From assembly GCA_021788365.1 (NCBI GenBank), contig JAJYKS010000004.1, positions 28,284 to 92,283 of the forward strand: 64,000 nt of DNA, in the 5' to 3' direction. This document shows, one piece after another, positions 1 to 64,000 of this stretch (position 1 is the first letter of the stretch; the number at the start of each line of letters is the position of its first letter). This DNA is from a bacterium. GTDB taxonomy: Bacteria > Patescibacteriota > Microgenomatia > UBA1400 > UBA12108. The position numbers and the translations under genes were made by a program. The notes beneath the pieces were generated by a model. That model was not told the origin of the DNA, searched no databases, and worked only from the letters and a program-made list of their open reading frames with translations.

Positions 1-563
1 AAGATCTTGAGAATCGCCTCGCACAAGGAGACAAGATTCTCTCAGCCTACTATGACTTTCATTTGGACGATGTACGTCCACCGCTATTTCTAGAGCGCTT
101 CTCACGTGTGCATATGGCAGATGGCTTACGCGACATCACACTCACGGGCAAAATCGATCGCATGGAATGGTCCGACGAATCTGATCGTCTCATCCGGGTC
201 ATAGATTACAAAACCGGGAAGGGAAAGACGGTAGGACAAATCGAAGGGACGACGGCTGACAGTCGTGGAGATCTCAAGCGTCAGCTGATCTTTTACAAGT
301 TGTTAATCGACTTAGATACTCGGTTAAAAGTACATTTTGGCGAAGCAGAATTAGACTTCGTCGAAGAGCCTGCAGTAAGTAATAAAGATGGAATACGACG
401 TTTTAAGATCGCCGATGAAGAGGTGGTTGAGCTTAAAAAAGTAATTTTAGATGCCATGAAAGAAATTCGCGCGCTGCATTTCCCCCGCACCAAAAACTAT
501 AAAACATGTGAAACGTGTGTATTTCGAGACCATTGTTGGCCCGAAGGCATCCCCACTACCTAA
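1..563 (+). CDS. PD-(D/E)XK nuclease superfamily protein, C-terminal fragment (RecB/AddB/Cas4-like nuclease domain with a Cys cluster); the 5' end lies outside the window
   Basis: The reading frame is open from the window edge; the TTG at 63 is only the ORF-track start. It has a 'GKIDRME' Asp motif, 'VIDYKTGK' (the D/E-x-K signature of PD-(D/E)XK nucleases) and a C-terminal 'C..CETCVFRDHC' cysteine cluster typical of AddB/Cas4-type Fe-S nuclease domains. Confidence 0.6.
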   Translation, partial: DLENRLAQGDKILSAYYDFHLDDVRPPLFLERFSRVHMADGLRDITLTGKIDRMEWSDESDRLIRVIDYKTGKGKTVGQIEGTTADSRGDLKRQLIFYKLLIDLDTRLKVHFGEAELDFVEEPAVSNKDGIRRFKIADEEVVELKKVILDAMKEIRALHFPRTKNYKTCETCVFRDHCWPEGIPTT

Positions 564-630
564 AAACTCCTCGCCGCCGTCACCAAGGCAGGTATAATGC
601 TACTAGCATAAGAAAAACAAAAAGGAATTT

Positions 631-1497
631 ATGCCATTATGGTTTATTCTCACTATCGTATCAGTTACCATTCTTGCCTTCGCTGAAATAGCCCAAAAAG
701 TCGCTCTCAATCGAAAAGATGATATTAGTGCTGAAGCAAACAATTTCGGAGTTTGGATATTTCAGGGAACTCTCGCGCTAATCTATGTATTTTTGTTCAC
801 GAAGCCCATATTTCCAACTTTAACGATTAACCTACTAGTAAAAATGTTTGCTTTAGGTAGCATCTATTTCTGGGCGGGAACACTGTACTACACAAGCTAT
901 AAAGGTGGTGCAGCAAGTGTAAATAGTATCTTGGTAAGCTCATCAATTATTGTATCAACCGCGCTAGGCATAATATTCTTCCACGAATCAGTAACACTTC
1001 TAAAATTCGTCGGGTCTGTCATTATATTACTGGCAATTGTTTATCTTAACTATGACAAAAAATTAAAGTGGAACAAATCAAACAATTATGCACTTGCTGG
1101 CGCCGCACTGTATGGCATTGCGTTTACATTAGACAAAGGTTTTTCACTCGAATTTACTCCTCACATATATCAAGTTCTTTTTGCCTTTAGTATAGGAATC
1201 GTTGGCTTGTTATATCGAGGGAAAATAATAGTTAAAGATCTAAGAAGAATAGAACCGAACACAATTAAAGTTGTATTTATATCTGCTCTCACATTCTTCA
1301 TTTGGAACAAGCTGAACTTTGTGGCATATACAGTAGGAGGCGAAGTTGGTCGCATCGACTCAATCAACAACGCTGTTGTATTCATAATAATTCTACTGGA
1401 AGTGTTTCTACTCAAAGATAAATCTAACCTGCACAAAAAAATTATCTCAGCAGCAATAGCACTAGCCGGGATTTCAATACTCGGTATTGTGAAATGA
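631..1497 (+). CDS. EamA/DMT-superfamily-like multi-pass membrane transporter
   Basis: 288 aa with about 10 hydrophobic helices arranged in two halves, which is the typical EamA duplication. No catalytic motifs are present. Confidence 0.5.
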   Translation: MPLWFILTIVSVTILAFAEIAQKVALNRKDDISAEANNFGVWIFQGTLALIYVFLFTKPIFPTLTINLLVKMFALGSIYFWAGTLYYTSYKGGAASVNSILVSSSIIVSTALGIIFFHESVTLLKFVGSVIILLAIVYLNYDKKLKWNKSNNYALAGAALYGIAFTLDKGFSLEFTPHIYQVLFAFSIGIVGLLYRGKIIVKDLRRIEPNTIKVVFISALTFFIWNKLNFVAYTVGGEVGRIDSINNAVVFIIILLEVFLLKDKSNLHKKIISAAIALAGISILGIVK

Positions 1498-1531
1498 TAT
1501 ACTTACGCAGTAGCTCATAAAAGGAGGTATC

Positions 1532-1816
1532 ATGCCAAAAGCAAAACCAGCACCAAAGAAGAAACCAGTGGTTAGTAAAAAAATGAAAGAAGAATTCAAG
1601 GTTGAGGGCAAGAAGGTCGTCACCAAAATCAAACAGCTTATCAAAGAAGGCAACGTCCGCCGCATCACGGTAAAAGACAATAAAGGGAAAACCATCCTTT
1701 CCCTGCCAGTTACCGCTGGAGTCATTGGTGCGGTGCTAATTCCTGCGCTTGCCGTGATTGGCACGCTTGCCGCCCTCGTTACCGAGTGTACGGTCAGTGT
1801 CGAACGCACGAAATAA
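1532..1816 (+). CDS. DUF4342-family small protein
   Basis: 94 aa with a Lys-rich N-terminus, then 'EEFKVEGKKVVTKIKQLIKEGNVRRITVKDNKGKTILSLPVTAGVIGAVLIPALAVIGTLAALVTECTV', which matches the DUF4342 consensus. A good SD (aaggagg) sits upstream. Confidence 0.6.
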   Translation: MPKAKPAPKKKPVVSKKMKEEFKVEGKKVVTKIKQLIKEGNVRRITVKDNKGKTILSLPVTAGVIGAVLIPALAVIGTLAALVTECTVSVERTK

Positions 1817-2827
1817 TTAGCGTAACGCGTGAAGTAGCTTCCAGCGGACTTCTTCCACTGTTCGGATGAGCGGGTAAAGAAAGGGATTCGCTACATAATC
1901 CCAGGTTCCCATGTACTCGGCGTGCCGTGCGCCGTACCCAAGCTTAAATGTATGGAATCCGTACCACGGGTCGTGAGGGTCGGCATCTACCCCCAGCGCT
2001 CCCCACATGTCGAGATATTGCAGCCCCCACAGTTTGGCCAACCGTATTGCCTCCCACATGACGAGATTGTTAGCCATTACCTCGCGATGTTCTCGTGTGC
2101 TCGCACCATAGGGATAGTAGAGGGTATTGCCAAACCGGAAGAGTATCCAGGCGGTAATGATCTCCCCTTCGTATTTTGCCGTTAAAATATGAGCAATACC
2201 CGCATCGTGCAAGGTCTCCCACATCTTTCGGTGGTAGGCTGGTGTATGTGCATAAAAACCTTGCCTCTTTGTCGTCTCGGTGGTGAGCTCTAGGTATCGC
2301 TCAAATGCGAGGGGGGAATCGTCTATTGCCACAGTTACCCCTCGCTTCTCCGCAACCCGTATGTTGTACCGGGTCTTCTGCTTCATATTTTTGAGGAGAT
2401 CTTCTTCGCTCGGAGTCACATCCAACACAAAGTTATATTTGGTAAACAATGGTCGCCCCGGCACGAAGCCAACGCCTCTTAAATCTTGAATCTTAAATCT
2501 TGAATCTTGCACCTCAATCTTTGGCTCGCACTTTATGTACACGCAGGCATATTGCTTCGCAATTTTTTGCAGCACCTCAGCGGTCTGAGCGTTTAGTGGC
2601 ATACTACCTTTTGGGTAGTAGCCAATAGTCCAGGGCGTGTGAGGAATAGGGTGAATGGTGACTTGTGCAGGTAGGGTAAATTTGTTTCGCGTAAATACGC
2701 CGTATCGTGCCACACGCACACCGGTCTTCTCTCGGAACTCACCCCACTCCCAGGATTGCATGGGGTGCCGGACAAGCTTGTCCCACTGTGCCTTGTATTT
2801 CCCATCAGTAACTTCCAGAATAGACAT
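1817..2827 (-). CDS. FemAB-family peptidoglycan bridge-formation aminoacyltransferase (FemX-like)
   Basis: 336 aa. The C-terminal block 'ITAWILFRFGNTLYYPYGASTREHREVMANNLVMWEAIRLAKLWGLQYLDMWGALG' aligns with the FemA/FemX core (YY.G.S...R..A.Y..QWE.I..A...G...Y...G). Confidence 0.6.
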   Translation of the reverse strand: MSILEVTDGKYKAQWDKLVRHPMQSWEWGEFREKTGVRVARYGVFTRNKFTLPAQVTIHPIPHTPWTIGYYPKGSMPLNAQTAEVLQKIAKQYACVYIKCEPKIEVQDSRFKIQDLRGVGFVPGRPLFTKYNFVLDVTPSEEDLLKNMKQKTRYNIRVAEKRGVTVAIDDSPLAFERYLELTTETTKRQGFYAHTPAYHRKMWETLHDAGIAHILTAKYEGEIITAWILFRFGNTLYYPYGASTREHREVMANNLVMWEAIRLAKLWGLQYLDMWGALGVDADPHDPWYGFHTFKLGYGARHAEYMGTWDYVANPFLYPLIRTVEEVRWKLLHALR

Positions 2828-2845
2828 GAGACAATTGTAGCATCG

Positions 2846-4834
2846 CTATCGGTTCAAGAGTTCGTCAACCGACAAATTACCAGAAAGAAAATCATCAAGC
2901 GTGGTATCCGACAATGAGTCTATCCGAATACCCGACTTCTTCGTTTTTAGTTGCGCCCCGTGCTCCCGCCAAAAATCTGCATCACTTTTTGTAATCTTCT
3001 GAAACTCCGACTTACCCGCCGAAGCCTTGGCGAAGGAGGGTTCACCGACTGACTGAATTAACTGAGGATTAATCTCATCGATGAATCGACTCTTGGTTTG
3101 CATACCCTGGCTACCCCATAGCACTCGACTCCTTGCCCAAGACAAGTAAAGTGTTTGTTTTGCTCGGGTTATACCGACATACGCGAGCCGTCGCTCCTCT
3201 TCCATCTCCTCGTTGTCAGTGAGACTACGAGAGTGGGGGAAGAGTCCTTCTTCCATTCCCACAATAAACACAATAGGAAACTCGAGCCCCTTTGCCGCAT
3301 GGAGAGTCATGAGCATAACAGTATCTTTAGATTTTTTTGATTTTTCATCCGCATAATACTCGCTCTGCACGAGCGCAACATTTTCAAGGAAAGTGGGCAA
3401 ATCGGCAAACTCAGTTGCAACGCTTTGCAGCTCGCGTATATTTTCTATGCGAGACAAGTCCTCATCTACTTCTTCATCAAATTGTTTAAGGAATTGGGAG
3501 GCAGTCAAAACTTCCTCAAGTAGGACGGCAGGGGATACCGTCTTAATAGGCATAGTCTCGAGAAGTCGCATCACATCCGCCAGTCGCCGCTTACCATTTT
3601 TTTCTGCTCGAGCCATAGAAACTCCATCATCCGGATTGAGGAGGATACGTAGGTATGCCAAAAGATCTTTTATCTCCTTGCGCTCATAAAACTTTGTCCC
3701 ACCCACCAAGACGTAAGGCACCCCCGAGCGTATAAATGCCTCCTCAATCCCGCGACTTTGGGCATTGGTGCGATACAGGATCGCGATGTCGCTCCACGAA
3801 TGGTCTGTGTGGAGCCGTACAATTTCGTCAGTTACCCGCCGTGCCTCCTCACTACCGCTATAATTCTCGAGAAGTCGTATCTTCTCTCCGTCTCCTGCAT
3901 CGGTCCAGAGATTTAGAACGGGGTGCCCATGGTTGTTGTCAATGACGTTCGTAGCAGCAGTAAGGATATTTTGCGTCGAGCGATAGTTGCGTTCCAATCG
4001 GATCTCGGTCAGCGTAGGATAGTCCTTTTTCAATCGTTCGATATTGCGGTAGTCTGCTCCACGCCAGCGGTAAATTGACTGAGACGCATCTCCAACAACA
4101 GTAAGTCGCTTATCCCGATCAGCTAAAAGTTTTGTTAGGGTGTACTGTGCAGTATTTGTATCTTGATATTCGTCAACAAAAATATAACGAAACTGGTCCT
4201 GATAATATGATAATACAGTCGGATTACGCTGAAACATACGAACAACTAGAGAGAGGAGATCGTCAAAGTCCACCGCCGAATATGTTTTGAGATTTTTTTC
4301 ATACTGCTGATATACGTCAGCAACAACCTCTTGGAACGGTCCGCGAGCCAGAGTGGCATAAGTTGAGGCGTCCACCAGCTCTTGTTTTGCTCCCGATATG
4401 GCCCCCATAATGGCTCGGGGTCGATAACGCTTGGGGTCAAGATTAAGAGTTGCAGAGATTTGTTTCACGAGATCCTCTTGGTCACCATCATCATAAATAA
4501 CAAAATCCGGAGACAGTCCAGCGGCAGTGGCATTTCGTCGTATAAGTCGTGCCGCCATCGAATGAAAGGTTCCCACATTGGGGAGTCGAGCGCCGGTTAC
4601 CCGTGTAACGCGCTCCCGCATTTCACCGGCAGCCTTGTTGGTAAAAGTGACAAGGAGTATTTCTTCGGGCTGTGCCTCGCCACTATGGACAAGATGTGCA
4701 GCTTTGTAGGTTAGAGTCTTGGTCTTACCGCTCCCGGCTCCGGCGAGTATAAGAAGCGGTGAGCCAGTATGGAGTGCGGCACTACGTTGCTCTTCGTTTA
4801 GTTCGTTCAGGTACTCTTCCGCCATGTGCTCCAT
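2846..4834 (-). CDS. UvrD/PcrA/Rep-family ATP-dependent DNA helicase
   Basis: 662 aa with a Walker A 'GAGSGKT' near the N-terminus, 'VDEYQDTN' (helicase motif II, DExx) and an 'RNYRST' motif, all typical of SF1A UvrD-like helicases. Confidence 0.85.
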   Translation of the reverse strand: MEHMAEEYLNELNEEQRSAALHTGSPLLILAGAGSGKTKTLTYKAAHLVHSGEAQPEEILLVTFTNKAAGEMRERVTRVTGARLPNVGTFHSMAARLIRRNATAAGLSPDFVIYDDGDQEDLVKQISATLNLDPKRYRPRAIMGAISGAKQELVDASTYATLARGPFQEVVADVYQQYEKNLKTYSAVDFDDLLSLVVRMFQRNPTVLSYYQDQFRYIFVDEYQDTNTAQYTLTKLLADRDKRLTVVGDASQSIYRWRGADYRNIERLKKDYPTLTEIRLERNYRSTQNILTAATNVIDNNHGHPVLNLWTDAGDGEKIRLLENYSGSEEARRVTDEIVRLHTDHSWSDIAILYRTNAQSRGIEEAFIRSGVPYVLVGGTKFYERKEIKDLLAYLRILLNPDDGVSMARAEKNGKRRLADVMRLLETMPIKTVSPAVLLEEVLTASQFLKQFDEEVDEDLSRIENIRELQSVATEFADLPTFLENVALVQSEYYADEKSKKSKDTVMLMTLHAAKGLEFPIVFIVGMEEGLFPHSRSLTDNEEMEEERRLAYVGITRAKQTLYLSWARSRVLWGSQGMQTKSRFIDEINPQLIQSVGEPSFAKASAGKSEFQKITKSDADFWREHGAQLKTKKSGIRIDSLSDTTLDDFLSGNLSVDELLNR

Positions 4835-4899
4835 AATATCCTAAAAGCCGCTCCTGCGGTATACTCAGGTTACTGCCACACGACACATATAAGCATGCT

Positions 4900-5625
4900 A
4901 TGACATTCTTAATACTCGCCAACTTCAAGTCTCACAAACTCGCCTCCGAGGCGAAAAAATGGCTCGAAATTGTCTCAGCTCACCCATTCTTGAGTGAAGT
5001 TGAAGTATCGGTAGCACCAAGTCACATACATCTCGAACTGTTTTCCGACAAACTAGCTCACCGACAACCTGACGTACAGACTCGCCGATCCACCGATTCG
5101 CCGGATATCTCCCTTGCCGCCCAGGACGTCTCTCCCTTTCCCGTGGGTTCGTACACCGGGGCGGTAAACGCCTCGCAGCTAGTCGATCTTGATATAAAAT
5201 ATTGCCTCGTTGGTCACTCCGAGCGCCGCCGATATTTCCACGAAACTCCATCCGACGTAGCCGCTAAAGTACGCCAACTACTAGATGTAGGAATCACTCC
5301 CATAATCTGTCTGTCTACAGAGGACATTACGCCGCAATTTGCTGCACTCGACGATTCACTTCGCGCTCGCTGCCTCTTTTGTTACGAACCACCCGGAGAT
5401 ATTGGCGGCACGGAAAGCGCCGCGCCCGAGGATATAAAAAAGGTTACCGATCGCATCCACTCATACGCCCCCACTCACCCAGTGATGTATGGTGGCTCGG
5501 TCAACGAACAGAACGTTGCAGCGCTCCGCTTGCTTGGACTTGGTGGAGTACTTGTCGCAACAGCCTGTCTTGATCCAAAGCAGTTTATAGCAACAATAGA
5601 GGCATATATTCATGGAAAAGGTTAA
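4900..5625 (+). CDS. tpiA: triosephosphate isomerase
   Basis: 241 aa. 'ILANFKSH' corresponds to the N-terminal 'IAGNWKMN' motif, 'CLVGHSERR' is the TIM signature, and 'VMYGGSVN' is the C-terminal phosphate-binding loop. Confidence 0.8.
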   Translation: MTFLILANFKSHKLASEAKKWLEIVSAHPFLSEVEVSVAPSHIHLELFSDKLAHRQPDVQTRRSTDSPDISLAAQDVSPFPVGSYTGAVNASQLVDLDIKYCLVGHSERRRYFHETPSDVAAKVRQLLDVGITPIICLSTEDITPQFAALDDSLRARCLFCYEPPGDIGGTESAAPEDIKKVTDRIHSYAPTHPVMYGGSVNEQNVAALRLLGLGGVLVATACLDPKQFIATIEAYIHGKG

Positions 5626-6616
5626 GGGACTGCTGCATCATCCATGGCTACTTACCATGGTTGGTATACTCGTGGTGGGGCTAGCGGCGCTTGGTGTATG
5701 GTACGCCAAGAACCGCACCGCACAAAAAATCGTCACTGGTATAGTTGCGAGACCAGAAGAGACAATAAAAAGTGATGGCGGTCGTACCAACATACTACTT
5801 CTTGGCATTGGCGGCGCCGGCCACGAAGGTCCCGATTTAACCGACAGTATGATCCTTGTTTCCATAAATCAGACAACGCATAAAGTTTCCATGATCTCGA
5901 TTCCTCGGGATATATGGGTTACGTCTATGCAGGCAAAAATCAACACGGCTTACTATTACGGGTCTCAAAAAAATGGGGTAACGGGTGGTCTTAATCTCGA
6001 AAAATCGGTGGTGACTGAAGTGACCGGTTTGCCGGTACACTACGTGGTTATGATTGATTTCAATGGTTTTGTAAAGGCAATCGATGCAGTCGGTGGTCTC
6101 GACATTACCGTCGATCGCACGTTCGACGACTACATGTATCCAATACCCGGGAAAGAAAATGCCGAGCCAGAGAGTGCACGCTACGAGCATATCCATTTTG
6201 ACGCGGGTCCAGCACACATGGATGGCACAACAGCCTTAAAATTCGCCCGATCTCGCCACGCAGAAGGAATAGAAGGAACCGATTTTGCCCGGTCAGTTCG
6301 TCAACAAAAGATACTTGTCGCTTTCAAGAACAAACTACTATCAGGTGCGACATTGTTCAACTTCAATACACTACAAAAAGTAGAAAATAGCTTCCTAGGC
6401 TCGATCACTACCGACATCGATGCAGGGCAGTATGGCAGCTTCTTTAAGTTGTTTCTAGCGTTCGAGCAAAGCGGGCAAGTGGTTCAGCCAATAAACATCG
6501 ACGATCTATTAACAAACCCGACAAATACAACTCCCTATCAAGGACAATGGGTATTAATTCCGGTCAAAGATTGGGCAGCGGTACACGACTATGTGGCAAA
6601 AAATCTTTCGCAATGA
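5612..6616 (+). CDS. LCP-family (LytR-CpsA-Psr) cell-envelope polymer transferase
   Basis: N-terminal TM anchor, then 'NILLLGIGGAGHEGPDLTDSMILVSIN...KVSMISIPRDIWV', the LCP core, and a later 'ALKFARSRH' block. Confidence 0.75.
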   Translation: MEKVKGLLHHPWLLTMVGILVVGLAALGVWYAKNRTAQKIVTGIVARPEETIKSDGGRTNILLLGIGGAGHEGPDLTDSMILVSINQTTHKVSMISIPRDIWVTSMQAKINTAYYYGSQKNGVTGGLNLEKSVVTEVTGLPVHYVVMIDFNGFVKAIDAVGGLDITVDRTFDDYMYPIPGKENAEPESARYEHIHFDAGPAHMDGTTALKFARSRHAEGIEGTDFARSVRQQKILVAFKNKLLSGATLFNFNTLQKVENSFLGSITTDIDAGQYGSFFKLFLAFEQSGQVVQPINIDDLLTNPTNTTPYQGQWVLIPVKDWAAVHDYVAKNLSQ

Positions 6617-9041
6617 AAAAAAAGGTCTGACCTTTACGTGGTTGTGGATAGTCGTCTGGCTCCTCGCCATAGCCATCCGTCTATACGGTGCGACCACTCC
6701 AGCCCAGTACTATGATATGGGCACATTCCATTCGTGGGCGATAACAATGGATCGTGTAGGCCCAACTCATTTTTTTAGTTCCACTTGGTCCGACTACATG
6801 CCGCTTCCGCTGTACACGCTCGTTCCTGTTCTGTGGATTTCAACTGCCGCGCATCTTTCATTTGATCTCGTATTTAAACTTATGATGTCCACAATTGAGC
6901 TTACGCTCATTTACTTTATTGCTCGGTCGCTAAAGCACATCACACGATACAAGGGCATCATTGTACTTCTCTTGCTTTCCCCGGTTTTGATTGGCAATAC
7001 AGCTTTCTGGGGTCAAGTAGATACGATCCCGGCACTCATGACTTTACTTTCCCTCCTGCTCATCACACCCGGTGTGAAAAAAGCGACCTCACACACAGGG
7101 TGTGTGATATTCTCCGCCACTCTTTTCGGTCTTTCTGTGGCCTACAAGCCCATCATGCTCGTCGCGCTACCGGTATTTCTAGTGATTATGCTCCGTCGGT
7201 CGTTTTTTCCGTCCATCCTTTATTTCCTAACATCTTTAGCTGCATTTTTGGTGACGGCAATGCCCATGAACGGATCGGGTAATCCCGCTACCGCGTTCAT
7301 ATTGTTGTTCTCTCGCGCCTTGTCTCAATCGGGAACATATCCGTACACAACCATAAACGCGTGGAATCTGTGGTCGGTAATTCCCCATCCCTCGTCATGG
7401 CCACCGGACAATCAAATAGTGCTTGGATTATCCGCGCACACGTTTGGTCTCATACTGTTCTCGCTTGCAGCTGTGTACACCTTGCTTGGATGGAGGAAAG
7501 CGAAATGGGATCGAAAATACGTCTTCCGTATCGTGGCAACGCTCCTCATTGCTTTTTATACCTTTACCACCCGCATGCACGAGCGTCATCTGTTGTTCGG
7601 CATTCCCGCGCTTGCAATTGCTGTGGCCTTTGACACGTGGCTCATTATTCCGTACACGATCTTGACAATTACCTATTCCATAAATCTCTGGGCAGCATTT
7701 TATTGGGTAAATAACAGCCAGACCTGGCCGGTTGCTCCGTGGGTTATGGGGGCGGTATCGTGGGTAAACGTACTGACGACGTTCGCCATGGTAATGATTT
7801 GGGATTGGCCCAAATACACGCAAAAAATCCGACTATGGTTATCTCGTAATAAGATGCTATTCCTCGTACTCTGTCTTGCAAGCTTTTTACGTATCTACAA
7901 CCTGTCCTATCCCAAAGTGTATATTTTCGACGAAGTGTACCATGCCTTTACAGCACGGCAATATCTACACAACAATAAGGCCGCATGGGAGTGGTGGACG
8001 ACACCGCCGAAGGGTGTGGCATACGAGTGGACACATCCACCAGTCGCAAAATATGGCATGGTTGCCGGCATGCTTCTATTTGGAGAGAATAGCTTTGGCT
8101 GGCGTATTGGTTCTGCCATAGCTGGAGTCTTAAGTGTTCTTGGCCTCTATAAATTAGTGCTAACACTAACAAAGAACCGGAGAGCGGCGCTTCTCTCAGC
8201 CTTCTTTGTTTCAATAGAGGGACTACACCTTTCACAATCACGAATTGGCATGAACGACATGTATATGCTTGTATTCTACGTGTGGTCGCTGTACCTAGCG
8301 GTAAAATCGCGGTGGAAATGGAGTGCAATCCTCTTTGGTCTCTCACTCGCGTCAAAATGGTCCGCGCTATACGGTATTATTCCCCTGGGTATCGTGTATC
8401 TCCACGAGAAGTGGTCACTCCTCCGGGCTCCCATTAACATCCTCCGCGCAATACTTCACACCCTACGGTTGCTGCTTATCGTAATAATTATCTATATCCT
8501 TGCCTTTACCCCATTTTTTGTAATTGGTCACACTTGGGGACAGTGGTGGGAACTGCAGCGGCAGATGTGGTACTACCACACCCACCTGAAAGCCACGCAC
8601 GCGTACCAATCAATACCGCTACAGTGGATATTCGACATTCGTCCAGTATGGTATTACGTAGACTATGGCAAAAGCGTGATCAGCAACATCTACGCGCAGG
8701 GCAATCCTCTTGTCCTCTGGTTGGGCCTCGTTTCTTTTGTCATGCTACTGCCAAAAATACGAAAATATCCATACCTACTTCTTAGCGCCAGCTACCTTAT
8801 TTTTACCGTTCCCTGGGCGTTCTCCCCGCGCATTATGTTTTTCTATCACTACCTCCCGAGCGCTTTTTTTCTCTGTAGTCTTCTCGCGCTGTGGCTGTCA
8901 GAGATACCCAGAAAAGTATGGATAGCGTGTATCGCACTTTGTGTTGTGTGCTTTATATTTTTGATTCCGGTGTACTACGGCACGCCCATGCCCCACTGGT
9001 ACTGGAACTCGCTGTTCTCGATTATGCCATCCTGGAAATAG
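6591..9041 (+). CDS. large polytopic membrane glycosyltransferase; the C-terminal half is PMT/GT39-like (dolichyl-phosphate-mannose protein mannosyltransferase family), the N-terminal half is a second multi-TM domain
   Basis: 816 aa with more than 20 predicted TM helices. The PMT loop-1 signature 'YIFDEVYHAFTARQYL' sits at about residue 430, so the PMT-like domain is in the second half. The true start is uncertain: the first 30 nt overlap the LCP gene end and a palindromic repeat (6622-6634), and an in-frame TTG is at 6642. Confidence 0.55.
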   Translation: MWQKIFRNEKKGLTFTWLWIVVWLLAIAIRLYGATTPAQYYDMGTFHSWAITMDRVGPTHFFSSTWSDYMPLPLYTLVPVLWISTAAHLSFDLVFKLMMSTIELTLIYFIARSLKHITRYKGIIVLLLLSPVLIGNTAFWGQVDTIPALMTLLSLLLITPGVKKATSHTGCVIFSATLFGLSVAYKPIMLVALPVFLVIMLRRSFFPSILYFLTSLAAFLVTAMPMNGSGNPATAFILLFSRALSQSGTYPYTTINAWNLWSVIPHPSSWPPDNQIVLGLSAHTFGLILFSLAAVYTLLGWRKAKWDRKYVFRIVATLLIAFYTFTTRMHERHLLFGIPALAIAVAFDTWLIIPYTILTITYSINLWAAFYWVNNSQTWPVAPWVMGAVSWVNVLTTFAMVMIWDWPKYTQKIRLWLSRNKMLFLVLCLASFLRIYNLSYPKVYIFDEVYHAFTARQYLHNNKAAWEWWTTPPKGVAYEWTHPPVAKYGMVAGMLLFGENSFGWRIGSAIAGVLSVLGLYKLVLTLTKNRRAALLSAFFVSIEGLHLSQSRIGMNDMYMLVFYVWSLYLAVKSRWKWSAILFGLSLASKWSALYGIIPLGIVYLHEKWSLLRAPINILRAILHTLRLLLIVIIIYILAFTPFFVIGHTWGQWWELQRQMWYYHTHLKATHAYQSIPLQWIFDIRPVWYYVDYGKSVISNIYAQGNPLVLWLGLVSFVMLLPKIRKYPYLLLSASYLIFTVPWAFSPRIMFFYHYLPSAFFLCSLLALWLSEIPRKVWIACIALCVVCFIFLIPVYYGTPMPHWYWNSLFSIMPSWK

Positions 9042-9089
9042 GGCGGAGAGACCTGAAACTCTCAAATAAGTAAACCGAAGTAGGGTGAG

Positions 9090-9139
9090 AAGGTCTGACT
9101 TGTATGGAAGTGCCCAACCCGAAGGGCAGGTCAGACCTT
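9090..9139. repeat. palindromic repeat element / bidirectional terminator-like nested hairpin between convergent genes
   Basis: AAGGTCTGAC-ttgtatggaagtGCCCaacccgaaGGGCag-GTCAGACCTT: outer 10-bp arms and an inner 4-bp stem. Related copies are at 6622-6634, 49372-49448 and 52817-52857. Confidence 0.6.
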
Positions 9140-9154
9140 ATTGGTTCTATGTAA

Positions 9155-10006
9155 TTAGAGCAATAGCAGTCCCAGTGCTCCCACGAGAAGGAGGAGGACA
9201 CCAGCACCCATCGTACCAGCCGTCACCTCAAACACACCGGCAGTGGGGAGTGCCGAGGGAGCAGAGGATGGTGGCAAGCTAACCTGTCCGGTTGCGGTAA
9301 TAGAAACACTGCAGGAACTTGTTTGACCATTGGTAGAAGCAACAGTCGCGGTATTGGCAACCGACTGCGTTCCAGCCGCAGTAACTTTCACACGAATAGA
9401 CCGGGAAGCTTGCGAGCCGCCGGCGAGAGCACCGATGGTACAAGTGACAATACGCGAAGCAGAATCATACGTGCAGCCATTATCAGCATCCATAAAGGTG
9501 AGGTTGGTAGACAGGGGATCGGTAATAGTAGTGTCAGATGCCGCAGTACCACCGCTATTGCCAGCAACGATGTTATAAACAATCGCCTGACCACTTTGGA
9601 TGGTAGAAGTATCGGTGATTTCGTTATTGAGGAAGTAGAACCCAGCAGTGTTGCGGGAGTCATCCTGATACATGCGTTTCACAACACAAGTGAGATTGGC
9701 ACCGGTCGTTGTGGAGGGTGATGGTGAAGGGGATTCCGACGGCGAGGATGAGGGCGACGACGAAGGGGGTACAGAAGCAGTGACAGTAAAAGAAAGCGAG
9801 CAGGTAGCGGGGTTCACCTGCAGAACCGGTGCAGTAGTGGGTGTCGGGAGTGGTGTGGGAGTTGGTGTTGATGTAGGTGGCTGTACAACAGGTCGCCGTA
9901 CCAGGAAAACAACGAGGACAGCGGCGACAATGGTGCCAAATACACCGAGGCCTATGAGAAGCGTCTTTTTAGCGTTAGTCGTCATGGCGTTGTTGCTCCT
10001 TGCCAA
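9155..10006 (-). CDS. cell-surface protein with a DUF11 'conserved repeat domain', a Pro/Thr/Ser linker and a C-terminal LPTAG plus hydrophobic tail
   Basis: It has an N-terminal signal/anchor 'KKTLLIGLGVFGTIVAAVLVVFLV' and a PTPTP/SPS linker. 'IVYNIVAGNSGGTAASDTTITDPLSTNLTFMDADNG...IVTCTIGALAGGSQASRSIRVKV' matches the DUF11/TIGR01451 pattern. The C-terminus is 'LPTAGVFEVTAGTMGAGVLLLLVGALGLLLL'. Confidence 0.5.
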   Translation of the reverse strand: MARSNNAMTTNAKKTLLIGLGVFGTIVAAVLVVFLVRRPVVQPPTSTPTPTPLPTPTTAPVLQVNPATCSLSFTVTASVPPSSSPSSSPSESPSPSPSTTTGANLTCVVKRMYQDDSRNTAGFYFLNNEITDTSTIQSGQAIVYNIVAGNSGGTAASDTTITDPLSTNLTFMDADNGCTYDSASRIVTCTIGALAGGSQASRSIRVKVTAAGTQSVANTATVASTNGQTSSCSVSITATGQVSLPPSSAPSALPTAGVFEVTAGTMGAGVLLLLVGALGLLLL

Positions 10007-11703
10007 TTAGGGTCACAGGTCTTCGTGCCGTTAATGGTTGCACAGGCCTGACACTCCACAGAATAGGTGCCGGCCTTGGCAACGGTAAGCTCTGCGGTTG
10101 TGGCGGTTTTGTTGGTGAGCGTTGTCCAGGAGCCAGTGTCTATGCTATAGCGAAAGTTATATGAGATAGTTGCTACGTCGGCGGGTGTTGTGGCTCCTGC
10201 ACACGTAAGGGTGAGCGTCTTGCCGATGGTTATATCAGCATCGGCCGTATTCTTGGTGAGGCTACTGCAGGCGAGGGTGGGGGTAGAGCTATTGGTCGTG
10301 GTAGTGGTGGTAGTTTTGGTTGTATTGGTAACGCACCCCACACCTTGCACGCCCGTCGTCCCCGCCGCACACGTTGTCCAGTGAGGAATATTGCAGTCGA
10401 CAGGACCGCTTTCGGGGCCGCTACCGCCGTTATATCCATCACTCCCGTTGTTCGTCCGACTCGGCATGTCGTTACACCCAATGCCACCGGGCACAAACGT
10501 AAAACCCTTGGCTATCATCGCAGCAATTTCTTCGGGAGTTTGAGTTGGCATGGTTGCAACGATACTAGGTGCAACGGCTCCAGGTTGCGAATTAGTTATA
10601 TTATGGGTTGTTGCATTGTAGAGTGCAGCAGCATTTGCCGTATCAGGGTTCTGCACAAGATAGCGTTTCCCATTCGATATATAAGTCCCAGCAATATTAG
10701 CCGTTGAACTATTCCAATCACTCTGGCTAGCAGGTTGACCAGTATCGTAGTTATATCCAAACCCTCCAGCCACGTTCGACGTTGCTATACCCGTTCCGCT
10801 ATACGTACTAGAGGTATTTCCGCTGGTATTACCCTGACTTCCACTACCAGAAGTAGATCCCCCAGAGGTATTTACATTAGTAGTTCCACCACCACGAGTA
10901 GGGACAGTATGGGTGCCCACCGTTCCACCAGTATTGTTGTTAACAATAGTACCGCCCACCGCTCTGAATGCACCATCAATGAGCACCACAGCGATAGATC
11001 CTGTTTTTGCCTGCGAATAGTAGTAAAGGCCTCCAACGCCGACAAGCCCCACCATAAAGAAGAGCACTCCAACTATTGTCAGGAGTACTTTCTTTCCTTT
11101 CCCCTTTTTCTTTCCCTTTTGACTCCCCACAAGCGGAGAAGGAGGGACTGGTGGAGTAGAGGAAGCAGCTAGAGGTGGCTCCGGTGGAAACGCAGGAGAC
11201 GATACAGTGAGGGTGGTCGTACTCGTCGGTGTGGCAAAAGCCAAAGGTGGCTCCTCGGTTGCGGGTAGAGCTGGTGTCGGTTGCGGGGTTGGAGGTGTAT
11301 TCGGAGTCATAGCGTCAGACACAGTAGGCGACTGTTCGGAAGGTATCTCGGCGACAGTTGGGGAAGTTAGTGGTTGTGTGGGAGAAAGTGGAGTTGCCGG
11401 CTCCGCAGGGGTAGGATCCACAATTGGCTTAGGCTCTTCGGGAGCTGATAGCGGTGCTGGCTCCGAGGGAGCACCGACAAGCTCAGGAGGAACAGTCTCA
11501 GGAGTGGGTTGTGGTGCAGGAGATAGTTCCGGCGGGATCGCCTCCACGGGTGTCGGGTCAGAAGTTGGTGACGAGGGTGTTTGTGGTACCGAAAGCACTT
11601 CGTCTACAACTTTTTGTGGATCAGGAAGTACCGGTAAACCGTTGGGTGCCACTGGTGTCTGTTGAGTATCATCTGTCATAAGTCCACCATAACTAGAGCG
11701 CAA
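9982..11703 (-). CDS. hypothetical single-pass membrane protein with a proline-rich N-terminal region and a Gly/Thr/Cys-rich C-terminal ectodomain
   Basis: 573 aa. About 200 aa of Pro-rich low-complexity sequence precede a Lys-rich stretch and one TM ('VLLTIVGVLFFMVGLVGVGGLYYY'). The ectodomain carries conserved Cys pairs and a poly-Thr run. The gene overlaps its upstream and downstream neighbours, so it sits in an operon. Confidence 0.4.
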   Translation of the reverse strand: MRSSYGGLMTDDTQQTPVAPNGLPVLPDPQKVVDEVLSVPQTPSSPTSDPTPVEAIPPELSPAPQPTPETVPPELVGAPSEPAPLSAPEEPKPIVDPTPAEPATPLSPTQPLTSPTVAEIPSEQSPTVSDAMTPNTPPTPQPTPALPATEEPPLAFATPTSTTTLTVSSPAFPPEPPLAASSTPPVPPSPLVGSQKGKKKGKGKKVLLTIVGVLFFMVGLVGVGGLYYYSQAKTGSIAVVLIDGAFRAVGGTIVNNNTGGTVGTHTVPTRGGGTTNVNTSGGSTSGSGSQGNTSGNTSSTYSGTGIATSNVAGGFGYNYDTGQPASQSDWNSSTANIAGTYISNGKRYLVQNPDTANAAALYNATTHNITNSQPGAVAPSIVATMPTQTPEEIAAMIAKGFTFVPGGIGCNDMPSRTNNGSDGYNGGSGPESGPVDCNIPHWTTCAAGTTGVQGVGCVTNTTKTTTTTTTNSSTPTLACSSLTKNTADADITIGKTLTLTCAGATTPADVATISYNFRYSIDTGSWTTLTNKTATTAELTVAKAGTYSVECQACATINGTKTCDPNWQGATTP

Positions 11704-13063
11704 GTAGAAAAGCGCCTGCTACCATAATCGCAAACCCTATGGCACCAGTCAATACAGTGGGTTCGACAATCCCCGTGACCGGCACCCCGCTGCCCGTTGC
11801 GGGCATCGCGACGCGACCTCCGGCAGTTGACTCGACAATGGGGCTACCCACGGGAGTAGGAGACGGATAAATGGCCGTTGTACTCGCCGACGGGGTCGAT
11901 ACAAATGCTGGGTCACCCGCCGCCGCCTCGACTTTCGACACGGTAAATGTCCGTTCCAAAGTCTGAGCAACTCCCTGTGCGTCAATATAATTGATGGTAA
12001 CCGTATGCGAGCCAGGCGCAAGATTTGCCGGTGGTGTCCACGTCCACGTACCGTTATTCGCGACAGTAACAGTGCCACTATATGGCGTCACCGAGTGTAC
12101 CGTAATAGAAAGTACCGCAGCCGAAGGGCCAGTACCGCGGAACTCCGGTTGGGTCGTTGCAATGGTTTCCCCATCGCTCGCCGGGTTAGAAAGGGTGACA
12201 CTCCCGGCACTCGGAGGTGTGGACCCCAAAGGTTGTACGTTAAATATCCCAGGTACTTGCCCAGAACTCGTCGAAGCAGGCGTAGCAGACGGAGTTGCCG
12301 GCTCCACAACAGCTACATTGGGAATAGCAGCGGCCGCGCGAAAATCGGGATTCTGCCCCATGGTGATGACGGGGACTGGCGTCGAGTTGGCAAGCGAAAC
12401 AGTAGCGGTAGACGTTTGACTACCAGTCTCGACGGTGACAGTAGCAATGGTAGCAGAAGGATCAAACGCCACGTAAGAAGAAAGATCAGTCGTACGAATA
12501 GTTGAGAGTGGTATGGTATATGAACCAGGTGCGTGAACGAGTACTGAAGCAACTTGCGCGTTGGGGAGAGCAAGATAAACGAGCGCGTCTCCAACGCTCC
12601 CTCCGCCAGGGTTCTGGACAGTCCCGTAAAAACTTTTTGCCAAAGGAGTAGTGGTAATAGTGGGACCGGTTGTAACGGTATAGGGAGAGCCGTTATTGTC
12701 GTACGTTGCAGAATTAGACGTAATACGAAAAGCATATTGAGTACTCGGCTGCAAACCAGTCACGGTTACTTGATGAGTGGTATATGAGTCTGGAGCGGTA
12801 GCCGAATCGCGCTCGTCGGCAACTTTTGTAGACAACGCATCTCCTACTTTACCCCACACCACGCTACCGGTCGCCTTTCCAGACGTTATCCACGACACAG
12901 AAAATTTATTATCTGCAGTATTACTTATTCGTACTTTCTGTGGAATAAATTCTGGGTTCACGGCAGACCGCTCTGAACGCAAAAACCACACCCCTCCGGC
13001 AATGCCCGCAAAGAGAAGCACCAACCCCAGCAAAGTAGGAAACCGTTGGGTGAGCAGGTTCAT
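11693..13063 (-). CDS. cell-surface protein with an FN3-like N-terminal domain, Ser/Thr-rich repeats, an Ig-like domain and a C-terminal MPATG plus hydrophobic tail
   Basis: 456 aa with an N-terminal signal anchor. 'KFSVSWITSGKATGSVVWGK...YTTHQVTVTGLQPSTQYAFRITS' is FN3-like. 'GTVTVANNGTWTWTPPANLAPGSHTVTINYIDAQG' is bacterial Ig-like. The C-terminus is '...AMPATGSGVPVTGIVEPTVLTGAIGFAIMVAGAFLLAL'. Confidence 0.45.
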   Translation of the reverse strand: MNLLTQRFPTLLGLVLLFAGIAGGVWFLRSERSAVNPEFIPQKVRISNTADNKFSVSWITSGKATGSVVWGKVGDALSTKVADERDSATAPDSYTTHQVTVTGLQPSTQYAFRITSNSATYDNNGSPYTVTTGPTITTTPLAKSFYGTVQNPGGGSVGDALVYLALPNAQVASVLVHAPGSYTIPLSTIRTTDLSSYVAFDPSATIATVTVETGSQTSTATVSLANSTPVPVITMGQNPDFRAAAAIPNVAVVEPATPSATPASTSSGQVPGIFNVQPLGSTPPSAGSVTLSNPASDGETIATTQPEFRGTGPSAAVLSITVHSVTPYSGTVTVANNGTWTWTPPANLAPGSHTVTINYIDAQGVAQTLERTFTVSKVEAAAGDPAFVSTPSASTTAIYPSPTPVGSPIVESTAGGRVAMPATGSGVPVTGIVEPTVLTGAIGFAIMVAGAFLLAL

Positions 13064-13091
13064 CTTATTTTCATAGTAGCACGTCTAGTAG

Positions 13092-13430
13092 TTATGGTGT
13101 AGGGCTCGGAGCCGAACTCGCCGAGGTGGTTGCAATTTGTGCCTGCACAATAGGCGATGGTGGGGGGGTTGCGCTACTCGTAGCCACAAGTGACTGTACG
13201 ATCGTCGCCGCACTCTGTGACAGTTGGGTACGCGCCGAGAGTGATGCCACAGTCGCCTGGTCTATCGTGGGGCTCACGGGGGAAAGGGTAGACGCATCGA
13301 CACCAATAGGAGCCGGTGTTGAGAGTGCACGGTACACGGAAATGGCAACCCAAAGAAATACAACAAAGAGCGTAATAAGAGCTATCTGATAATAATTACG
13401 GCTAATAAGAATAGTACTATGCTTGCTCAT
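13092..13430 (-). CDS. small membrane-anchored Ser/Thr/Pro-rich protein in the pil operon
   Basis: 112 aa with one TM ('IALITLFVVFLWVAISVY') and a low-complexity tail. It overlaps the upstream PilO-like gene by 4 nt (ATGA). Confidence 0.35.
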   Translation of the reverse strand: MSKHSTILISRNYYQIALITLFVVFLWVAISVYRALSTPAPIGVDASTLSPVSPTIDQATVASLSARTQLSQSAATIVQSLVATSSATPPPSPIVQAQIATTSASSAPSPTP

Positions 13431-14125
13431 TTTGATGTCGCTCCCTTATCGCTAGGTAGTGATGTGGTTATTTGTTTTTGATCTGCCATATATGACACAG
13501 TACCAGAAATGGAAAGAGTAACAGTTGCGGTCGAGTCCTTAGTAATAGCTTGGTGAGAGAAAGTAACAGAGGTGATGGTTACTATTCGGTCAAGTGACAG
13601 GAGTGATGTGAGAAACGTAGAGGTTTGTCCGTACGACCCAGCCACTTGAATAGTGACCGGCATAGACACAACGGACTCGGTCTTAGCAAGGGTAAAAGGT
13701 GAAACAATCTGGGAAAAAAGAAGTGTTTCACCGATATTGTCGTTAACGAGAGTCGCCCCACTTTGCGCTGCAAGGATTTCGATTGAACTGGTAAATGGGA
13801 TATACCCAGCATCCGTCGTTGGTATGCTGGCATCTATATAGGAGAGCGAAGGCTTGAGAGCGGTGAGTATGGTTGCCGCGCGCTGTAGCGAGGAGACTTT
13901 TGCGTCAAGTTGCTGCAGAGTTTGCCGCGAATCTTGGATGTCTTTTTGGAGTGAAATAATGGTTGTCAAAGTAGGGCGCAGCGCGAAGAATATAAAGAAA
14001 GCAATAATAAACATCGATAAAACCACCTGTAGCGATATTTGCACCGCAGGTAACCGGTAATAACGTCGCAAATCCAAGTCGTAATGGCGGGCTCTAACTT
14101 GGGAATATTTTGTGGCAGGGCTCAT
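13427..14125 (-). CDS. pilO: type IV pilus assembly protein PilO-like
   Basis: 232 aa. A short cytoplasmic N-terminus and a single TM are followed by a coiled-coil ('LQKDIQDSRQTLQQLDAKVSSLQRA') and a beta-rich periplasmic domain. It lies immediately downstream of PilN with a 4-nt overlap. Confidence 0.45.
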   Translation of the reverse strand: MSPATKYSQVRARHYDLDLRRYYRLPAVQISLQVVLSMFIIAFFIFFALRPTLTTIISLQKDIQDSRQTLQQLDAKVSSLQRAATILTALKPSLSYIDASIPTTDAGYIPFTSSIEILAAQSGATLVNDNIGETLLFSQIVSPFTLAKTESVVSMPVTIQVAGSYGQTSTFLTSLLSLDRIVTITSVTFSHQAITKDSTATVTLSISGTVSYMADQKQITTSLPSDKGATSK

Positions 14126-14712
14126 GTCGTTTTTTGCGCTCCAAGAGTCAAAGTAACATCAAATTGCATCTGCGCATCCTTTGCCCCACCATCCTGAATC
14201 TGGCTAATGGTAACCGCGGTAAAAAATGGGGTGTGTTGAAGTGTCGTGAGAAACTGCCCAAAACTACCAAGGGAAGACGCATAAGCGGTAAAGCTGAGCG
14301 TTTTTGGAGTGATGGTTATGTGGTCATACCATATTCCCGCAGGCGTTGCTTGGGTGAGGAGGGTAAAAGCCCGTGAGATGGTAGTCTGATCTACAAGTGC
14401 TGTTTTAGCAAAAGATATACGCTTCTGAGCTAGGATGAAATCGCGCTCTATTTGGTTATATGAGCCAATAATAGCAACATCCTTGGCAACCGCAGTGCGT
14501 AGATCGGTCATCTGCCGGTCAAGCGCAAAGCGCCACAAAAATGCAAACATGACAATGAGCTGAGTCAAAATAACCGCCCACTTACCAAACGCCAGAGCCC
14601 ACTCGAGGACTATGCCAACAGTACTGGACTCGAACGCATCACGTGGAAGTAGATTGATCGACCTCTTATGGCCGAAAAAAGCGGGCAGCTGCATGTCTAC
14701 CAGTATAAACAA
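14122..14712 (-). CDS. pilN: type IV pilus assembly protein PilN
   Basis: 196 aa. The N-terminal 'INLLP' (PilM-binding motif) is followed by one TM ('AVILTQLIVMFAFLW'), a coiled-coil and a ferredoxin-like periplasmic domain, which is the canonical PilN architecture. Confidence 0.6.
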   Translation of the reverse strand: MFILVDMQLPAFFGHKRSINLLPRDAFESSTVGIVLEWALAFGKWAVILTQLIVMFAFLWRFALDRQMTDLRTAVAKDVAIIGSYNQIERDFILAQKRISFAKTALVDQTTISRAFTLLTQATPAGIWYDHITITPKTLSFTAYASSLGSFGQFLTTLQHTPFFTAVTISQIQDGGAKDAQMQFDVTLTLGAQKTT

Positions 14713-14743
14713 ATTTAGGAAAAGTAGGAAGCGGAGTTAAAGA

Positions 14744-15007
14744 TTATTTCGCAAATGGACTAGTCGTGAGCTTCGCACGTGAACCCTTGACGAGGCGCGA
14801 CTTCATACGAGCTGCTGCTCGTGGGGAAACAAGATGTTTTTTAACAGCACGATCAATAGCGGCATAGAAAGCAGAAATAGCCGTAGAGGACGGTGTGGTA
14901 CGTGCAGCCTTGAGCGTGCTCTTCACGCGCCCGGATACGGGGACGTTAGAGGCTGCTCGTCGACGATCGACTCGCTGCTTTTTAATTGCTGATTTCAGAA
15001 GTGGCAT
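14744..15007 (-). CDS. rpsT: 30S ribosomal protein S20
   Basis: The ORF-track entry 14744..15202 is N-terminally over-extended. Starting from the internal Met, 'MPLLKSAIKKQRVDRRRAASNVPVSGRVKSTLKAARTT...AAIDRAVKKHLVSPRAAARMKSRLVKGSRAKL' matches S20 over about 87 aa. Confidence 0.75.
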   Translation of the reverse strand: MPLLKSAIKKQRVDRRRAASNVPVSGRVKSTLKAARTTPSSTAISAFYAAIDRAVKKHLVSPRAAARMKSRLVKGSRAKLTTSPFAK

Positions 15008-15065
15008 GGTGCGTAGTATACCGTACCCCCTGTTCACTGTCCACTGTTCAGGGTAAACTAGTGCC

Positions 15066-16730
15066 ATGTTTGAGCGACTTATGCGTGGCGGCCGAGAGCT
15101 TGTATCAAAAGAAAACTCTTCGATCCTATCCGCAGCTTTCATCATTATGGGTGCCACGTTTCTCTCTGCAATCCTCGGGTTTATCCGTACTCGTCTCCTC
15201 ATTCAATACTTTTTCGGGAACAAGGCAGTGCTCGATGCCTTCTGGGCAGCTTTCCGTATTCCGGACACCATCTTTCAACTCTTGATTGTAGGAGCCCTCT
15301 CCTCGGCTTTTATTCCCATTTTCAGTAAGTACCTGGAAAAAGGGAGGGAAGAAGAGGCAAGTACCATTGCCGCGTCCATGATCAATGTTGTTGTGGGGGT
15401 AATGGTGCTCCTAAGCGTTGGTATTGTCGTATGGGCAGAGCCGCTGTCCCATCTCATTGCTGGTGGTTTTCCAGAGGGACAAATTAAGATAATGGTAAGC
15501 CTTACTCGGGTTATGGCCGTTGCCGACGTACTCTTTGGCTTCTCGTCATTTCTAACAGGAATTATCCAGTCTCACAAGCGCTTCATAGTACCCGCACTCG
15601 CCCCCTCACTCTACAACGTCGGCATTATCCTAGGCACAATATTTTTAAGCAAACCACTTGGCATCATGGGCCCAGCGATAGGCGTCATCGTAGGAGCGCT
15701 GCTCCATCTCGCCGTACAACTCCCCCTCGCTCGCATGCTAGGCTTCCGCTACCGCCCTATTGTGGCACGACATCCGGCGATATCCGAAATGGGGCGACTC
15801 ATGCTCCCTCGCGTCCTAACGCTCTCACTCGCGCAAATCGAGCAAACAGTCGTTATTGCGTTCTCCTCATGGCTTTCGCTGGGGACAGTCACGGTCATGT
15901 CTATCGCTCAACAGCTGGCAAATCTACCAATTCGCATGATAGGCATCACCATAGGTCAAGCCTCACTACCGTTTTTTGCAAAAGAAATGGCACGCGGTAA
16001 CAAAGCGGGACTGGCAGAAATGGTTAACAATGCCATTCTACAAATGCTATACCTGGCACTTCCCGCCTCGGCCATAGTCCTCATATTAAGAATTCCGCTC
16101 GTGCGCTTAGCGTATGGTGCCGGCTCCTTCCCCTGGGCCGATACAGTGACTACGGGTCGGGTTGTTGCCATGCTGGCGCTCGCGATAGCCGCAGGCTCCC
16201 TGACGAATATCGTCATCCGCGTCTTCTATGCCCTGCACGACACCAAGACACCATTTGTAATAAACCTTGTAGCAACCTCCATTAACGTTAGCCTAAGTTA
16301 CTACCTGCTCTTCATAATAAAAACCGGCGTTATAGGCATGGCGTTCGCCATGACCCTTGCTGACACAGTCGAGAGCGTTATCCTCACCATCGTACTCTAC
16401 AACGTCGCCTCGTTCTCACTGAAGAAACTAGGCGTGCCATTTCTAAAAATGCTTCTTGCCTCGGCAGTGACCGCGGTCATGTTGTGGTTGCCAATGCGTC
16501 TTCTCGATCAGTTCATTTTTGACACTACACACACCTTCCCCTTGCTCGTATTAACAGTTATGGTCACGGGCATTGGCTTGGCTGTATACATCATGTTGTC
16601 GTACCTCCTCCACATCCGCGAGCTTGAAGTATTTGTGACACTCCTCAAGAAATTAGGTGACTGGCGCAAATCACTCGTTGCTTCCCCCGAAGCCTTGGAG
16701 CCGGTAGATTCAACCGACCTCTCGGCGTAA
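15066..16730 (+). CDS. murJ: lipid II flippase MurJ (MviN family)
   Basis: 554 aa and 14-TM. 'FRIPDTIFQLLIVGALSSAFIPIFS' and the overall MOP-flippase pattern are typical of MurJ. Confidence 0.8.
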   Translation: MFERLMRGGRELVSKENSSILSAAFIIMGATFLSAILGFIRTRLLIQYFFGNKAVLDAFWAAFRIPDTIFQLLIVGALSSAFIPIFSKYLEKGREEEASTIAASMINVVVGVMVLLSVGIVVWAEPLSHLIAGGFPEGQIKIMVSLTRVMAVADVLFGFSSFLTGIIQSHKRFIVPALAPSLYNVGIILGTIFLSKPLGIMGPAIGVIVGALLHLAVQLPLARMLGFRYRPIVARHPAISEMGRLMLPRVLTLSLAQIEQTVVIAFSSWLSLGTVTVMSIAQQLANLPIRMIGITIGQASLPFFAKEMARGNKAGLAEMVNNAILQMLYLALPASAIVLILRIPLVRLAYGAGSFPWADTVTTGRVVAMLALAIAAGSLTNIVIRVFYALHDTKTPFVINLVATSINVSLSYYLLFIIKTGVIGMAFAMTLADTVESVILTIVLYNVASFSLKKLGVPFLKMLLASAVTAVMLWLPMRLLDQFIFDTTHTFPLLVLTVMVTGIGLAVYIMLSYLLHIRELEVFVTLLKKLGDWRKSLVASPEALEPVDSTDLSA

Positions 16731-16749
16731 CCGGTATAATATCTCGACA

Positions 16750-18615
16750 ATGGATAACATTCGCAATTTTTCGATAATCGCCCACATCGATCACGGCAAG
16801 ACAACCTTGACCGATCGTCTCTTGGAGGCAACCGGCACCGTGGAAAAGGGGGGAGAGGAGCGTTTGATGGACAGTAATCCCATAGAGCGGGAGCGCGGCA
16901 TCACCATCAAACTTGCCCCGGTACGGATGCTGTATCAGAAAAATACAAATAAAACTCCACAACTGAAAATTAAAAATAATGACTTGAAAAATGCAGATTC
17001 AGAACAGTATGTTCTGAATCTGATTGACACTCCCGGCCATGTCGACTTTGCCTACGAAGTGAGCCGCGCGCTCCACGCCTGTGAAGGTGCGGTTTTGGTT
17101 GTAGATGCAACTAAAGGTGTTCAGGCTCAGACTATAGCCAATCTCGATCACGCGCGGGCAGAGGGACTTGTCGTGATTCCAGTCATCAACAAAGTTGACC
17201 TTCCCGCCGCCGAGCCTGAGCGAGTGGCAAAAGAGCTAGTCGCCCTCGGGTTTGTAAAAGAAGAAATCTTGTCTGTTTCCGCAAAGACTGGTCTCGGAGT
17301 TCCTGAGCTCCTCGAAGCGATTGTTACTCGCATCCCGGCTCCTACCCCCATCACACCCGGCGCGAAGGGCGCCCACACACCGGGTGTCTCAGAACCGCTT
17401 CGTGCCTTTATCTTCAACTCCACTTTTGATCCTCACCAGGGGGTTATCGCCTTTGTAAAAGTGGTTTCCGGCACGCTAACTCGCCGCAACCTTCACAACC
17501 TCTTTCTCTGGGAGACCAAGGAGAAGCTCTCTGCTCTCGATCTTGGCGTCTTTACACCAAAGATGACTTCTATCGATTCATTGGGAGAGGGGATGGTGGG
17601 ATACGTGGCAACCGGCGCCAAAGACATTCACGACGTGACGGTCGGTGACACGGTAACGACAGTGGGAGAAACAATAACACCCATCCCGGGATATGCCCGC
17701 CCGCAACCCATGGTTTTTATGGATGTCTATCCCGTCGACGCGGACAACTATCGTGATCTGGCAGACGCGCTAGGCAAGCTAGCCTTGAATGACGCCGCCT
17801 TGACCGTTCGGCCCGCCGCATCCCCTGCCTTGGGTCACGGCTTCCGTGTGGGTTTCCTCGGTATTCTCCATGCCGAAATCGTGGTCGAGCGCCTATCGCG
17901 CGAGTTCGGAGTAGAAGTGGTAAATACCTCTCCCTCAGTACCGTACCACGTGACGACTCGTGACGGTAATCTCTTGGAGATCTCCTCTCCCGCCGACCTT
18001 CCTTCGCCAGAGACAATTACGGAAATAGAAGAACCTGTAGTCGCTCTCACCATCTTTACGCCAGAAAAATTCGTAGGCGGTATCATGGACTTGACCGTCA
18101 AAAAGCGCGCCACCTTTGTTGATATGCAATATGTCGCCGATCGGGTAAAACTTTCATATCTCATGCCACTCATTGAGATGATCACTAATTTTTATGATTC
18201 CTTAAAGTCAGTTTCTTCTGGTTATGCCTCAGTACAGTACGACCATGCCGGCTACGAGCCGGTGGATGCAGTAAAAGTAGATATTCTTCTCAATAACACT
18301 CCGGCCGACGCCTTGTCCTTTATTTCCCCACGCGAGTTTGCCGAGTCTCGCGCCCGCGCGATCGCGCTAAAACTCAAGGAAACTATTCCTCGCATGCAAT
18401 TCGAGATTCCCATCCAGGCTGTAATTGGCGGAAAGATCATCGCTCGCGAGACCGTCAAGGCATTTAGAAAAGATGTAGAAGCCAAGCTGCACGGCGGCGA
18501 CATGTCACGGAACCGCAAACTCCTAGAAAAACAAAAGAAGGGTAAGAAGCGCATGAAACAGTTCGGCACAGTCGCCGTCCCTCAAGAGGCATTCACCGCC
18601 ATTCTGAAAATCTAA
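16750..18615 (+). CDS. lepA: elongation factor 4 (LepA)
   Basis: 'NFSIIAHIDHGKTTLTDRLLE' is the G1 motif and 'DTPGHVDF' is G3. The LepA-specific C-terminal domain is present. A roughly 14-aa Lys/Asn-rich insertion sits between the G1 and G3 regions. Confidence 0.9.
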   Translation: MDNIRNFSIIAHIDHGKTTLTDRLLEATGTVEKGGEERLMDSNPIERERGITIKLAPVRMLYQKNTNKTPQLKIKNNDLKNADSEQYVLNLIDTPGHVDFAYEVSRALHACEGAVLVVDATKGVQAQTIANLDHARAEGLVVIPVINKVDLPAAEPERVAKELVALGFVKEEILSVSAKTGLGVPELLEAIVTRIPAPTPITPGAKGAHTPGVSEPLRAFIFNSTFDPHQGVIAFVKVVSGTLTRRNLHNLFLWETKEKLSALDLGVFTPKMTSIDSLGEGMVGYVATGAKDIHDVTVGDTVTTVGETITPIPGYARPQPMVFMDVYPVDADNYRDLADALGKLALNDAALTVRPAASPALGHGFRVGFLGILHAEIVVERLSREFGVEVVNTSPSVPYHVTTRDGNLLEISSPADLPSPETITEIEEPVVALTIFTPEKFVGGIMDLTVKKRATFVDMQYVADRVKLSYLMPLIEMITNFYDSLKSVSSGYASVQYDHAGYEPVDAVKVDILLNNTPADALSFISPREFAESRARAIALKLKETIPRMQFEIPIQAVIGGKIIARETVKAFRKDVEAKLHGGDMSRNRKLLEKQKKGKKRMKQFGTVAVPQEAFTAILKI

Positions 18616-18692
18616 AGTTCAGCTCCCATTCAGCAGTATCCTCGATACTTCGATATACGTATACCAAGCAAGCTAAAGTTGGAGGGTTTTGT

Positions 18693-19193
18693 ATGAACAA
18701 AAATATAGTTATGGTGGTTATTGGTATTCTCGCACTTGCAGTCGTTGTCGAGACGGGCTATATCGTCAAAACCAAACTAGGGAGTGACGAACGCGCCGAG
18801 TCGGCCGCCGCTACGCGCGAGCTAGCTGCAAGTCCTCGTGTTGCAGGCACGCATACGGCGCCGCCCCAACTCATGAAAGGCGACAAGCTCGCCGACAGCC
18901 CGCTCGCCAAATCCGCATACGAGGTATATCCCACCATGGATACCTCAGATGCAGCCAAAGCGGCACTCGTCAGCTGGACGGTCACCACCGCCAAAAACGC
19001 GGATGGCACAACCTCGGTCACGTTAACATCAAAAAATCCCGCCGATCCGGCAAGCACCTACAAAGTGAAAACGGGAGAGAAACTCTATTTTGTGGAGATG
19101 AGCGCCGGCGACGATCACGCCGATTCAGACACAGACCTCAACCTCCGCGATGACTTCGGTATAGTAGTTGATGCTTCCGGCATAGTGCAATAA
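18693..19193 (+). CDS. hypothetical membrane-anchored protein
   Basis: 166 aa with an N-terminal TM ('IVMVVIGILALAVVVETGYIV') and a soluble Ala/Thr/Asp-rich domain. It is preceded by a purine-rich, weakly SD-like stretch (aagttggagggtttt) 4 nt upstream of the ATG. Confidence 0.4.
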   Translation: MNKNIVMVVIGILALAVVVETGYIVKTKLGSDERAESAAATRELAASPRVAGTHTAPPQLMKGDKLADSPLAKSAYEVYPTMDTSDAAKAALVSWTVTTAKNADGTTSVTLTSKNPADPASTYKVKTGEKLYFVEMSAGDDHADSDTDLNLRDDFGIVVDASGIVQ

Positions 19194-19208
19194 CCCGCTT
19201 GACACAAC

Positions 19209-19235
19209 CTAGCACTCTAGCTAATATAGTGCTAA
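19209..19235 (+). promoter_or_regulatory. CIRCE operator (HrcA binding site) overlapping the hrcA promoter
   Basis: cTAGCACTC-tagctaata-TAGTGCTAA against the consensus TTAGCACTC-N9-GAGTGCTAA: 8/9 in each half with an exact 9-nt spacer. It overlaps a TTGACA (19199-19204), 17-nt spacer, TAATAT (19222-19227) promoter. Confidence 0.7.
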
Positions 19236-19260
19236 GTATTTATACTGAGTGTGTCGAAGT

Positions 19261-19992
19261 ATGAAACCACTGTCACAGCGCCAAATAAACATTATCCGCG
19301 CCATTGTTGAGGAATATACCTCGACCGGCGAGGCTGTCGGCTCCGAGACCCTGGACAAAAAATATAATCTTGGCGTCTCCCCGGCAACTATTCGCAATGA
19401 AATGGTGCGCTTGACCGACCTCGGCTACCTGAAGCAACCCCATACGAGCGCCGGCCGTGTCCCTTCCCCCCAGGCCCTCAAACTCTATGTCTCCGAGCTC
19501 ATGCGCGAGCAGGAGTTGCCGGTGACCGAAGAGGTTGCCGTCAAAGAACGTATCTGGGATCACCGCAAGCGTTTGAGCGAGCTCTTGCAAGAGACAACGC
19601 GCGTACTTTCTGAGAAAACCGGCACTATTAGCGTTGCCTCGACCGACGATGGGGAGGTATGGAGCAGCGGCTACGCCAACGTCCTTTCCCTCCCCGAGTT
19701 TTTTGATATCGATGTCACCCGCGAAGTCCTCTCCATGGTAGAGTCTCACCGCTTGCTCAATAATATTTTTGCCCGTGTCTCCGAACCCACAACCCTTCAC
19801 CTCATCTTGGGTGACGAATTCGGTCTCGAACACCTCTATCCCTGTGCCATGGCATACGTGGATTTCCGCGCGGGTAGCACTGCCGGCCACATCGGCGTCA
19901 TTGGTCCTGCACGCTTAAATTACCCCTACGTCTATCCCATGCTCCGCCACGTCTCGCATTTATTAGATGAAATTTCAGCTACCTGGAACTAG
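19261..19992 (+). CDS. hrcA: heat-inducible transcriptional repressor HrcA
   Basis: 'MKPLSQRQINIIRAIVEEYTSTGEAVGSETLDKKYNLGVSPATIRNEMVRLTDLGYLKQPHTSAGRVPS' is the HrcA winged-helix N-terminus. A CIRCE operator lies immediately upstream. The start is taken at the Met after the ORF-track extension. Confidence 0.8.
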   Translation: MKPLSQRQINIIRAIVEEYTSTGEAVGSETLDKKYNLGVSPATIRNEMVRLTDLGYLKQPHTSAGRVPSPQALKLYVSELMREQELPVTEEVAVKERIWDHRKRLSELLQETTRVLSEKTGTISVASTDDGEVWSSGYANVLSLPEFFDIDVTREVLSMVESHRLLNNIFARVSEPTTLHLILGDEFGLEHLYPCAMAYVDFRAGSTAGHIGVIGPARLNYPYVYPMLRHVSHLLDEISATWN

Positions 19993-19994
19993 AT

Positions 19995-20513
19995 ATGACG
20001 ACCGCCCACGCTAAAACCCAATCAGTAGTTCCTCCTGCCACGTCCACGCAGACGGACGGTGGCCGTGAACTCCTTGAATCTAAAATCTCTCTTCTAGAAT
20101 CTAAATTGGCCCGCGCCCTTGCCGATTACGCCAATCTCGAGAAGAGGTTTGAGAAGGATAGTGCAAGTGTAGTGAAATTCGCGAATGCCAATTTGCTGGA
20201 GAAACTGCTCGACCTTCGCGATCACCTCGAATCCGCTTCCCTTCACCTCTCGGATAAAAGCCTCCCCATGCTCCTTTCGCTCTTCGACAAAATCTTGAGC
20301 GAAGAGGGGGTAGTCGAGGTAAAAACAGACGGAACCTTCGATCCCGCCGTCATGGAATGTCACGAAACGGTGTCGGGGGAAAAAGACAAAATTGTCTCAG
20401 TCGCTCGTCGTGGCTACATGCTCTTCGGCCGTCTCCTGCGTCCCGCCCGCGTTGTGGTTGGAAGCGGTGAGAAGGTTTCTCCCGCTAACAAGGCGAGCGA
20501 AGCGAGCGTTTAG
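19995..20513 (+). CDS. grpE: nucleotide exchange factor GrpE
   Basis: 172 aa with a coiled-coil ('LESKLARALADYANLEKRFEKD') and a C-terminal beta domain. It sits between hrcA and dnaK, the canonical operon position. Confidence 0.8.
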   Translation: MTTAHAKTQSVVPPATSTQTDGGRELLESKISLLESKLARALADYANLEKRFEKDSASVVKFANANLLEKLLDLRDHLESASLHLSDKSLPMLLSLFDKILSEEGVVEVKTDGTFDPAVMECHETVSGEKDKIVSVARRGYMLFGRLLRPARVVVGSGEKVSPANKASEASV

Positions 20514-20554
20514 TCGAACCTGAGCGTGTCGAAGGTGAGACCGGGAGAAACCTT
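20471..20554. repeat. related palindromic element spanning the grpE 3' end and the grpE-dnaK intergenic region
   Basis: The arms GAAGGTTTCTCCC (inside the grpE C-terminal codons) and GGGAGAAACCTT flank an interior containing GTTTAGTCGAAC-CTGAGCGTGTCGAAGG-TGAGACC. Confidence 0.5.
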
Positions 20555-20601
20555 AAAGTAAAAGTAAGTTGATATTTGAAAATTGACCAAAAGGAGGTCG
20601 T

Positions 20602-22515
20602 ATGTCTAAAACCATCGGAATAGATTTGGGTACCACCAACTCGTGTGTTGCGGTCATGGAGGGCGGCAAGCCCAAAGTGATCCCGAGCGCCGAAGGATCA
20701 AACACCATTCCCAGTATTGTGGAACCCGTAAAGAACTTGGTTGGCCAAGTGGCCAAAAACCAAATGGTCCTAAATGCCAAGAACACCATCTACAGCGTAA
20801 AACGCTTGATGGGCCGCAAGATGAGCGACAAAATGGTGCAGGAAACCGTCAAAAAAGTACCGTACGAGGTGGTCGCCGGTTCTGCCGACATGGCCGCGGT
20901 GAAAGTAAACGGCAAAGTCTACACCCCACAAGAAATCTCCGCGAAGATCTTACAGAAATGCAAAGCCGACGCCGAGGCTTACCTTGGCGAGACGGTCACG
21001 GAGGCAGTCATCACCGTCCCCGCCTACTTCGACGACTCCCAGCGCCAGGCTACCAAACAGGCCGGTGAAATTGCCGGTCTCACGGTCAAGCGCATAGTAA
21101 ACGAGCCCACAGCCGCAGCATTAGCTTACGGCCTGGACAAAAAGAAATCCGGCAAGATTGCGGTCTATGACCTCGGCGGCGGCACGTTCGACATCTCGGT
21201 ATTGGAGATTGGCGACGGCGTCTTTGAGGTCAAAGCCACGAATGGCGATACATTCCTGGGTGGCGACGACTTCAACAACAAGATCATGGATTACATAGTC
21301 GCAGAATTTAAGAAAGATCAGGGCGTCGACCTATCGGGCGACAAGCAGGCGCTGCAACGTATTCGCGACGCCGCCGAGAAAGCCAAGATAGAGCTGTCGA
21401 GCAGCCAGTCTGCCGAGATCAACCAGCCATTTATTACCCAGGGCAAAGACGGTCCCCTCCACCTCACCATGACCTTGACTCGCGCCAAACTAGAGGAGCT
21501 CACGGACGACCTTATTCAAAGATCGATCGAGCCGGTCAAGAAATGCTTGGCAGATGCGAAGCTAAAACCCTCCGACATCGACGAAGTCGTGCTTGTGGGT
21601 GGCCAGACCCGCATGCCCAAAGTGCAACAAGTCGTGAAAGACTTCTTCGGCCGCGAGCCACACAAAGGCGTGAATCCTGACGAGGTAGTAGCGGTGGGCG
21701 CCGCAATTCAGGCCGGCATCTTGGGCGGCGAAGTCAACGACATCTTGCTCCTGGACGTGACGCCCCTTACGCTCGGCATCGAGACGATGGGTGCAGTGAT
21801 GACGCCTCTGATAGATCGCAACACCACCGTACCTACGAGCAAGAGCCAGGTGTTCTCGACAGCCGCAGACAACCAGCCACAGGTCGAGGTAAACGTACTC
21901 CAGGGCGAGCGCCCCATGGCAACGGACAATAAGAGCTTGGGCCGCTTTGTCCTCGATGGTATCGCCCCCGCGCCTCGCGGCGTGCCGCAGATCGAGGTCA
22001 CCTTTGACATCGATAGTAACGGTATCCTCCATGTTAGTGCCAAAGACAAGGGCACCGGCAAAGAGCAGAAGATCACCATAAAAAATGCTACGAACTTGTC
22101 GGACGAAGAAATCCAAAAGATGAAATCCGAGGCCGAGAAGCACGCCGAGGAAGACAAGGCCAAGAAGGCACTCGTAGAAAAGAAAAACGAAGCCGACAGC
22201 CTCATTTTCCAAACGGAAAAAACATTGAAGGACGCCGGTGACAAGATAACCGCCGATGAGAAAAAGGATATCGACGAAGCCGTAAAGGCGCTAAAAGAAG
22301 CGAAGGATAAAAGTGACGCCACGGTCGAGTCTATCGACGAAGCGTTCAAGAAAGCCTCTGACGCTCTATCGAAATACGGTGAGCGCCTATACAAGGCGAG
22401 TTCTAACGAGCCGCAGTCATCCGAAGCTTCAGCGCAGGATGGTAAAGCCGAGCCGCCCAAGGGCGACCAACCGGAAGAGGGTCAGGTCGTCGACGACCCC
22501 GGTGACAAGAAATAA
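20602..22515 (+). CDS. dnaK: molecular chaperone DnaK (Hsp70)
   Basis: '[14 protein letters not shown]', 'DLGGGTFD' and '[10 protein letters not shown]' are unmistakable Hsp70 signatures. An SD (aaggagg) precedes the start and a terminator hairpin follows the stop. Confidence 0.95.
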
Positions 22516-22528
22516 AGTTTAGTTGATA

Positions 22529-22553
22529 AAAGCCCCCGCAAGGGGGCTTTTGC
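22529..22553 (+). terminator. rho-independent terminator after dnaK
   Basis: AGCCCCCgcaaGGGGGCT hairpin followed by TTTTGC, 14 nt after the dnaK stop. Confidence 0.7.
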
Positions 22554-22562
22554 TTAATTAAT

Positions 22563-23132
22563 ATGAGCGCAGAATCAATAAATCTAAAAGATTGGATCGA
22601 AGAACTCGTTCACATTCAAAACGATGTCTATTTCCTATCGATAAATAATAAAGATTTTATTACCCTTTCAGAGGAATTTAATAGCAAAAGGCTGAATCCA
22701 TTTGTATGGGAATTTATAAAACGTAATTACGTGACTTCAATGTCAGTGGCTATTAGGAGATTAATGGACAATCGTAAAGATTGCCACAGCCTGCTAAAAC
22801 TACTATCAAACATAGAAAGACGTTCATCGGACATAAATACAAAATGGTTTCTCGAACAATGGCCTGGCGGATCAGTGGAAACAAAGTTTAAAGAGTTTTT
22901 CGGTAATAATAATCACGTAAAAAAGCAAGTCATACAAAATCATATTGAAGAGTTAAAACGAGTTACAAGGGCAATTTGTGAGAGAACCAACATTTATGAA
23001 GCGCACAATGCAAAGAAAAAGGATCTAAAAATAATACCCACATACAGAGATGTTGATGTCGCAGTTGACACAATCAAAGTAGTATATGCCAAATACTGGT
23101 ATCTTCTGAAACAAGGGGATCTTTCGATTTAA
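22563..23132 (+). CDS. hypothetical protein in a strongly AT-rich island segment
   Basis: 189 aa, Lys/Asn/Ile-rich. The DNA is visibly AT-richer than the flanks. No recognisable catalytic motif. Confidence 0.4.
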   Translation: MSAESINLKDWIEELVHIQNDVYFLSINNKDFITLSEEFNSKRLNPFVWEFIKRNYVTSMSVAIRRLMDNRKDCHSLLKLLSNIERRSSDINTKWFLEQWPGGSVETKFKEFFGNNNHVKKQVIQNHIEELKRVTRAICERTNIYEAHNAKKKDLKIIPTYRDVDVAVDTIKVVYAKYWYLLKQGDLSI

Positions 23133-23269
23133 ACTGGACTGATTCTCATTACCTTTGTCTTGCAGGACTGCCACCTCATCCATAAACTTTTCGCCAAATA
23201 GTCTGATAGTTCGAATCATTAAACTTACGAAGTTACCACTATTGGCATAACATAGGTTAGAATAATACT

Positions 23270-23560
23270 ATGAGTATGGAAGATTTTTTCGCAAGACTTA
23301 AGGAAAACGAAGAGCCGACGAAGGAAATTGAAGTTCCATCAAGAAAGGGTGTCCCTACCAATACGCTATTAGACGCATCGGACGAAAGCTCTTCACAGAC
23401 AGCAGATATCGCTGAGGGTCTACGCTGGGGACATACTGAAGGAAATATGCACTCAGGTGGAGCGCTCATGCAACTAGTTAATTTTTGCGCACACGCCATA
23501 GGACTAGGAACAAGAGGAAAGCGCTCACACAACAATCGGGACGATTTTACGATTAGCTAA
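23270..23560 (+). CDS. hypothetical small acidic protein
   Basis: 96 aa. The + frame translates to a charged, protein-like sequence. The overlapping minus-strand ORF (23257..23535) is Cys/Ser-rich and less plausible. Confidence 0.3.
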   Translation: MSMEDFFARLKENEEPTKEIEVPSRKGVPTNTLLDASDESSSQTADIAEGLRWGHTEGNMHSGGALMQLVNFCAHAIGLGTRGKRSHNNRDDFTIS

Positions 23561-23654
23561 CTTGAATGGAATCGTGTGTTAATGTGTCAGCAATTCATTC
23601 TCTCCACGGCGGTGGTCACCAAAGTAAGCTTGACCCATCTGGGATAATAACTCC

Positions 23655-24041
23655 ATGTGTCCAGAACATGCAGGTGTTGTCATAATCGACGACGAAACCG
23701 AAAATCTAGCTGATATCAGCCAGTGTCTACAACAAGAAGGTCATCAAGTTATTGGAGAATATCAAAGTTTCGTTGCAGTAAAAGAGGCTCTTGAAAATAA
23801 GACCTTCCCCTTTGGTCTGGTCCAAGTGATTATCGCCGACGCCGCGGCGGGAAGAAATCCCCTAGGCGCACCTGCAATTCGTGAAATTAGGGCCGCAGCA
23901 GATGAGCTTGGCATTAAAATGGCTTACGTTATTGGCAATAGCTCGATGTATCCAGTCGAAGGAGCGAACATAAATAATATCGGAAAAGATTTAAGCGCGT
24001 TACCCAAGCTAGTTACCGCCGCACCCGACGTCTTAAAATAA
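23655..24041 (+). CDS. orphan CheY-like receiver (REC) domain protein without an output domain
   Basis: 128 aa. 'VVIIDDETENLADISQCLQQEGHQVIGEYQSFVAVKEAL' has the beta1-alpha1 acidic pocket of REC domains, and 'VQVIIADAAAG' has a candidate phospho-acceptor Asp. Confidence 0.4.
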   Translation: MCPEHAGVVIIDDETENLADISQCLQQEGHQVIGEYQSFVAVKEALENKTFPFGLVQVIIADAAAGRNPLGAPAIREIRAAADELGIKMAYVIGNSSMYPVEGANINNIGKDLSALPKLVTAAPDVLK

Positions 24042-24060
24042 GTCTTGTTACAATACCCTC

Positions 24061-24675
24061 ATGCCAGGAATATTATTTCTCCACGGCGGCGGCCACTCGA
24101 GCCACACCCGCTACACGAAACTCGAAGAGAAATTTAACAAGCTTGGTATTTTCACTCGTGCTTTCGACCATCACGCCACTTCCCTCGCCGGCCGTCTCGC
24201 CGAAGCAGAGACCGAACTCGCGCAACTAAAAAAAGATCACCACCTTACCGACGCGGACGTTTTCATTTGGGGCTCCAGCATGGGCGGGCACGTGGCCTGC
24301 CGGCTCGCGGAGAGTCACCCCACACTCCGCGGTCTCATCCTCCAGTCGGCAGCCGCCTACTCCGAGGCAGCCGAGAATATCCCGTTTGGCCCAGCCTTCA
24401 CCGCCGAGCTGCAGCGGGAGGGGAGCTGGCAAGATAGTCCCGCCTTCGCGGCAATAGATACGTTCGCCGGTCCCGTACTGGTCATGTACGGGGAGGGAGA
24501 CGACGTGATCCCAGTGGGGGTAAAAGACAAATATCGAGCCCGCGCGGGCAAAAATGGGAACTACTTCACCCTCCCCGGTGCCGGCCACTCACTCCTCCGT
24601 CCCGGCACGCCGAGCGCGTTCACGGCCTGGGACACCATACTCTCCCACGCCATCGACTTTGTTAAACAAAATTAG
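24061..24675 (+). CDS. alpha/beta-fold hydrolase
   Basis: 204 aa. The N-terminal oxyanion region 'ILFLHGGGHSS', the nucleophile elbow 'WGSSMGG' (GxSxG), and later Asp/His candidates ('GEGDDVIP', 'GAGHSL') are all present. Confidence 0.55.
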   Translation: MPGILFLHGGGHSSHTRYTKLEEKFNKLGIFTRAFDHHATSLAGRLAEAETELAQLKKDHHLTDADVFIWGSSMGGHVACRLAESHPTLRGLILQSAAAYSEAAENIPFGPAFTAELQREGSWQDSPAFAAIDTFAGPVLVMYGEGDDVIPVGVKDKYRARAGKNGNYFTLPGAGHSLLRPGTPSAFTAWDTILSHAIDFVKQN

Positions 24676-24771
24676 ATTGCATACCAGGTATGTGATCTGG
24701 TGATATTGGGATAATTCAAGAACTACTATTATTCGAATAATAGTAGTTTTAGAAATTGCTAGAATACTCCT

Positions 24772-25242
24772 ATGTACTCGCACGTCCCCAAAGATTACAT
24801 TTGTCCCATCTGTCTAGGAGTAAGCGGCGTGGAGGGCAAAGGCACACTTCTTCTCCAGCAAGACGTCATATATCAGGGCAAAATCGTTACGGCATTTATT
24901 AATTCGTTCTGGATTAAAAATAACCCCGGCCACGTCATTGTGGTACCCAATGAGCATGTAGAAAACGTATATGATCTGTCTCCCGACCTGGCTACCCACA
25001 TTTTTGTAATTGCCCAGAAAATCTCCCTCGCGATGAAGGTGGCATACAAATGCGACGGCATCACGCTCCTCCAAAACAACGAACCAGCGGGTGGCCAACA
25101 CGCCTTCCACTATCATCTCCACATTTTTCCTCGCTACGACGGCGACGAGCTACACAAACATATGGACAACAAACAGCTCGCTGATCCTGCCTCTCGCGCC
25201 ACATACGCTGCAAAAATCCGTCGCTACTTCAACACGAAATAA
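24772..25242 (+). CDS. HIT-family (histidine triad) nucleotide hydrolase/transferase with an N-terminal CxxC
   Basis: 'QHAFHYHLHIFPR' is the HxHxHxx histidine-triad motif. 'CPICLG' at the N-terminus is zinc-binding-like. Confidence 0.7.
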   Translation: MYSHVPKDYICPICLGVSGVEGKGTLLLQQDVIYQGKIVTAFINSFWIKNNPGHVIVVPNEHVENVYDLSPDLATHIFVIAQKISLAMKVAYKCDGITLLQNNEPAGGQHAFHYHLHIFPRYDGDELHKHMDNKQLADPASRATYAAKIRRYFNTK

Positions 25243-25278
25243 TGGCGAGATAGTATCTTATCTTGCTACAATATTCAT

Positions 25279-25839
25279 ATGCAACATCCTCGTCTGTTTC
25301 TCATTCACGGTTGGGGTGGCAGTCCCCAAAAGGATTGGATGCCGTGGGCAAAGAAAGCATGGGAAGAAAAAGGGTTCGACGTCTACCTTCCCCCAATGCC
25401 GGACACTGACATGCCCAAAATAGACGCATGGGTTGGCTATCTTACTACGCTCGTAGGAGAACTGCGGCCCAGCGACGTATTTGTCGGCCACAGTATTGGT
25501 TGCCAAACCATCCTTCGCTATCTCGAAAAACAGCAAGGGAAGGTGGACAAGGTTGTGCTTGTTGCGCCGTGGTTCACGCTCACCAATCTCGAAAACGCTG
25601 CAGCATGGACGATCGCCGATCCATGGTTAAAGTCTACAATGAACTTCGCACAAATTATCCCAAAAGCCAATACATTCGTAACAATTTTTTCCGATAATGA
25701 TCCTTGGGTGCCGTACGGCGAAAACAAAACACTTTTTGAGCAAAAGTTGCATCCCAAAATAGTGACGCTTCACGCCAAAGGTCACATGACGGATGAAGAA
25801 GGTGTGTCAGAGCTTCCCGAGCTTCTACTCGAGTTATAA
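25279..25839 (+). CDS. alpha/beta hydrolase, YdeN/RBBP9-like serine hydrolase family
   Basis: 186 aa. 'LFLIHGWGGSPQKDWMPW' and the nucleophile elbow 'VGHSIGC' match the short RBBP9/YdeN-type serine hydrolases. Confidence 0.5.
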   Translation: MQHPRLFLIHGWGGSPQKDWMPWAKKAWEEKGFDVYLPPMPDTDMPKIDAWVGYLTTLVGELRPSDVFVGHSIGCQTILRYLEKQQGKVDKVVLVAPWFTLTNLENAAAWTIADPWLKSTMNFAQIIPKANTFVTIFSDNDPWVPYGENKTLFEQKLHPKIVTLHAKGHMTDEEGVSELPELLLEL

Positions 25840-25846
25840 TACGTGC

Positions 25847-26521
25847 ATGCAACTATCGGAGGCACAAGAATTAGTCAAACAGGGCGAAGCACGGCGGGAA
25901 GCAGCAGATTTCGAGGGTGCGATTAAATTCCTCACCGAAGCTATAAAGCTGCTCACAAAAGAGAAATCGTACGCCGACCTGGTCGTCGCCTACAAAGATC
26001 TCTCCCTCACCTACGTCCACAAATATAACTATGGTGAGGGTAGTAGCAACTTAGACAAGGCCAAACAATACGCCGAGGGAATGCTCACAGTTGCCAGGAA
26101 ACACGCTCCAGATTCTATCGCCCTTGCCTACTTCACACTCGCCAAAGCTGTAGAGCTACAAGGCGATCTTACCGCAGCCCGCACAGCATATAAACAAGCG
26201 TTGGAGTTATATAAGGGCTCGCTCGCCGAGCGTGGTGACTATCGCTATCACTACGGCGAGGCGCTCTACATAACCGGCGATAAGAGCGAGGGGAAGCGGC
26301 AAATGGAGACGGGGCTCGCCGAGATTCGCGATGGGGTCGGGGAGGTGGACGACTTCCTCACCGCCGTGTGGGAAACACGCTGTCTCATACGACTGGCATA
26401 CGTTCTAAATAGTGATGACCCGGCTGCAGCCACTAAATATCGGGGAGAAGCAAAAAACCATCTCGAGGCAGACCTCCGCCTCGTCATCCTAAAAAAACAA
26501 TTCCTCGAGCTCTTTTTTTAG
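25847..26521 (+). CDS. tetratricopeptide-repeat (TPR)-like protein
   Basis: Repeated 34-aa helical pairs, for example 'AIKFLTEAIKLL', 'LAYFTLAKAVELQGDLTAARTAYKQALELY' and 'HYGEALYITGD'. The start is moved to the internal Met after the overlap with the preceding gene. Confidence 0.45.
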   Translation: MQLSEAQELVKQGEARREAADFEGAIKFLTEAIKLLTKEKSYADLVVAYKDLSLTYVHKYNYGEGSSNLDKAKQYAEGMLTVARKHAPDSIALAYFTLAKAVELQGDLTAARTAYKQALELYKGSLAERGDYRYHYGEALYITGDKSEGKRQMETGLAEIRDGVGEVDDFLTAVWETRCLIRLAYVLNSDDPAAATKYRGEAKNHLEADLRLVILKKQFLELFF

Positions 26522-26649
26522 CATAACCCATAGGCAGATCTAATCACCAAAAAGACGCTAACCAGCACAAAACCGTAGCTGCGGAATCCTCACAGATATA
26601 TGCTTGCAGGCTTTCCCACACCCAAATAATAGTCCATAATCAATACATC

Positions 26650-29600
26650 ATGGTAATGGAAAATACTAAGGTAGAAATACTTGACAAGGGAGAGCCGGGC
26701 GGGCTCGTACCTAATAGATATCGTAGAATCTTACACAAGCAAATGCGCATAAGTCCCCGCTTAAGAAGTGCTCTTGCTGCGAGAGATGATTTATCAAATG
26801 ATGATGCCAATCAGACAGTTATAGCCAAAGCCCCACCACGAAGGGAAATAGAGCAACCGGTGGCGCAGGAAAAAGTTGATTTTGTCGCTTACACGGAGGC
26901 TGCTCTTAATAAAGGAAACGTCCCCGCAGAAATACTAGCTCACATGCGTGCGGATAAAGCGGTAATTTTTGAGACAGCAAACACTCGAGAAATAGGTATA
27001 GGCGGAGGATTTGATGCAGTCGACCAAATGGTTATAGCAGACTATACACAACACGCAGCACGCGGACCATATGAAGTAGCACAAGGAATGATAGATAATG
27101 GATTTCTTGAATCTAAAAGCCCAGGATGGAAACGTCCATCAATTGAAATAGACAAACAAGACTCACAAGAGACCTTTACCGGCGAACAAACATTTGATGG
27201 TGCCAAGGCCATTGTTGGTCGGAACATGGGGGTCCTCCGCAAGAACTCACTAACGGTACTCCGAAGAGATACAGAGCTATATGCCAGAAAGGCCAATGGT
27301 CGCCCCAAAATGGGAGGATTCGGCCAAGGATTAAAAATCCACTTATGTACGGCAGTCTCTACGCCACAAGACCGTCGCAATGTGGTGAAAGTGTTTTTAC
27401 GTGAAGCAAAGTGGAACGCATGGCAACGTGAAGATCTCGAAAGATATGTTGCGTCCCCAGCGCCATCGCCAGAACATGCCTCATTTGCCTATGTGCAGGC
27501 AAGAGACCCAGACACAAATACGTATTATCGCGCCTACGCGTATCGCGAACCTACCATGGCAAATGGTGTAGAAATCTGGAACTTAAAATACGTTTTTGTC
27601 GATATCGATGAAAATAATTTGCCCGAAGAAGATAAAGATATGGTTGTGTGTGCTCACGTTAATCCCGACACCGAACAAATAAGTGCGTGGAACGATGCTC
27701 CTTGGAACATATTACAAATGAACCCGTATTATCCCTCAGAAGAAAGTTTGGTGCGTACAGATAATGACGCGCGTCCAACAGCCGCTATCAGCCGATACTA
27801 TGCAGCAGAGCTCGCAGAATTACCCGAAGCTCACGATTCCACATGGGATGTCGAAGAAATAGATTGGCCAGAGGGGGTAGTAATACCGCGGCGAATCTTC
27901 CCGGGGATTCATGTCGAGGGGCTAAGACTAAGGGTAAAAAATGACAACTGGGACGGATCGGCAATAAGAACTTGGAATATCAACCCACGCGGAGACACAA
28001 CACTTCTTAAGAGAATTCATCGTGAAAGTGACTCTGTGCACGTAGATGGAGATACAAAGCCTATTTTCAGCGCCTGTGTTATGAGTCGGAAGGATCTTAA
28101 CCAATGGAAAGACTTAATGGAGCGTGTGCTAAACGCTCAAAGTGAAACCCGCGTCTCACAACTCCTCGAAGTACAAGCATTGCGTGATTATTACCTTCTA
28201 TCCTCAACGGCTCGGCAAGCGTTGATAGACGCATTTCATGAAGTGGCACCACAAGCAGAACAAAGTTTTTATTCCGACACTACACTCCTTGCAGTTTGGA
28301 GGGCAAAAACTGGTAAAGACAAAGTGGCACCTGCCAGAGTCGACCCAGCACTATCGAGTACTCTACGCAAAGCAGAGCTAACTGATTGTGATTCGATCGC
28401 ACGAGCCTGCCTAACGGAAGGTACAGGACTATCAAATTGGCACGAATCACGCATAGAAGTACACGACATTTCAACAACCGCAGACAATGTAAAAAGGAAT
28501 AATAAATCGCCAGGAAAACAGATTGTAGAAAATATCCTGGGAGAAAGAGGTGAGAGACTATTCCCTGGCGTTACCACATACGCCCGAATCAACGCCGACA
28601 CGATAGAAATTGCTATTAGCGGTTTAGTCGACAGTCGAAACAGGCCATACACCACGTTCTTAGAACCAGAAAAAGAGGGAAATACCGAGTATGTGATTAA
28701 AAAAGACGCTTCAGAGCTGTTATCGTCTCTCGGAAAAGGAGGAGTTAATACAAACATATTCTTCCAATCCGACACTCCAAATTTTGGTGTTGGGGTGAAA
28801 TGCCTAACTGTTAAAAGAGTTGGCGCCAAAACCTTTGGAGTAATAGGAGAATCCAATCAAAGCCTAGGGCAGGTGGTTCCCACAAGGGGGATTGTTATCC
28901 AATTCAAGGGTACGTCAGCCGCGATCGATGGACTCACTAAAGACTTGGATGGTTACTTTACCAAACTTAACCCAATGGTTATTAAACACACAGATGCAGC
29001 GCTAAAAATCGTTGACGAACAACTTCGATACCTAAAAGAACAGTGTGAGAGCACCAAAAATGAATTGGAAACAATTCGGCGTAATGCCCTAGGGAACCTA
29101 GCAGATGGTCAAACTCTTCGCCCCTCCGTACGAGCTCGCCATGCTGGGCGCCAAGGCGTGGGTGGTGGAGCACGCGGAGAATATTCCATAGAAGTTGCCG
29201 ATACTAATCGTTCTATCTGGCTTCCGGGCGCTAGCGAGGAAACCATTATTTATACCCCTCACGATGCAACATCCTGGATAGAGGGATCGGAGACGCGAGA
29301 CCACGCCCCTCGCATTCACTTTAGAGTGACAGAGGTCGGTGGCGACAGTGGACATAAACTTCCAAATAACATCTCTATTTCCACCAGTAGTAATATCAAT
29401 TTCGACGAATGGGGTAATGCCACGGGCAAAAGAGAAGAATCGCTTTTTCGTTTTGTAGGAGAAGTGAATGGAGAATCGGTCTGGAGAACAAGCGGGGCAA
29501 GAGCAGATTATTTTAGGAACAGAACAGACGCGTTTGGCGCTCTCTATACCTCTGTTATTACGTTTGAAGAGCCATTAGAAATTGCCAATGGAGACGCACG

Positions 29601-31017
29601 CATACTTCCAATACCAGAAAACTGGGAAGTTACAATGATCCAACTACCAGAAGCAACCACGGAAATAGCAAAACTACGCGATGGACAGCTAACAGTACCA
29701 TTACTTTTTCGCGATATGGTAAGCGGCCATACGGTCTTACAACGACGGAGTGAACTTGGGAAAACAGTTATTTCCACGTTGCCCGCTGGAACCAGAATAT
29801 ACATACGACCAATGGCAACCAAGGTCCGCAATCAAGACAAGAATTTTCTAGAACAAAACTTTCCGTTATATCTAGAAAAGTGTAAAGAACCAATAGCCAA
29901 TTTCGATAAACTCGATCACGAAGCTCGACAGCTCATAACAATTATTAACGAATTGGGATACATGACAAACGAGCAGCGGGCAGAGGCGATAGATGAGTTT
30001 TGGCGTCGGCGGCGTCTTTACGATGACACTGTCAGGATGACCTCAATCGAGGAAATTATCCGAACGGGAAAAGGTACATGCAGTGCCGCTGCGATGGGAG
30101 AATTAGCCCTCATGCGCGAAGCCGGGATCCCCTGTCGCATCAAGCAAAATTACTCCTATAAAACCAAGGGGGCACTCTCACCACCCTACCACGTGACAAT
30201 AGAAATAATGGGCAGCGAAGGAAACTGGATTGAGATAGACCCACCCAATGGTAAAATGTCTCGATATTTTGCATCTCTTGTGGCCGAAAACGCGTGTAAC
30301 GACCGCCTACCCGCGATCCATGGCGTTCGTTCATTGGCTATGTCACAAACAGAACAAATATCCCATACGGGTGTTCCAGAGATAGTCAAGCAATTTATCG
30401 CCCATACAACCCAAGTGGAAGAGGGGGTAAAAATATCAGACACATTAAGGAGTATCTTTACCGCCGTTAGGGAGGGTAGTGAGAAGAGTATGACAAACGT
30501 GGGACCGCAACTAGTTACAGAGCTTTCAAAGCTGATTATTGAATCAAATAAAAATCTAAAGCATTTATCTCAGCCCAGCGACATCCCGCCAGAAGATCTC
30601 GCTTTACTCGGAAAAAATATTGCAACGGAATTACACGAATACATGCGGCTCACGGCATATGCATTACCAGAGGTTCCTCGGGATATTCAGCTTGCAGCTG
30701 GTGCGCGATGGTTTGCTGGCCGCTTAGCCACGCTCCTAATAGGCGAAAAAGCAGATATATATCGCGATCGACTCCCTCAAGTAGGAGCTATCAACAGACC
30801 AAAAAAGACGTTCAATGCCATGAAACAATTACTCACTCGGTATAGCTTCGAGGAAGTCTTGGCGGTTATACATTCAGCAATAAAACACCCAAGTTCGATA
30901 GAAATAATAACTGAAGTATTGCAAAACGAGTCTAGAATACACCAGGCGGAGCGAACCTCATCGGCCATGCGTGTCACACGCGCACTTATTGACGTAGATG
31001 TTGATGATCAATCATAA
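26650..31017 (+). CDS. giant (1455 aa) hypothetical protein with a C-terminal-quarter transglutaminase-like cysteine-protease core
   Basis: No signal peptide or TM was seen. At about nt 30065-30250, 'GKGTCSAAAMGELALMREAGIPCRI...PPYHVTIEIM...WIEIDPPNG' gives Cys-x36-His-x16-Asp, the spacing and context of the transglutaminase-like superfamily catalytic triad. The remainder matches nothing I recognise. Confidence 0.6.
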   Translation: MVMENTKVEILDKGEPGGLVPNRYRRILHKQMRISPRLRSALAARDDLSNDDANQTVIAKAPPRREIEQPVAQEKVDFVAYTEAALNKGNVPAEILAHMRADKAVIFETANTREIGIGGGFDAVDQMVIADYTQHAARGPYEVAQGMIDNGFLESKSPGWKRPSIEIDKQDSQETFTGEQTFDGAKAIVGRNMGVLRKNSLTVLRRDTELYARKANGRPKMGGFGQGLKIHLCTAVSTPQDRRNVVKVFLREAKWNAWQREDLERYVASPAPSPEHASFAYVQARDPDTNTYYRAYAYREPTMANGVEIWNLKYVFVDIDENNLPEEDKDMVVCAHVNPDTEQISAWNDAPWNILQMNPYYPSEESLVRTDNDARPTAAISRYYAAELAELPEAHDSTWDVEEIDWPEGVVIPRRIFPGIHVEGLRLRVKNDNWDGSAIRTWNINPRGDTTLLKRIHRESDSVHVDGDTKPIFSACVMSRKDLNQWKDLMERVLNAQSETRVSQLLEVQALRDYYLLSSTARQALIDAFHEVAPQAEQSFYSDTTLLAVWRAKTGKDKVAPARVDPALSSTLRKAELTDCDSIARACLTEGTGLSNWHESRIEVHDISTTADNVKRNNKSPGKQIVENILGERGERLFPGVTTYARINADTIEIAISGLVDSRNRPYTTFLEPEKEGNTEYVIKKDASELLSSLGKGGVNTNIFFQSDTPNFGVGVKCLTVKRVGAKTFGVIGESNQSLGQVVPTRGIVIQFKGTSAAIDGLTKDLDGYFTKLNPMVIKHTDAALKIVDEQLRYLKEQCESTKNELETIRRNALGNLADGQTLRPSVRARHAGRQGVGGGARGEYSIEVADTNRSIWLPGASEETIIYTPHDATSWIEGSETRDHAPRIHFRVTEVGGDSGHKLPNNISISTSSNINFDEWGNATGKREESLFRFVGEVNGESVWRTSGARADYFRNRTDAFGALYTSVITFEEPLEIANGDARILPIPENWEVTMIQLPEATTEIAKLRDGQLTVPLLFRDMVSGHTVLQRRSELGKTVISTLPAGTRIYIRPMATKVRNQDKNFLEQNFPLYLEKCKEPIANFDKLDHEARQLITIINELGYMTNEQRAEAIDEFWRRRRLYDDTVRMTSIEEIIRTGKGTCSAAAMGELALMREAGIPCRIKQNYSYKTKGALSPPYHVTIEIMGSEGNWIEIDPPNGKMSRYFASLVAENACNDRLPAIHGVRSLAMSQTEQISHTGVPEIVKQFIAHTTQVEEGVKISDTLRSIFTAVREGSEKSMTNVGPQLVTELSKLIIESNKNLKHLSQPSDIPPEDLALLGKNIATELHEYMRLTAYALPEVPRDIQLAAGARWFAGRLATLLIGEKADIYRDRLPQVGAINRPKKTFNAMKQLLTRYSFEEVLAVIHSAIKHPSSIEIITEVLQNESRIHQAERTSSAMRVTRALIDVDVDDQS

Positions 31018-31034
31018 TCGCCCTTAGGAGGACT

Positions 31035-31868
31035 ATGGTATTGCCGACAGAATCGCTGATCACTGAAGGATCAATTCGTGCGCTTATAAATGACGCGAAC
31101 CCTCTAAAATCCAAGGACTATCAATATCTTTACTTGCCAGAACATGCGGCGGAGTTGGAAAAAATATTCCACAGATCTGCCAATGCGTTTGGAGCGTTCA
31201 ATTCAATCTTACCTTTTGTTTCAATAGACGCCGTCACAAAAGGACTAATGCAATTGCGGGTTGCAAATGAAAATGCCCAAGAGCTAACACGACAAACGAG
31301 CGTAGCTTTAATAGATTTATCACCCCACAACAATATACCAAGCATTTTTTTGACACTTCGTGGGTTTAGAGCAGCCGTACAATTACCAGATAACCGCGTG
31401 CGTACGTATTCCAAAGATGCTACCCACACTCTTTCAATCCAACGGGCAGGTGCAACCATTATCAATGAGCAAGAGAGGCCAGACCTATGGGATGAAAGAA
31501 CAAAATACGACAATTCATTGGTTGTTGTCGTAGACGATGGTGCTGTATTTCCGATGCTAACTCAACCAGACGCGCCAAACAACCCCACCGGTATAACTTT
31601 CCAGTACGGTGTCGACTGGTCAGGATCGAATACTCAAGAAGACACACCACCAACAAGTGGGTTCGTTGAGCTGCCACTGATTACTACAGTACCATTATTG
31701 TCCCAGTTCACACAACGCACAATTAACCATCCCGGAGCATCTATGTTCTCTGGAAGAATGGCAGTGCTGACACGATATCCAACATATGCAATCTCATGCG
31801 AAAAAAGCACAACACTGCAAAAACCTCGGGGAGGAGCTGGAACTGGAAGTGTTGTCCCAGCTCGATAA
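31035..31868 (+). CDS. hypothetical protein, probably co-transcribed partner of the giant protein
   Basis: 277 aa. It starts 18 nt after the giant ORF stop. No TM or signal. No recognisable motif. Confidence 0.4.
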   Translation: MVLPTESLITEGSIRALINDANPLKSKDYQYLYLPEHAAELEKIFHRSANAFGAFNSILPFVSIDAVTKGLMQLRVANENAQELTRQTSVALIDLSPHNNIPSIFLTLRGFRAAVQLPDNRVRTYSKDATHTLSIQRAGATIINEQERPDLWDERTKYDNSLVVVVDDGAVFPMLTQPDAPNNPTGITFQYGVDWSGSNTQEDTPPTSGFVELPLITTVPLLSQFTQRTINHPGASMFSGRMAVLTRYPTYAISCEKSTTLQKPRGGAGTGSVVPAR

Positions 31869-31895
31869 TTAGCACTCACTCTTGTGTAGTGCTTA
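31869..31895 (+). promoter_or_regulatory. CIRCE-like operator upstream of the dnaJ-like gene
   Basis: TTAGCACTC-actcttgtg-TAGTGCTTA: the left half is 9/9, the spacer is 9 nt, and the right half is 7/9. A TATAAT is at 31905-31910. Confidence 0.55.
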
Positions 31896-31917
31896 GTCTC
31901 TCATTATAATCACCAAT

Positions 31918-32790
31918 ATGGCTACAAAGCGCGACTACTACGAGATACTGGGGGTAAAACGGGAGGCAAGTGAGGCGGAGATCAAATCTGCCTACCGCAA
32001 ACTTGCCTTAAAGTGGCACCCCGATCGCAACAAAGAAGCGGGTGCCGAGGCCAAGTTCAAAGAAATCAACGAGGCCTACGAGGTGCTGGGGAATAAAGAT
32101 AAGCGCGGGAAGTACGACCAATTTGGTCACGCAGCGTTTGACCCTTCCGCCGGCTTCGGTGGCGGCGCGGCCGGTGGCTCGTATCGCTCCGGTCCCTTCA
32201 CCTACACCTATACAACAGGCGGTGGCTTCGAAGACTTGTTCGGCAGCCAGGGCGGTTTTGGCGATCCGTTTGACGTATTCGAGAGTTTCTTCGGCGGCCG
32301 CAGCCCCTTCGGTGGCTCCTATCAGGCCAAGCCTCACTACTCAATAACCATATCGTTTATGGACGCCGTAAAAGGTATAGAAAAGTCCTTTGTCCATCAG
32401 GGAAAAAGTTATACGATCAAGATCCCCGCCGGCGCAGACGATGGTACACGTATCCGCTACAGCGAGTTCGACGTCTCAGTTGCCGTATCCCCCGACAAAG
32501 TTTTCCGTCGCGAGGGAGCTGACGTATTTATCTATCACGAAATTCCGGTGACGCTCGCCATGCTTGGGGGCGACACTACCATCCCGACGTTAGACGGCGA
32601 TCTCAAGATCAAGATCCGTCCTGGCACCCAGCCTTCTACTACTATTCGACTCTCTGGAAAGGGAATAAAGCGGTTGCAAGGGAGCGGTCGTGGCGACTTC
32701 TACATCAAGCTCAAAGTGATGTTACCAGAGAAATTATCTCGCCGCGCCAAAGGACTGGTGGAAGACCTGTCGCGTGAACTCGCGAACTAA
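31918..32790 (+). CDS. dnaJ: DnaJ-class J-domain co-chaperone lacking the zinc-finger domain (CbpA/type II-like)
   Basis: '[33 protein letters not shown]' is a J domain with HPD. A Gly/Phe-rich linker follows. No CxxCxGxG repeats are present. C-terminal substrate-binding domains are present. A CIRCE-like operator lies upstream. Confidence 0.75.
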
Positions 32791-32868
32791 AGATCGATTT
32801 GCTCACATTTTCCGAATGTGTTACAACAAATACAGTTATCTGTTACTGCGGGAACCGCAAGGAGTGGT

Positions 32869-33708
32869 ATGAAGAAAAGTATAGTCGTTGTTGGACTAGC
32901 GCTGGTACTATTTGGGGTAGTGGCTACAGTACAAAGCGTAAAAGCTGATTGGCAGATAGATAGTCATGGCAACTTGGTCGAGATGAAAAATGTTTTAGGT
33001 GACACAGCTGGCGGTCAAGGCGACCAGCAGACACCAGAGCCCACGCAGACTGCAGAACCAAAAGATACTCCAGAGCCCACAGACACACCAGAAGCACAGC
33101 AAATGCAGGAGAAAAACCAAGAACAGAATCAGGTACAGAGTAAATATGAAGTTGAGAACAAAGACGGCAAGCTCGTGGTAAAAACGCACACTGTGGATAA
33201 AAGTGGCAAAGAAGTACAGACAGAAACACAGTTTAAGGCAGGTGAAGCACTACAGGTAGAGGCGCAAACCAATGCCGGCAACCACTTTGCCATAAATACC
33301 GAAGATAACTCTGGTCTCACCGTGACAAACGGCGGCAAGACCGCCCAGTCCACGCTCCCCTTATCGGTAAATGCACAAAACCAACTGGTGGTGACAACAG
33401 CTGCCGGACAAAAAGTAGTGACAGTGCTACCTGACCAAGCGGTAAAGAACCTCCTCTCGTCAGGCGTACTATCGAGTATTACCGAATCGCCGGTGGCGTC
33501 GGCACCAGGCTCCACAAGCTCGGTAGGCCAGCTCTCGGCAGTTGGTAGCACGCCGACCTACACAATTTCAGGGACGAAACAGGTTCGTTTCCTCGGCTTG
33601 TTCCCGGTAACGCTAAACAGGCAGGTGCAGGTTTCGGCGGAGAATGGTACGGTGGTGAATACCGCCCAGTCCGCGATAGCCAACTTCGTAAGCCTCTTCT
33701 CGTTCTAA
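32869..33708 (+). CDS. hypothetical secreted protein
   Basis: The signal peptide 'MKKSIVVVGLALVLFGVVATVQSVKA' is followed by a Gln/Thr/Glu-rich low-complexity region and a beta-rich domain. Confidence 0.4.
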   Translation: MKKSIVVVGLALVLFGVVATVQSVKADWQIDSHGNLVEMKNVLGDTAGGQGDQQTPEPTQTAEPKDTPEPTDTPEAQQMQEKNQEQNQVQSKYEVENKDGKLVVKTHTVDKSGKEVQTETQFKAGEALQVEAQTNAGNHFAINTEDNSGLTVTNGGKTAQSTLPLSVNAQNQLVVTTAAGQKVVTVLPDQAVKNLLSSGVLSSITESPVASAPGSTSSVGQLSAVGSTPTYTISGTKQVRFLGLFPVTLNRQVQVSAENGTVVNTAQSAIANFVSLFSF

Positions 33709-33722
33709 GCTAAAATAGCGGT

Positions 33723-34205
33723 ATGGATGATGTCGAGCTGGTTCGTGTCATGTACGAGCGCTACGTGGACGCCATCTACCGCTATTGTTACTGGCAGACG
33801 AATAGAAGCGAAGACGCAGAGGATTTGACGGCCGACATCATGCTGGACATGGCCAAAAACATCCGCAAATTCCGCGGCGAGAGTTCGTTTAAGAACTGGC
33901 TGTACGCCATTGCCAAACATCACCTCATGCACTGGTTGCGGAAAAAATATGAGCTACCCCTACTGCCACTCCTAGACAATGCTGAGTACGGCTCCACTTG
34001 GATCGATCCAGGTGAGCAGGGGGAAGCACGGAAAAAGGTTGTCGCCCTCCTTAAATGCCTTCCTCCTCGTGAGCGGGCAGTACTTGATCTCCGCTATCTC
34101 AAAGGCTACTCGGTAAAAGAAGCAGCCAAGGAGCTTGGTATATCGGAAAGTAATGTCAAAGTAGTGACCCACCGAGCAATAAATAAATTAAGACTCCACA
34201 CTTGA
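33723..34205 (+). CDS. ECF-type RNA polymerase sigma factor (sigma-70 family group 4)
   Basis: Region 2 is 'YERYVDAIYRYCYWQTNRSEDAEDLTADIMLDMAKNIRKFRGESSFKNWLYAIAKH'. Region 4 has the HTH 'VKEAAKELGISESNVKVVTHRAINKLR'. Confidence 0.75.
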   Translation: MDDVELVRVMYERYVDAIYRYCYWQTNRSEDAEDLTADIMLDMAKNIRKFRGESSFKNWLYAIAKHHLMHWLRKKYELPLLPLLDNAEYGSTWIDPGEQGEARKKVVALLKCLPPRERAVLDLRYLKGYSVKEAAKELGISESNVKVVTHRAINKLRLHT

Positions 34206-34282
34206 AAATGAGAAATTGATAATTGGTCATTTCTGCGAAGCAGACTGTAACCCCCTCCCCACTCTATCTGTAGAAAGCCAGT

Positions 34283-34573
34283 ATGTTTAAAGATGTTCAC
34301 ATAAATCAACATTTCCGCTCCGCGCTTGCCGTTCGGGTATCCGCTGCCGCTCGTCCTCGCTGGTTTATCAGGCCGTTGGTCATAGCTCCAACTGCGTTTG
34401 CCTTTTCGCTTCTCGCCTTTGTGGTAGTAAAAAATAGTTCAGTGCCGGCGCATGTCGCGACAACCGTAGATAACGCTGAAATTTCTTGGAACATAGATCA
34501 TGGTGGCAACAACCTCGACGATCCCACGACCCTCGCCGAAGAACAACAACTCTTAAGTATGGTGCAAAATTAG
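34283..34573 (+). CDS. putative membrane-anchored anti-sigma factor
   Basis: 96 aa, immediately downstream of the ECF sigma. It has a single TM ('LVIAPTAFAFSLLAFVVV'). The call is by position and topology only. Confidence 0.3.
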   Translation: MFKDVHINQHFRSALAVRVSAAARPRWFIRPLVIAPTAFAFSLLAFVVVKNSSVPAHVATTVDNAEISWNIDHGGNNLDDPTTLAEEQQLLSMVQN

Positions 34574-34599
34574 TAATAAATAATAGAAGAAAGGAATCT

Positions 34600-35211
34600 A
34601 TGAAAAAGATACTTATCCCAGCCCTGACAACCGTTATGCTCCTCTCGCCCGTCGTCCCGGTATTTGCGATAGACGGTTCTCCCTCTCCGTCAACCGCGCC
34701 CCGAGCGCAGTTTCGACAGTACGTACAGCAGGCAAATCAAACATTCAAGACGGATGTAGAGCAAGCCCGCGAGGAGCGCAAAACCAATATTACAGAGGCG
34801 CGGCTCGGGATGATCGAGGGAATAGCCAAGAAGCACGCCTCCCGACTCCAAAATCAGTTTGCCGTGCACGCCCGCTGGCTGGGGAGCATCGCCACCCGCT
34901 TGCAGGCACGTATAAACACCGTAAAAGGCGAGGGGGTAGACGTAACCGCCATGCAAAACGAGCTAAATGCCGCCGAGGCAGCGATTACAACAGCGACTAC
35001 CGATGGCACGAATGCAGTAAATGCATTTAACGGCATTACCGGGACGACACTCGAAGAAGTCCGCGCTGCCGTGCAAAACGCGATTACGCTCGCACAGCAA
35101 ACCCGAGCTGCATTTAACAATGCTAAACAGCTCCTCGTACAAACGTTCCAGATGGTGCGATCCGCCACTCCTCGCCCCTCCGAAAGTCCAGAGGCAAGTC
35201 CCAGCGTCTAA
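34600..35211 (+). CDS. hypothetical secreted Ala/Gln-rich coiled-coil protein
   Basis: The signal peptide 'MKKILIPALTTVMLLSPVVPVFA' is followed by a helical low-complexity region. The start is taken at the internal Met with the signal peptide. Confidence 0.4.
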   Translation: MKKILIPALTTVMLLSPVVPVFAIDGSPSPSTAPRAQFRQYVQQANQTFKTDVEQAREERKTNITEARLGMIEGIAKKHASRLQNQFAVHARWLGSIATRLQARINTVKGEGVDVTAMQNELNAAEAAITTATTDGTNAVNAFNGITGTTLEEVRAAVQNAITLAQQTRAAFNNAKQLLVQTFQMVRSATPRPSESPEASPSV

Positions 35212-35274
35212 GAATATAAAAGGTATCGTGGTGGTACAGTAAATCTGTACCACCAATAGGGGAAGGGAGAGTAT

Positions 35275-35565
35275 ATGAAGAAAAGATTGGTCACCATCGG
35301 AATAATCGCTGCAGCAGGGTTAGTCCTAGGGGGCTGCACGGTGCCAGGTCTTAATAAAATAGAGAATCGTCCTACCTCCACAACGAGTACGTCCACAACA
35401 GTTTCGTCTCCGAGTCCCACAACCTCACCTACCTCCTCAGCAGATCCTTCACTAACAAGTACCCCCAGCTCGGACACGTCTGACCAGGCTATCCAGAACG
35501 ACCTAAACAAGGTTAATACAAACTCAGGGGCCGACTTTTCCGACCTAAACAATCAGGTGCAATAG
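35275..35565 (+). CDS. small lipoprotein, Ser/Thr/Pro-rich
   Basis: 'MKKRLVTIGIIAAAGLVLGGC' has the lipobox LGGC. A GGGAGAG SD lies upstream. Confidence 0.45.
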   Translation: MKKRLVTIGIIAAAGLVLGGCTVPGLNKIENRPTSTTSTSTTVSSPSPTTSPTSSADPSLTSTPSSDTSDQAIQNDLNKVNTNSGADFSDLNNQVQ

Positions 35566-35628
35566 TAGTTAATCTGGATTTTAGATGGCGCGTGTGCTAC
35601 ACTTGCAGCGTTGTAGTGTGGGGTGGTA

Positions 35629-35651
35629 GAAGGTGGCTCGTCCACCTTTTT
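35629..35651 (+). terminator. rho-independent terminator-like hairpin between the lipoprotein gene and nusA
   Basis: GAAGGTGGctcgtCCACCTT followed by TTTTTAT. Confidence 0.5.
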
Positions 35652-35716
35652 ATGTATATCCACGGACAACGACAATTTGTTATTTAGTTATTGGAATTTA
35701 CTCCGAAGGAGTACGT

Positions 35717-36955
35717 ATGTCACAGATAAAATCTGAGTTCGCCCTAGCCTTAATGGCTATTTGCACCGAGCGTGGTATCGACCCCGCTGTTGTTCTCGAC
35801 TCCATCAAACAAGCGATTGTTGCCGCCCTAAAACGCGACCTCGGGATAGAAGACGACGAGGCTATGGCTGCCTACGAAGTAACGGTAAATCCCGACACTG
35901 GCGCCATCGATATCAAAAAAGACGGCAAAGACGCGACCCCTGCTGGCTTTGGCCGCATCGCCGCTCAGGTCGCCAAGCAAGTCATTATGCAACGTGTTCG
36001 TGAGGCAGAAAAAGACGCCATAATTGCCGACTACACCGACAAACTCGGTACCATGGTGACAGGGATGGTCCTTCGCTTTGACGGACCACACGTTGTAGTT
36101 GACATAGGCCGTGGCCAAGCGATTATGCCCCCGGCTGAGGCGATTGCCAACGAATTTTATCGTCTCAATCAGCGCATTGCTGTTTACATCAAAGAAATTC
36201 GCGAAACGTACAAAGGCAAGGCCATCGTTGTCTCCCGATCCGCTCCCGAACTCGTCAAAGAACTCTTTGCCCGAGAGGTACCAGAAGTAGGTGCTGGCGC
36301 AGTAGAAATAGTGGGACTAGCCCGTGAAGCCGGTCACCGCACCAAACTCGCGGTAAAAAGCACCCAGGACGGGGTAGATCCAGTGGGCAGCTGTGTCGGC
36401 CAGAAAGGCGTTCGCGTCCAGGCTGTCATCAATGAATTAAATGGCGAGAAGATCGACATAATCGAATATTCCGAAGACCCCAAGGAATTTGTCGCCGCAG
36501 CTCTCGCCCCAGCCGAAGGGCTATCGGTAGAAATCGACGACAAGAAGAAAAAGGCCGTGGTGGTAGTGCCGGACGATCAGCTCTCTCTGGCAATTGGCAA
36601 GGGTGGCCAAAACGCACGCCTCGCCGCAAAGCTAACTGGTTACCACATTGATATCAAGGGTGCCGGTGCAGGGAATGTTGCTGTCTCGGTTTCAGGCAAG
36701 GAAGAGTTCGAGATCGACGAGCTGGGCTTGTCTAGCAAGATCCGCAATACACTGCTGGAACTCAAGGTTACTACCGTAGGAGACCTCGAGAGCAAGCTTG
36801 CTGAACTAAAGCCAACCATCCTCGAGCTCGACCCACGTGGGCCAGAGGAAGTCGAGAAGGCGATAGCTCGTTGGCACAAAAAGAAAGACATGGCAAAAGA
36901 AGAGGCAGAGAAACTGGCTCGCTACGAAGCAGAGCGGGCTGCCGAGGGGAAATAA
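35717..36955 (+). CDS. nusA: transcription termination/antitermination factor NusA
   Basis: An N-terminal RNAP-binding domain, an S1 domain ('GTMVTGMVLRFDGPHVVVDIGRGQAIMPP') and two KH domains are present. The start is at 'MSQIKSEF' with an AGGAG SD. The ORF-track N-terminal extension translates a terminator hairpin. Confidence 0.85.
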   Translation: MSQIKSEFALALMAICTERGIDPAVVLDSIKQAIVAALKRDLGIEDDEAMAAYEVTVNPDTGAIDIKKDGKDATPAGFGRIAAQVAKQVIMQRVREAEKDAIIADYTDKLGTMVTGMVLRFDGPHVVVDIGRGQAIMPPAEAIANEFYRLNQRIAVYIKEIRETYKGKAIVVSRSAPELVKELFAREVPEVGAGAVEIVGLAREAGHRTKLAVKSTQDGVDPVGSCVGQKGVRVQAVINELNGEKIDIIEYSEDPKEFVAAALAPAEGLSVEIDDKKKKAVVVVPDDQLSLAIGKGGQNARLAAKLTGYHIDIKGAGAGNVAVSVSGKEEFEIDELGLSSKIRNTLLELKVTTVGDLESKLAELKPTILELDPRGPEEVEKAIARWHKKKDMAKEEAEKLARYEAERAAEGK

Positions 36956-37030
36956 ACGGTTCAAGATTTACGATTTTCGATTCAAGATTCATGAATCATA
37001 AATCATAAATCACCTAATGAGGGCAGATTT

Positions 37031-38485
37031 ATGAAGCAGAATAATCTAGAATCAACCAAAGCAACAATCGCGCGCCCTCCCATCGTGGCTATTCTTGGTC
37101 ACGTAGACCACGGCAAGACAACACTGCTCGATTTTATCCGTCATGCACATGTTGCTGCGGGCGAAGCTGGGGGTATCACCCAGAAGATCGGTGCATATCA
37201 GGTAGAGTTTCGTGGTAAAAAGTTGACGTTTATTGATACTCCCGGCCATGCTGCATTTGCCAAAATGCGCTCACGTGGCGCATCCGTCGCTGATGTGGCT
37301 GTTCTGGTTGTCTCAGCTGCCGACAGTGTACAGCCCCAGACAATTGAATCCATCCATCACCTGAAAACGGCGGGAATACCCTACGTGGTGGCCATAAACA
37401 AAATTGATCTACCAGGCGCCAATCCAGAACTCGTAAAAGCCGCTTTGACCGAGCACGAAGTGTTTGTTGAAGGGTACGGTGGCAACACACCATTTGTCCT
37501 CATCTCTGGCAAGACTGGGGAGGGCGTTGACACGTTATTGGAGACGATCCAGCTTCTCGCCGAGCTTGAGGAATTGCAGGGTGACGCTGCAGGCGACCTG
37601 GCTGCACCGATCATCGAGGCGAAGCTCGACGTAAAACGGGGCATGCTCGTCTCAGCAATTGTGAAAAACGGCACGCTCCGAGTCGGCGACATGGTCTACG
37701 CCGGTGCCGCCTCCGGCAAAGTTCGCGCCATCCTTTCAGACGCCGGCATCCAAGTCAAAGAGCTTTTACCCGGCGAGCCCGGCCAAATCCTCGGCTTCAC
37801 CACTCTCCCTGCGGTAGGGGAAGTTATCTCTGACAAACTGGTAGACCAACAATCCGACTCGCTGGCGAGCCGACCTACTGATTTACCAATCGCCGTCCCT
37901 GAAAATCGTCTCCCAATTATATTAAAAGCAGACACAGCAGGCTCACTTGAAGCCATAACAAGCAGCCTCACGGGAGAGGTATACCTGGTCCACACAAGTA
38001 CCGGGGATGTGACGGAAAGCGACGTTCTCTTGGCCGCAACCACGCACGCAACGGTCATAGGCTTCAGCGTCAAGGCAGGAAACTCAGTGATAAAACTAGC
38101 CGAGACAGAAGGGGTGGTGGTCAAGACCTACAAAATCATTTACGAGCTCCTCGAGTATCTCGAGAAAAAAGTGCTAAAGCTCATGGCCCCGTCCATAAAC
38201 GAAGAGGAACTTGGGAAGGCAGCGGTTATCAAAGTGTTTGACATTAATGGCGACCACATTGCCGGCTGCCGTATCGAGTCAGGACGCCTGGAAACTGGGG
38301 ATACAATTCACTTGGTTAGAGGTCCCGTAGTAAAAGAAGCGAAGATCCGTACCATCCGGATAGGCAAAGACGAAGTAACAAAGGTTGAAGCGGGTAAAGA
38401 GTGCGGGGTCTTCTTCTCACCCAACCTTGACATCAAGGAAAAAGACTATATAATACCCTATAAGAAAATTACAACTGACGAATAG
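37031..38485 (+). CDS. infB: translation initiation factor IF-2 (short form without the long N-terminal region)
   Basis: '[17 protein letters not shown]' is G1 and 'DTPGHAAF' is G3. 'NKIDL' and the C-terminal IF-2 beta-barrel domains are present. Length is 484 aa. Confidence 0.9.
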
Positions 38486-38526
38486 TCCCGTGTACGCGCT
38501 GTACGTGTACACGAGCACACGTACAT

Positions 38527-39393
38527 ATGAATGAAGAACTACAAAATCTCAAAAGCAAAGTTGCAACTGCCGGCTCGATTTTAATCGCGCTTCCGGAAAA
38601 TCCATCGCAGGATATTGTCGCCGCCGCACTTGCACTCTACCTCTCGCTCACCCAATCTGGCAAACAAGCGTCAGTTGTTGCCGCCTCGGCTCCAGTTGTT
38701 CGTGACTCTCACCTCGTCGGCGTCGACAAGATTGCAACCGACGTTGGTGGTAAAAATTTGGTCATGACGATAGGTGGCCCAGACGATGCCGTGGACAAAG
38801 TGACGAGTAATACCGAGGGTGGCCATCTCAACCTGGTCATTATCCCCAAAAAGGGCACGCCAGGATTAACGCAAAATGATGTCACCTTTTCCTATTCAGG
38901 CTCAGCTGCAGATCTCGTTATAGTCGTTGGCGCCGCCGATCTTAAGGATTTGGGTGCGTTGGCAGAAAAAGAACACGAGGTTTTTGCTAGAGAAAATCTG
39001 GTAAATATGAGTAACCAAGTTGGATCGTTCGGATCGGTAAACTTGACCGATCCCAGTTCGAGCAATAGCGAACTCGTGACGGCGGTACTTCAGGAGCTAG
39101 CCCTCCCCTTAGATGTAGATATAGCAAACAATCTTATGCGTGGTATCGAAGATGCGACCTCCGGTCTCTCTTCGCCAAACATGACTGCCGATACCTTTGA
39201 GGCTTTGGCGGTGCTGTATCGCACCGGCGCCCGTCGCGTACCACCTGCTGCGGGTGGACATCTAGAGCCAGCTCCCGCCAAGATAGTTTCAGACATGCCG
39301 ATTGTAGAGCCAACTCGTCCTGCTCCCCAGCCATCCGCCCAAGCCGATTGGCTCAAGCCCAAAATCTTGACCGCAAAAGACAAAAACCAATAA
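38527..39393 (+). CDS. DHH-family phosphoesterase-like protein (NrnA-like fold, catalytic DHH motif not conserved)
   Basis: '[24 protein letters not shown]' resembles NrnA motif I/II, but 'DHH' is replaced by 'PKK'. The gene occupies the position after infB where rbfA and nrnA usually sit. Confidence 0.35.
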
Positions 39394-39439
39394 TCCCATT
39401 GCGCTTCCGTCTGATCTCTTGTACAATACCCACCTAGTT

Positions 39440-39706
39440 ATGATCAAATCTGACAGCAAATCCAAAATTATTAAAAAGTTTGCAACTACGAAAGGAGACA
39501 CTGGGTCCCCCGAGGTTCAGATTGCACTTCTCACTGAGCGAATCAAAGAGCTCACTGCCCATTTGAAGGTTCACAAGAAGGACAATCACTCTCGTCGCGG
39601 GCTGTTGAAGATGGTTTCCCATCGTCGCCGCCTCTTAAACTACCTAAGAAGTAGTGTTGAGGATCGGTACAAAGCGCTCGTGAAGAGTTTGGATCTCGCG
39701 AAATAG
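39440..39706 (+). CDS. rpsO: 30S ribosomal protein S15
   Basis: '[49 protein letters not shown]' is the S15 signature. It is followed by pnp, the canonical arrangement. Confidence 0.85.
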
Positions 39707-39722
39707 TTCCCAGTAAAGTTTC

Positions 39723-41903
39723 ATGAACGTTACCAAAGTAACCACCCAGGTTGGTGGAAAAGATTTAGTACTCGAATACGGCAAGTTTTCCGAACAGGCG
39801 AACGCCGCGGTCCTCGTGACCTACGGCGAAACGGTTGTCCACGTGACGACCGTCATGGCCCACTCAGACACCATGCTCCCGTACTTCCCCCTCAGCGTAG
39901 ACTTCGCCGAGAAGCTCTATGCCGGCGGCAAAATCAAAGGCAGCCGTTGGGTCAAGCGTGACGGTCGGCCGAGCGACGAAGCGATCCTGAAAAGCCGCAT
40001 CATTGACCGCTCCATCCGCCCCCTCTTCCCGAGCTATCTTCACCGCGACGTACAAGTTATCGCCACCGTCCTCTCCGCAGATGTGGACAACGACGGCGAC
40101 ATGCCGGCACTAGTCGCGACCTCCGCCGCGCTCTCCATCTCCGACATTCCCTGGGATGGTCCCATCGCGGCCGTCCGCGTGGGTATGATAGACGGCAAGT
40201 TTGTCGCCAACCCTACCTACGCCGAACGCGAGACGTCCAAACTGGACCTCATCGTCTCCGGTAGCAAAGCCGCGATCGTCATGGTCGAAGCGGGTGCTAA
40301 AGAGGTAACCGAAGCTGAGACTTTGGAAGCGCTGAAATTCGCCCACGAAGAAATTAAGAAAATTATCGCCACCATTGAAGAATTGGTGAGTAAGGTCGGC
40401 AAAAAGAAACAGGAATTTGTCGAAGTAGAAACCATTCCCGCCGAGTTGAAAGCCGAAGTAGCCAAAAAAATCCGCGGAGACGTCGAAGCCCGTATGGGTC
40501 ATCCCGGCGCCGAGGACGGCCTCATCGAGGAGGTGGTAGCCTCGCTCAAAGAGACCTACGCCGAAAAACTGGATAGTCACCAGCTTGGCGACATTGTCCA
40601 CGAAGTTTTGGCAGAGGTCGCCCGCGACTTGACCATTCATAAAGAGACTCGTGTCGACGGTCGCAAATTGACCGAAATCCGTCCCCTCGAGGCCATGGTA
40701 GATCTCTTTCCCCGCCCGCACGGCTCCGCCATGTTCAAGCGCGGTGAGACGCAGGTAGTCTCCATTACCACCCTTGGCTCACCCTCTTTGGGGCAGATCC
40801 TCGAAACCATGACCGACGAGCACGTCAAGCGCTACATGCACTTTTACAACATGCCTCCCTACGCCTCAGGCGAAACGGGCCGCTTCGGCGCCCCCGGCCG
40901 CCGCGAGATCGGCCACGGAGCCCTGGCCGAGCGCGCCCTCGTCCCCGTGCTTCCCCCAGAATCGGAATTTCCCTATGCCATTCAGGTAGTCTCCGAAGTG
41001 ATGAGTAGCAATGGGAGTACCTCCCAAGCTTCCATCTGCGGCTCTACCATGTCCCTCATGGCTGCCGGTGTTCCTATCAAGAAGCCGGTTGCCGGTATCG
41101 CCATGGGCCTCATGACCGATGGAGAAAAATCGGTGGTCCTAACTGACATCGCCGGTGTCGAAGATCACGTTGGCGACATGGATTTCAAGGTGGCAGGAAC
41201 GAAAGACGGCATTACCGCTCTCCAGATGGATATCAAGGTCTCCGGCATCTCGTTTGAGGTTCTGGAAAAAGCTTTGGCGCAGGCCAAAGACGCCCGATTC
41301 CAAATTATGGAGGTCATGCTCAAGGCTATTCCCGAGCCGAGAAAAACCCTCAGCAAATACGCGCCCAAGATCGTTCAATTTGAGATTCCGAATGACAAGA
41401 TCGGCGAGGTCATAGGACCAGGCGGCAAAAACATTCGCCTAATTATGAGTGAGACCGGTACCCAGGTAGACATCGACGACGCGACCGGCGTCGGCGTCGT
41501 TACCGTGACGGGTACGGCGAACGATGGCCTGGACAAAGCGGTCAACTGGATCAAGGGCATGGTACACGTGCCGGTAGCAGGTGAAGAATACGATGGCCAC
41601 GTCACCCGCGTTGAGAGCTATGGTTGCTTCGTCGAATTTACGGCCGGTAAACAAGGCCTCGTCCACGTCTCGCGGATGAGCACCGAATATGTGCAGGACG
41701 CGAGTGCGCTGGTCAAAGTCGGCGACGCCGTCCACGTTTGGGTAAAGGGTGTCGATGATCAAGGGAGAGTAGACCTCTCTATGATCCCACTCGATCAGTT
41801 GAAGCCCGAAGCCGAACGTCCACCTCGCCGAGATTTTGGTGGCCCACGCCGTGGTGGTTTTAGCCGCGGTGGTGATCGCGGTGGCTTCCGCCCTCGCCGG
41901 TAA
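39723..41903 (+). CDS. pnp: polyribonucleotide nucleotidyltransferase (PNPase)
   Basis: Two RNase PH domains, a KH domain ('IPNDKIGEVIGPGGKNIR'), a C-terminal S1 domain and an RGG tail are present. Confidence 0.95.
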   Translation: MNVTKVTTQVGGKDLVLEYGKFSEQANAAVLVTYGETVVHVTTVMAHSDTMLPYFPLSVDFAEKLYAGGKIKGSRWVKRDGRPSDEAILKSRIIDRSIRPLFPSYLHRDVQVIATVLSADVDNDGDMPALVATSAALSISDIPWDGPIAAVRVGMIDGKFVANPTYAERETSKLDLIVSGSKAAIVMVEAGAKEVTEAETLEALKFAHEEIKKIIATIEELVSKVGKKKQEFVEVETIPAELKAEVAKKIRGDVEARMGHPGAEDGLIEEVVASLKETYAEKLDSHQLGDIVHEVLAEVARDLTIHKETRVDGRKLTEIRPLEAMVDLFPRPHGSAMFKRGETQVVSITTLGSPSLGQILETMTDEHVKRYMHFYNMPPYASGETGRFGAPGRREIGHGALAERALVPVLPPESEFPYAIQVVSEVMSSNGSTSQASICGSTMSLMAAGVPIKKPVAGIAMGLMTDGEKSVVLTDIAGVEDHVGDMDFKVAGTKDGITALQMDIKVSGISFEVLEKALAQAKDARFQIMEVMLKAIPEPRKTLSKYAPKIVQFEIPNDKIGEVIGPGGKNIRLIMSETGTQVDIDDATGVGVVTVTGTANDGLDKAVNWIKGMVHVPVAGEEYDGHVTRVESYGCFVEFTAGKQGLVHVSRMSTEYVQDASALVKVGDAVHVWVKGVDDQGRVDLSMIPLDQLKPEAERPPRRDFGGPRRGGFSRGGDRGGFRPRR

Positions 41904-41923
41904 TTCTGAGTTATACTAGTCAC

Positions 41924-43114
41924 ATGGAACCAAACATGCCTCCTACCGAGCCGGTGGCTCCGCAGCCACCCGCACCCCCAACACTTCCTCAGAATGAAGG
42001 TAAGTCCAAACGACTCCTCATGCTAGTAGGTGGTATCGCCGCAATCTTGCTTTCATTAGCGCTAGGTCTATCGCTCTTGGGAAGAAGGGGTAATACCCCG
42101 ACGTCCTCAGGGGCGAACCCAAGTCCCTCGGGTGGCGTCATTGCCGGGTGGCCAACCTACACAAGTGCCGCCGACTTTTACACGATCCAGCTCCCTCCCG
42201 CGTGGATCGCACTACCCCGTACTCCCAATAATCCTCACCTGCTACAGTTCACTTCTCCCGACGGCGCGCTCCTCCAAATTTCAGCAGAAAAAACAACCGC
42301 TGGCTCTCTCGACACCTATCTTGGCACCTACGACGTAGCACATCAGGCGGATTGGAATAATGGTCCCTCAGAAAAGGCAAATAGCACCAAACAGGTAAAG
42401 GTAAATACCTATGACGGCTACGAACGAACCGAATTCTGGACAGAGCAAAGTTTGCAAACAGTGGTGACCTACGCAAAAGTCCAAGACGAAGTGTACATTT
42501 TTGCACTGATTCCCACCGGCGGGAAAAATTCTTTGCCGAACCAGACAGTAGTAAACGACTACCACACCGCGCTGTCTACATTTGCGCTTACCTCCACCGC
42601 GCAACTTGGGAAAGACTGGAAGACGTATACAAGCACCGCGGTGCCAGGCCTTTCATATCCACCTTTTAGTATCTCGTATCCCCAAACTTGGACCGCGAGC
42701 GCGAGTGCAAGTACCAACGAACTCTCCCTCACGATCTACCGAAATAACTACGAGATAGATATAAGTCAGGCACCGGTTGGAACGTCTGTTTGTCTTTTCT
42801 CCGACTCACCCACCTTCAACGGTTTGTCAGGCGACCTGAGAAACAAACAGTACACCGAACTGACGACAAATAACGGTGTAGTCCTCCGCCGATACTTCAA
42901 CGCCAATAGTGGGTCAACCTCTACGATGTATTTCTGCGAACACCAAGCTCAGGGGCTATACTTTGTGACGCCGCTGACCATAGGTGGTCTCGTGTACACC
43001 GTTCCTGCTCAGTATGATCCCGACGTAATTTCCGAAATGGATACTATCGTCAAAACCCTTGCCCCGGCTCCGTCGTCTTCACCATCCGCCTCACCCACTT
43101 CGTCACCCCAATAA
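41924..43114 (+). CDS. hypothetical membrane-anchored extracytoplasmic protein
   Basis: A Pro-rich N-terminus, one TM ('LLMLVGGIAAILLSLALGLSLL') and about 330 aa of extracellular domain. No motif recognised. Confidence 0.4.
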   Translation: MEPNMPPTEPVAPQPPAPPTLPQNEGKSKRLLMLVGGIAAILLSLALGLSLLGRRGNTPTSSGANPSPSGGVIAGWPTYTSAADFYTIQLPPAWIALPRTPNNPHLLQFTSPDGALLQISAEKTTAGSLDTYLGTYDVAHQADWNNGPSEKANSTKQVKVNTYDGYERTEFWTEQSLQTVVTYAKVQDEVYIFALIPTGGKNSLPNQTVVNDYHTALSTFALTSTAQLGKDWKTYTSTAVPGLSYPPFSISYPQTWTASASASTNELSLTIYRNNYEIDISQAPVGTSVCLFSDSPTFNGLSGDLRNKQYTELTTNNGVVLRRYFNANSGSTSTMYFCEHQAQGLYFVTPLTIGGLVYTVPAQYDPDVISEMDTIVKTLAPAPSSSPSASPTSSPQ

Positions 43115-43131
43115 AATGATAAGATGTATCT

Positions 43132-44196
43132 ATGCCCGATAATGTAAATCAATCTCTCTTTGCGGAAGAGCTCGTCAAATTAAAATCGAAAATCGACGGC
43201 GCCAAGCTGCCGGATGACCTACGAGGAAAATCCGAGGAAATGCTCGCCCGCCTCCGCCGTATGGTAGATACAGGCAGCTACAGCGCCGAATACGATCGTA
43301 TTGCCCACTATATTGAGTGGGTCACGACACTCCCTTGGGGTACCTATACCACCGACCATTTGGATATCGCCGCCGCAGGGGCAGCCATGAATAAAACTCA
43401 TTATGGCATGCAAGAAGCCAAAGATCGCATTCTCGAATACGTTGCCACCATGAAGCTGCGCCACGATCAAGGAGGCGAACAAGTAGTACATGCCCCTGCC
43501 ATTTTCCTGGTTGGCTTGGTTGGTACAGGGAAAACCACCTTTGCCTACAGTCTCGCCGAGACCCTGGGTCGCAAATTTGCCCGTATCCCGTTCGGTGGCT
43601 TGGGGAGCGCGCGAGACCTGCGTGGTCGCTCACGGCTGTTTCCAGAGGCAGAGCCAGGAGCTATAGTGAAAGCCATTCGCGACGCTGGCAGCATGAACCC
43701 GGTGTTGCTGCTTGATGAAATCGACCGCGTCGGTGCAGAGGAGCGGGCAGACATTATGGGTGTCTTGGTAGAGCTCTTGGATCCCACCCAAAACAATCGT
43801 TTCCTCGACCACTACCTAGACTATCCATTAGATCTCTCACAGGTATTGTTCATCGCGACGGCCAACAACACGACAAATGTGGCAACCGCCGCGCTCGACC
43901 GTCTAGAGCTCATTCAGATGCCCTCATATACCGACGAAGAGAAAATCCACATCGCCGCCGAATTTTTGCTACCCAAAGCCATGAAAGATGCCGGGCTGCT
44001 TCCATCACAGCTCTCGATCGATCCAGCTGTCTGGCCCGTAGTAGCGCGCCCCTTAGGGTTCGACGCCGGCATTCGTACGCTACAGCGCACGATTAGTGCA
44101 CTAACCCGCCGGGTAGCTCGCGAAGTTGTAGAAGGTAAGGCGCAATCGGTTACAATAGACGTAAATAATTACAAGACGTATATGAAGGCGTACTAG
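43132..44196 (+). CDS. Lon-family AAA+ ATPase module without a peptidase domain
   Basis: 'LPWGTYTTDHLDIAAAGAAMNKTHYGMQEAKDRILEYVA' matches the Lon 'LPW...HYGLEKVKERILEYLAV' block. It has Walker A 'GLVGTGKT', Walker B 'LLLDEIDRVG' and 'ELLDPTQNNRFLDHYLDYPLDLSQVLFIATAN', Lon's sensor region. The ORF ends after the alpha-helical lid, with no Ser-Lys protease domain. Confidence 0.6.
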   Translation: MPDNVNQSLFAEELVKLKSKIDGAKLPDDLRGKSEEMLARLRRMVDTGSYSAEYDRIAHYIEWVTTLPWGTYTTDHLDIAAAGAAMNKTHYGMQEAKDRILEYVATMKLRHDQGGEQVVHAPAIFLVGLVGTGKTTFAYSLAETLGRKFARIPFGGLGSARDLRGRSRLFPEAEPGAIVKAIRDAGSMNPVLLLDEIDRVGAEERADIMGVLVELLDPTQNNRFLDHYLDYPLDLSQVLFIATANNTTNVATAALDRLELIQMPSYTDEEKIHIAAEFLLPKAMKDAGLLPSQLSIDPAVWPVVARPLGFDAGIRTLQRTISALTRRVAREVVEGKAQSVTIDVNNYKTYMKAY

Positions 44197-44214
44197 CGCC
44201 TAGAGCCAGAGGGC

Positions 44215-44880
44215 ATGGAAGTAAAAATAGAACCAAGTTGGAAAAGAGTTCTTGAGAAAGAGTTTGATAAAGACTACTTTAAGACACTTACCAAGTTTGT
44301 AAAAAATGAATACGAAAGCCGCACGGTTTACCCGCCGCCCAAGTTTATTTTTCGTGCTTTCGAGTTGACGCCGTTTGATAAAGTCAAAGTTGTCATCTTG
44401 GGGCAGGATCCATATCACGGCCCGGGGCAGGCCAACGGTCTCTGCTTCGCAGTCAACAAAGGAGTACGACTTCCACCGTCTTTGCAAAACATCTACAAAG
44501 AGATTGCTACAGACACCGGCAAACCCCCAGTCTACACAGACGGCGACCTCGAAGAGTGGGCCAAACAAGGTGTGCTGCTCTTAAACGCAACGCTGACGGT
44601 TTCGGCCCATGAGCCTGGCTCGCATCAGAACCAGGGTTGGGAACAGTTTACCGATACCGTTGTAAAGGCACTCTCAGAACAAAAAGAAAATCTCGTCTTT
44701 ATTTTATGGGGCGCATATGCCCAAAAGAAAGGAGCGGTAATAGACGAGAATAAACATTTGATCATTCGATCCGCTCACCCCTCACCGTTCTCGGCCGCAA
44801 ACGGTTTTTTTGGCTCGCGGCCGTTCACTCGCTGTGACACGTATCTAGTCACGCACGGCGAGGTACCTATTATATGGTGA
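44215..44880 (+). CDS. ung: uracil-DNA glycosylase (family 1)
   Basis: The water-activating loop 'VILGQDPYHGPGQANGLCFAV', 'LLLNATLTV' and the 'AHPSPFSA' leucine-loop region are present. Confidence 0.85.
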   Translation: MEVKIEPSWKRVLEKEFDKDYFKTLTKFVKNEYESRTVYPPPKFIFRAFELTPFDKVKVVILGQDPYHGPGQANGLCFAVNKGVRLPPSLQNIYKEIATDTGKPPVYTDGDLEEWAKQGVLLLNATLTVSAHEPGSHQNQGWEQFTDTVVKALSEQKENLVFILWGAYAQKKGAVIDENKHLIIRSAHPSPFSAANGFFGSRPFTRCDTYLVTHGEVPIIW

Positions 44881-44920
44881 CTAGATCTCTGTATACTGAT
44901 ACTACGAAAGGAAAAATTAT

Positions 44921-46573
44921 ATGAATCAGTTAACACCAATTAAAATAGTTCCCCTTGGAGGGATGCCCAACGTGCACGACAATATGTACGTGTATGAATC
45001 AGCAACCGACGCATTTGTCGTCGACTGTGGCATGGGTTTTCCCGAAGAGGGTATCTCGGGAGTAGATCTCACGATTCCCGATATTCGTTACTTAAAAGAC
45101 AAGCTCAGTAAGCTTCGCGGGATAGTACTGACGCACGGACACGAAGATCACATCGGGGGTCTACCATACGTGATTCCACAACTAGGAGAGCACATCCCCA
45201 TCTATGCGAGTAAGCTGACGGCAGGATTCGTCCGGGAAAAATTTAAGGAATTCGGCCTCGACATCAAAATGATCAACGTGGTGGGAGACCGCCAACCGAT
45301 CTCGCTAGGTATATTTCAAGTAAAGATGATTCCAGTAAATCACTCGGTGCCAGATACCAAGCACCTCGTGATTAAAACCCCGTACGGTAACATCTACCAT
45401 GGCTCAGACTTCAAGTTCGACTGGACGCCAATTGGCCAAGAAGTGTCGGACATTCAATCGATAACCCGCGCCGGTGCAGAAGGAGTAACGCTCCTGTTAT
45501 CAGACTGTCTGCGTGGAGAGAAGGATGGCTATTCTCTCTCGGAATCCATCGTCGAAGAATCGTTTGAGCGCGAGTTCAAGGACGTGGAAAACCGCGTCGT
45601 CGTGACCACGATGAGTAGCAATATCGGTCGCATTCAGCAGGCGCTCTGGGTGGCCAAGAACCATGGCCGCAAAGTGGCTTTTGTTGGTTTCTCAATAGAA
45701 CGAAACGTCAAAGTCGCAGCAGAGCTTGGATTTCTGAAAATCCCGCCGCGCCTGGTCATAGACAAGCGCAAAATAGGCTCACTACCGAAGAGCGAACAGT
45801 GTTTGATCATAGCCGGCTCGCAGGGACAGATAGGCTCGTCGCTCGAGAAAATTGCCGCTGGAGAGCACAAGTTGGTACATCTCGACCCTGGCGACAAAGT
45901 GGTCTTCTCTGCCGACCCTATCCCCGGAAACGAGAGTAACGTCTATCGATTAATAGACATGCTGGCGCACCATGACCTGACAGTTTCCTACTCGGACATT
46001 GCCTCCGACCTTCACGTTTCCGGCCATGCCTCGAGCAAAGAACTCATGATGCTTATTGGTATGACAAAACCCAAGTATGTAATGCCAACAGGTGGGACCT
46101 ACCGGCACGCTGTACACTACAGCAAGCTGGCTCAAAAAATGGGAATACCGGCAGACCATGTCATGCTTCCAGAGAATCAAGAGATCATAATCGAGTCAAC
46201 CGGAGTCGTCCATACAGGCGAGACGCTAGACCTCAAAACGGTGTATGTCGAGTCTGGCGAGATTACATGGGCTGACACGCCAATTAAAGAACGTCAGCTT
46301 ATGTTCCAAGAAGGGGTGGTTGTGGTGCTACTTACGCTGCCATCACAAGGCGGCGCTTTGGATATAGACATTATTCCCAAAGGAATCACTAAATTCATCG
46401 AGCCCGACGTCATGAAACGGGTAAAAGAAGGTCTACGAGCATCCCTGGGATCAGGAGACATACGCCGTGACGCGTTGTATAGTAAAGAAAAAGTGTCCAA
46501 GGAGGTGAGCCGGTTATTCGTAAAAGAAATCGGCAAAAATCCGGTGGTCATTCCAATTATTATTGAGGATTGA
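44921..46573 (+). CDS. rnj: ribonuclease J (beta-CASP metallo-beta-lactamase RNase)
   Basis: 'LTHGHEDHIGGLPYV' is the MBL HxHxDH motif. The beta-CASP and C-terminal domains are present. Length is 550 aa. Confidence 0.85.
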   Translation: MNQLTPIKIVPLGGMPNVHDNMYVYESATDAFVVDCGMGFPEEGISGVDLTIPDIRYLKDKLSKLRGIVLTHGHEDHIGGLPYVIPQLGEHIPIYASKLTAGFVREKFKEFGLDIKMINVVGDRQPISLGIFQVKMIPVNHSVPDTKHLVIKTPYGNIYHGSDFKFDWTPIGQEVSDIQSITRAGAEGVTLLLSDCLRGEKDGYSLSESIVEESFEREFKDVENRVVVTTMSSNIGRIQQALWVAKNHGRKVAFVGFSIERNVKVAAELGFLKIPPRLVIDKRKIGSLPKSEQCLIIAGSQGQIGSSLEKIAAGEHKLVHLDPGDKVVFSADPIPGNESNVYRLIDMLAHHDLTVSYSDIASDLHVSGHASSKELMMLIGMTKPKYVMPTGGTYRHAVHYSKLAQKMGIPADHVMLPENQEIIIESTGVVHTGETLDLKTVYVESGEITWADTPIKERQLMFQEGVVVVLLTLPSQGGALDIDIIPKGITKFIEPDVMKRVKEGLRASLGSGDIRRDALYSKEKVSKEVSRLFVKEIGKNPVVIPIIIED

Positions 46574-46612
46574 GCGTGAGCGAAATCCTGAGCGAAGTCG
46601 AAGGATTAAACT

Positions 46613-48733
46613 ATGAAACGGAGAGGTCGTAGAAAAAAACCATTTAAGCTGAAGCTCAAGAAAGAGGTAGCCTACAGCGTAGTATCACTCGTCTTCGCGA
46701 CCGTTGCCGTGGTAATTTTGCTATCCTTCACTCGCCAGGGACCGGTCCTTGCCCATACCTACACCGTCCTTTCCCGTGCATTTGGTTGGACTGCGGTCTT
46801 TTTACCATTCCTCCTCCTCGCGATTGCCTTCATGATGACGCAAATGAAATGGGCGCTCGCAAGCCCCAATATTCTCTTGGGTGGTGCACTCCTCTTTGCT
46901 GGTATGTTGGGACTAACGGGGGCGGGTGAACTGGGATCGCAAATGGCAGCGTCAGTCGGCGCCATTCTCACGAAAGTAGGAGCGGGAATTGTTTTTTTCG
47001 CGGTCTCAGTGATGGGGGTTACCATCCTCACAGAGACACCGTTCGAAGAATTTATTGCCATCCTCGTTAATGTGGCCAAATCAATTGGTGGCATATTTGA
47101 GAGAAAACAAGAGAAAAAGGAAAAATCGCGTTTCCCCGATGACGTCAAGCCCAAAATCAATATTCCGGGAGCAGGCAAAGTTGAAAAGCCAGAACCAGCG
47201 GTCAAGGAAACAAACAACGCCCACCCATCTCCAGTCCCAGCAACCGATTTTGCCGAAACGATTGCAAAACCAGCCGACGGGGGAGAGACCAAGATTTGGA
47301 AGTATCCGCCGCTCTCACTCTTGTCGGAAAACAAGGGTGCCAAGGCCGATCGCGGCGATGTCAAAGAAAACGCTCATATCATAGAGAGTACCCTCGATTC
47401 CTTTGGTATACACGCCAAGGTAGCCGAGGTTAACGGCGGTCCGGCCGTAACCCAATATGCCATACGCATTGCCGAGGGAACCAAACTGAGCAAAGTAAAA
47501 GCGTTGCAGACAGACCTTGCACTCGCCCTTGCCGCCCCAACTGGCCAAATCCGTATAGAAGCACCCATTCCCGGTCGCAACCTAGTGGGTATCGAGATCC
47601 CCAACCGTTCACCGGAATATGTGACCCTCCGTGAGATCATGACCCATCCCGACATGAAAAAAGAAAAGTCGAAGCTTGCCGTTGGCCTCGGCCTCGGCGT
47701 CTCCGGCGGTCCCGCGATAGCCGACGTCAAAAAGATGCCGCATGTTTTGGTAGCCGGTGCGACAGGTTCCGGCAAATCAGTCTGTATTAACACCATTATT
47801 ACGACGCTATTATTCCGCAACTCACCAGCCGAACTCAGGCTCATCCTCGTCGACCCCAAAAGGGTAGAACTCACTGGCTATAATGGAATTCCCCACCTTC
47901 TAACCCCCGTGATTACCGATGCCGAACGCGTCATCGCCGCTCTCCAGTGGGCTACCAAGGAAATGGACAAACGTTACAAGATGTTTGCCGAGGTAGGCGC
48001 CAGAAACATCGAGGAATACAACGAACTTGCAGGCTTTACTTCAATGGAATACATCGTGATCGTGATAGACGAGCTAGCCGACATTATGCTAACCGCGCCG
48101 TCCAAAGTAGAGGACTTGATCGTTCGCTTGGCACAGATGGCCCGCGCAACAGGCATCCACCTTATTGTTGCAACCCAGCGCCCATCGGTAAACGTCATCA
48201 CAGGCCTTATCAAGGCCAACATCCCCACGCGTATCGCCTTTAATGTGGCGAGCATGATCGACTCACGGGTCATTATAGACAGTCCCGGCGCCGAAAAGCT
48301 TCTAGGTCGTGGCGACATGCTCTATGTACCACCTGACCGACCTATGCCTACCCGCATCCAAGGGACCTTTGTGACCAACGCCGAAATTAAGAATCTTATT
48401 GATTTCTTAAAAGAGAGTGCCGCCGAAACACCGAGCTATCAGGAAGAAGTGACGGAAAAATATCTCCACGAAGAGGCGGGGGGAGAGGGCGGTGAAGAGC
48501 GCGACGAGCGTTTCGACGACGCCGTCATGGCCGTGACCGCAGCCGGCAAAGCTAGCACCAGCTATCTACAGCGCCGCCTGTCCCTGGGATACAACCGCGC
48601 TGCCAAGATTATGGATCAGCTGGAAGCTGCTGGAGTAATTAGTGCTTCCGATGGCACCGCCAAACCACGACAAGTCCTAATGAATAGCATAGATGACCTC
48701 AAGGCTCGCGAACAAAGCCAATCTTCCAAATAA
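46613..48733 (+). CDS. ftsK: DNA translocase FtsK/SpoIIIE
   Basis: N-terminal TM segments are followed by the motor domain 'PHVLVAGATGSGKS' (Walker A) and 'IVIVIDELADIM' (Walker B), with a C-terminal gamma winged helix 'YLQRRLSLGYNRAAKIMDQLEAAGVIS'. Confidence 0.85.
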   Translation: MKRRGRRKKPFKLKLKKEVAYSVVSLVFATVAVVILLSFTRQGPVLAHTYTVLSRAFGWTAVFLPFLLLAIAFMMTQMKWALASPNILLGGALLFAGMLGLTGAGELGSQMAASVGAILTKVGAGIVFFAVSVMGVTILTETPFEEFIAILVNVAKSIGGIFERKQEKKEKSRFPDDVKPKINIPGAGKVEKPEPAVKETNNAHPSPVPATDFAETIAKPADGGETKIWKYPPLSLLSENKGAKADRGDVKENAHIIESTLDSFGIHAKVAEVNGGPAVTQYAIRIAEGTKLSKVKALQTDLALALAAPTGQIRIEAPIPGRNLVGIEIPNRSPEYVTLREIMTHPDMKKEKSKLAVGLGLGVSGGPAIADVKKMPHVLVAGATGSGKSVCINTIITTLLFRNSPAELRLILVDPKRVELTGYNGIPHLLTPVITDAERVIAALQWATKEMDKRYKMFAEVGARNIEEYNELAGFTSMEYIVIVIDELADIMLTAPSKVEDLIVRLAQMARATGIHLIVATQRPSVNVITGLIKANIPTRIAFNVASMIDSRVIIDSPGAEKLLGRGDMLYVPPDRPMPTRIQGTFVTNAEIKNLIDFLKESAAETPSYQEEVTEKYLHEEAGGEGGEERDERFDDAVMAVTAAGKASTSYLQRRLSLGYNRAAKIMDQLEAAGVISASDGTAKPRQVLMNSIDDLKAREQSQSSK

Positions 48734-48734
48734 T

Positions 48735-49361
48735 ATGAAAACCGCTGGCGAGCTACTAAAAGAAAAACGTCTTACGAAGGAACTATCACTTGAGGCCGTA
48801 GCTGCCAAAATTAAGATTAAGCCAGAATACTTAGATGCGCTCGAATCCTCCAACTTTAAGAAACTCCCCTCAGCCACCTTCGCAAAAGGATTTCTGAGAA
48901 ACTACGCACACTTCCTCCGAGTAAATCCCGACACGGCGCTTGCCATGTTTCGCCGCGACTTTGTCGAGAATGCACGTGGCGAGATCGTCCCCCGTGGGCT
49001 CGTAGAACCAGTCGCAGGCAAGACAAAAATCGTACCGGTAAATATGATTCTTACCGGCATAGCAGTCGCCACATTTCTCGTATTTCTTGGCTTTGAACTT
49101 TTCCAGTGGTGGAGCCTGCCGCGGCTAACACTCTTATCTCCACAAGAGGGTGGTGTCTACGGAGAGAAGGTGACCATAAAAGGAGAGACAAACGCCGATT
49201 CGGTCGTGACCATCGATAAACAAAAAGTGATTGTAGATCCGTCGGGTAATTTTAGCCTAGACCTCATTTTCCCATCTGGCACCCACTCAGTACTCGTGGA
49301 AGCGACGAACGTTCGGGGGAAAACCAAGCTCCTCGAGCGCTCCTTCACTGTCTCGAAATAA
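48735..49361 (+). CDS. rodZ: RodZ-like helix-turn-helix cytoskeletal membrane protein
   Basis: 'MKTAGELLKEKRLTKELSLEAVAAKIKIKPEYLDALESSNFKKLPSATFAKGFLRNYAHFL' matches the RodZ HTH N-terminus. It is followed by a single TM and a C-terminal periplasmic domain. Confidence 0.6.
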   Translation: MKTAGELLKEKRLTKELSLEAVAAKIKIKPEYLDALESSNFKKLPSATFAKGFLRNYAHFLRVNPDTALAMFRRDFVENARGEIVPRGLVEPVAGKTKIVPVNMILTGIAVATFLVFLGFELFQWWSLPRLTLLSPQEGGVYGEKVTIKGETNADSVVTIDKQKVIVDPSGNFSLDLIFPSGTHSVLVEATNVRGKTKLLERSFTVSK

Positions 49362-49371
49362 CTAACCCAAA

Positions 49372-49448
49372 AAGGTCTGTCCTGCTAAGGAGATCCCGGC
49401 CACCGGCCGAGATGTTTAGTCGAACGTAGTGAGACCAGGACAGACCTT
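49372..49448. repeat. palindromic repeat element of the same family with a longer interior
   Basis: The arms AAGGTCTGTCCTG / CAGGACAGACCTT flank 'ctaaggagatcccggccaccggccgagatGTTTAGTCGAACgtaGTGAGACC'. The interior shares GTTTAGTCGAAC...GTGAGACC with 20506-20545. Confidence 0.55.
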
Positions 49449-49449
49449 A

Positions 49450-49740
49450 ATGTATGTGATACGATTGATGGGTATGGACCTGCCACAAATCTTACTATTG
49501 GTTGTTATTGTCGTCATCTCCGTCATATTGGTTGTAATTGGCGTCCAGATAATTGGACTATTGCGAGACGCCAAGGAGACACTAAAGAAGACGGACGCCA
49601 TCCTCGATGATCTCGGTTTCCTCTCTCGTACACTGACTCGCTCGGGGAGTACTATTGGGCACATGGTTTCTGGCCTCGAATCCGGCGTACAACTTGTCGG
49701 CATGCTCACCAAGCTCGTCGCCCCCAAATCGAAAAAATAG
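49450..49740 (+). CDS. small membrane protein (DUF948-like)
   Basis: An N-terminal TM ('ILLLVVIVVISVILVVIGVQIIGLL') is followed by an amphipathic helical tail. The start is moved downstream of the palindromic repeat that the ORF-track start overlaps. The start remains uncertain. Confidence 0.35.
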   Translation: MYVIRLMGMDLPQILLLVVIVVISVILVVIGVQIIGLLRDAKETLKKTDAILDDLGFLSRTLTRSGSTIGHMVSGLESGVQLVGMLTKLVAPKSKK

Positions 49741-49773
49741 TTTGAAATTTGGTAATTAGTACTTGAATGAAAA

Positions 49774-50139
49774 TTGAAATATATGACTGATTGTTCTTGC
49801 TCCCACCATCCATCTGACTCCTCCGGCTTTGTCTCCGGTCTCATGGTAGGCGTAATTGTTGGTGCTGCCGCAGCGCACTTCCTAAATAACACTGAACGAG
49901 GTCGTGAGATCCTCGATAATATAAAAGAAAACGCAGGCGATGCCTTAAAAGAAGTTGTAGAAAACCCGGCACTCGCCGAAAAAATGAAAGACTTAGAAAA
50001 AACAGTTGCCGAAGCACGGAAAACGATTAACAGCGCAGCTGAGCGTGTCGCCGAAGCCACCGAACCAGCAGAGGTAGACACATCCGCCGCCCCCAAAAAG
50101 AATTTCTTTAAATCGCTCGGTCGTTCCCTTGGTAAATAG
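49774..50139 (+). CDS. YtxH-like small membrane/stress protein
   Basis: A Gly/Ala-rich TM ('FVSGLMVGVIVGAAAAHFL') is followed by a helical Lys/Glu-rich tail, typical of YtxH-domain proteins. Confidence 0.4.
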   Translation: MKYMTDCSCSHHPSDSSGFVSGLMVGVIVGAAAAHFLNNTERGREILDNIKENAGDALKEVVENPALAEKMKDLEKTVAEARKTINSAAERVAEATEPAEVDTSAAPKKNFFKSLGRSLGK

Positions 50140-50154
50140 TTCTATAATGTCCCC

Positions 50155-50709
50155 ATGGAAAATTTTCTGGATTTGCTCTCGGTATATCACCCAATTGACG
50201 CACAAGAAGAGGCAAGTCGCAAAAAGATCATCTCGCTAGTCAAAAACTACGGCACTCCCGCCTTTGATCACGACTTTCTCCCCGGTCACATAACTGCCTC
50301 TGCGCTCGTCGTAAACAAAGCGCTCACCCACGTTCTCCTCAACCACCACAAAAAGCTTGATATGTGGTTTCAATTTGGTGGCCACAGCGACGGCTCACCC
50401 GACGTACGCGCAACCGCCATGCGCGAAGCACAGGAAGAATCGGGTTTACACTCGCTCGAGTTCTATCCCGGCCAAGGGATTCTCGATGTGGACGTGCACG
50501 ATATCCCAGCTCGTCCCGAGATGCCCGCCCACCAACATCACGACGTACGGTTTCTGCTGACGGCCGACATGGCCGAGCCGTTCGTTATTTCAGAGGAGTC
50601 GCACGACCTTAAATGGGTGCGGCTCGAGGATATCGAGTCCTACAATCACGAAGACACCTTCCACCGCATGATCAATAAAGTCATCGTCCTTCGTAAGTCA
50701 CTACCATAA
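50155..50709 (+). CDS. NUDIX hydrolase
   Basis: The Nudix box 'GGHSDGSPDVRATAMREAQEESGL' (GX5EX7REUXEEXGU pattern) is present. Confidence 0.7.
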   Translation: MENFLDLLSVYHPIDAQEEASRKKIISLVKNYGTPAFDHDFLPGHITASALVVNKALTHVLLNHHKKLDMWFQFGGHSDGSPDVRATAMREAQEESGLHSLEFYPGQGILDVDVHDIPARPEMPAHQHHDVRFLLTADMAEPFVISEESHDLKWVRLEDIESYNHEDTFHRMINKVIVLRKSLP

Positions 50710-50735
50710 TTCGAATCATAGTAGTATCTCTTCGT

Positions 50736-50954
50736 ATGAAAAACATACAACTAGGTAGATACGAGCATTTCAAGGGAGGATTTTACGAGGTAATTGCTGT
50801 TGGGAAACATAGCGAGACGCTGGAAGACTATGTCGTCTACCGTCACGAGGACGACGGTTCGGTCTGGGTCCGCCCGCTTTCCATGTTCATCGAGTTAGTT
50901 GAAAAAGATGGCCTCAAAATACCGCGATTCCGCTACATGGGCCCCTCGACGTAA
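50736..50954 (+). CDS. DUF1653-family small protein
   Basis: 'RYEHFKGGFYEVIAVGKHSETLEDYVVYRHEDDGSVWVRPLSMF' matches the DUF1653 consensus (YRHYKGG.Y.V...A.HSET.E..VVY......WVRP...F). Confidence 0.55.
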   Translation: MKNIQLGRYEHFKGGFYEVIAVGKHSETLEDYVVYRHEDDGSVWVRPLSMFIELVEKDGLKIPRFRYMGPST

Positions 50955-50972
50955 TCTGCTACAATACACCTC

Positions 50973-52802
50973 ATGAAATCCGCAGACATTCGCAAGAAAT
51001 ACCTCGAGTTTTACAAGGCACGCGGCCACGCCGTGATCCCTGCCGCCCCGATCGTACCGCCAGACGATCCCACCACGCTTTTCACCAGTAGCGGCATGCA
51101 GCAAATGGTGCCATGCCTAAAAGGCGAGCCCCACCCCATGGGGACACGCCTCACCGACTCGCAGCCCTCATTCCGCGCCGACGACATCGAAGAGGTGGGC
51201 GACAATCGCCACATTTGCATGTTCGAGATGCTCGGCAACTGGTCGCTCGGCGATTACTTCAAAAAAGAACAGCTTCCCTGGGTGTACGAATTCTTAACCA
51301 AAGAAGTCGGCCTCGACCCCGACCGTCTTTTCGTCTCAGTTTTTGCAGGAGACGAGTACGCGCCGCGTGACGACGAAAGTATCAAAATCTGGCAGAGTGT
51401 TTTTAGCACCGACAAGCCTGCAAAAGTAGGCACCGAAGGATTCGACCCCGCTACAAAAATCTACCTCTATCCCGCCAAAAAGAACTGGTGGAGCCGTGCC
51501 GGCGAGCCAGCCAAGATGCCGGTGGGCGAGGTTGGCGGCCCCGACTCCGAAGTATTCTACGACTTTGGCGAAGAGTTGCATTTGCACGAAAACTCTTCCT
51601 GGTCAGGAGAACCATGCCACGTAAACTGCGACTGCGGCCGGTTCCTAGAGATTGGCAACTCTGTGTTTATGCAATACGTAAAAACCGATAGTGGCGTGCA
51701 GCCACTCCCCAAGAACAACGTCGACTTTGGTGGTGGACTGGAGCGACTCGCCGCCGCATCCCAAAACACACCCGACATCTTTACTACCGACTCATTCACT
51801 TCGATACTACGTAGTATCGAAGTGTCATCGGGGAAGAGATACGAGGGCGAGTATATGCCGCCCATGCGCGTCATCGCCGACCACCTCCGTGCCGCGGTTT
51901 TCATGATCGCCCAGGGCATTACCCCCAGCAACAAATTGCAGGGATACGTACTCCGCCGCCTTCTTCGCCGCGCCGCCGTCCGCGGCCGCAAGCTGGGCGG
52001 CGACATTAAAAAGATTTTTGAGAGCAGTATCCCGACCGTGGTCTCGTTCTATAGTGACGCGGGTTTTATCTCGGCGGACTCCAGTACAAAAGTCCAAGCA
52101 GTTGTTTCTGAAGAACTGACACGCTTTGAGAAAGTTTTGACGAACGGCATCAAAGAAATCGACCGGCGGCAGGGGAAGCTGGACGAGCAAATTGCCTTCG
52201 ACCTCTATCAAAGCTATGGCTTCCCGTTTGAGATAACCAGCGAACTCGTGGCAGAAAAAGGGACAACGCTATCTCAGGAAAAATTCGACGAGCTATTTAA
52301 GAAACACAAAGAAGAGTCGCGCACGGCCAGTGCTGGTATGTTCAAGGGCGGCCTCGCCGACCACTCAGAAGTGGTGACCAAATATCACACCACCACCCAT
52401 CTTCTCCATCAAGCGCTCCGCGACGTGCTGGGCGACGAGATCTCGCAGGCTGGCAGCAACTTGACATCCGAACGCCTCCGCTTCGACTACACGTATAGCG
52501 GCAAGCCTACGGACGAACAATTGAAGAAGATTGAGACTATCGTGAACGAAAAGATAAAAGCAGATCTACCGGTGGTAAAAACCATCGAAGATAAAGACGA
52601 GGCGCTAAAATCCGGTGCCCGCGCCTTCTTTGCCGAGAAATACCCGGACAAGGTAAGTGTGTACACCATAGGCGACTACTCAAAAGAGTTGTGCGGCGGT
52701 CCACATGTAGGGCATACCGGTGAAATCGGGGGAATGAGGGTGGTAAAAGACGAATCCTTGGGTGTCGGCAAGCGCCGCATTTACGCCCGCCTTACAGCCT
52801 AA
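50973..52802 (+). CDS. alaS: alanine--tRNA ligase, catalytic, tRNA-recognition and editing domains only (no C-Ala domain)
   Basis: The class II motifs 'TLFTSSGMQQ', 'FEMLGNWSLGDYFK' and 'NSVFMQY' are present, with the editing-domain HxxxH 'HTTTHLLHQALR' and 'CGGPHV'. At 609 aa it is shorter than canonical AlaRS (about 870 aa). Confidence 0.85.
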   Translation: MKSADIRKKYLEFYKARGHAVIPAAPIVPPDDPTTLFTSSGMQQMVPCLKGEPHPMGTRLTDSQPSFRADDIEEVGDNRHICMFEMLGNWSLGDYFKKEQLPWVYEFLTKEVGLDPDRLFVSVFAGDEYAPRDDESIKIWQSVFSTDKPAKVGTEGFDPATKIYLYPAKKNWWSRAGEPAKMPVGEVGGPDSEVFYDFGEELHLHENSSWSGEPCHVNCDCGRFLEIGNSVFMQYVKTDSGVQPLPKNNVDFGGGLERLAAASQNTPDIFTTDSFTSILRSIEVSSGKRYEGEYMPPMRVIADHLRAAVFMIAQGITPSNKLQGYVLRRLLRRAAVRGRKLGGDIKKIFESSIPTVVSFYSDAGFISADSSTKVQAVVSEELTRFEKVLTNGIKEIDRRQGKLDEQIAFDLYQSYGFPFEITSELVAEKGTTLSQEKFDELFKKHKEESRTASAGMFKGGLADHSEVVTKYHTTTHLLHQALRDVLGDEISQAGSNLTSERLRFDYTYSGKPTDEQLKKIETIVNEKIKADLPVVKTIEDKDEALKSGARAFFAEKYPDKVSVYTIGDYSKELCGGPHVGHTGEIGGMRVVKDESLGVGKRRIYARLTA

Positions 52803-52816
52803 TTTGAAATTTGAGA

Positions 52817-52857
52817 ATGGAAGTGCCCAATCCTCCCAGGGAGAAGCAGGTCAGACC
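52817..52857. repeat. partial copy of the palindromic repeat family immediately after the alaS stop
   Basis: It shares ATGGAAGTGCCCAA and GCAGGTCAGACC with the 9090-9139 copy, but the left outer arm is missing. Confidence 0.45.
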
Positions 52858-52888
52858 CTATGGGTACTCTGTGCTATGCTCTATTTGT

Positions 52889-55267
52889 ATGCCAATTGCG
52901 GATTTGTTGGATAAACTAAAACCTGGTGAGAAAGCGGAGCCGGAAAAATTTCTCGCCCTAGAGCTGACAGACGACGTTGTTGCTGCAGCCACATGGCACG
53001 TCGCCGAAGAAAAAACAGAAATCGTTTCTTTGGGTACGCCAGTAGAATGGGACAGTGAAAAAGCGACGACCGCCGACCTCGTGCAAGCAGTCGATGCAAC
53101 AGTAAGTAGCGCCATCGAGGGATTGGTAACAGAACCAGATAAGGTCATTTTTGGGGTGCCACATGGCTGGACAGACGCCGAAGGAATTGTCACGGCAAAG
53201 CGCGACATGCTCCGCAAAGTTTGTCGCGAACTGGATCTCAAGCCCCTCGGTTTCGTCGTAGTAACTGACAGCGTTTTGAGTTATCTAAAAATGCAGGAAG
53301 GAACGCCGACAACTTCCATTCTTATTCAAGTAACGGGAGGGGAGATAGTGACCCTCCTGGTACGGCTAGGCAGGATTGAAGCGACCGAGGTGGTGGGTCG
53401 AAGCGACGACGTTGTAGCCGATGTGGAAGAGGGTATTTCCCGCTTCCCCGACGTCGATAATCTACCCTCCCGCATCGTAGTTTTCAACAGCATGCATAAC
53501 CTGGATGATGTCGTACAGAACCTGATGGGCAACGACTGGAACAGCAAGTTCAAGTTTCTTCATATCCCAAAAATTGAAGCGCTCGCAAAAGACGTTGTTA
53601 TCCGCAGCATCGCCCTAGCCGGGGGTCGAGAGGTCGCCAAATCGATCGGTTTTTCTGTTGCAGAAGAAAAAGAAACCTCACGAGAGCCAGGTACCACCAT
53701 CCTCCCCGTGCCAAAAAAAGAGGAAAAAATAGACAAAGCTGCAGAGCAGGAAGAAGACGCAGATATACCAGCTAAAAAAGTCGCAATCCCGCACCCAGTT
53801 GCAGAAAGTGACGTCGTCCCCGTAGAGGATATGGATTCATTTGGCTTTACCGTAGGTGGACCGTCGCTCCCCGCGCCGGTCGAGGCAGCCGAGGAGATAT
53901 CGCCCGTCGCAGCCATGGATCCCGAAGACGAAATGACCCCCGACACGGCTGCCCCTACCGAGCCCAACGATAATCTTGCCACCGACAGCTCACAAGATAT
54001 AGCCCATCCACATCGCTCGTTTCTCCAATTTCCCTCATTTTCCAGAGTAGCATTGCTGGTAAAGAAAATTCGTCTACCGAACCTATCTCTAGGCAGCATC
54101 CCTCGATTGCCATTTGTTGGTGTGGGCATCGCAATGCTAGTTGTTATCGCCACAGCCGGTGCAGCCATCTGGTTTCTCCCCAAAGCAAGTGTGGTGGTGA
54201 CGGCTACGCCAAAAGACCTGCCTCAGACAGCACAGATAACGCTATCGCAGTCTGGGTCGGCAGTAGATCCCACAACCAATACCATCCCAGCAACCGTCAT
54301 ATCTCAGCCGGAGTCTGGCAGTCAGACAATAGAAACCACAGGAAAGAAAATCGTTGGTACACCTGCCAAGGGTACGGTAACCGTATACAACAATAGTGCC
54401 CTCGCCAAAACGTTTGCCGCCGGGACAGTACTTTCCGTGGGCTCGCTCAAATATACGTTCGACTCAGCCGTCACAGTTGCTTCAGCATCTTCGTCATCGT
54501 CGACGCCAGGGGTAACGACAATCACCGCCGGAAAGGCTAGTGGAAGTGTGACAGCCGCCACGATCGGCGACGCCAGTAATCAGCCCGCTGGCACGCAATT
54601 TACAATAGCTTCCTTTAGCAAAGATACCTATTTTGCCCAAAACGATACGGTAATAGGTGGTGGCACATCCCAAGAAGTGCAAGTTGTCGCCAAGGCCGAC
54701 ATGGATAGTTTGGTAAAAGCTCTAACGGACCAGTTGGTGGGAGAGGCGCAGTCATCCCTGCAATCGTCGACGGGGAATGGTGTCGGCATATATGTAGTAC
54801 CCGACAGTGGCAAAGTAGATTCACAAGAATTCTCAGCCAAAGTGGGAGATCAAGCAAAAGAGTTGACTGGGACACTCTCAGTGACGCTACAAGCATTTCG
54901 CTATAGCACAACCGACGCAGGAAAGCTGGTAGATAGCGCCATTGAAAAAAGTATCCCCGAGGGGTACGTCCGTACAACCCAGCCACCCACAGTTTCCTTT
55001 AGCGGAGCAACAGGCTCTGCTAGTTCAGGAGAAGTTGTGGCGACGGCACAAATCTCTGTCAAACTCTTGCCGAAAATAAATACAACAGCACTAGCGAGCT
55101 CACTTCGAGGTAAATCGGCGGCGGCAGTCGAGGAAATACTAAAAACAATTCCAGGGTTCGAGAGCGCCAAAGTGCAGATTACGCCACTGTGGCTCCCGCC
55201 ACGCTTCAAGCTTATGCCACAGAATCCCCAAAATATCACCGTCTCGATAATTCCATCGTCGGTATAA
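52889..55267 (+). CDS. membrane protein with an N-terminal actin-like ATPase fold (FtsA/PilM family-like), a single TM and a large Ser/Thr-rich extracytoplasmic region
   Basis: 'LALELTDDVVAAATWHV' sits at the phosphate-1 position and 'ILIQVTGGEIVTLL' resembles the phosphate-2 DxGGGTT motif in degenerate form. A TM at about residue 440 ('FVGVGIAMLVVIATAGAAIWFL') is followed by about 370 aa outside. The start is moved to the Met after the intergenic repeat, which the ORF-track start translates. Confidence 0.4.
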   Translation: MPIADLLDKLKPGEKAEPEKFLALELTDDVVAAATWHVAEEKTEIVSLGTPVEWDSEKATTADLVQAVDATVSSAIEGLVTEPDKVIFGVPHGWTDAEGIVTAKRDMLRKVCRELDLKPLGFVVVTDSVLSYLKMQEGTPTTSILIQVTGGEIVTLLVRLGRIEATEVVGRSDDVVADVEEGISRFPDVDNLPSRIVVFNSMHNLDDVVQNLMGNDWNSKFKFLHIPKIEALAKDVVIRSIALAGGREVAKSIGFSVAEEKETSREPGTTILPVPKKEEKIDKAAEQEEDADIPAKKVAIPHPVAESDVVPVEDMDSFGFTVGGPSLPAPVEAAEEISPVAAMDPEDEMTPDTAAPTEPNDNLATDSSQDIAHPHRSFLQFPSFSRVALLVKKIRLPNLSLGSIPRLPFVGVGIAMLVVIATAGAAIWFLPKASVVVTATPKDLPQTAQITLSQSGSAVDPTTNTIPATVISQPESGSQTIETTGKKIVGTPAKGTVTVYNNSALAKTFAAGTVLSVGSLKYTFDSAVTVASASSSSSTPGVTTITAGKASGSVTAATIGDASNQPAGTQFTIASFSKDTYFAQNDTVIGGGTSQEVQVVAKADMDSLVKALTDQLVGEAQSSLQSSTGNGVGIYVVPDSGKVDSQEFSAKVGDQAKELTGTLSVTLQAFRYSTTDAGKLVDSAIEKSIPEGYVRTTQPPTVSFSGATGSASSGEVVATAQISVKLLPKINTTALASSLRGKSAAAVEEILKTIPGFESAKVQITPLWLPPRFKLMPQNPQNITVSIIPSSV

Positions 55268-55273
55268 TGGGGG

Positions 55274-56041
55274 ATGGATATGTCATACGCATACATAAAA
55301 GCGCCACCCGGCTATACACTAAAACGTGCACCCTCACTCGGGAGTCGCGCACGCCTCATAGCATCCACCACACTTCTAACGCTCGGTATTGCCGCATGCA
55401 CCTCGGTAGTGTACCCGATGATCGTGTATCAGATAGAATTTGCCCCACGTTTTGCCCACGCCCCGCGTGAAGCAGCAGTCACATCTGTCCCCCAGCTGGG
55501 GAGTCCGGTAGGCAAAGTTGAAGCAGCAGAAGCAGCGCCCGTCGTCGTCCCCGAAATGGTCAACACTTCACTCGACTATACCGATAGTAGTACATGGTTC
55601 ACTGGTGCTCCAACAGCGGTCGACCAAGCGCCATACTTAGTGTATTCGCTATCAATACCAAAACTTGGTATCAAGGATGCGGTTGTCCGCACCGACCATA
55701 CGGACCTTAAGAAATCGCTCATACAGTATGCTGGGACAGCCATGCCCGGGGATCTAGGGAATACGGTCATTTTCGGCCACTCGGTACTGCCGCAGTTCTT
55801 TGACCCTCATAACTACATCACGATCTTCTCAACTCTCCACACGTTGCACCCCGGGGATGACATAATTGTCGCGGCCGACGGAGCCACGTATGACTATAAA
55901 ATCGCCGATATGTACGCAGTAGAGCCAGACAACCTCTCACCTCTCGCCCAGAGTTACGACGGTCGATATTTAACACTCATTACGTGTACGCCCCCAGGAA
56001 CATTCCTCAAACGTTTGATAGTTCGGGCGGTTTTACAATGA
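55274..56041 (+). CDS. sortase-family transpeptidase
   Basis: An N-terminal TM anchor, the catalytic His ('VIFGHSVLP'), the active-site 'YLTLITCTPPG' (TLxTC) and the C-terminal Arg ('KRLIVRAV') are present. Confidence 0.75.
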   Translation: MDMSYAYIKAPPGYTLKRAPSLGSRARLIASTTLLTLGIAACTSVVYPMIVYQIEFAPRFAHAPREAAVTSVPQLGSPVGKVEAAEAAPVVVPEMVNTSLDYTDSSTWFTGAPTAVDQAPYLVYSLSIPKLGIKDAVVRTDHTDLKKSLIQYAGTAMPGDLGNTVIFGHSVLPQFFDPHNYITIFSTLHTLHPGDDIIVAADGATYDYKIADMYAVEPDNLSPLAQSYDGRYLTLITCTPPGTFLKRLIVRAVLQ

Positions 56042-56430
56042 ACGCTTTTCTTGGAGTGGACTACGGACGCAAGCACATTGGCGTGGCGGTCGCCGACGGC
56101 CCATTGGCCTCGCCGCTCGCCTCGCTCGGCATGTCGTCTGATCTGCCACTCAAGATCGCGGCGCTGGCAAAACAGCACGGAGCGGTGGGGGTAATTATCG
56201 GCATGCCGGATGGTCCGCTGAGGGCAGAAATAGAGGCATTTGCCAGGGAGCTTTCTACACACGTCTCGTGCCCCGTCGCGACCCACCCCGAGACGCTCTC
56301 CACAAAAGAGGCAATAGCAGCACTGCGTGCAGGCGGAGCCAAACGAAAGAAATTGCAAAACGACCACGTCTACGCGGCCTGTCTCATTTTAGAGGACTAT
56401 CTAGACAGCCAAGCCTCACACCTGGTGTGA
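56038..56430 (+). CDS. ruvX: Holliday-junction resolvase-like nuclease RuvX/YqgF
   Basis: 'FLGVDYGRKHIGVAVAD' is the RNase H-like N-terminal motif. The ATG overlaps the sortase TGA (ATGA). Confidence 0.8.
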   Translation: MNAFLGVDYGRKHIGVAVADGPLASPLASLGMSSDLPLKIAALAKQHGAVGVIIGMPDGPLRAEIEAFARELSTHVSCPVATHPETLSTKEAIAALRAGGAKRKKLQNDHVYAACLILEDYLDSQASHLV

Positions 56431-56451
56431 AGGCTCCTCACACCGGGTGTG
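56414..56451. promoter_or_regulatory. two tandem copies of a 15-nt palindrome TCACACC-N-GGTGTGA at the ruvX stop
   Basis: cctCACACCtGGTGTGa (56414-56430, containing the ruvX TGA) and cctCACACCgGGTGTGc (56436-56451). Each can form a hairpin or serve as a dimeric operator. Confidence 0.4.
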
Positions 56452-56531
56452 CCACATCCTCTACAGAAGATATCTTCCTGTTGTATACTGGAAATGTTCC
56501 TGCCTCACATTACGACAATAGAAGGAGGGGT

Positions 56532-56729
56532 ATGTTTAAGAATGTCATCGCACCAATACAAGCGTGGTTACTGTCACGTGGCCAGTGTGTTGGGTGTGGT
56601 ACTCCGCTCGAAAAGGGTGTTCATATCGCACACCCCGCGGGCGAAAAAATTACGTGTAAGTGCGGTCGCATCTTTATTTGCGAAAAAGGGACCAAAAAGT
56701 ATCGCCGTGCACTCTTCAGCGAAATATAG
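56532..56729 (+). CDS. small zinc-ribbon-like protein
   Basis: 65 aa. 'CVGCG...CKCGRIFIC' gives two Cys pairs. An SD (aggagggg) lies 3 nt upstream of the ATG. The longer ORF-track version overlaps ruvX out of frame. Confidence 0.35.
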   Translation: MFKNVIAPIQAWLLSRGQCVGCGTPLEKGVHIAHPAGEKITCKCGRIFICEKGTKKYRRALFSEI

Positions 56730-56732
56730 TAT

Positions 56733-57689
56733 ATGTCCAGGATCGCTCGTCGCCACTCCCGCTCACTTGTGTTTGTAGTCGGAGTGCTCAGCCTTGCAGT
56801 TGCGGTGCTATTTGGATGGATATTCGTGCACTCGGTGCTTCTACCAGTCATTCCAGGCGACACGACGGTAAAAAGTTTTGAGGTTACGCGCGGAGAAACC
56901 TCAGCAGAGATAGCCGCACAGCTGCAACAAGAGGGGTTGGTAAAGTCGAGCCTGGCGTTCCGTCTGTATATAAAACTCCACAATCTAGGCAGTCGCATCC
57001 AGTCAGGCGTATACCAAGTATCTCCCGGACAGAGTGTTGCACAGATCGCTGTGGGCCTAACCCACGGTATCGCCGACACAAAAGTGACCATTCCCGAAGG
57101 CTACCGCAACGAGCAAGTTGCAGAGGTAATCTCAGCAAAATTAGGACTCTCATATAAAGAGCTACTGGTGGCCATGAAGGGGCTGCAAGGGAGATTATTT
57201 CCTGACACATACTTCGTGGGCTCCGCAGCAACACCCGCCGACATCGTCGCGGAGTTCACAAAGGTATATAACGAAAAAACGGCATCCCTCAATCCCACAG
57301 AGGAAGACATAATAATTGCTTCGCTCGTAGAGCGCGAGACTCGAGGAGACGCAGAGAAGGGGGTTGTAGCCGGCATCTTAAGGAAACGTCTCGCTGCAGG
57401 CTGGCCACTCGAATTAGACGCAACAATCCAATACGCGCTGGGACGATCCGGCAACTGGTGGCCGGATACAACACTCCTGGATCGTAAGTCACCGTCCCCC
57501 TACAACACATACTTGCACACCGGTTTGCCGCCCGCTCCGATCTGCAATCCAGGCCTAGCATCCATAGAAGCAGCTGTTCATCCAGTGAGCTCGCCCTATT
57601 GGTTTTACCTCCATGACAAATCCGGCACCATCCACTATGCCGTAACCAACGCTGAACAATCACAGAACATCGCAACCTACATTCACTAG
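56733..57689 (+). CDS. mltG: endolytic murein transglycosylase MltG (YceG family)
   Basis: An N-terminal TM is followed by the YceG-like domain: 'FEVTRGETSAEIAAQLQQEGLV', 'TIPEGYRNEQV', and the catalytic-region 'ASLVERET'. Confidence 0.75.
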   Translation: MSRIARRHSRSLVFVVGVLSLAVAVLFGWIFVHSVLLPVIPGDTTVKSFEVTRGETSAEIAAQLQQEGLVKSSLAFRLYIKLHNLGSRIQSGVYQVSPGQSVAQIAVGLTHGIADTKVTIPEGYRNEQVAEVISAKLGLSYKELLVAMKGLQGRLFPDTYFVGSAATPADIVAEFTKVYNEKTASLNPTEEDIIIASLVERETRGDAEKGVVAGILRKRLAAGWPLELDATIQYALGRSGNWWPDTTLLDRKSPSPYNTYLHTGLPPAPICNPGLASIEAAVHPVSSPYWFYLHDKSGTIHYAVTNAEQSQNIATYIH

Positions 57690-57696
57690 AACCCTC

Positions 57697-57725
57697 TTGA
57701 CGGATCTAGCAGGTAGTGGTTTAAT
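57697..57725 (+). promoter_or_regulatory. sigma-70-type promoter candidate for rpoB-rpoC
   Basis: TTGACG (57697-57702), 17-nt spacer, TTTAAT (57720-57725), about 70 nt upstream of rpoB. Confidence 0.4.
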
Positions 57726-57792
57726 CACCTATTGCCCGCGGTAGTGCAAACAGGGCGTACCGAAAAAACTTCGTACGTCCGTTTTTATATTA

Positions 57793-60700
57793 GTGGCTAA
57801 AGGGGATCACTCCATGACTAAGAAGAGTCGTTTGTATTGGGGGAATGACACCAAGGTTCTTCCCAAGTTAGATCTTACTTATGTTCAGCGGCAGTCCTAC
57901 GAAGAATTTTTAAAGAAAGACATTCAAGAATATCTCCGCGAAGTCTCACCTATTGAAGACTTTACCGGCAAAACCTGGGAGCTATCTTTCGGCACCCACT
58001 ATTTTGAAGAACCCAAAGTTACTCCCGATGTAGCCATAACCAAAGGCGTCAGCTATGACATGCCCCTCCGCGTCCACGTCAAACTCGTGAATAAAGTCAC
58101 GGGTGAGGAGGTGGAACAGGATGTCTTTTTAGGCGACATTCCCAAGATGACCGAGCGTGGTACATTTGTAATCAGCGGCATCGAGCGTGCCGTCGTCAAC
58201 CAACTCGTCCGCGCCCCAGGCGTTTTCTTTGCCGGCTCCGTCGAGCCCACAACCGGCCGCCTCCTCCATACCGCCGAGCTCCGTCCCATGCGAGGGTCTT
58301 GGCTCGAGCTCTCCGTCGGCAAAAACGACGTCCTAACCGGTAAAATCGACCGCCATCGCAAATTTTATGTGACCACACTCCTCCGTGCCCTTGGCATAGA
58401 AGACGAAGAAGAGATTAAATCTCTTTTCAAAGACGTGGACACCGACGATCATCATCAGTACATTTTTGCTACCCTCGCCAAAGATCCCAACCACACACAA
58501 GAGGAAGCGCTTCTAGATCTTTATGACAAGATTCGCCCTGGTGAACCCGCCGTTTTAGAAAACGCCAAGAATCTATTCTTCCAAAGTTTCTTTGACCCTC
58601 GTCGCTATGATCTTGCCAAAGTCGGCCGCTACAAGCTCAATAAAAAGCTCGGCCTCGAGATCGAGAACAAGCCCGAGAATCAGGTTCTCCAAAAAGCCGA
58701 TCTTATCGCCATTGTAAAATACCTAATTGGCCTTCAGAACGGCGTTGGCGCCGTCGATGACATCGACCATCTTGGCAACCGCCGCGTGCGCCGCGTCGGT
58801 GAACTCTTAGGTGCGACCGCTTTCCGTATTGGTCTGCTTCGCCTTGAGCGCTCGATCAAAGAAAAGATGTCCTTGGTCAAACCTGACGAATCGATTACTC
58901 CCGTGCAACTAATAAACGCTCGTCCCGTGATTGCGACAATTAGCGAATTCTTCCGCCGCAACCGCCTCTCCACCATACTCGATCAGACAAACCCCCTGGC
59001 CGAAATCGATAACCTACGCCGTTTGTCTGTTATGGGCTCCGGTGGCGTCACCCGTGAGCGTGCAAGCTTCAGTATGCGCGACATTAATGCCAGTCAGTAT
59101 GGCCGCATTTGTCCAGTCCGCTCTCCGGAAGGACCGAACATTGGTCTCGTCACCTATCTTTCCCTCTATACTCGCATAAACGAGTATGGATTTCTCGAGA
59201 GTCCATATCGCAAAGTTGAGACAGTCAAGAAGGGCGGCAAAACAGTCATGAAAGTAGGGGACGAAGTTGTCTATCTCCCGCCCGACGACGAGCAAGCGTA
59301 TTACATTACCCACGCAGGCGTCAAAGTTGAGGAAAATGGCGAGATAAAAGAACCCTGGGTTCCGGTCCGTTACCACGGTAACTTTATGGAAGTTCCCGTT
59401 GAAAACGTACAGTTTATAGACGTCGTCCCCCGCCAAGTGGTCGGTACATCAGCGAGTCTTATTCCTTTTATCGCCCACGACGAAGCCAACCGTGCGCTGA
59501 TGGGTACCCACATGCAATGTCAAGCAGTACCCTTGATCCGCCCAGAGGCCCCGATTGTCGGTACCGGCATGGAAGCGGCAGTTGCCGAATCCATGAACTG
59601 GGTCGTAAAAGCGCGGCACGCAGGGGTAGTCGTCTATGCCGATGCTACGCGTGTCGAGATCGAGCTTGCCAAAGATGAGGTGGCAAAAGCCAAGGCGGAC
59701 GCCGAAGCAAATCCCTCCGAACACATAAAAATAGAAAAAGGCAAAGAAGTCTACACGCTGGTTAAGTTCTACCGAACTGCCGGCAGCACCTGCTACAACC
59801 AGAAACCTGTTGTCAAAGTTAGCGATAAAATCAAAGTCGGCGACATCGTTATAGACGGCCCTGCCTCCGAAGGTGGCGAGCTAGCCTTAGGTCGCAACCT
59901 AACGATAGCCTATGCTGCATTCATGGGTTTGGGATACGAAGACGCCATCATTGTTTCCGACCGCCTGGTAAAAGAAGATATTTTAACAAGTATTCACATC
60001 AATGAATACGAAGCAGCCGTCATGGACACCAAGCTCGGTGCCGAAGAGCTGACTCGTGACATCCCGAACGTCTCAGAACATGACCTGAGGAATCTAGGCG
60101 ACGACGGCGTCGTCGTCGTGGGTGCCGAGGTTACCGGAAATGACATCCTCGTAGGTAAGATCGCTCCCAAGGGTGAAACTGAACTGACGGCAGAAGAGCG
60201 CTTGCTCCGTGCCATCTTCGGTGAGAAAGCCCGCGAGGTTAGGGATACCAGTCTCCGCATGCCAAACGGCGAAAGTGGCACCGTCATCGAAGTTGCCGCT
60301 CTCGACCGCGAAGAAGGTGACGAGCTTGATCCTGGAGTCTTAAAAACAGTCAAGATCAAAGTAGCCCAGATCCGCAAAGTGACAGTCGGCGACAAACTGG
60401 CCGGCCGACACGGCAACAAAGGTGTCATCTCTCGCATTATTCCTATTGCCGACATGCCCTACCTCGAAGATGGTACGCCGGTCGACATTATTATCTCGCC
60501 ACTCTCAGTCCTAGCTCGTATGAATCTTGGTCAACTCCTTGAGGCGCACCTCGGCTTAGCAGCCAAGAAATTGGGCTATAAAGTTGCGCTCCCAGTATTC
60601 GAGCCTTTGGAAGAGAAGGTAATTGCAGCAGAGCTCGAGAAAGCTGGCCTGCCAGTCGACGGCAAAGCGAATCTCTACGACGGCCGCACAGGTCAACCCT

Positions 60701-61269
60701 TTGACAAGAAGACGACGGTTGGTATCGGATACATTCTGAAACTAATCCACATGGTCGAGGACAAGACACACGCTCGCTCGACCGGTCCCTACTCCTTGGT
60801 CACCCAGCAGCCCTTGGGAGGCAAGGCACAAATGGGCGGACAGCGCTTGGGCGAAATGGAAGTCTGGGCTCTAGAGTCGCACCGCGCTGCGCACGTTCTA
60901 CAAGAGATGCTGACAATTAAATCAGACGATCTCGTTGGTCGCGCGAAAGCCTTTGAGGCAATTGTGAAAGGTACTCCTATCCCTGAGTCGACGGTACCGG
61001 AATCATTCAAGGTTCTCCTGAAAGAATTAAACTCGCTCGGCCTCGATGTCATTCCGATCGAACCAAACGAAGTTCTCGAGGCTGATGAAGCCGATGAGCT
61101 CGAAAAGGAGAAAGAGCAGGGAGTATCGGGAGATGATGCTGGCGCTTCGGACGACACAACCACCGTCGCGGACGACGCAGACGATACGAAAAGTACAAGT
61201 GATGATAAAGACTTAGACGAGCTCGAAGGGCCGTCGGAAGAAGAATTAAAAGAGGAAGAAACACTATGA
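57793..61269 (+). CDS. rpoB: DNA-directed RNA polymerase subunit beta
   Basis: The beta-subunit signatures '[11 protein letters not shown]' ('[13 protein letters not shown]') and 'NLGQ' are present. Length is 1158 aa. An acidic low-complexity C-terminal tail is present. Confidence 0.95.
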
Positions 61270-64000
61270 TGAAAAATATTCTCGACTTTAAAGGTCTCAA
61301 GATCCAACTCGCCTCTCCCGACACGGTTCGCTCCTGGTCGTTTGGTGAAGTCACAAAACCAGAAACCATTAACTATCGTACCTTAAAGCCCGAAAAAGAT
61401 GGCTTGTTCTGCGAGCGCATCTTCGGACCAACCAAGGACTACGAGTGTTACTGCGGCAAATACAAACGCATCCGTTACCGTGGTATTGTCTGTGACAAAT
61501 GTGGTGTCGAAGTTACCCAGAGCCGCGTGCGCCGCGAGCGCATGGGTCACATCACCCTAGCCGCTCCAGTCGCGCATATCTGGTATTTCAAGGGCGCGCC
61601 GAGCAAATTGTCCCTCATCATGAACATTGCACCAAAATCGCTATCTGCTGTTGTTTATTTCTCAAAATACTTGGTCTTGTCCGTCGACAAAGACGAAAAG
61701 GCCAAGGTAATCGAGCATTTGGGTGCGTCCCACGCCGATGCAATAAGTGGCTTAGACGACAAAGCCAAAGCAGCAATGGAAGATATAAAGAAATCGCTCG
61801 AAAAAGGTGAAAGCGAAACAGCAAAAAACGCCGCCAAACGCCAGATAGAGAAGGTCCGCGAGGAACTGGTAGCCGACAAAGATTCTTTAGATGAGATCTA
61901 CAAAACCGTGACCGGCATGGTCAAACGCATCGTTCCCGGTACCATTATTTCCGAAGACGAATATCTAAAACTTGAAGAATATGAAAGCGTCTCTCACCTC
62001 AAAGTCGGCATGGGTGCCGAGGCCATACTCGAATATCTCGAGGGACTGGACATCCAAAAGCTCTCCAAAGACTTGAAAGAAGAGATGAAGGCAGAGAGTG
62101 CCGGCGTTCGCCGCAGCAAGCTCGCCAAACGCTTAAAGGTCGTAGATGGTCTCAAAAATGCCGGCCTTGCTCCCTCATGGATGGTCTTAAAAGTGCTACC
62201 CGTCTTGCCACCAGAACTTCGTCCCATGGTGCAACTCTCCGGTGGCCGCTTCGCCTCGTCTGACCTAAACGACCTCTACCGCCGCGTCATAAACCGTAAC
62301 AACCGCTTAAAACACCTCATAGATCTTGGCGCTCCCGAGATTATTCTTCGTAACGAAAAACGGATGCTGCAAGAGGCGGTCGACAGTTTGATAGACGCTT
62401 CTCAAGCGAAGACTTCCCGCCGCCGTGTGGTGAAACCGTTGCGATCCCTTTCCGACATGCTCTCCGGTAAGCAAGGTCGTTTCCGTCAGAACTTGCTCGG
62501 TAAACGCGTCGACTACTCTGGCCGCTCGGTCATTGTCGTCGGTCCTGAGCTCTCCCTCGACCAGTGTGGTCTCCCCAAAGACATGGCGCTTGAGATGTTC
62601 AAGCCGTACGTGTTGCACGAACTTATAGAGGCCGGTATTGCCCCCAACGTCAAGAGCGCAAAACACGCCATAGAGCGCAAAGACCCGATGGTTTTTGACA
62701 TCTTGGAGCGTATTACCAAAGATCACCCAGTTTTGCTAAACCGCGCACCAACGCTGCACAAGCTGGGTATTCAGGCATTTTATCCAGTATTGATAGAAGG
62801 TAACGCCATTCAACTGCACCCCTGTGTCTGTGCTGGTTACAACGCCGACTTCGATGGTGACCAAATGGCAGTGCACGTCCCACTCTCTACAACGGCGGTT
62901 GACGAGGCCAGATCGCTTATGCTTGCGGAAAATAATCTCCTAAAGCCAGCCAACGGCAGTCCCATCACCGTGCCAAACAAAGAGATGGCCCTTGGTTGCT
63001 ACTACCTGACAAGCTTCGACCCCGACGCTCCCTTCGTCGAAACAATTTTTAGTGACAAAGCCGAGGCTTATGCCGCTCACGAAGCAGGTCGGGTGAGTCT
63101 TCGACAGCCCGTTAAGGTACGCGTGGATGGGAAGATTGTAGAATCATCCGTCGGCCGCCTCATCTTCAATGATGCGCTACCTGCAGATTTTGGCTTCATG
63201 AACGAAAGTATTAATGCCAAAAAGATCACCGACATCATTAAGGAGGCAATCCGCCTCTTCGACAATCATAGCGTTGCTGCGCTGGTAGACAAGATCAAAT
63301 CTATTGGCTTCAACTACCTAACTGGCTCGGGGCTTTCCGTGGCGGTCTCCGACAACATCATGATCCCTGAAAAAGCGGCCATGATCAAAGAGGCCGACGA
63401 ACAGGTCAACAAGATCCTAGAAGCCTACAACCAAGGTCTCTTGACCGAGGAAGAAAAGCGCCGCAACTCATTTGAGGTATGGATGGAGACGACCGAAAAA
63501 ATCGCCAACGCCACTTGGGACAAATTCGACGAGCGAAACGCGGTCAAAATAATCATAGACTCAGGTGGTACTCGTGCCTCCCGCGACCAGGTAAAGCAGC
63601 TCTCTGCTATGCGTGGCTTGGTGGTCGACCCCCTAGGCAAGATCGTGGAAATGCCGACCAAAAGTAACTTCCGCGAAGGTCTCTCGATCTTCGAATACGT
63701 GACCTCGTCTCGCGGCTCTCGCAAGGGTTTGACCGACTCGGCACTGAAAACCGCCGACGCCGGTTATCTCACACGCCGCTTGGTCGACGTCTCACATACC
63801 TCGATTATCCGCGAGGACAATTGTGGCACCGAGGAATTCTTGACAATCGAAGCTGGTGGCAAGCGCGGCAAACAATTTGAGAAGCGCGTTTTGGGAAGAG
63901 TGTTGGCGCATACTGTCAAAGACCCAGTTTCCAAAGAGGTGATCGCCAAGAAGGGTGAGATCATAGATGATCGTCTCGCCGCTCGCATGTATGAAGCTGG
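61266..64000 (+). CDS. rpoC: DNA-directed RNA polymerase subunit beta' (N-terminal about 910 aa; the 3' end lies outside the window)
   Basis: The zinc finger '[20 protein letters not shown]' is present, with '[12 protein letters not shown]' (the catalytic DFDGD) at about nt 62840. The start ATGATG overlaps the rpoB TGA. The frame is open to the window end. Confidence 0.95.

Follow-up and report, generated by a model that had tools for sequence, protein, structure and literature searches.

Small palindromic repeats are a familiar class of element, and the transcripts of one of them, Correia, are cut by RNase III. REPs and REPINs are short extragenic palindromes mobilised by RAYTs and present in hundreds of copies per genome (Bertels and Rainey 2011, PMC3116915; Di Nocera et al. 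2013, PMC3733652). Rickettsia palindromic elements (RPEs) are about 100-150 bp long, with 44 in-frame insertions in R. conorii according to PMC10969869. The MITEs Correia/CREE, ERIC, RUP and BOX are non-autonomous, shorter than 100-150 bp and bounded by terminal inverted repeats (PMC10969869).

The window analysed here, a 64,000-nucleotide stretch of a Microgenomates (CPR) genome, contains hairpin elements that, judged by sequence comparison, form a real and apparently undescribed family with a patchy distribution in one clade of this group. With genomes near 1 Mb, CPR bacteria are commonly called streamlined and repeat-poor. Only the family is new, not the class to which it belongs. The elements are about 40-87 nt long and lie mainly at gene junctions, and now and then inside genes. 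A constant 13-bp stem, the clamp, whose mutually complementary arms both fit [AC][AG]GG-N5-CC[CT][TG], encloses one of at least four interchangeable, multi-hairpin interiors of 24-65 nt (types 1-4, or T1-T4):

T1: GATGGAAGTGCCCAA and a small-loop hairpin rich in G
T2: GCTAAG, a hairpin, (A)TGTTTAGTCGA, then GAGAC
T3: a three-hairpin domain that starts with AACAGGAG
T4: AAAGGACTC...GCAGCCCAAA

Minimal forms of the element are also present. A true palindrome of 13 bp is formed by the commonest arm, A(A/G)GGTCWGACC(C/T)T; self-palindromic arms are the minority in types 2 and 3. The first-pass annotation knew of no such family, and our searches agree: Rfam matched nothing when its gathering thresholds were applied and nothing on the elements at E<=10, and literature searches on palindromic repeats or MITEs of CPR/Microgenomates brought up no related description. 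A tRNA/tmRNA scan of the window and eight loci did not call the cloverleaf-like type 3 as a tRNA.

Several features recall REPINs as these are portrayed in PMC3116915 and PMC3733652, namely two inverted units that together make a single hairpin maintained by compensatory change and a position mostly 3' of co-directional or convergent open reading frames, with occasional intragenic copies. REPINs, too, show long vertical persistence and are thought to be RNA elements that stabilise mRNA (PMC3116915, PMC3733652). The present elements differ from REPINs in having no unpaired GTAG/CGTC tag at a constant position, in numbering, over the sequence scanned, tens per Mb at most and not hundreds, in the long, exchangeable and internally structured interiors carried by the clamp, and in their host, as CPR (Microgenomates) lie outside the phyla named for REPs in the abstract of PMC3733652. 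When the flanks of 24 copies were tabulated, GTAG adjoined the stem only in the type-3 copies of genomes L026, L028 and L051 (3' side) and in L032:5417; elsewhere it was absent or at a variable distance (9 nt upstream in copy A, below). A separate family of GTAG-tagged palindromes is present in some of these genomes. No RAYT (Y1/HUH transposase) was found among the Pfam-matched genes of the window. The window and about 1.8 Mb of related loci likewise showed neither a transposase nor an integrase, nor any longer element bounded by these ends.

The elements also resemble RPEs, at least as these are described in PMC10969869, PMC1166351 and PMC1458961, in being palindromic repeats of a small, reduced genome that occur both between genes and in frame within housekeeping proteins. 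Several sequence families share one architecture in both cases. In-frame insertion is frequent among RPEs according to PMC10969869, whereas here there are a single internal case and C-terminal tails. This comparison is by description, and a sequence relationship is not expected.

Small size, terminal inverted repeats (13 bp here), the absence of coding capacity, presence/absence polymorphism between relatives and, presumably, co-transcription with neighbouring genes are shared with MITEs (PMC10969869). Unlike MITEs, the elements have no target-site duplication (no direct repeat of 2 nt or more was common to both flanks across copies). No parent IS with matching ends was seen in the roughly 1.8 Mb of loci. 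The inverted repeats vary between copies and are complementary within each, which suggests selection on pairing and not on a transposase-binding sequence. The palindrome was considered as the duplicated target site of a palindromic target, and this was rejected because the bases at its centre complement each other (T...A) instead of being identical, and because most arms of types 2 and 3 are not palindromes in themselves. Intrinsic terminators and terminator-like repeats, such as the SPRITE listed in PMC10969869, likewise form stable hairpins right after stop codons, but the elements described here have no U-tract, have large structured loops and include copies at 5' ends and inside transcripts. 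A DNA-uptake sequence was rejected on copy number, which is too low (19 arm cores in 800 kb). Integron attC sites carry the core sites R''/R' (RYYYAAC ... GTTRRRY); the arms here begin [AC][AG]GG and end CC[CT][TG], and no integrase is present in the window, so this candidate was also set aside. Patterns for the type-1 and type-2 interiors gave zero matches in IMG/VR, and arm-pair and type-3 patterns matched only unrelated or chance sequences; thus, there is no sign of a phage vector.

Copies in the window

We identified three complete copies (A, B and C) and one partial copy (D), or 3.5 copies per 64 kb, and a further short palindrome:

6622-6634, no strand assigned: 13-nt palindrome AAGGTCTGACCTT, a possible collapsed 'solo' clamp
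9090-9139, + strand: copy A, type 1; arms AAGGTCTGACTTG/CAGGTCAGACCTT, 13 bp including one U.G pair; 24-nt interior of TATGGAAGTGCCCAACCCGAAGGGG-type sequence (TATGGAAGTGCCCAACCCGAAGGG)
20472-20554, + strand: copy C, type 2b; arms AAGGTTTCTCCCG/CGGGAGAAACCTT, perfect 13 bp; 57-nt interior
49372-49448, + strand: copy B, type 2a; arms AAGGTCTGTCCTG/CAGGACAGACCTT, perfect 13 bp; 51-nt interior of GCTAAGGAG, the hairpin ATCCCGGCC-ACC-GGCCGAGAT, then GTTTAGTCGAAC and GTGAGAC
52817-52859, + strand: copy D, partial type 1; interior ATGGAAGTGCCCAATCCTCCCAGGGAGAAG, 3' arm CAGGTCAGACCCT, flank ATGGG

The sequences quoted in the first-pass annotation were all found where it had placed them. Its grouping holds for A, B and C, which form a true family, and for D as a partial member, but the palindrome at 6622 is at best a collapsed 'solo' arm. 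Likewise, its description of lineage-specific palindromes with inverted arms and variable interiors at gene boundaries stands, while its terminator alternative does not, and membership of REP or MITE elements proper fails on the missing GTAG/CGTC tag and target-site duplication.

Two convergent genes, PMT (stop 9041) and DUF11/CLIPPER (stop 9155), enclose copy A, which has the shared flanks GGTGAG (5') and ATTGG (3'). It folds with a minimum free energy (MFE) of -27.8 kcal/mol (z -3.4 versus shuffles) and is identical, save for one interior substitution, in seven sister-strain contigs. Copy B starts 10 nt past the stop of a RodZ-like gene (49361), with a small membrane-protein gene just downstream, and has an MFE of -37.4 kcal/mol (z -5.4 versus shuffles); its nearest relatives occupy another locus, murJ-lepA, in L009 and L013. 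The 3' end of copy C lies 47 nt ahead of the dnaK ATG, and its 5' half constitutes the final 14 codons of GrpE (KVSPANKASEASV*), the stop TAG falling inside the conserved GTTTAG. This copy had been taken for a cousin with different arms, but 10 of the 13 arm positions match those of B and the remaining three are all compensated on the opposite arm. Copy D, which begins 14 nt past the stop of alaS (52802), includes sequence at the called start of a downstream open reading frame of 814-818 amino acids and so overlaps it. Its 5' arm is not recognisable, its fold is no better than shuffles (z +0.35) and it is identical in strain L182. The interior that it was said to have in common with A is indeed there, as ATGGAAGTGCCCAA and GCAGGTCAGACC are exact in both.

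Gene callers place the downstream starts at 49450 (after B) and at a GTG at 52823 (inside D), and it is plausible that the two N-termini previously listed at 49429 and 52811 are mere translated element sequence, as had been proposed. The reverse case is demonstrated at grpE, where the last 14 codons and the stop are element sequence.

The palindrome at 6622 had been assigned to the overlap of the LCP and PMT genes. That overlap spans 6591-6616, and the palindrome lies 5 nt past the LCP stop (6616), within codons 11-15 of the called PMT open reading frame (KKGLTF). It was undetected by both covariance models described below (best E 9.3), its centre is T here and C in four sister strains, and about 0.12 such 11-mers are expected by chance per window. 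Its family membership is uncertain, at about even odds. In other genomes, solo arms do derive from full copies, as seen from the homologous flanks of the solo arm L051:5299 and a full type-1 copy in L024, and by the solo arm AAGGTCgaagaGACCTT at the grpE junction of L023. An exact arm 10-mer at 47509 (- strand) lies in coding sequence without a partner and was rejected as a copy, as it looks like chance. Solo arms are not widespread, given that matches to the general arm regular expression are not enriched in the window (14 versus 14.7 expected).

Recurrence and covariation in related genomes

The 10-mer arm motif alone is not significantly enriched (12 matches in the window with at most one mismatch versus 6.9 expected); it is the combined interior-plus-arm matches that carry the signal. 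Leave-out covariance models were built solely from copies in other genomes and run on the window. For model R2, from five non-window type-2 copies, the three best matches in the window were B (E 6e-14), C (E 9e-12) and A (E 2e-4), and model R3, from four non-window type-1 copies, recovered A (E 2e-17), B via its arms (E 2e-4) and, by the interior only, D (E 0.03). The fold z-scores of A, B and C versus shuffles range from -2.4 to -5.4, and the complete copies folded, in the window and in related genomes, are very stable overall, with z of -3 to -6. The combined matches, the fold z-scores and the leave-out tests together make the case that the resemblance exceeds chance. In addition, 19 instances of the arm core RGGTCWGACCY were counted over 800 kb versus 1.5 expected, mostly as T...A pairs 26-63 nt apart.

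Pairing in the clamp and in the interior hairpins is kept by compensatory change. In a table of 15 distinct arm pairs, pairing holds in 99% of the cells, a percentage inflated by the origin of many of these pairs in an inverted-repeat scan; both partners have changed at 9 of the 13 positions, and none of 500 shuffles equalled this. Type-2 copies, gathered by orthology and not by repeat scan, have seven covarying clamp positions and no broken pairs. The central 5 nt of the arms vary among elements (TCTGA, TCTGT, TTTCT, TCTCT, ACTCT, ACACT) and are always complementary within an element. Type-3 interior hairpins covary as well, for example TGGCC/GGCCA versus TGATT/AATCA.

The host group comprises Microgenomates whose GrpE relatives are named Woese-, Collier- and Shapirobacteria. 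Spacers occupied among them are grpE-dnaK, murJ-lepA and rpsT/murJ, the first two as follows:

grpE-dnaK junction, T2b: the window, L007, L009
grpE-dnaK junction, T1: L021, L025, L103
grpE-dnaK junction, T3: L026, L028, L031, L051
grpE-dnaK junction, T4: L032
murJ-lepA, T2a: L009, L013
murJ-lepA, T1: L024
murJ-lepA, T3: L032
murJ-lepA, solo arm: L051; other relatives empty

One subtype is thus found at differing loci in differing genomes, and the grpE-dnaK junction is empty in at least 10 relatives, including the closest (GrpE 75% and 67% identical). The presence/absence polymorphism that had been proposed as a comparison is therefore present among relatives, with grpE-dnaK and murJ-lepA filled, differently filled, collapsed or empty. 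A few permissive spacers (the grpE 3' end, murJ-lepA and rpsT/murJ) have been entered repeatedly in different lineages. Among strains of the window species there is no polymorphism: all carry A and C, and the sole contig covering B and D carries both. Since the sister strains are alike at all four copies (A-D), there is no record of recent movement. We found no copy in 35 kb from three close relatives, nor in relatives with GrpE below about 50% identity. Outside the grpE junction, copy density is about 1 per 40 kb over close relatives, and zero in many.

Constraint, orientation and coding use

Individual copies evolve far slower than synonymous sites. Orthologous copies are 90-98% identical, compared with 54-64% at third codon positions of dnaK and lepA and 74-88% in the adjacent spacer; non-orthologous copies are 78-88% identical between genomes with third positions saturated at 43%. 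Unpaired motifs (GCUAAG, GUUUAGUCGA, GAGAC, GAUGGAAGUGCCCAA and AACAGGAG) are kept across loci and genomes. Such strong in-place conservation is explained by a function in the host no less well than by selfish spread.

All copies with co-directional neighbour genes lie in the polarity of those genes (sense). Some are within operons, immediately 5' of the next gene, and several adjoin or follow -10 boxes. In the table of 15 arm pairs, the non-Watson-Crick clamp cells on the sense strand are six G.U versus one A.C. A C.A mismatch on the sense strand of the type-2a inner hairpin, equivalent to G.U on the antisense strand, conflicts with this wobble bias. On our reading, the elements probably act in sense transcripts.

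The GrpE Pfam domain of the window protein ends at residue 156 of 172. Copies of T1, T2b, T3 and T4 encode C-terminal tails of GrpE proteins and can supply a new stop codon, and the tail ..SEASV* recurs in GrpEs that are just 57-59% identical. Each of the three sense frames of type 2 contains a stop, so a type-2 copy can do no more than terminate an open reading frame. In one genome (L032/L114), infB carries a 72-nt T3 copy that keeps the reading frame within the variable linker of IF-2, and the linker peptide GLSSTGDLAESQVGTPEAGGESL is close to the GrpE tail GHSLTGDVAEGQGGTPKAEGVSL. Sense-frame translations of elements include GDLAESQVGTPEAGGESL and KGSDLKGSAQPE. A mini-ORF in type 2 (ATG TTT AGT CGA...) was rejected, as its start is unconserved (GCG in C, GTG in L007) and its spacing to an internal AAGGAG is wrong.

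Competing explanations and significance

Given these analyses, we lean, with modest confidence, towards lineage-restricted, non-autonomous, hairpin-forming insertion elements that are REPIN/RPE-like in behaviour, not in sequence, and are now under purifying selection. Their spread would have relied on a hairpin-recognising, strand-specific DNA mechanism, such as a single-strand transposase of the HUH/Y1 type whose gene lies in another part of the genome. Retained copies may serve as very stable structured modules in operon mRNA, where they would block exonucleases (PNPase, RNase J) and/or be double-strand RNA processing sites. The window encodes both of these exonucleases:

39723-41903: PNPase gene
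44921-46573: RNase J gene

We propose that such blocking or processing would uncouple the expression of adjacent genes, for example grpE and dnaK.

Alternatively, though this is rather unlikely, the elements may be non-mobile cis-regulatory RNA modules of the host, their clamp-closed RNA read by a dedicated RNA-binding protein or RNase, that were recruited by duplication or convergence to the heat-shock operon and murJ-lepA and set relative expression there. The identity of orthologous copies (90-98%, versus 54-64% at synonymous sites), the conserved unpaired motifs, which a mere exonuclease barrier would not need, the sense orientation throughout and the low copy number are in keeping with such modules. 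They sit poorly with the occupation of a single 15-nt slot at the 3' end of grpE by four unrelated interiors in different lineages when the closest relatives are empty, with overwritten stop codons and an in-frame copy in infB, and with truncated (D) and collapsed solo copies and the lack of an Rfam family. This alternative is compatible with the insertion-element explanation and differs from it mainly on origin. We regard it as quite improbable that the elements serve a dimeric DNA-binding or recombination protein as sites in double-stranded DNA. As each arm is a quasi-palindrome, AAGG-N5-CCTT, an element would then be a pair of operator-like sites bracketing a spacer; the pattern AAGG...CCTT shared by both arms, the truly palindromic commonest arm, the solo palindromes (6622 in the window; L051:5299) and the several copies that adjoin -10 boxes are consistent with this. 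However, independent operators would not need a central 5 nt that is complementary within the element, self-palindromic arms are in the minority among types 2 and 3, covariation extends to the interior hairpins, and the general arm pattern is unenriched in the window (14 versus 14.7 expected).

An intrinsic terminator family specific to the lineage, as the first-pass annotation had offered, is still less probable. Stable hairpins directly past the stop codons at A, B and D, and the convergent genes flanking A, might suggest one, but a sense-strand U-tract is absent 3' of every copy (the 3' flanks in the window are ATTGG, AATGT, AAAGT and ATGGG) and the only T-run, at B, is on the antisense side. 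Moreover, the loops span 24-65 nt, and C and the murJ-lepA and infB copies sit within transcription units or at 5' ends. A terminator scan of the first 20 kb called no window copy there, and canonical terminators (AAAAGCCCCGG-loop-CCGGGGCTTTT) follow dnaK in many of these genomes. With no U-tract, and with canonical terminators elsewhere, this idea is unsupported. The probability of a chance resemblance among a few GC-rich hairpins is negligible: the 10-mer arm alone is not significantly enriched and 6622 and 47509 are individually unremarkable, but the leave-out E-values of 1e-11 to 1e-17 and the recurrence in other genomes with compensatory changes refute chance for A, B and C, leaving it possible only for 6622 and 47509. 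We also speculate, and consider it unlikely, that the clamp is a portable 'socket' shuttling folded RNA domains around CPR genomes, with one clamp-specific factor responsible for spreading the cassettes as well as for reading them in mRNAs. This factor would be an unrecognised single-strand transposase or RNA-binding/processing protein, and the cassettes would be selectable operon punctuation and would furnish proteins with new tails and linkers. That the copies evolve so slowly would in that case mean host dependence.

Gene callers are misled by the elements, as the grpE open reading frame is extended and the N-termini at 49429 and 52811-52823 may be spurious, and the elements could be lineage markers in metagenomes. 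If the insertion-element explanation is correct, they would be for CPR bacteria what REPINs and RPEs are elsewhere, placed in core operons (heat-shock, lepA, infB); they would offer a handle on post-transcriptional control in organisms that are not yet manipulable, and would constitute a route for essential proteins such as GrpE and IF-2 to gain new segments.

Hairpin copies in the window and their gene context

We identified three long-stem hairpins (A, B and C), which an inverted-repeat scan found to be conspicuous among the inverted repeats of the window, and a fourth, incomplete copy (D). Each is described by its clamp (the outer 13-bp stem), its arms (the two strands of the clamp) and the enclosed interior.

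Copy A, 9090-9139: arms AAGGTCTGACTTG / CAGGTCAGACCTT, 24-nt interior, long-stem hairpin
Copy B, 49372-49448: arms AAGGTCTGTCCTG / CAGGACAGACCTT, 51-nt interior, long-stem hairpin
Copy C, 20472-20554: arms AAGGTTTCTCCCG / CGGGAGAAACCTT, 57-nt interior, long-stem hairpin
Copy D, 52817-52859: two blocks identical to A (ATGGAAGTGCCCAA, GCAGGTCAGACC), without a 5' arm

All sequences quoted in the first-pass annotation are present in the window. Folding z-scores against shuffles were -3.4 (A), -5.4 (B) and -2.4 (C), and no significant fold was found for D by this comparison. The arm 10-mer by itself is not enriched in the window, and the evidence for a family therefore depends on combined features; a 10-mer match at 47509 is solitary and lies in coding sequence. 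Copy C had been taken for a cousin with different arms, but its arms differ from those of B at 3 positions, all compensated on the opposite arm, and both interiors contain GCTAA, GTTTAGTCGAAC and GTGAGAC. The 13-nt palindrome at 6622-6634, previously placed inside the LCP/PMT overlap, is actually 5 nt past the LCP stop, within the called PMT ORF.

Based on Pfam and gene calls, the neighbours of A are the PMT and DUF11/CLIPPER genes, which converge on it; B starts 10 nt past a RodZ-like gene and directly precedes a small membrane-protein gene, and D begins 14 nt beyond alaS. Copy C spans the grpE 3' end: the GrpE domain stops at residue 156 of 172, copy C encodes the C-terminal end (KVSPANKASEASV) and contains the stop (TAG in GTTTAG), and dnaK starts 47 nt beyond. 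A and C are present in all strains of the window species, and B and D both occur in the sole strain contig that covers them. The host is a Microgenomates (CPR) bacterium; relatives of its GrpE are labelled Woese-, Collier- and Shapirobacteria.

A direct repeat (9033-9053 and 9077-9097; GAA(A/G)TAGGG(C/T)GGAGAGACCTG versus GAAGTAGGGTGAGAAGGTCTG) covers the stop codon of PMT and the sequence flanking copy A on its 5' side. The first unit ends in GGAGAGACCTG, the 3' arm of the element in loci L007 and L009, and may thus be left over from an earlier insertion. Other features of the window include a strain-variable island after dnaK (22563-24041, versus 11171-12617 in L002), with an HEPN/AbiU2-like gene (22563-23132) in the window strain and a PIN-domain gene instead in sister strains L002 and L005. 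There is also an AT-rich 20+20-nt palindrome (24715-24754) in the spacer between 24061-24675 and 24772-25242, and a perfect 14+14-nt palindrome (CACTTCGATACTAC/GTAGTATCGAAGTG, 51797-51824) inside alaS. The lepA coding region carries a perfect 12-13-bp hairpin with a 3-4-nt loop ~215-270 nt from its start (window 16994-17022; L019 6978-7005; L181 7602-7629). Its stems vary by genome (CAGATTCAGAACA/TGTTCTGAATCTG, TCAAATTTAACT/AGTTAAATTTGA, TCAAATTCAGAA/TTCTGAATTTGA), and it looks like a conserved structure within coding sequence.

Recurrence and architecture of the family

A ..SEASV* tail also ends GrpEs that are just 57-59% identical to that of the window, and their contigs contain an orthologous type-2 element whose clamp (CAGGTCTCTCCTG/CAGGAGAGACCTG) is altered in sequence with pairing retained. 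Among the 13 clamp pairs of the type-2 alignment (n=8 sequences), 7 are changed on both sides and 0 are broken. Further copies are present among 40 genome and 80 metagenome loci gathered around grpE. A covariance model built only from non-window type-2 copies recovered B (E 6e-14), C (9e-12) and A (2e-4), with no other match in the window below E 3 except the antisense strands of these three. The equivalent type-1 model recovered A (1.7e-17), B via its arms (2e-4) and the D interior (0.03). Chance resemblance cannot account for A, B and C, and the family with inverted arms and variable interiors that had been proposed does recur elsewhere with its pairing kept.

The clamp is 13 bp in nearly all copies (14 bp in one), and both arms match [AC][AG]GG-N5-CC[CT][TG]. 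The most frequent arm, A(A/G)GGTCWGACC(C/T)T, reads as a palindrome in its own right, and this accounts for sequences of the 6622 type. The RGGTCWGACCY core occurs 19 times in 800 kb versus 1.5 expected, mostly as T...A pairs. Across 15 distinct arm pairs, many from copies that came from an inverted-repeat scan, 99% of cells are paired and 9 of 13 pairs are changed on both sides; the score was matched by 0 of 500 shuffles, and slid registers drop to 30-57% pairing. The unbiased pairing evidence is that from copies found by orthology. Clamp variants recur with different interiors and interiors with different clamps. Position +4 of the 3' flank is G in 16/16 full copies, often within ATTGG; on the 5' side GGTGAG, GTCAG or CCAA is common and sometimes lengthens the helix.

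Interior types (L-numbers, related loci; number after a colon, position in the locus)
T1: GATGGAAGTGCCCAA and a short GC hairpin; A, D, L021, L103, L024, L025
T2a: GCTAAG, hairpin, ATGTTTAGTCGA, variable stretch, GAGAC; B, L009:2217, L013:7249, L051:16513
T2b: grpE-tail form; C, L007, L009
T3: ~45-nt domain from AACAGGAG with 2-3 covarying hairpins; L026, L028, L031, L051, L032:7154, L032:19506
T4: L032:10393, L032:5412
Minimal and solo forms: L051:3534, L051:5299, L023

Insertion sites and constraint

Within loci around grpE, elements are restricted to relatives with GrpE identity of at least ~52%; none was found in loci of more distant Patescibacteria. Presence or absence across relatives, a comparison that the first-pass annotation had suggested, revealed filled, differently filled, collapsed and empty sites. 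The grpE-dnaK junction holds T2b, T1, T3, T4 or unrelated GTAG-tagged palindromes, depending on lineage, or is empty (at least 10 relatives, including the closest, with GrpE 75% and 67% identical). In all filled sites the element follows the conserved ..VVVG(N/S)G codons, precedes a motif resembling TTAATTAA, and contributes the stop codon. The second, unrelated palindrome family in this slot (L013 ~10465-10500, L015, L107, L108-L110) consists of GC-rich hairpins after GTAG, e.g. CGTAGGGGCGGACCCCCGTGTCCGCCC, in a classical GTAG-tagged REP layout.

At murJ-lepA, copies immediately follow a -10 box of conserved sequence, TGGTATAAT (L009 and L013, T2a; L032, T3), and are inserted exactly between the extended -10 and the lepA start codon; elsewhere this spacer contains T1 (L024) or a solo arm whose flanks are homologous (L051), or is empty. 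As read from these loci, the L024/L051 pair shows the solo 13-mer to be a collapsed full element, and the window 6622 palindrome, although without statistical support, is thus plausibly a relic of the same kind. In many loci a conserved TAACCTCTGGTATAAT (extended -10) is followed after just ~10-15 nt by the lepA start codon (e.g. L007 ~6790-6825, L009 ~2195-2216; window 16731-16749), implying that the leader of the lepA mRNA is very short or absent. Also, L032 and its metagenome twin L114 carry a 72-nt T3 copy in frame within the variable IF-2 linker (infB), translated in the frame of the L026 and L028 GrpE tails.

Orthologous copies are 90-98% identical, versus 54-64% at third codon positions of adjacent dnaK/lepA and 74-88% in the AT-rich spacer immediately downstream. 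Even between genomes whose third positions are saturated (43%), copies at different loci retain 78-88% identity. This rules out decaying junk and leaves two possibilities: a use for each copy at its own site, or a copying process that keeps the sequence uniform. Polarity is that of the neighbouring genes in every copy with co-directional flanking genes. The non-Watson-Crick clamp cells of the 15 arm pairs comprise, on the sense strand, 6 G.U and 1 A.C, whereas a C.A mismatch in the inner hairpin of type 2a runs opposite to this bias. The balance favours, though not decisively, a single-stranded form of the sense strand (RNA or one DNA strand).

Nature of the elements

The elements match no Rfam family, are not called as tRNA and were not found in IMG/VR. 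GC-rich, unrelated viral contigs in IMG/VR do contain inverted pairs AAAAGGGGTCAGACCCCTT...AAGGGGTCTGACCCCTTTT (L054 3864-3908, L088 6374-6417, L098 5814-5856), alike in the GGTCWGACC core and different in interiors and hosts; they probably belong to a separate family of hairpins or terminators. The suggestion that the elements are terminators was abandoned: no U-tract follows the copies, large structured loops separate the arms, transcription units include some copies internally or at their start, and terminators of the canonical form AAAAGCCCCGG-loop-CCGGGGCTTTT are found after dnaK. The REP/MITE comparison holds for the broad class of small palindromic repeats only. Classical REPs have a constant GTAG/CGTC tag, which this family lacks, and unlike classical MITEs it shows no duplication of the target site. 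No parent IS was seen in ~1.8 Mb of related loci, and no transposase or integrase among the window genes with Pfam hits.

The family is structured, sense-oriented and insertion-polymorphic, and is selected for both pairing and sequence. The explanation that we favour, by a modest degree, is that these are REPIN/RPE-like insertional hairpins whose retained copies act in mRNA. A non-autonomous element of this kind would be spread by a hairpin-recognising, strand-specific mechanism. Kept copies may serve as stable mRNA modules that obstruct PNPase or RNase J (the window carries genes for both), or may be cleaved by a double-strand RNase, and the block or cleavage would uncouple neighbouring genes. 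Conservation of unpaired motifs points to a putative sequence-specific partner. As the main alternative, the family may be a purely host-encoded regulatory RNA. This would account for the conservation equally well, but it leaves unexplained the four different interiors in one slot, the overwritten stop codons and infB insertion, and the truncated and collapsed copies, and we consider it unlikely.

Small palindromic repeats are a well-known class (PMC3116915, PMC3733652, PMC10969869). The first-pass annotation was aware of no such family in this kind of genome; in agreement, a literature search for CPR/Microgenomates found none described. The fixed 13-bp clamp, exchangeable covarying interiors and strong in-place conservation are an unusual combination, and a clamp-type family in CPR/Microgenomates is apparently new.

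Follow-up and report, generated by a model that had tools for sequence, protein, structure and literature searches.

Why do the genes for PilN and PilO, two proteins of the type IV pilus machine, lie in an ultra-small Microgenomates bacterium in one string with genes for surface proteins and apart from all other pilus genes? In the CPR/Patescibacteria, which have to build and anchor the pilus machine without an outer membrane and a secretin, type IV pili are regarded as central to host binding and DNA uptake. The string was analysed within a stretch of 64,000 nucleotides, here called the window, and in relatives. It is a deeply conserved envelope module of the Microgenomates (CPR/Patescibacteria), consisting of a four-gene core and clade-variable surface proteins. 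We put at about even the chance that this module is the envelope-facing, wall-tethered part of the type IV pilus machine of CPR bacteria and carries variable proteins of an adhesin-like kind.

Organization of the gene string

The seven minus-strand ORFs listed in a preliminary description of this DNA, rpsT, PilN, PilO and four more, are all present where it placed them. The first, rpsT (14744-15007, 87 aa), encodes ribosomal protein S20 (Pfam S20, 8.7e-9; TIGR00029, 5.8e-11). It is followed by PilN (14122-14694, 190 aa, with an alternative start at 14712), PilO (13427-14125, 232 aa), a small bitopic membrane protein of 112 aa (p112, 13092-13430), a conserved stalk protein of 456 aa (p456, 11693-13063) and two further proteins, p565 (9982-11679, 565 aa, or 573 aa from a TTG at 11703) and p276 (9155-9985, 276 aa, or 283 aa from a TTG at 10006). 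The Pfam matches of rpsT, PilN, PilO, the 456-aa protein and the 283-aa protein are all above the curated cut-offs. The tight or overlapping succession that had been described for these genes is also found, PilN/PilO and PilO/p112 each overlapping by 4 nt and the remaining junctions ranging, according to the start codon, from a 25-nt overlap to a 28-nt gap, and the string as a whole is spaced by 4-nt overlaps or by gaps of at most about 30 nt.

A sigma-70-like sequence upstream of rpsT (TGGACA-17-TATACT, 15015-15043, minus strand, 10 of 12 positions matching) is a candidate promoter, promoter-like sites being no more numerous in the region than expected from shuffling. At the other end, p276 and the PMT gene converge with 113 nt between them, and in this gap lies a hairpin (9090-9139, minus strand, -29.8 kcal/mol, z -1.7), which could conceivably be a terminator. 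The notion of an operon led by rpsT does not hold in general: in one clade of relatives rpsT is on the other strand and MurJ comes before pilN. We regard rpsT as a conserved neighbour that is not necessarily part of the unit.

PilN and PilO

The assignments of PilN and PilO were made originally from the sequence alone and are upheld by Pfam, with PF05137 matching PilN at 4.2e-9 (36.8 bits against a cut-off of 22.8) and PF04350 matching PilO at 1e-9 (39.1 bits against a cut-off of 22). In a comparison with solved structures, the profile of the PilN subfamily matches Myxococcus xanthus PilN in 3jc8 (2.5e-9), and that of PilO matches the PilO of 3jc8 (9e-10) and 2rjz/5uvr (1e-5). The canonical INLLP start reported for PilN is present at residues 13-17, the N-terminus reading ...KRSINLLPRD. 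In the N-terminal stretch ...HKRSINLLPRDAFE... this cytoplasmic INLLP peptide is followed by one membrane helix, placed by hydropathy at about 34-52, and the PilN domain is C-terminal. The protein belongs to a distinct subfamily of about 180-200 aa (723 cluster representatives at E<1e-3), across the whole of which INLLP is kept; with the consensus INLLPKDxF it is among the best conserved parts. PilO, encoded directly after pilN, contains besides its PilO domain a coiled coil and, at about 30-48, a membrane helix.

p112 and p456

In the small protein p112 a helix spans residues 14-32, the ectodomain has a short conserved motif (kPL.p.ID..v..L..R), and the tail is rich in Ser, Thr, Ala and Pro. 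In p456 a near-invariant KRIPT-like motif ([KR][KR][IF]PT) precedes a membrane helix, after which come an FN3 domain, a CarboxypepD_reg-like β-sandwich, a linker, a Big_13 Ig domain and another linker. The protein ends in MPATGSGVPVTG and a C-terminal hydrophobic helix, which together resemble a sortase-type signal. Its Pfam matches are to fn3/Pur_ac_phosph_N (8.7e-11) and Big_13 (2.8e-10). The AlphaFold2 model of p456 from a 46-sequence alignment (mean pLDDT 81) consists of three β-sandwiches with a helix at each terminus. Foldseek matched this model only to generic tandem FN3/Ig and adhesin extender structures, and PilP and GspC were absent among the top 50 matches. Since p112 has no lipobox and no match to a Pfam or NCBIfam family, and the p456 model is of a generic FN3/Ig kind, we rejected the identification of a PilP/GspC-type partner. 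p112 and p456 may nevertheless have a role analogous to that of PilP/GspC.

There are at least 244 full-length homologues of p456, and FN3 is its best conserved domain. A C-terminal [LMIN]PxT motif and helix were found in 49 of 62 orthologues, 25 of these 49 having a basic tail too. The p456 of the window ends in MPATG...VPVTG and a helix, without a basic tail, the Collierbacteria orthologues in MPATSSG, a helix and KKWWRD, and in four Pacebacteria-like orthologues the motif is missing and the C-terminal helix is kept. The motif MPATxSG differs from LPXTG at the fifth position and matches no NCBIfam anchor model, nor was there a match to a TIGR01167-type model at E<=1. In proteins with the putative sorting signal the C-terminal tail is better conserved than the linker before it. 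Its strong conservation gives p456 the look of a fixed structural component, tethered to both membrane and wall, rather than that of a variable adhesin.

Conservation among relatives

Conservation of the operon in relatives had been proposed as a check on the preliminary description, and it is found: PilN, PilO, p112 and p456 are contiguous in about 70 Microgenomates genomes. The sample on the PilN side comprised 72 genome loci with PilN identities of 25-64%, all from Microgenomates-type CPR bacteria, and every locus with enough sequence has the order PilN>PilO>p112>p456. With an iterated HMM, a p112 homologue was detected directly after PilO in 69 of the 72 PilN loci and nowhere else. In an independent search from the p456 side, in which metagenome loci with at least 1.2 kb upstream were counted, PilO lies upstream in all 39 of 39 loci and the core is contiguous; PilO is also present in the loci L085 and L086. 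This two-way co-occurrence ties the downstream surface proteins to PilN/PilO far more firmly than could be shown before, and the arrangement is conserved and not a quirk of one species.

Missing pilus genes and neighbouring wall genes

The lack of PilM, PilB, PilC and pilin genes noted for the window extends beyond it, as none of these Pfam families, nor PilT or PilD, is found among the called genes of the window plus 7 kb on each side (78 kb), and neither a prepilin motif nor a GspE-type Walker motif is present in the six frames of the window. Separation from the loci for the ATPase and the pilins, previously suggested from this one locus, is general: there is no GspE-type Walker or prepilin motif within ±10 kb in the 72 loci. 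No pilM lies upstream of pilN in any of about 70 loci, where rpsT or MurJ is found instead. Because no gene for a pilus ATPase, platform protein, peptidase, pilin or PilM is nearby (±10 kb in every locus; 78 kb here), the link to the pilus comes solely from the homology of PilN/PilO and from INLLP. CPR bacteria widely possess the machinery of type IV pili, PilM included, and PilQ has not been found in them (PMC6744442, PMC12206443).

The module's neighbourhood abounds in genes for the wall and for glycans. The gene for the lipid II flippase MurJ (15066-16730, plus strand; TIGR01695, 5.5e-86) adjoins the module in essentially all loci, in an orientation that is inverted between clades. A PMT-family membrane glycosyltransferase (6591-9041, plus strand; Pfam PMT, PMT_2 and PMT_4TMC) is convergent with the module and keeps the same position throughout the window's clade, and an LCP (LytR-CpsA-Psr) glycopolymer transferase (5612-6616, plus strand; TIGR00350, 2e-28) is a conserved neighbour in relatives. 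FemAB is also nearby here, and other loci have Ddl, glycosyltransferases and an O-antigen-ligase-like gene (L082) or DUF2298 (L069). A sortase (55274-56041, plus strand; Pfam Sortase, 1.8e-26; TIGR01076 above its cut-off) is encoded 40 kb from the module and is a candidate processing enzyme for p456 and p276. None of the sortase class models reaches its cut-off, class C scoring best (64 bits against 160), and no sortase was found within the module or within ±10 kb of it in relatives. Sortase is near-ubiquitous in Microgenomates (PMC6744442).

A proposed wall-tethered part of a pilus machine

If the module is the envelope-facing part of the pilus machine, its components suggest how such a structure could be put together. 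The identities and architecture of the genes, their conservation and their close linkage are established by the results above; the physical complex, the processing by sortase, the connection to the pilus and the adhesion are all features that we infer. PilN and PilO would pair in the membrane as a heterodimer, as is usual in the alignment subcomplex of type IV pili, and the INLLP peptide of PilN would bind a PilM whose gene lies elsewhere in the genome. The FN3 domain of p456, highly conserved and close to the membrane, would dock together with p112 onto the PilN/PilO ectodomains, p112 and p456 occupying the place that PilP and PilQ have in bacteria with an outer membrane. Sortase would join the C-terminus of p456 to peptidoglycan, and through this link the wall would hold the pilus machine in place in a cell without an outer membrane. 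The variable downstream proteins would be wall-anchored, probably O-glycosylated, and would serve attachment.

The module resembles the PilMNOPQ systems of type IVa pili (Pseudomonas, Myxococcus, Thermus) in its homologous bitopic PilN and PilO, encoded by adjacent overlapping genes, in the INLLP peptide of PilN and in having genes for envelope-spanning partners next. In PilMNOPQ systems INLLP of PilN binds PilM, and pilM is usually directly upstream. Unlike those systems, the module has rpsT/MurJ in place of an upstream pilM, lacks the PilP lipoprotein and the PilQ secretin, continues with a small membrane protein and an FN3/Ig protein bearing a sortase-type signal, and is set apart from all other pilus genes. 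With the pilM-pilN-pilO genes of the Saccharibacteria TM7x and of Gram-positive bacteria it shares the absence of an outer membrane and PilN/PilO without a secretin, and TM7x is of the same CPR phylum as the organism studied here. However, in TM7x pilM, N and O are found with pilB, pilC, pilT, pilD and pilins (PMC12206443), and according to Melville and Craig (2013), as cited in PMC6744442, the Gram-positive pilM-N-O lie inside type IV pilus loci, whereas in the module N and O are detached, have no pilM and are united with lineage-specific surface proteins.

A more far-reaching suggestion, possible but doubtful, is that p112 and p456 make up the outer half that has long been missing from the type IV pilus machine of CPR, a replacement for PilP/PilQ. 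They would form a ring or stalk with PilN/PilO, fixed to peptidoglycan by sortase, that guides the pilus through the wall, and this would possibly be valid for other bacteria without an outer membrane. The KRIPT motif of p456 and LPDPQxxVDxAL of p565 would then be new cytoplasmic docking peptides, by analogy with INLLP of PilN. 

Since its first four genes stay together in all relatives examined, the module may represent a hitherto undescribed outer component of the pilus machine of bacteria that lack an outer membrane; its four-gene unit provides concrete candidates for the missing extracytoplasmic pilus components, and INLLP, KRIPT and MPATxSG are conserved motifs that can be tested.

Alternative explanations

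The wall-synthesis neighbourhood (MurJ, FemAB, LCP and PMT, and Ddl in L082) suits a wall-related, non-pilus role equally well. The PilN/PilO-like pair might have been co-opted, together with p112 and p456, into a housekeeping membrane-to-wall complex independent of pili, which could act in wall growth, in division, or in the export or anchoring of sortase substrates, in conjunction with MurJ and lipid II. The adjacency of MurJ and the surrounding wall and glycan genes are in keeping with such a complex, as is the fact that the module is never near pilus genes (±10 kb), and its universal conservation at a single locus resembles that of a housekeeping gene set. The pilus-associated pilM-N-O genes of Saccharibacteria sit inside pilus loci (PMC12206443), and Meheust et al. 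report that these pilus components co-localize in many CPR genomes (PMC6744442), both of which also favour co-option. On the other hand, the PilM-binding INLLP peptide, which is among the best conserved parts of the subfamily, is hard to explain without PilM, and both proteins have significant homology to the true PilN and PilO of the pilus machine. We know of no PilN/PilO pair with a role outside pili and T2SS, which also speaks against co-option, and we consider it rather unlikely. Should the pair indeed have left the pilus, we would know of no earlier case of PilN/PilO at work in wall biology.

It seems quite improbable that only the neighbourhood is conserved and that the downstream ORFs encode ordinary sortase-anchored or membrane surface proteins without a functional tie to pilN-pilO. 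CPR genomes are small, and in the DnaK-GrpE-HrcA-LepA-MurJ-rpsT region gene order is kept across the group, so that some of the conservation is background; in addition, no promoter or terminator signal is outstanding and the last two genes are variable. However, the core four genes stay together while both flanks are rearranged, and in the Pacebacteria-like loci (arrangement B) the downstream genes are replaced by glycan genes and rpsT is on the opposite strand. The two-way co-occurrence is strict down to 25% PilN identity, and the p112 family is confined to the position after PilO. The 4-nt overlaps of start and stop are common at two junctions, PilN-PilO (29 of 70 loci, median gap -1 nt) and PilO-p112 (32 of 69 loci, median -4 nt), and the median gap between p112 and p456 is 6.5 nt, a spacing that we take as a sign of translational coupling.

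The variable surface proteins

In a pilus machine tethered to the wall, attachment would fall to the proteins downstream of p456. The preliminary description had seen in the whole set a possible surface-adhesin module; only the last two genes behave like adhesins, with fast divergence, duplication and replacement, and p456 does not. The identity of p565 is 44% where PilN keeps 78%, p565-related proteins occupy the same position in other clades, and the last two genes, one of the p565 type and one of the DUF11/LPXTG type, occur in duplicate in L015, while some clades have replaced them. We regard both as adhesin-like, candidate host-attachment proteins of uncultured Microgenomates. The preliminary description spoke of an epibiont; the organism does belong to the CPR/Microgenomates, and an epibiotic way of life is an assumption. 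Adhesin-type folds had been recognised in three of the ORFs; of these folds, the 456-aa protein has both the FN3-like and the Ig-like one, and DUF11 is indeed in the 283-aa protein, while the 573-aa and 112-aa proteins match no family.

p276 has an N-terminal signal/anchor, Pro/Thr/Ser linkers, a DUF11/CLIPPER domain (PF01345, 1.6e-13, 51.4 bits against a cut-off of 24.6, residues 131-226 of the 283-aa form) and an LPXTG-like signal consisting of LPTAG and a hydrophobic C-terminal helix without a basic tail. LPx[TAS]G and a helix end 41 ORFs downstream of p456 in relatives. The module shares several features with sortase-anchored LPXTG surface proteins and CLIPPER fibrillar adhesins (PMC12617251), namely an N-terminal signal or anchor, Ser/Thr/Pro linkers, Ig-like stalks, a C-terminal motif before a hydrophobic helix and a sortase in the genome. 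It differs from them in its variant motifs (LPTAG or LPEAG in the p276 type, MPATxSG in p456), in the lack of a basic tail in the window's proteins, in the shortness of the proteins, with one or few domains, and in the genetic coupling to PilN/PilO.

It is very improbable indeed that the genes after p456 specify a pilus or fibril of the Gram-positive type, polymerised by sortase from a CLIPPER/LPXTG subunit and unrelated to type IV pili: the CnaA-like DUF11/CLIPPER domain of p276 is of a kind found in pilins and fibrillar adhesins (PMC12617251), p276 has a weak match to the isopeptide-domain model TIGR04226 (2.5e-4) besides its LPXTG-like signal, and class C is the model that gives the genomic sortase its highest score, though below the cut-off, but no sortase adjoins the module, no class model reaches its cut-off, the proteins are short with a single CLIPPER domain each, and the conserved partners are PilN/PilO and not a pilus-specific sortase.

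For the proteins attached to the putative pilus machine, the convergent PMT gene suggests a modification, as its product may O-glycosylate the Ser/Thr-rich linkers. In Actinomyces oris a sortase substrate is glycosylated in an LCP-dependent manner (GspA/LcpA/SrtA). The module is similar in that LCP and membrane glycosyltransferase (PMT) genes lie beside those of Ser/Thr-rich sortase-type proteins, and differs in gene content and organism, glycosylation here being conjectural.

When p276 is inspected by eye, candidate residues of a Lys-Asp-Asn isopeptide triad can be seen in the Asp of 'ITDPL' and the Asn of 'VANTATV'.

In p565, which has no family match in Pfam or NCBIfam, a conserved N-terminal LPDPQxxVDxxL motif and a Pro/Thr-rich segment of ~190 aa come before the membrane helix. 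N-terminal anchors had been ascribed to all four ORFs after PilO, and this does not apply to the 573-aa protein, in which the helix is at about 198-216 of the 565-aa form. The sequence KKGKKKGKGKK just before the helix leads to the prediction that the Pro/Thr-rich segment is cytoplasmic. The ectodomain is Gly/Ser/Thr-rich, contains Cys and is followed by a C-terminal β-sandwich. The single-sequence AlphaFold2 model of p565 is poor (mean pLDDT 44, about 70 at residues 480-555) and gives the β-sandwich with moderate confidence.

The gene string and its protein families

Seven consecutive ORFs occupy the minus strand from 15007 to 9155, as claimed in the preliminary description of this DNA. The string begins with rpsT (14744-15007; 87 aa; Pfam S20, 8.7e-9), followed by PilN (14122-14694; 190 aa, or 196 aa with a TTG start at 14712; PF05137, 4.2e-9) and PilO (13427-14125; 232 aa; PF04350, 1e-9). 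Beyond these lie four ORFs that we name by their length in amino acids: p112 (13092-13430), p456 (11693-13063; fn3/Pur_ac_phosph_N, 8.7e-11, and Big_13, 2.8e-10), p565 (9982-11679; 573 aa with a TTG start at 11703) and p276 (9155-9985; 283 aa with a TTG start at 10006; DUF11, 1.6e-13). These Pfam matches all exceed the curated cut-offs. The adhesin-type folds suggested earlier for the downstream proteins were thus recovered in part: the fn3 and Ig folds both lie in p456 and DUF11 in p276, and p112 and p565 match no family in Pfam or in further family-model searches. PilN and PilO overlap by 4 nt, as do PilO and p112, and the remaining junctions of the string vary between small overlaps and a gap of 28 nt.

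The PilN and PilO of this module are true homologues of their namesakes. In the structure of the Myxococcus pilus machine (3jc8), the PilN family profile matches the PilN chain at 2.5e-9 and the PilO family profile the PilO chain at 9e-10; the latter profile also matches PilO of P. aeruginosa. The N-terminus of PilN, MQLPAFFGHKRSINLLPRD, contains the INLLP peptide that had been noted before.

Neither Rfam nor a tRNA scan showed RNA genes in the window. A scan of the region gave three promoter-like sites against 5.2 expected from shuffling, that is, no excess, and terminator-like sites at about twice the shuffled expectation (10 against 5.3), none of which points to a break within the gene string. 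A TATACT box ends 7-8 nt 5' of the ATG of both rpsT and pilN (15008-15043 and 14695-14720, minus strand), and neither gene has an obvious Shine-Dalgarno sequence. This suggests that their transcripts have very short leaders or are leaderless; pilN possibly has its own promoter, separate from that of rpsT.

Conservation of a four-gene core

A word-index homologue search with PilO returned three close relatives, and an exhaustive PilN search was used instead. This recovered a distinct PilN subfamily of about 180-200 aa (723 cluster representatives at E<1e-3, 370 at E<1e-10) with the consensus INLLPKDxF...W..GRYIVI.TE.IVI.AFLSRF.LDR.LTDL. In a genome collection scanned with a three-sequence PilN alignment, all relatives were CPR/Patescibacteria of the Microgenomates group (best identity 64%), including Woesebacteria, Collierbacteria, Pacebacteria and 'Microgenomates group'. 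At phylum level the name is 'Candidatus Paceibacterota'. Dozens of CPR/Microgenomates MAG contigs are titled 'uncultured Pseudomonadales bacterium' (loci L013, L015-L020, L026, L028, L033-L039 and others), clearly a taxonomy-label artefact of public deposits.

ORFs were called in 72 genome loci and labelled with phmmer and iterated HMMs of the window proteins. The series LepA-MurJ-rpsT-PilN-PilO-p112-like-p456-like is present in all loci with enough sequence, down to 25-30% PilN identity. The p112 family directly follows PilO in 69 of the 72 loci and was found at no other position. From the other side, at least 244 full-length p456 homologues of about 440-475 aa were found, named in their sources as hypothetical, FN3-domain or Ig-like proteins; in all 39 metagenome loci that extend 1.2 kb or more upstream of p456, PilO lies immediately upstream together with PilN and p112, and the same genes lie upstream of p456 in loci L085 and L086. 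The median gap is -1 nt from PilN to PilO (4-nt overlap in 29/70), -4 nt from PilO to p112 (32/69) and 6.5 nt from p112 to p456 (5/68), spacing that, judged from the gene coordinates, is typical of translational coupling. The core PilN-PilO-p112-p456 is strictly co-inherited and tightly packed; seen from both PilN and p456, it confirms that this part of the gene string is conserved across relatives, and this reciprocal co-occurrence strongly supports the proposed linkage of PilN/PilO with downstream surface proteins.

The flanks are rearranged. In Woesebacteria/Collierbacteria-like loci MurJ is divergent and rpsT lies 5' of pilN, whereas in Pacebacteria-like loci MurJ is on the same strand directly 5' of pilN and rpsT is on the other strand. 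The rpsT-led operon of the preliminary description is therefore not general: rpsT is a conserved neighbour and need not belong to the operon. Compared with positions 14694-16730 of the window, MurJ is inverted in L034-L049, L052, L055, L057, L076, L082 and L121-L134, and still lies beside pilN.

Anatomy of the partner proteins

An AlphaFold2 model of p456 (mean pLDDT 81, 46-sequence alignment) comprises a membrane helix (residues 2-30), an FN3 domain (42-131), a second beta-sandwich (144-241; CarboxypepD_reg-like in an orthologue), a disordered linker (~245-290), a Big_13 Ig domain (295-375), another disordered linker (383-433) and a C-terminal helix (435-455). Foldseek against the PDB returned generic tandem FN3/Ig proteins only, including contactins, the MpIBP and SiiE adhesin extenders and macroglobulins, with no PilP, GspC or other pilus-specific fold among the top 50 matches. 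Among 62 orthologues, conservation peaks in the N-terminal segment and the FN3 domain, each with a mean column identity of 0.60, and is lowest in the linkers. The motif [KR][KR][IF]PT directly precedes the N-terminal helix in 61 of the 62 (residues 1-12; 13030-13063, minus strand, in the window). It is among the best-conserved short features of p456 (orthologues in L013-L137) and may act as a docking peptide in the cytoplasm or belong to a special type of signal peptide. By eye, the N-terminus is not a Tat signal (KR instead of RR), a prepilin signal (it lacks G-F-T-L-x-E) or a lipobox (no Cys). No signal-peptidase site is obvious in p456, and therefore the N-terminal helix may stay as an anchor; if so, p456 would bridge membrane and wall.

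At the C-terminus, 49 of the 62 orthologues have [LMIN]PxT (mostly MPATxSG) and then a helix, with a basic tail in 25 of these; four Pacebacteria-like orthologues keep the helix without the motif. In the window the p456 tail, RVAMPATGSGVPVTGIVEPT..., aligns with the p276 tail, ALPTAGVFEVT..., and these two are the only real ORFs there with [LM]Px[TA]G and a hydrophobic tail.

The small protein p112 has one membrane helix and a short conserved motif, kPL.p.ID..v..L..R. Throughout the clade of the window, the N-terminus of p565 keeps an LPDPQxxVDxAL-type motif. Residues 1-195 (11100-11679, minus strand) contain a Pro/Thr/Ser-rich segment of about 190 aa that ends in KKGKKKGKGKK right before a helix. 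Because this Lys-rich cluster precedes the helix, the positive-inside rule predicts a cytoplasmic segment, contrary to its earlier description as a surface linker. The p565 ectodomain has conserved cysteines and a predicted C-terminal beta-sandwich; a single-sequence AlphaFold2 model was poor (mean pLDDT 44).

The variable tail

The genes after p456 vary by clade. In the clade of the window, convergent PMT, LCP and TIM genes come after a p565-type protein and one of the DUF11/LPxAG type; in Collierbacteria-like loci analogous proteins come before genes for an FAD oxidoreductase and a membrane protein with DUF2298. Sugar epimerase, glycosyltransferase and sugar-transferase genes follow p456 in most Pacebacteria-like loci, and L040, L051 and L052 retain p565-like and LPxTG proteins. 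At the same distance identity is 78% for PilN, 74% for p456 and only 44% for p565. LPx[TAS]G plus a helix ends 41 of 153 ORFs downstream of p456, most commonly as LPETG, LPEAG or LPVAG. Such behaviour fits fast-evolving, surface-exposed proteins, and a tandem duplication in L015 (~12900-19000; two p565-type and three DUF11/LPxAG-type genes) is consistent with surface-protein diversification. According to recent work, DUF11 is CLIPPER, a stalk domain of the CnaA-like isopeptide kind that occurs in fibrillar adhesins and pilins (PMC12617251).

Membrane-glycosyltransferase or glycan-synthesis genes always come after those of the surface proteins: the PMT gene in the window (6591-9041, plus strand), the FAD oxidoreductase and DUF2298 genes of the Collierbacteria-like L069 (15550-18759) and epimerase/GT2/sugar transferase/Wzy-like genes of the Pacebacteria-like L082 (13388-19489). 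The Ser/Thr-rich linkers may be O-glycosylated.

A proposed pilus alignment pair with wall-anchored partners

In our leading reading the module joins a type IV pilus alignment pair to lineage-specific, putatively wall-anchored partners. Because INLLP is conserved, PilN would still bind a PilM encoded elsewhere. The proteins p112 and p456 would dock onto PilN/PilO and tether the complex to the peptidoglycan, taking the place of PilP/PilQ in cells that lack an outer membrane, and the trailing proteins would be adhesins, possibly glycosylated by the adjacent PMT. Two module proteins carry predicted sortase-type signals, and the genome has a sortase. The earlier proposal of a pilus-linked adhesin module is supported in part: the evidence for genetic linkage is strong; the adhesin function and the pilus connection we infer. 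In many CPR genomes PilB, PilT, PilC, PilM, PilN and PilO, which are CPR-enriched, co-localize; PilQ is reported absent from CPR, and sortase is near-ubiquitous in Microgenomates (PMC6744442). In the Saccharibacteria TM7x pilM-N-O sit inside pilus loci (PMC12206443). A limited literature search found no published description of a detached PilN-PilO-p112-p456 unit. The module is kept across a major CPR group and merits follow-up.

The main alternative is that a PilN/PilO pair was co-opted into a non-pilus wall complex. The window matches a metagenome contig of 123.5 kb, and the same genes recur on one of up to 579 kb. Precomputed contig annotation and our own Pfam scans cover the window and 7 kb on each side. 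The reported absence of PilM, PilB, PilC and pilin from the window extends to these 78 kb, which also have no PilT or PilD family; a six-frame motif search found no prepilin leader or GspE-type Walker box, and none lies within 10 kb either side in any of the 72 genome loci. Many neighbours are wall-related: MurJ (15066-16730; TIGR01695, 5.5e-86), divergent from the module, the PMT-family glycosyltransferase, convergent with it, an LCP transferase (5612-6616) and FemAB (1817-2827). The sortase gene lies at 55274-56041. Co-option agrees with both the wall-gene neighbourhood and the separation from pilus genes, but leaves the conserved INLLP motif unexplained, and we consider it a minority possibility that deserves to be taken seriously. 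Mere synteny, with no functional tie, seems improbable, being hard to reconcile with the reciprocal co-occurrence, a core kept amid rearranged flanks and the overlapping genes. A sortase-polymerised pilus, with no pilus sortase adjacent, is very improbable.

Other genes of the window

Directly 5' of the sortase gene, and 6 nt from it, lies the ORF of an 818-aa protein (p818; 52811-55267, plus strand) with a cytoplasmic N-terminal domain of about 290 aa, an acidic linker, a membrane helix (~435-453) and an ectodomain. It has no confident family; the ectodomain gives a marginal Baseplate_J match (9.7e-5), and one JGI record names a homologue 'RNase H-fold protein'. By eye its N-terminus resembles PilM/GspL/FtsA-type domains. 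A hidden PilM/GspL-like identity found no support: no PilM, FtsA or GspL match came from Pfam, a Pfam scan of homologues or a profile search against solved structures. Further along, the window encodes an AbiU2-type HEPN protein (22563-23132, plus strand; Pfam, 4e-7) that may serve in abortive-infection defence, and a transglutaminase-core protein of 1455 aa (26650-31017, plus strand).

Follow-up and report, generated by a model that had tools for sequence, protein, structure and literature searches.

The interval between dnaK and dnaJ in a Microgenomates heat-shock locus as a probable layered variable region

The hrcA-grpE-dnaK-dnaJ operon governed by HrcA and CIRCE represents Bacillus-type heat-shock control. 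In an uncultured, ultra-small Microgenomates (CPR/Patescibacteria) bacterium, of which a 64-kb stretch of DNA (the window) was analysed here, dnaJ is a unit apart, 9.4 kb further on, and carries a CIRCE of its own, and nine ORFs, all on the plus strand, fill positions 22563-31868 between dnaK and dnaJ. What this DNA is, and how it came to divide a heat-shock locus, is the question considered below. The order and positions of the nine co-directional genes, as given in the original prediction, were confirmed (Table 1), and the interval is no assembly artefact, since identical junctions recur in several independent assemblies. We consider it quite probable that the boundary between two transcription units is filled here by a layered variable region, and by no single island; it is an ordinary and well-documented variable region, for which the reading as a mobile island is not favoured. 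Its layers are designated A, B and C.

Table 1. Features of the heat-shock locus and of the dnaK-dnaJ interval (positions in the window)
Feature	Position	Strand	Remarks
CIRCE of hrcA-grpE-dnaK operon	19209-19235	+	TTGACA upstream; -10-like TAATAT inside loop
hrcA (247 aa)	19249-19992	+	Pfam
grpE (172 aa)	19995-20513	+	Pfam
dnaK (637 aa)	20602-22515	+	Pfam
dnaK terminator hairpin	~22529-22553	+	AAGCCCCC-GCAA-GGGGGCTT, then TTTG; part of variable segment
HEPN_AbiU2 protein (189 aa)	22563-23132	+	Pfam 30.1 bits, cut-off 26.8
96-aa protein (h96)	23270-23560	+	layer A; strain-specific
35-nt relic of alpha/beta-hydrolase gene 5' end	23585-23619	+	degenerate direct repeat of 24062-24096
Stand-alone receiver-like (REC) protein (128 aa)	23655-24041	+	Response_reg 21.1 bits, under cut-off 30.2
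Alpha/beta hydrolase (204 aa)	24061-24675	+	Pfam; GC3 0.69, native
HIT-family hydrolase	24772-25242	+	Pfam HIT 65.5 bits
Serine hydrolase (Ser_hydrolase, 186 aa)	25279-25839	+	Pfam 84 bits
TPR protein (up to 242 aa)	25793-26521	+	TPR_12 35.5 bits
1455-aa protein	26650-31017	+	Transglut_core match above cut-off; GC3 0.39
277-aa partner	31035-31868	+	layer C; no known family
Second CIRCE	31869-31895	+	2 mismatches; begins one base past stop codon of 277-aa gene
dnaJ putative promoter	31869-31917	+	-35-like TTGTGT in CIRCE loop; TATAAT 31905-31910; start codon 7 nt on
dnaJ-like class-B J-protein (290 aa)	31918-32790	+	J domain with HPD, G/F region, DnaJ_C

The flanks of the interval are conserved: the hrcA-grpE-dnaK order is kept in ~100 related loci, and homologous CIRCE elements lie 5' of hrcA in nearly all of them. 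As in the Bacillus-type regulon, HrcA is encoded and the inverted repeat TTAGCACTC-N9-GAGTGCTAA overlaps the hrcA promoter; unlike there, HrcA is short (~245 aa) and the J-protein lacked a zinc finger in domain analysis. The second copy of CIRCE overlaps a promoter-like site before dnaJ, and the two elements, at hrcA and dnaJ, are all that the window contains, against 0.01 matches expected from shuffles. Judged by its sequence, the 31869-31917 segment is a putative HrcA-type operator combined with the promoter of dnaJ. The CIRCE-like operator and -10 element predicted before dnaJ at 31869-31910, as well as the hairpin predicted after dnaK, were thus recovered.

Layer A extends from 22517, starting at the dnaK stop codon, to ~24075 and differs completely among conspecific genomes; this segment of only ~1.5 kb is the truly strain-variable part of the gap. 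Homology with the conspecific genome L082 stops at 22516, i.e., at the dnaK stop codon, a different hairpin occupies the terminator site there, and each of the two variants with a visible dnaK junction has its own terminator. The proposed preservation of the dnaK terminator was therefore contradicted, as a genome 98.6% identical through dnaK carries another hairpin. In the window, layer A comprises the genes of the HEPN_AbiU2, 96-aa and REC proteins, and in other strains either a PIN_8 protein (family match E 3e-53) with a 91-aa one, or a 157-aa RNELFH-motif protein with small genes. The HEPN_AbiU2 gene (GC 34%, GC3 0.32), listed in the original prediction as hypothetical, is missing from the conspecific variants compared, and the genes of the 96-aa protein, which gave zero family matches, and of the REC protein are absent from L082 and L086; the receiver match of the latter falls below the Pfam cut-off.

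The HEPN_AbiU2 product carries RTNIYEAH (an Rx6H motif) and is predicted to be an RNase-type toxin or abortive-infection protein. It resembles the HEPN AbiU2 and PIN toxins in its above-threshold family match, in this motif and in having PIN_8 as the alternative allele; it differs from them in that neither an MNT nor another recognisable antitoxin was found here and no PADLOC match was obtained, a phage-defence role being putative. PADLOC likewise matched none of the genes to a catalogued defence system, save for a weak match of HIT to ThsC. By their domains, the layer A genes would encode toxin- or defence-type RNases. The REC gene is enclosed between the copies of a degenerate repeat (23585-23619 and 24062-24096, 74% identity), of which the first was identified as a hydrolase gene relic by aligning it to the beginning of this gene in the window and in L082.

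Layer B, consisting of the two hydrolase, HIT and TPR genes, combines native composition with strong divergence between strains. The alpha/beta hydrolase occurs in all three conspecific variants and is 91% identical to its L082 counterpart (pS 0.25), the TPR gene shows 86% identity in conspecific genomes, and the HIT gene shares no more than 79% of its nucleotides with L082 (pS 0.69).

Layer C, composed of the 1455-aa protein gene and its partner, hardly varies from strain to strain and evolves under purifying selection (98.9% identity of the large gene to L082, pN/pS 0.21; an identical 277-aa protein on 12 contigs). The transglutaminase-like core occupies residues 1103-1198 in the C-terminal part of the large protein, and its Cys1144, His1181 and Asp1197 are invariant in the 12 aligned homologues (~1200-1800 aa long), as befits the transglutaminase-like cysteine protease superfamily (PF01841; e.g., TgpA, PDB 6g49). 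The protein departs from this superfamily in that its ~1100 N-terminal and 250 C-terminal residues matched no known family, and in that a co-directional gene follows downstream in 9 of 10 family contexts. The family is also extremely rare (14 representatives among 1.84 billion proteins), with all named or placed members belonging to CPR. Three of the downstream partners were shown to be homologous to the 277-aa protein, with 27-29% identity in L092 and L093 and 16% in L095. Judging by the domains, layer C may encode an intracellular cysteine-protease or transglutaminase-type enzyme acting with its partner.

The position of this pair bears on the possibility that layer C, perhaps with the downstream toxins, is an extension of the heat-shock regulon, kept near the operon through co-regulation with, or dependence on, the chaperones. 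The three closest family members, those of the window, L092 and L093, are each only a few kb away from hrcA-grpE-dnaK and occupy two different junctions, the two homologues nearest to the window's being located on the opposite side of the operon, with hrcA on one flank and lepA (or other genes) on the other. In the window and L092, a CIRCE follows 0-19 nt after the end of the partner gene, and the gene next to the dnaK terminator lacked a recognisable promoter, so that read-through from dnaK is possible. We nevertheless consider such an extension unlikely, as the large gene has no CIRCE of its own upstream, the pair is missing in most clade members, the distant members P0005, P0006, P0009, P0010, P0011 and P0012 reside in unrelated neighbourhoods (e.g., glycolysis or pilin genes), and the linkage in three related genomes may reflect inheritance, not function. 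Within the layered variable region, a local rearrangement about the operon could have brought layer C to where it now lies, or the layer may have been re-acquired from another, related CPR genome; the direction of such a move was read from three genomes and a neighbour-joining tree built on 150 HrcA residues. Alternatively, it may have been acquired independently at the two junctions, which fits the sporadic occurrence of the family (3 of ~20 clade members) and the identity of only 31-33% among its members.

The age of the interval was assessed by synteny in 80 genome and 80 metagenome loci, which gave 85 non-redundant loci in the final count, dnaK and dnaJ being taken as adjacent at a gap under 650 bp and as split at 650 bp or more. 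The genes were adjacent in 65 of the 85 Microgenomates loci, spanning several candidate phyla; they are thus normally contiguous, as had been supposed, and this adjacency in most related genomes marks the intervening DNA as lineage-specific accessory material. CIRCE preceded dnaJ in 17 of the 20 split loci and in none of the 65 adjacent ones. The dnaJ operator therefore goes with the split and was not, as originally suggested, preserved from the contiguous state; across Microgenomates, unlike in the Bacillus-type regulon, a second CIRCE occurs only where dnaJ stands apart from dnaK. The association is phylogenetically clumped, comprising one large clade and about six scattered lineages, and the CIRCE-promoter layout is also found in the scattered Collierbacteria-like lineages L016, L017, L126, L134, L141 and L143.

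In the clade of the window, delimited by a DnaK+DnaJ tree, an HrcA tree and HrcA identities, all 11 loci are split by gaps of 1.0-9.4 kb, and 10 of them possess the dnaJ CIRCE; the window species, with its three layers, has the largest gap seen. HIT is the commonest gap gene across the clade (homologues of 64-71% identity in L105, L108, L110, L112, L115, L122, L123 and L124), and the cargo of the various species further includes NUDIX, UPRTase, HAD, GNAT, C39 peptidase, ATP-grasp, MerR and comEA/comEC genes, differing between nearly every species pair and also between strains. Apart from HIT, and the serine hydrolase found upstream of dnaJ in L105 as well, none of the window's genes occurs in the gaps of other species. 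From this distribution, the split and the second CIRCE appear older than the species and the HIT gene in the gap probably predates it too, while the other cargo turns over. The original view of an old or non-canonical insertion, or of a lineage-specific accessory module, came close to this, except that no one insertion is involved, the split being common to the whole clade. The sharing of the split and of HIT, though not of the other genes, speaks in part for the ancestral state that the original prediction had set against an insertion.

Part of this picture would also suit a block that is ancestral as a whole and vertically inherited, with the adjacent-type genomes having deleted it: the split, CIRCE and HIT are clade-wide and look ancestral, and the layout shared with the Collierbacteria-like lineages could mean an older origin with repeated loss. 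Still, this history is improbable in view of the prevalence of adjacency over several candidate phyla, the turnover of cargo between species and strains, the restriction of most of the window's genes to its own gap, and the atypical composition of layers A and C.

The composition itself was examined against the window. GC is 46.3% in the dnaK-dnaJ region versus 51.2% in the rest, the region being the lowest-GC 9.36-kb stretch within the 64 kb; the predicted AT-richer mosaic was thereby found, yet the flanks lie at ~51% and not at the supposed 55%, a value confined to dnaK and a few others. With 45 other ORFs as reference (mean GC3 0.53, sd 0.07), GC3 was 0.32-0.39 in the AbiU2, h96, REC, 1455-aa and 277-aa genes and native-like, 0.51-0.69, in the two hydrolase, HIT and TPR genes. 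The region is a compositional mosaic by GC3, two of its three layers (A and C) being atypical, so that the expected deviation did not extend to layer B. The L092 homologue of the 1455-aa gene is likewise AT-shifted relative to its neighbours, so that the low GC3 of this gene only weakly suggests a foreign source. One island gained fairly recently by horizontal transfer, as an integrative element or what remains of one, would accord with the lowered GC, the five atypical genes, a large gene pair without homologues beyond a handful of CPR genomes and the lack of all nine genes in L002, the nearest genome of the species-level collection, but it is highly improbable given that searches of the region, in agreement with the original prediction, found no integrase, transposase or bounding repeats, nor any tRNA, RNA families or viral relatives, that the split, dnaJ CIRCE and HIT are clade-wide, that the middle genes are of native composition, that the large gene is AT-shifted in L092 too, and that the between-strain pS of the three parts ranges very widely, from 0.005 to 0.69.

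As to how a layered variable region might be renewed, over the last 500 bp of dnaK the identity with a conspecific genome is 87-93%, against ~100% upstream, and further on the identity is patchy (78-91%, then 99-100%, then 87-92%). This decay from ~100% to 87% over the end of dnaK, together with the patchy profile beyond, points to gene exchange by homologous recombination, a reading based on the identity profiles of a few conspecific contigs; turnover would proceed by recombination anchored in the conserved flanks. The site presumably tolerates gain, loss and swapping of genes because dnaK is closed off by a terminator and dnaJ appears to have its own HrcA-controlled promoter, nothing being broken by the intervening genes.

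Flexible (replacement or additive) genomic islands, or hypervariable regions between core genes, including hot spots of defence genes, are a known concept. The present region resembles them in its fixed chromosomal position bounded by conserved housekeeping genes, in gene content varying among conspecific genomes with integrase absent, in flank identity that decays toward the variable segment and suggests homologous recombination, and in toxin/defence-type genes (HEPN, PIN) within the swapped slot. It differs from them in that it lies within the hrcA-grpE-dnaK-dnaJ heat-shock locus of a reduced CPR genome, and in that beyond the ~1.5 kb of layer A its cargo is species- or clade-level and includes ordinary small metabolic genes.

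The hrcA-grpE-dnaK-dnaJ locus is a textbook conserved operon. In the window, part of a 123.5-kb metagenome contig (ENA ERZ27233565), the ORF listing and Pfam matches placed murJ, lepA, a 166-aa ORF, a CIRCE element, hrcA, grpE and dnaK on the plus strand to the left of the gap, and a 290-aa J-protein gene, a 296-aa ORF, an ECF sigma factor gene, a 241-aa ORF and nusA after it; nine more plus-strand ORFs separate dnaK from the J-protein gene (see the table). The gap is the lowest-GC stretch of 9.36 kb in the 64-kb window (46.3% GC vs 51.2% in the remainder), which agrees with the lower, mosaic GC of the original prediction; the flanks, put there at about 55% GC, measured about 51%. The composition is not uniformly atypical, as GC3 is 0.32-0.39 in five gap genes and 0.51-0.69 in the other four, the average for the 45 other ORFs of the window being 0.53 (sd 0.07). 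From left to right, the gap is layered into the slot with the AbiU2, 96-aa and REC-like genes, a stretch with the hydrolase, HIT and TPR genes, and the pair of the 1455-aa and 277-aa genes.

Features of the dnaK-dnaJ region and of its surroundings in the window, with nucleotide identity to the conspecific genome GCA_021839925.1 (L082)
Feature	Position	Strand	GC3	Identity to L082	Remarks
Another low-GC3 ORF, left end of the window	631-1497		0.34		
Stretch with deviant tetranucleotide usage	9000-12000				minus-strand genes, one with fn3 and Big_13 domains
Block reaching into dnaK	17.3-22.0 kb			~100%	
166-aa ORF	18693-19193	+			
hrcA CIRCE	19209-19235				
hrcA	19249-19992	+			HrcA C-terminal domain match, 57 bits
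dnaK	20602-22515	+			
dnaK, last 500 bp		+		93-87%	
Slot after dnaK	22517-24075			no detectable homology	
AbiU2 gene		+	0.32		
96-aa ORF		+	0.39		
REC-like gene		+	0.38		
35-nt degenerate direct repeat	23585-23619, 24062-24096				
Alpha/beta hydrolase gene		+	0.69	91%	
HIT gene		+	0.57	79%	pS 0.69
Serine hydrolase gene		+	0.51	84-90% (with TPR)	
TPR gene		+	0.59	84-90% (with serine hydrolase)	
1455-aa gene		+	0.39	98.9%	pS 0.027, pN/pS 0.21
277-aa gene		+	0.37	99.9%	
dnaJ CIRCE	31869-31895			87-92% (with dnaJ 5' end)	
TATAAT of dnaJ	31905-31910				
J-protein gene, 290 aa	31918-32790	+			
296-aa ORF	32818-33708	+			
241-aa ORF	34486-35211	+			
Further downstream				mostly 93-100%, one bin 81%	
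Perfect 28-nt palindrome	51797-51824				within a 609-aa ORF

An assembly chimera was rejected because the same junctions recur in independent assemblies. As had been predicted, integrase, transposase and flanking repeats are missing: Pfam, NCBIfam, PHROGs and PADLOC scans detected no integrase, recombinase or transposase among the nine gap proteins, and no bounding direct repeats (att) were found within 22000-32500. The 64-kb window contains no tRNA or tmRNA, and its scan revealed no Rfam families. The region thus bears none of the marks of an integrative island (mobility gene, att repeats or tRNA, uniform composition), and it behaves as a flexible, hypervariable region between core genes, being another example of an already known kind. 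Its main value is that of a documented case in which a reduced CPR genome retains a gene-flux site within a textbook conserved operon; current views are not overturned by these results.

The flux is visible at the strain level. Exact-protein look-ups retrieved two NCBI MAGs and, from other samples, contigs of the same species. Among these contigs, the window included, the slot after dnaK exists in three variants between flanks of 96-100% identity. The window carries the genes of a HEPN-AbiU2 protein, a 96-aa protein and a REC-like protein. Three conspecific loci (L082, L085, L087) have instead a 380-aa PIN_8 protein (E 3e-53) and a 91-aa protein, with an extra HAD-like gene before HIT, and a fourth (L086) has a 157-aa protein bearing the motif RNELFH, a 77-aa membrane peptide and a reverse-strand 124-aa gene, with a Rce1/CPBP protease after the hydrolase. 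The first of the two gap proteins originally taken as hypothetical exceeded the Pfam cut-off for HEPN_AbiU2 (PF18734; 30.1 bits, cut-off 26.8) and contains the Rx6H motif RTNIYEAH; the orphan REC domain was recovered as a match, which is below threshold. PADLOC gave no match for the window AbiU2 protein, no relatives of it were found by the scan of viral contigs, and the 157-aa protein has no Pfam match, being HEPN-like by eye only. Presumably, the first genes of the gap code for RNase-type toxins or defence genes, and their exchange between strains, as predicted HEPN and PIN toxins, is brought to notice here. To our knowledge, the phage defences of these organisms are poorly known.

A hairpin, AAGCCCCC-GCAA-GGGGGCTT followed by TTTG, lies 3' of the dnaK stop, and no promoter for the slot genes was recognised downstream of this terminator. 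The hairpins of the window and of the L082-type versions are unlike each other, so the terminator moves with the cassette and is not, as had been proposed, a relic of the contiguous state. The strain-specific REC-like gene is bracketed by a 35-nt degenerate direct repeat of the 5' end of the alpha/beta hydrolase gene, the upstream copy of which is probably the scar of an earlier junction. The nucleotide identity profile against L082 is suggestive of recombination, with a drop from 100% to 87% at the 3' end of dnaK and patchy blocks beyond, in a comparison that covers few genomes. Taken together, the hairpin swap, the 35-nt relic and the identity profile are consistent with replacement of the cassette through flank-anchored homologous recombination. 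Turnover of the gap may proceed via homologous recombination. The junction of a dnaK operon that ends in a terminator with a dnaJ under its own HrcA control is probably a permissive site. As a separate observation, the perfect palindrome CACTTCGATACTACGTAGTATCGAAGTG of the window recurs unchanged in L082 at 8305-8332; in conspecific strains the HIT gene has it as its 3' end, and the window's own HIT gene lacks it.

The age of the split was considered on the basis of two samplings. In the first one, DnaK relatives from one-genome-per-species contigs, all of them Microgenomates (Collierbacteria, Shapirobacteria, Woesebacteria), were mapped by tblastn. The backbone murJ-lepA-...-hrcA-grpE-dnaK-dnaJ-...-nusA is conserved among them with a dnaK-dnaJ gap of mostly 2-250 bp, and tblastn found none of the nine window genes in this gap, in line with the predicted lineage-specific accessory nature of the intervening DNA. 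The second sampling, of JGI metagenomes with the J-protein as a query, recovered the window's own clade (identity to the window 70-81% for DnaJ, 78-86% for DnaK and 71-76% for HrcA). In all 11 non-redundant clade loci containing both genes these are split, by gaps of 1.0-9.4 kb (up to 6.3 kb outside the window species), and in ten of them a CIRCE precedes the dnaJ start by 21-33 nt (1 nt in L119). Clustering of the gap ORFs of 28 loci gave many singletons, and more than 40 distinct clusters occur over 25 clade loci, HIT alone being common (12 loci, 64-71% identity to the window HIT, often adjoining dnaK). NUDIX occurs in eight gap loci, serine hydrolase, UPRTase and ATP-grasp in four each, and further gap genes include GNAT, C39 peptidase, MerR, HAD, methyltransferase, histidine phosphatase and comEA/comEC. 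Such miscellaneous small cargo indicates a general gene-order breakpoint and not specifically a defence island. The single insertion suggested originally does not agree with a split common to the whole clade, with differing cargo and with three strain variants of the slot. The synteny comparison proposed at that time gave a divided answer: dnaK and dnaJ are indeed adjacent in most relatives, but the split and the dnaJ CIRCE, as judged from the loci compared, are older than the window species, and HIT in the gap probably is as well.

The second CIRCE is tightly coupled to the splitting of the operon, which is of modest interest in itself. Among 85 non-redundant Microgenomates loci divided at a gap of 650 bp, dnaJ has a CIRCE in 17 of the 20 with gaps of at least 650 bp and in none of the 65 with shorter gaps, the latter number also corroborating the normal adjacency of the two genes. 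Fisher's p is 4e-15 when phylogeny is ignored, the events being one large clade and about six scattered lineages. Since the second CIRCE occurs only where dnaJ is split from dnaK, regulatory wiring tracks gene order over about 85 genomes, and the dnaJ CIRCE can hardly be the relic of a contiguous state that it was thought to be. Some clade members depart from this pattern. In L122 (7341-9994), comEA, comEC and a metallo-beta-lactamase-fold gene stand between dnaK and a dnaJ with no CIRCE. In L099, L100 and L107, minus-strand genes precede dnaJ, the CIRCE is absent and the -10 region (CCTGCTAAAAT) is retained, and no dnaK was found within 10 kb upstream of dnaJ in L100; by these arrangements, dnaJ can be wholly unlinked from the hrcA-grpE-dnaK operon.

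The dnaJ CIRCE of the window has two mismatches and begins one base past the stop of the 277-aa gene, TATAAT lying 7 nt upstream of the dnaJ ATG. CIRCE-like sites number only two in the whole window, vs 0.01 expected by chance. By its operator and the presence of the repressor gene in the genome, dnaJ is a predicted member of the HrcA-CIRCE regulon under the control of HrcA. The split-type dnaJ promoters follow a common plan, with a -35-like hexamer in the CIRCE loop, TATAAT or TAAAAT about 17 nt further on and a very short leader. The right arms of their CIRCEs match the hrcA CIRCE variant of the respective lineage (TAGTGCT in the window, identical to the organism's own hrcA CIRCE, and CTGCT in Collierbacteria), which fits a candidate functional operator. 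The dnaJ CIRCE was also considered as a copy of the hrcA CIRCE brought by the move of the large-gene pair, with duplication and loss. This was rejected as the sole explanation because the hrcA and dnaJ promoter architectures differ, because clade members without the pair also have the dnaJ CIRCE, and because Collierbacteria-like genomes show the same architecture. The J-protein has the HPD motif, the G/F region and DnaJ_C; given that the zinc-finger domain with its cysteine repeats (CXXCXGXG) is absent and that the TIGR02349 score (236) is below the cut-off (377), it is classed by domain content as class-B-like, as in all Microgenomates relatives, and not as a canonical class-A DnaJ.

In genomes with adjacent dnaK and dnaJ, the short spacers usually consist of a GC-rich hairpin and, after it, a -10-like hexamer, so a terminator-plus-promoter boundary between the two genes is widespread. 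GC-rich hairpins were noted in the 50-130-bp spacers of nine such loci (L005, L008, L018, L021, L028, L039, L041, L044, L048), all with TATAAT or TAAAAT shortly upstream of the dnaJ start; in L028 and L048 the left arm bears a -35-like TTGACA or TTGATG. One element seems to combine a terminator with a near-leaderless promoter in spacers of this type. Palindromic repeat elements, GTCATTGCGAG...CTCGCGATGAC and GTCATTCCCGAC...GATCGGGAATC, lie upstream of dnaJ in L009, L015/L130, L136, L144 and L145, the one in L015 being at the place where its close relative L016 has the CIRCE.

The largest gap gene, together with its partner, represents a very rare, CPR-only transglutaminase-like family of modest interest, nearly always accompanied by a co-directional gene on its 3' side. 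The 1455-aa protein scored 37.6 bits against PF01841 (cut-off 23), and C1144, H1181 and D1197, a Cys-His-Asp triad, are invariant in 12 homologues along with several N-terminal residues. A word-indexed search of 5.8 billion proteins with the 1455-aa and 277-aa proteins and the family alignment returned the species' own copies only and missed relatives, so that HMMER had to be run exhaustively against 1.84 billion representatives to reveal 14 family proteins. Two of these are full-length with an identity of 33%, and about ten share the C-terminal half; the named members belong to Woesebacteria and Pacebacteria. Scans of JGI metagenomes (with the large-protein alignment) and of viral contigs gave no matches. 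Outside the transglutaminase-like core the protein has no Pfam or PDB match, a PDB sequence search gave a marginal TgpA match across this core only, and single-sequence AlphaFold of residues 61-500 yielded a pLDDT of 31. The by-eye idea that GGFGQGLKI, a conserved motif, marks a GHKL/MORC-type ATPase was dropped, having no profile support. Titles and abstracts listed by literature searches offered nothing on this family, nor on CIRCE in Patescibacteria.

A co-directional Pfam-less gene (213-624 aa) lies within 40 nt downstream of the large gene in nine of ten contexts, and three of these partners were demonstrated to be homologous to the 277-aa protein (27-29% identity for those of the clade relatives L092 and L093). 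Fusion with the partner in P0006, an 1800-aa family member, was ruled out by hhalign (probability 0.1%). The two nearest homologues of the large gene are within the window's clade on the opposite side of the operon, in the orders lepA-[large gene-partner]-CIRCE-hrcA-grpE-dnaK (L092) and [large gene-partner]-two genes-CIRCE-hrcA (L093). As L092 is basal in the HrcA tree, L093 branches next and the window last, the position upstream of hrcA is suggested to be the older one, and the window lineage would have moved the pair or acquired it anew. The pair is absent from most clade members; it is AT-shifted against its neighbours in L092 as well, which makes its composition weak evidence of foreign origin. 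The three closest versions occupy two different junctions of the operon, and in two of them a CIRCE immediately follows the end of the pair. The large protein may be an intracellular cysteine-protease or transglutaminase-type enzyme working with its partner. We consider it improbable that the two make up a CPR-specific two-component enzyme system, not described before, with a functional link to the HrcA/DnaK stress locus and that, separately, acquiring a dedicated CIRCE is a general compensatory step freeing dnaJ from dnaK in these reduced genomes. Should a cultivable or enrichable relative be found, the operator, gene pair and predicted toxins offer concrete targets.

The backbone junctions lepA/hrcA and dnaJ/nusA also hold lineage-specific ORFs, and junction length varies across genomes. 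The 166-aa ORF is restricted to this species, and the 296-aa and 241-aa ORFs have 26-35% identity in clade relatives.
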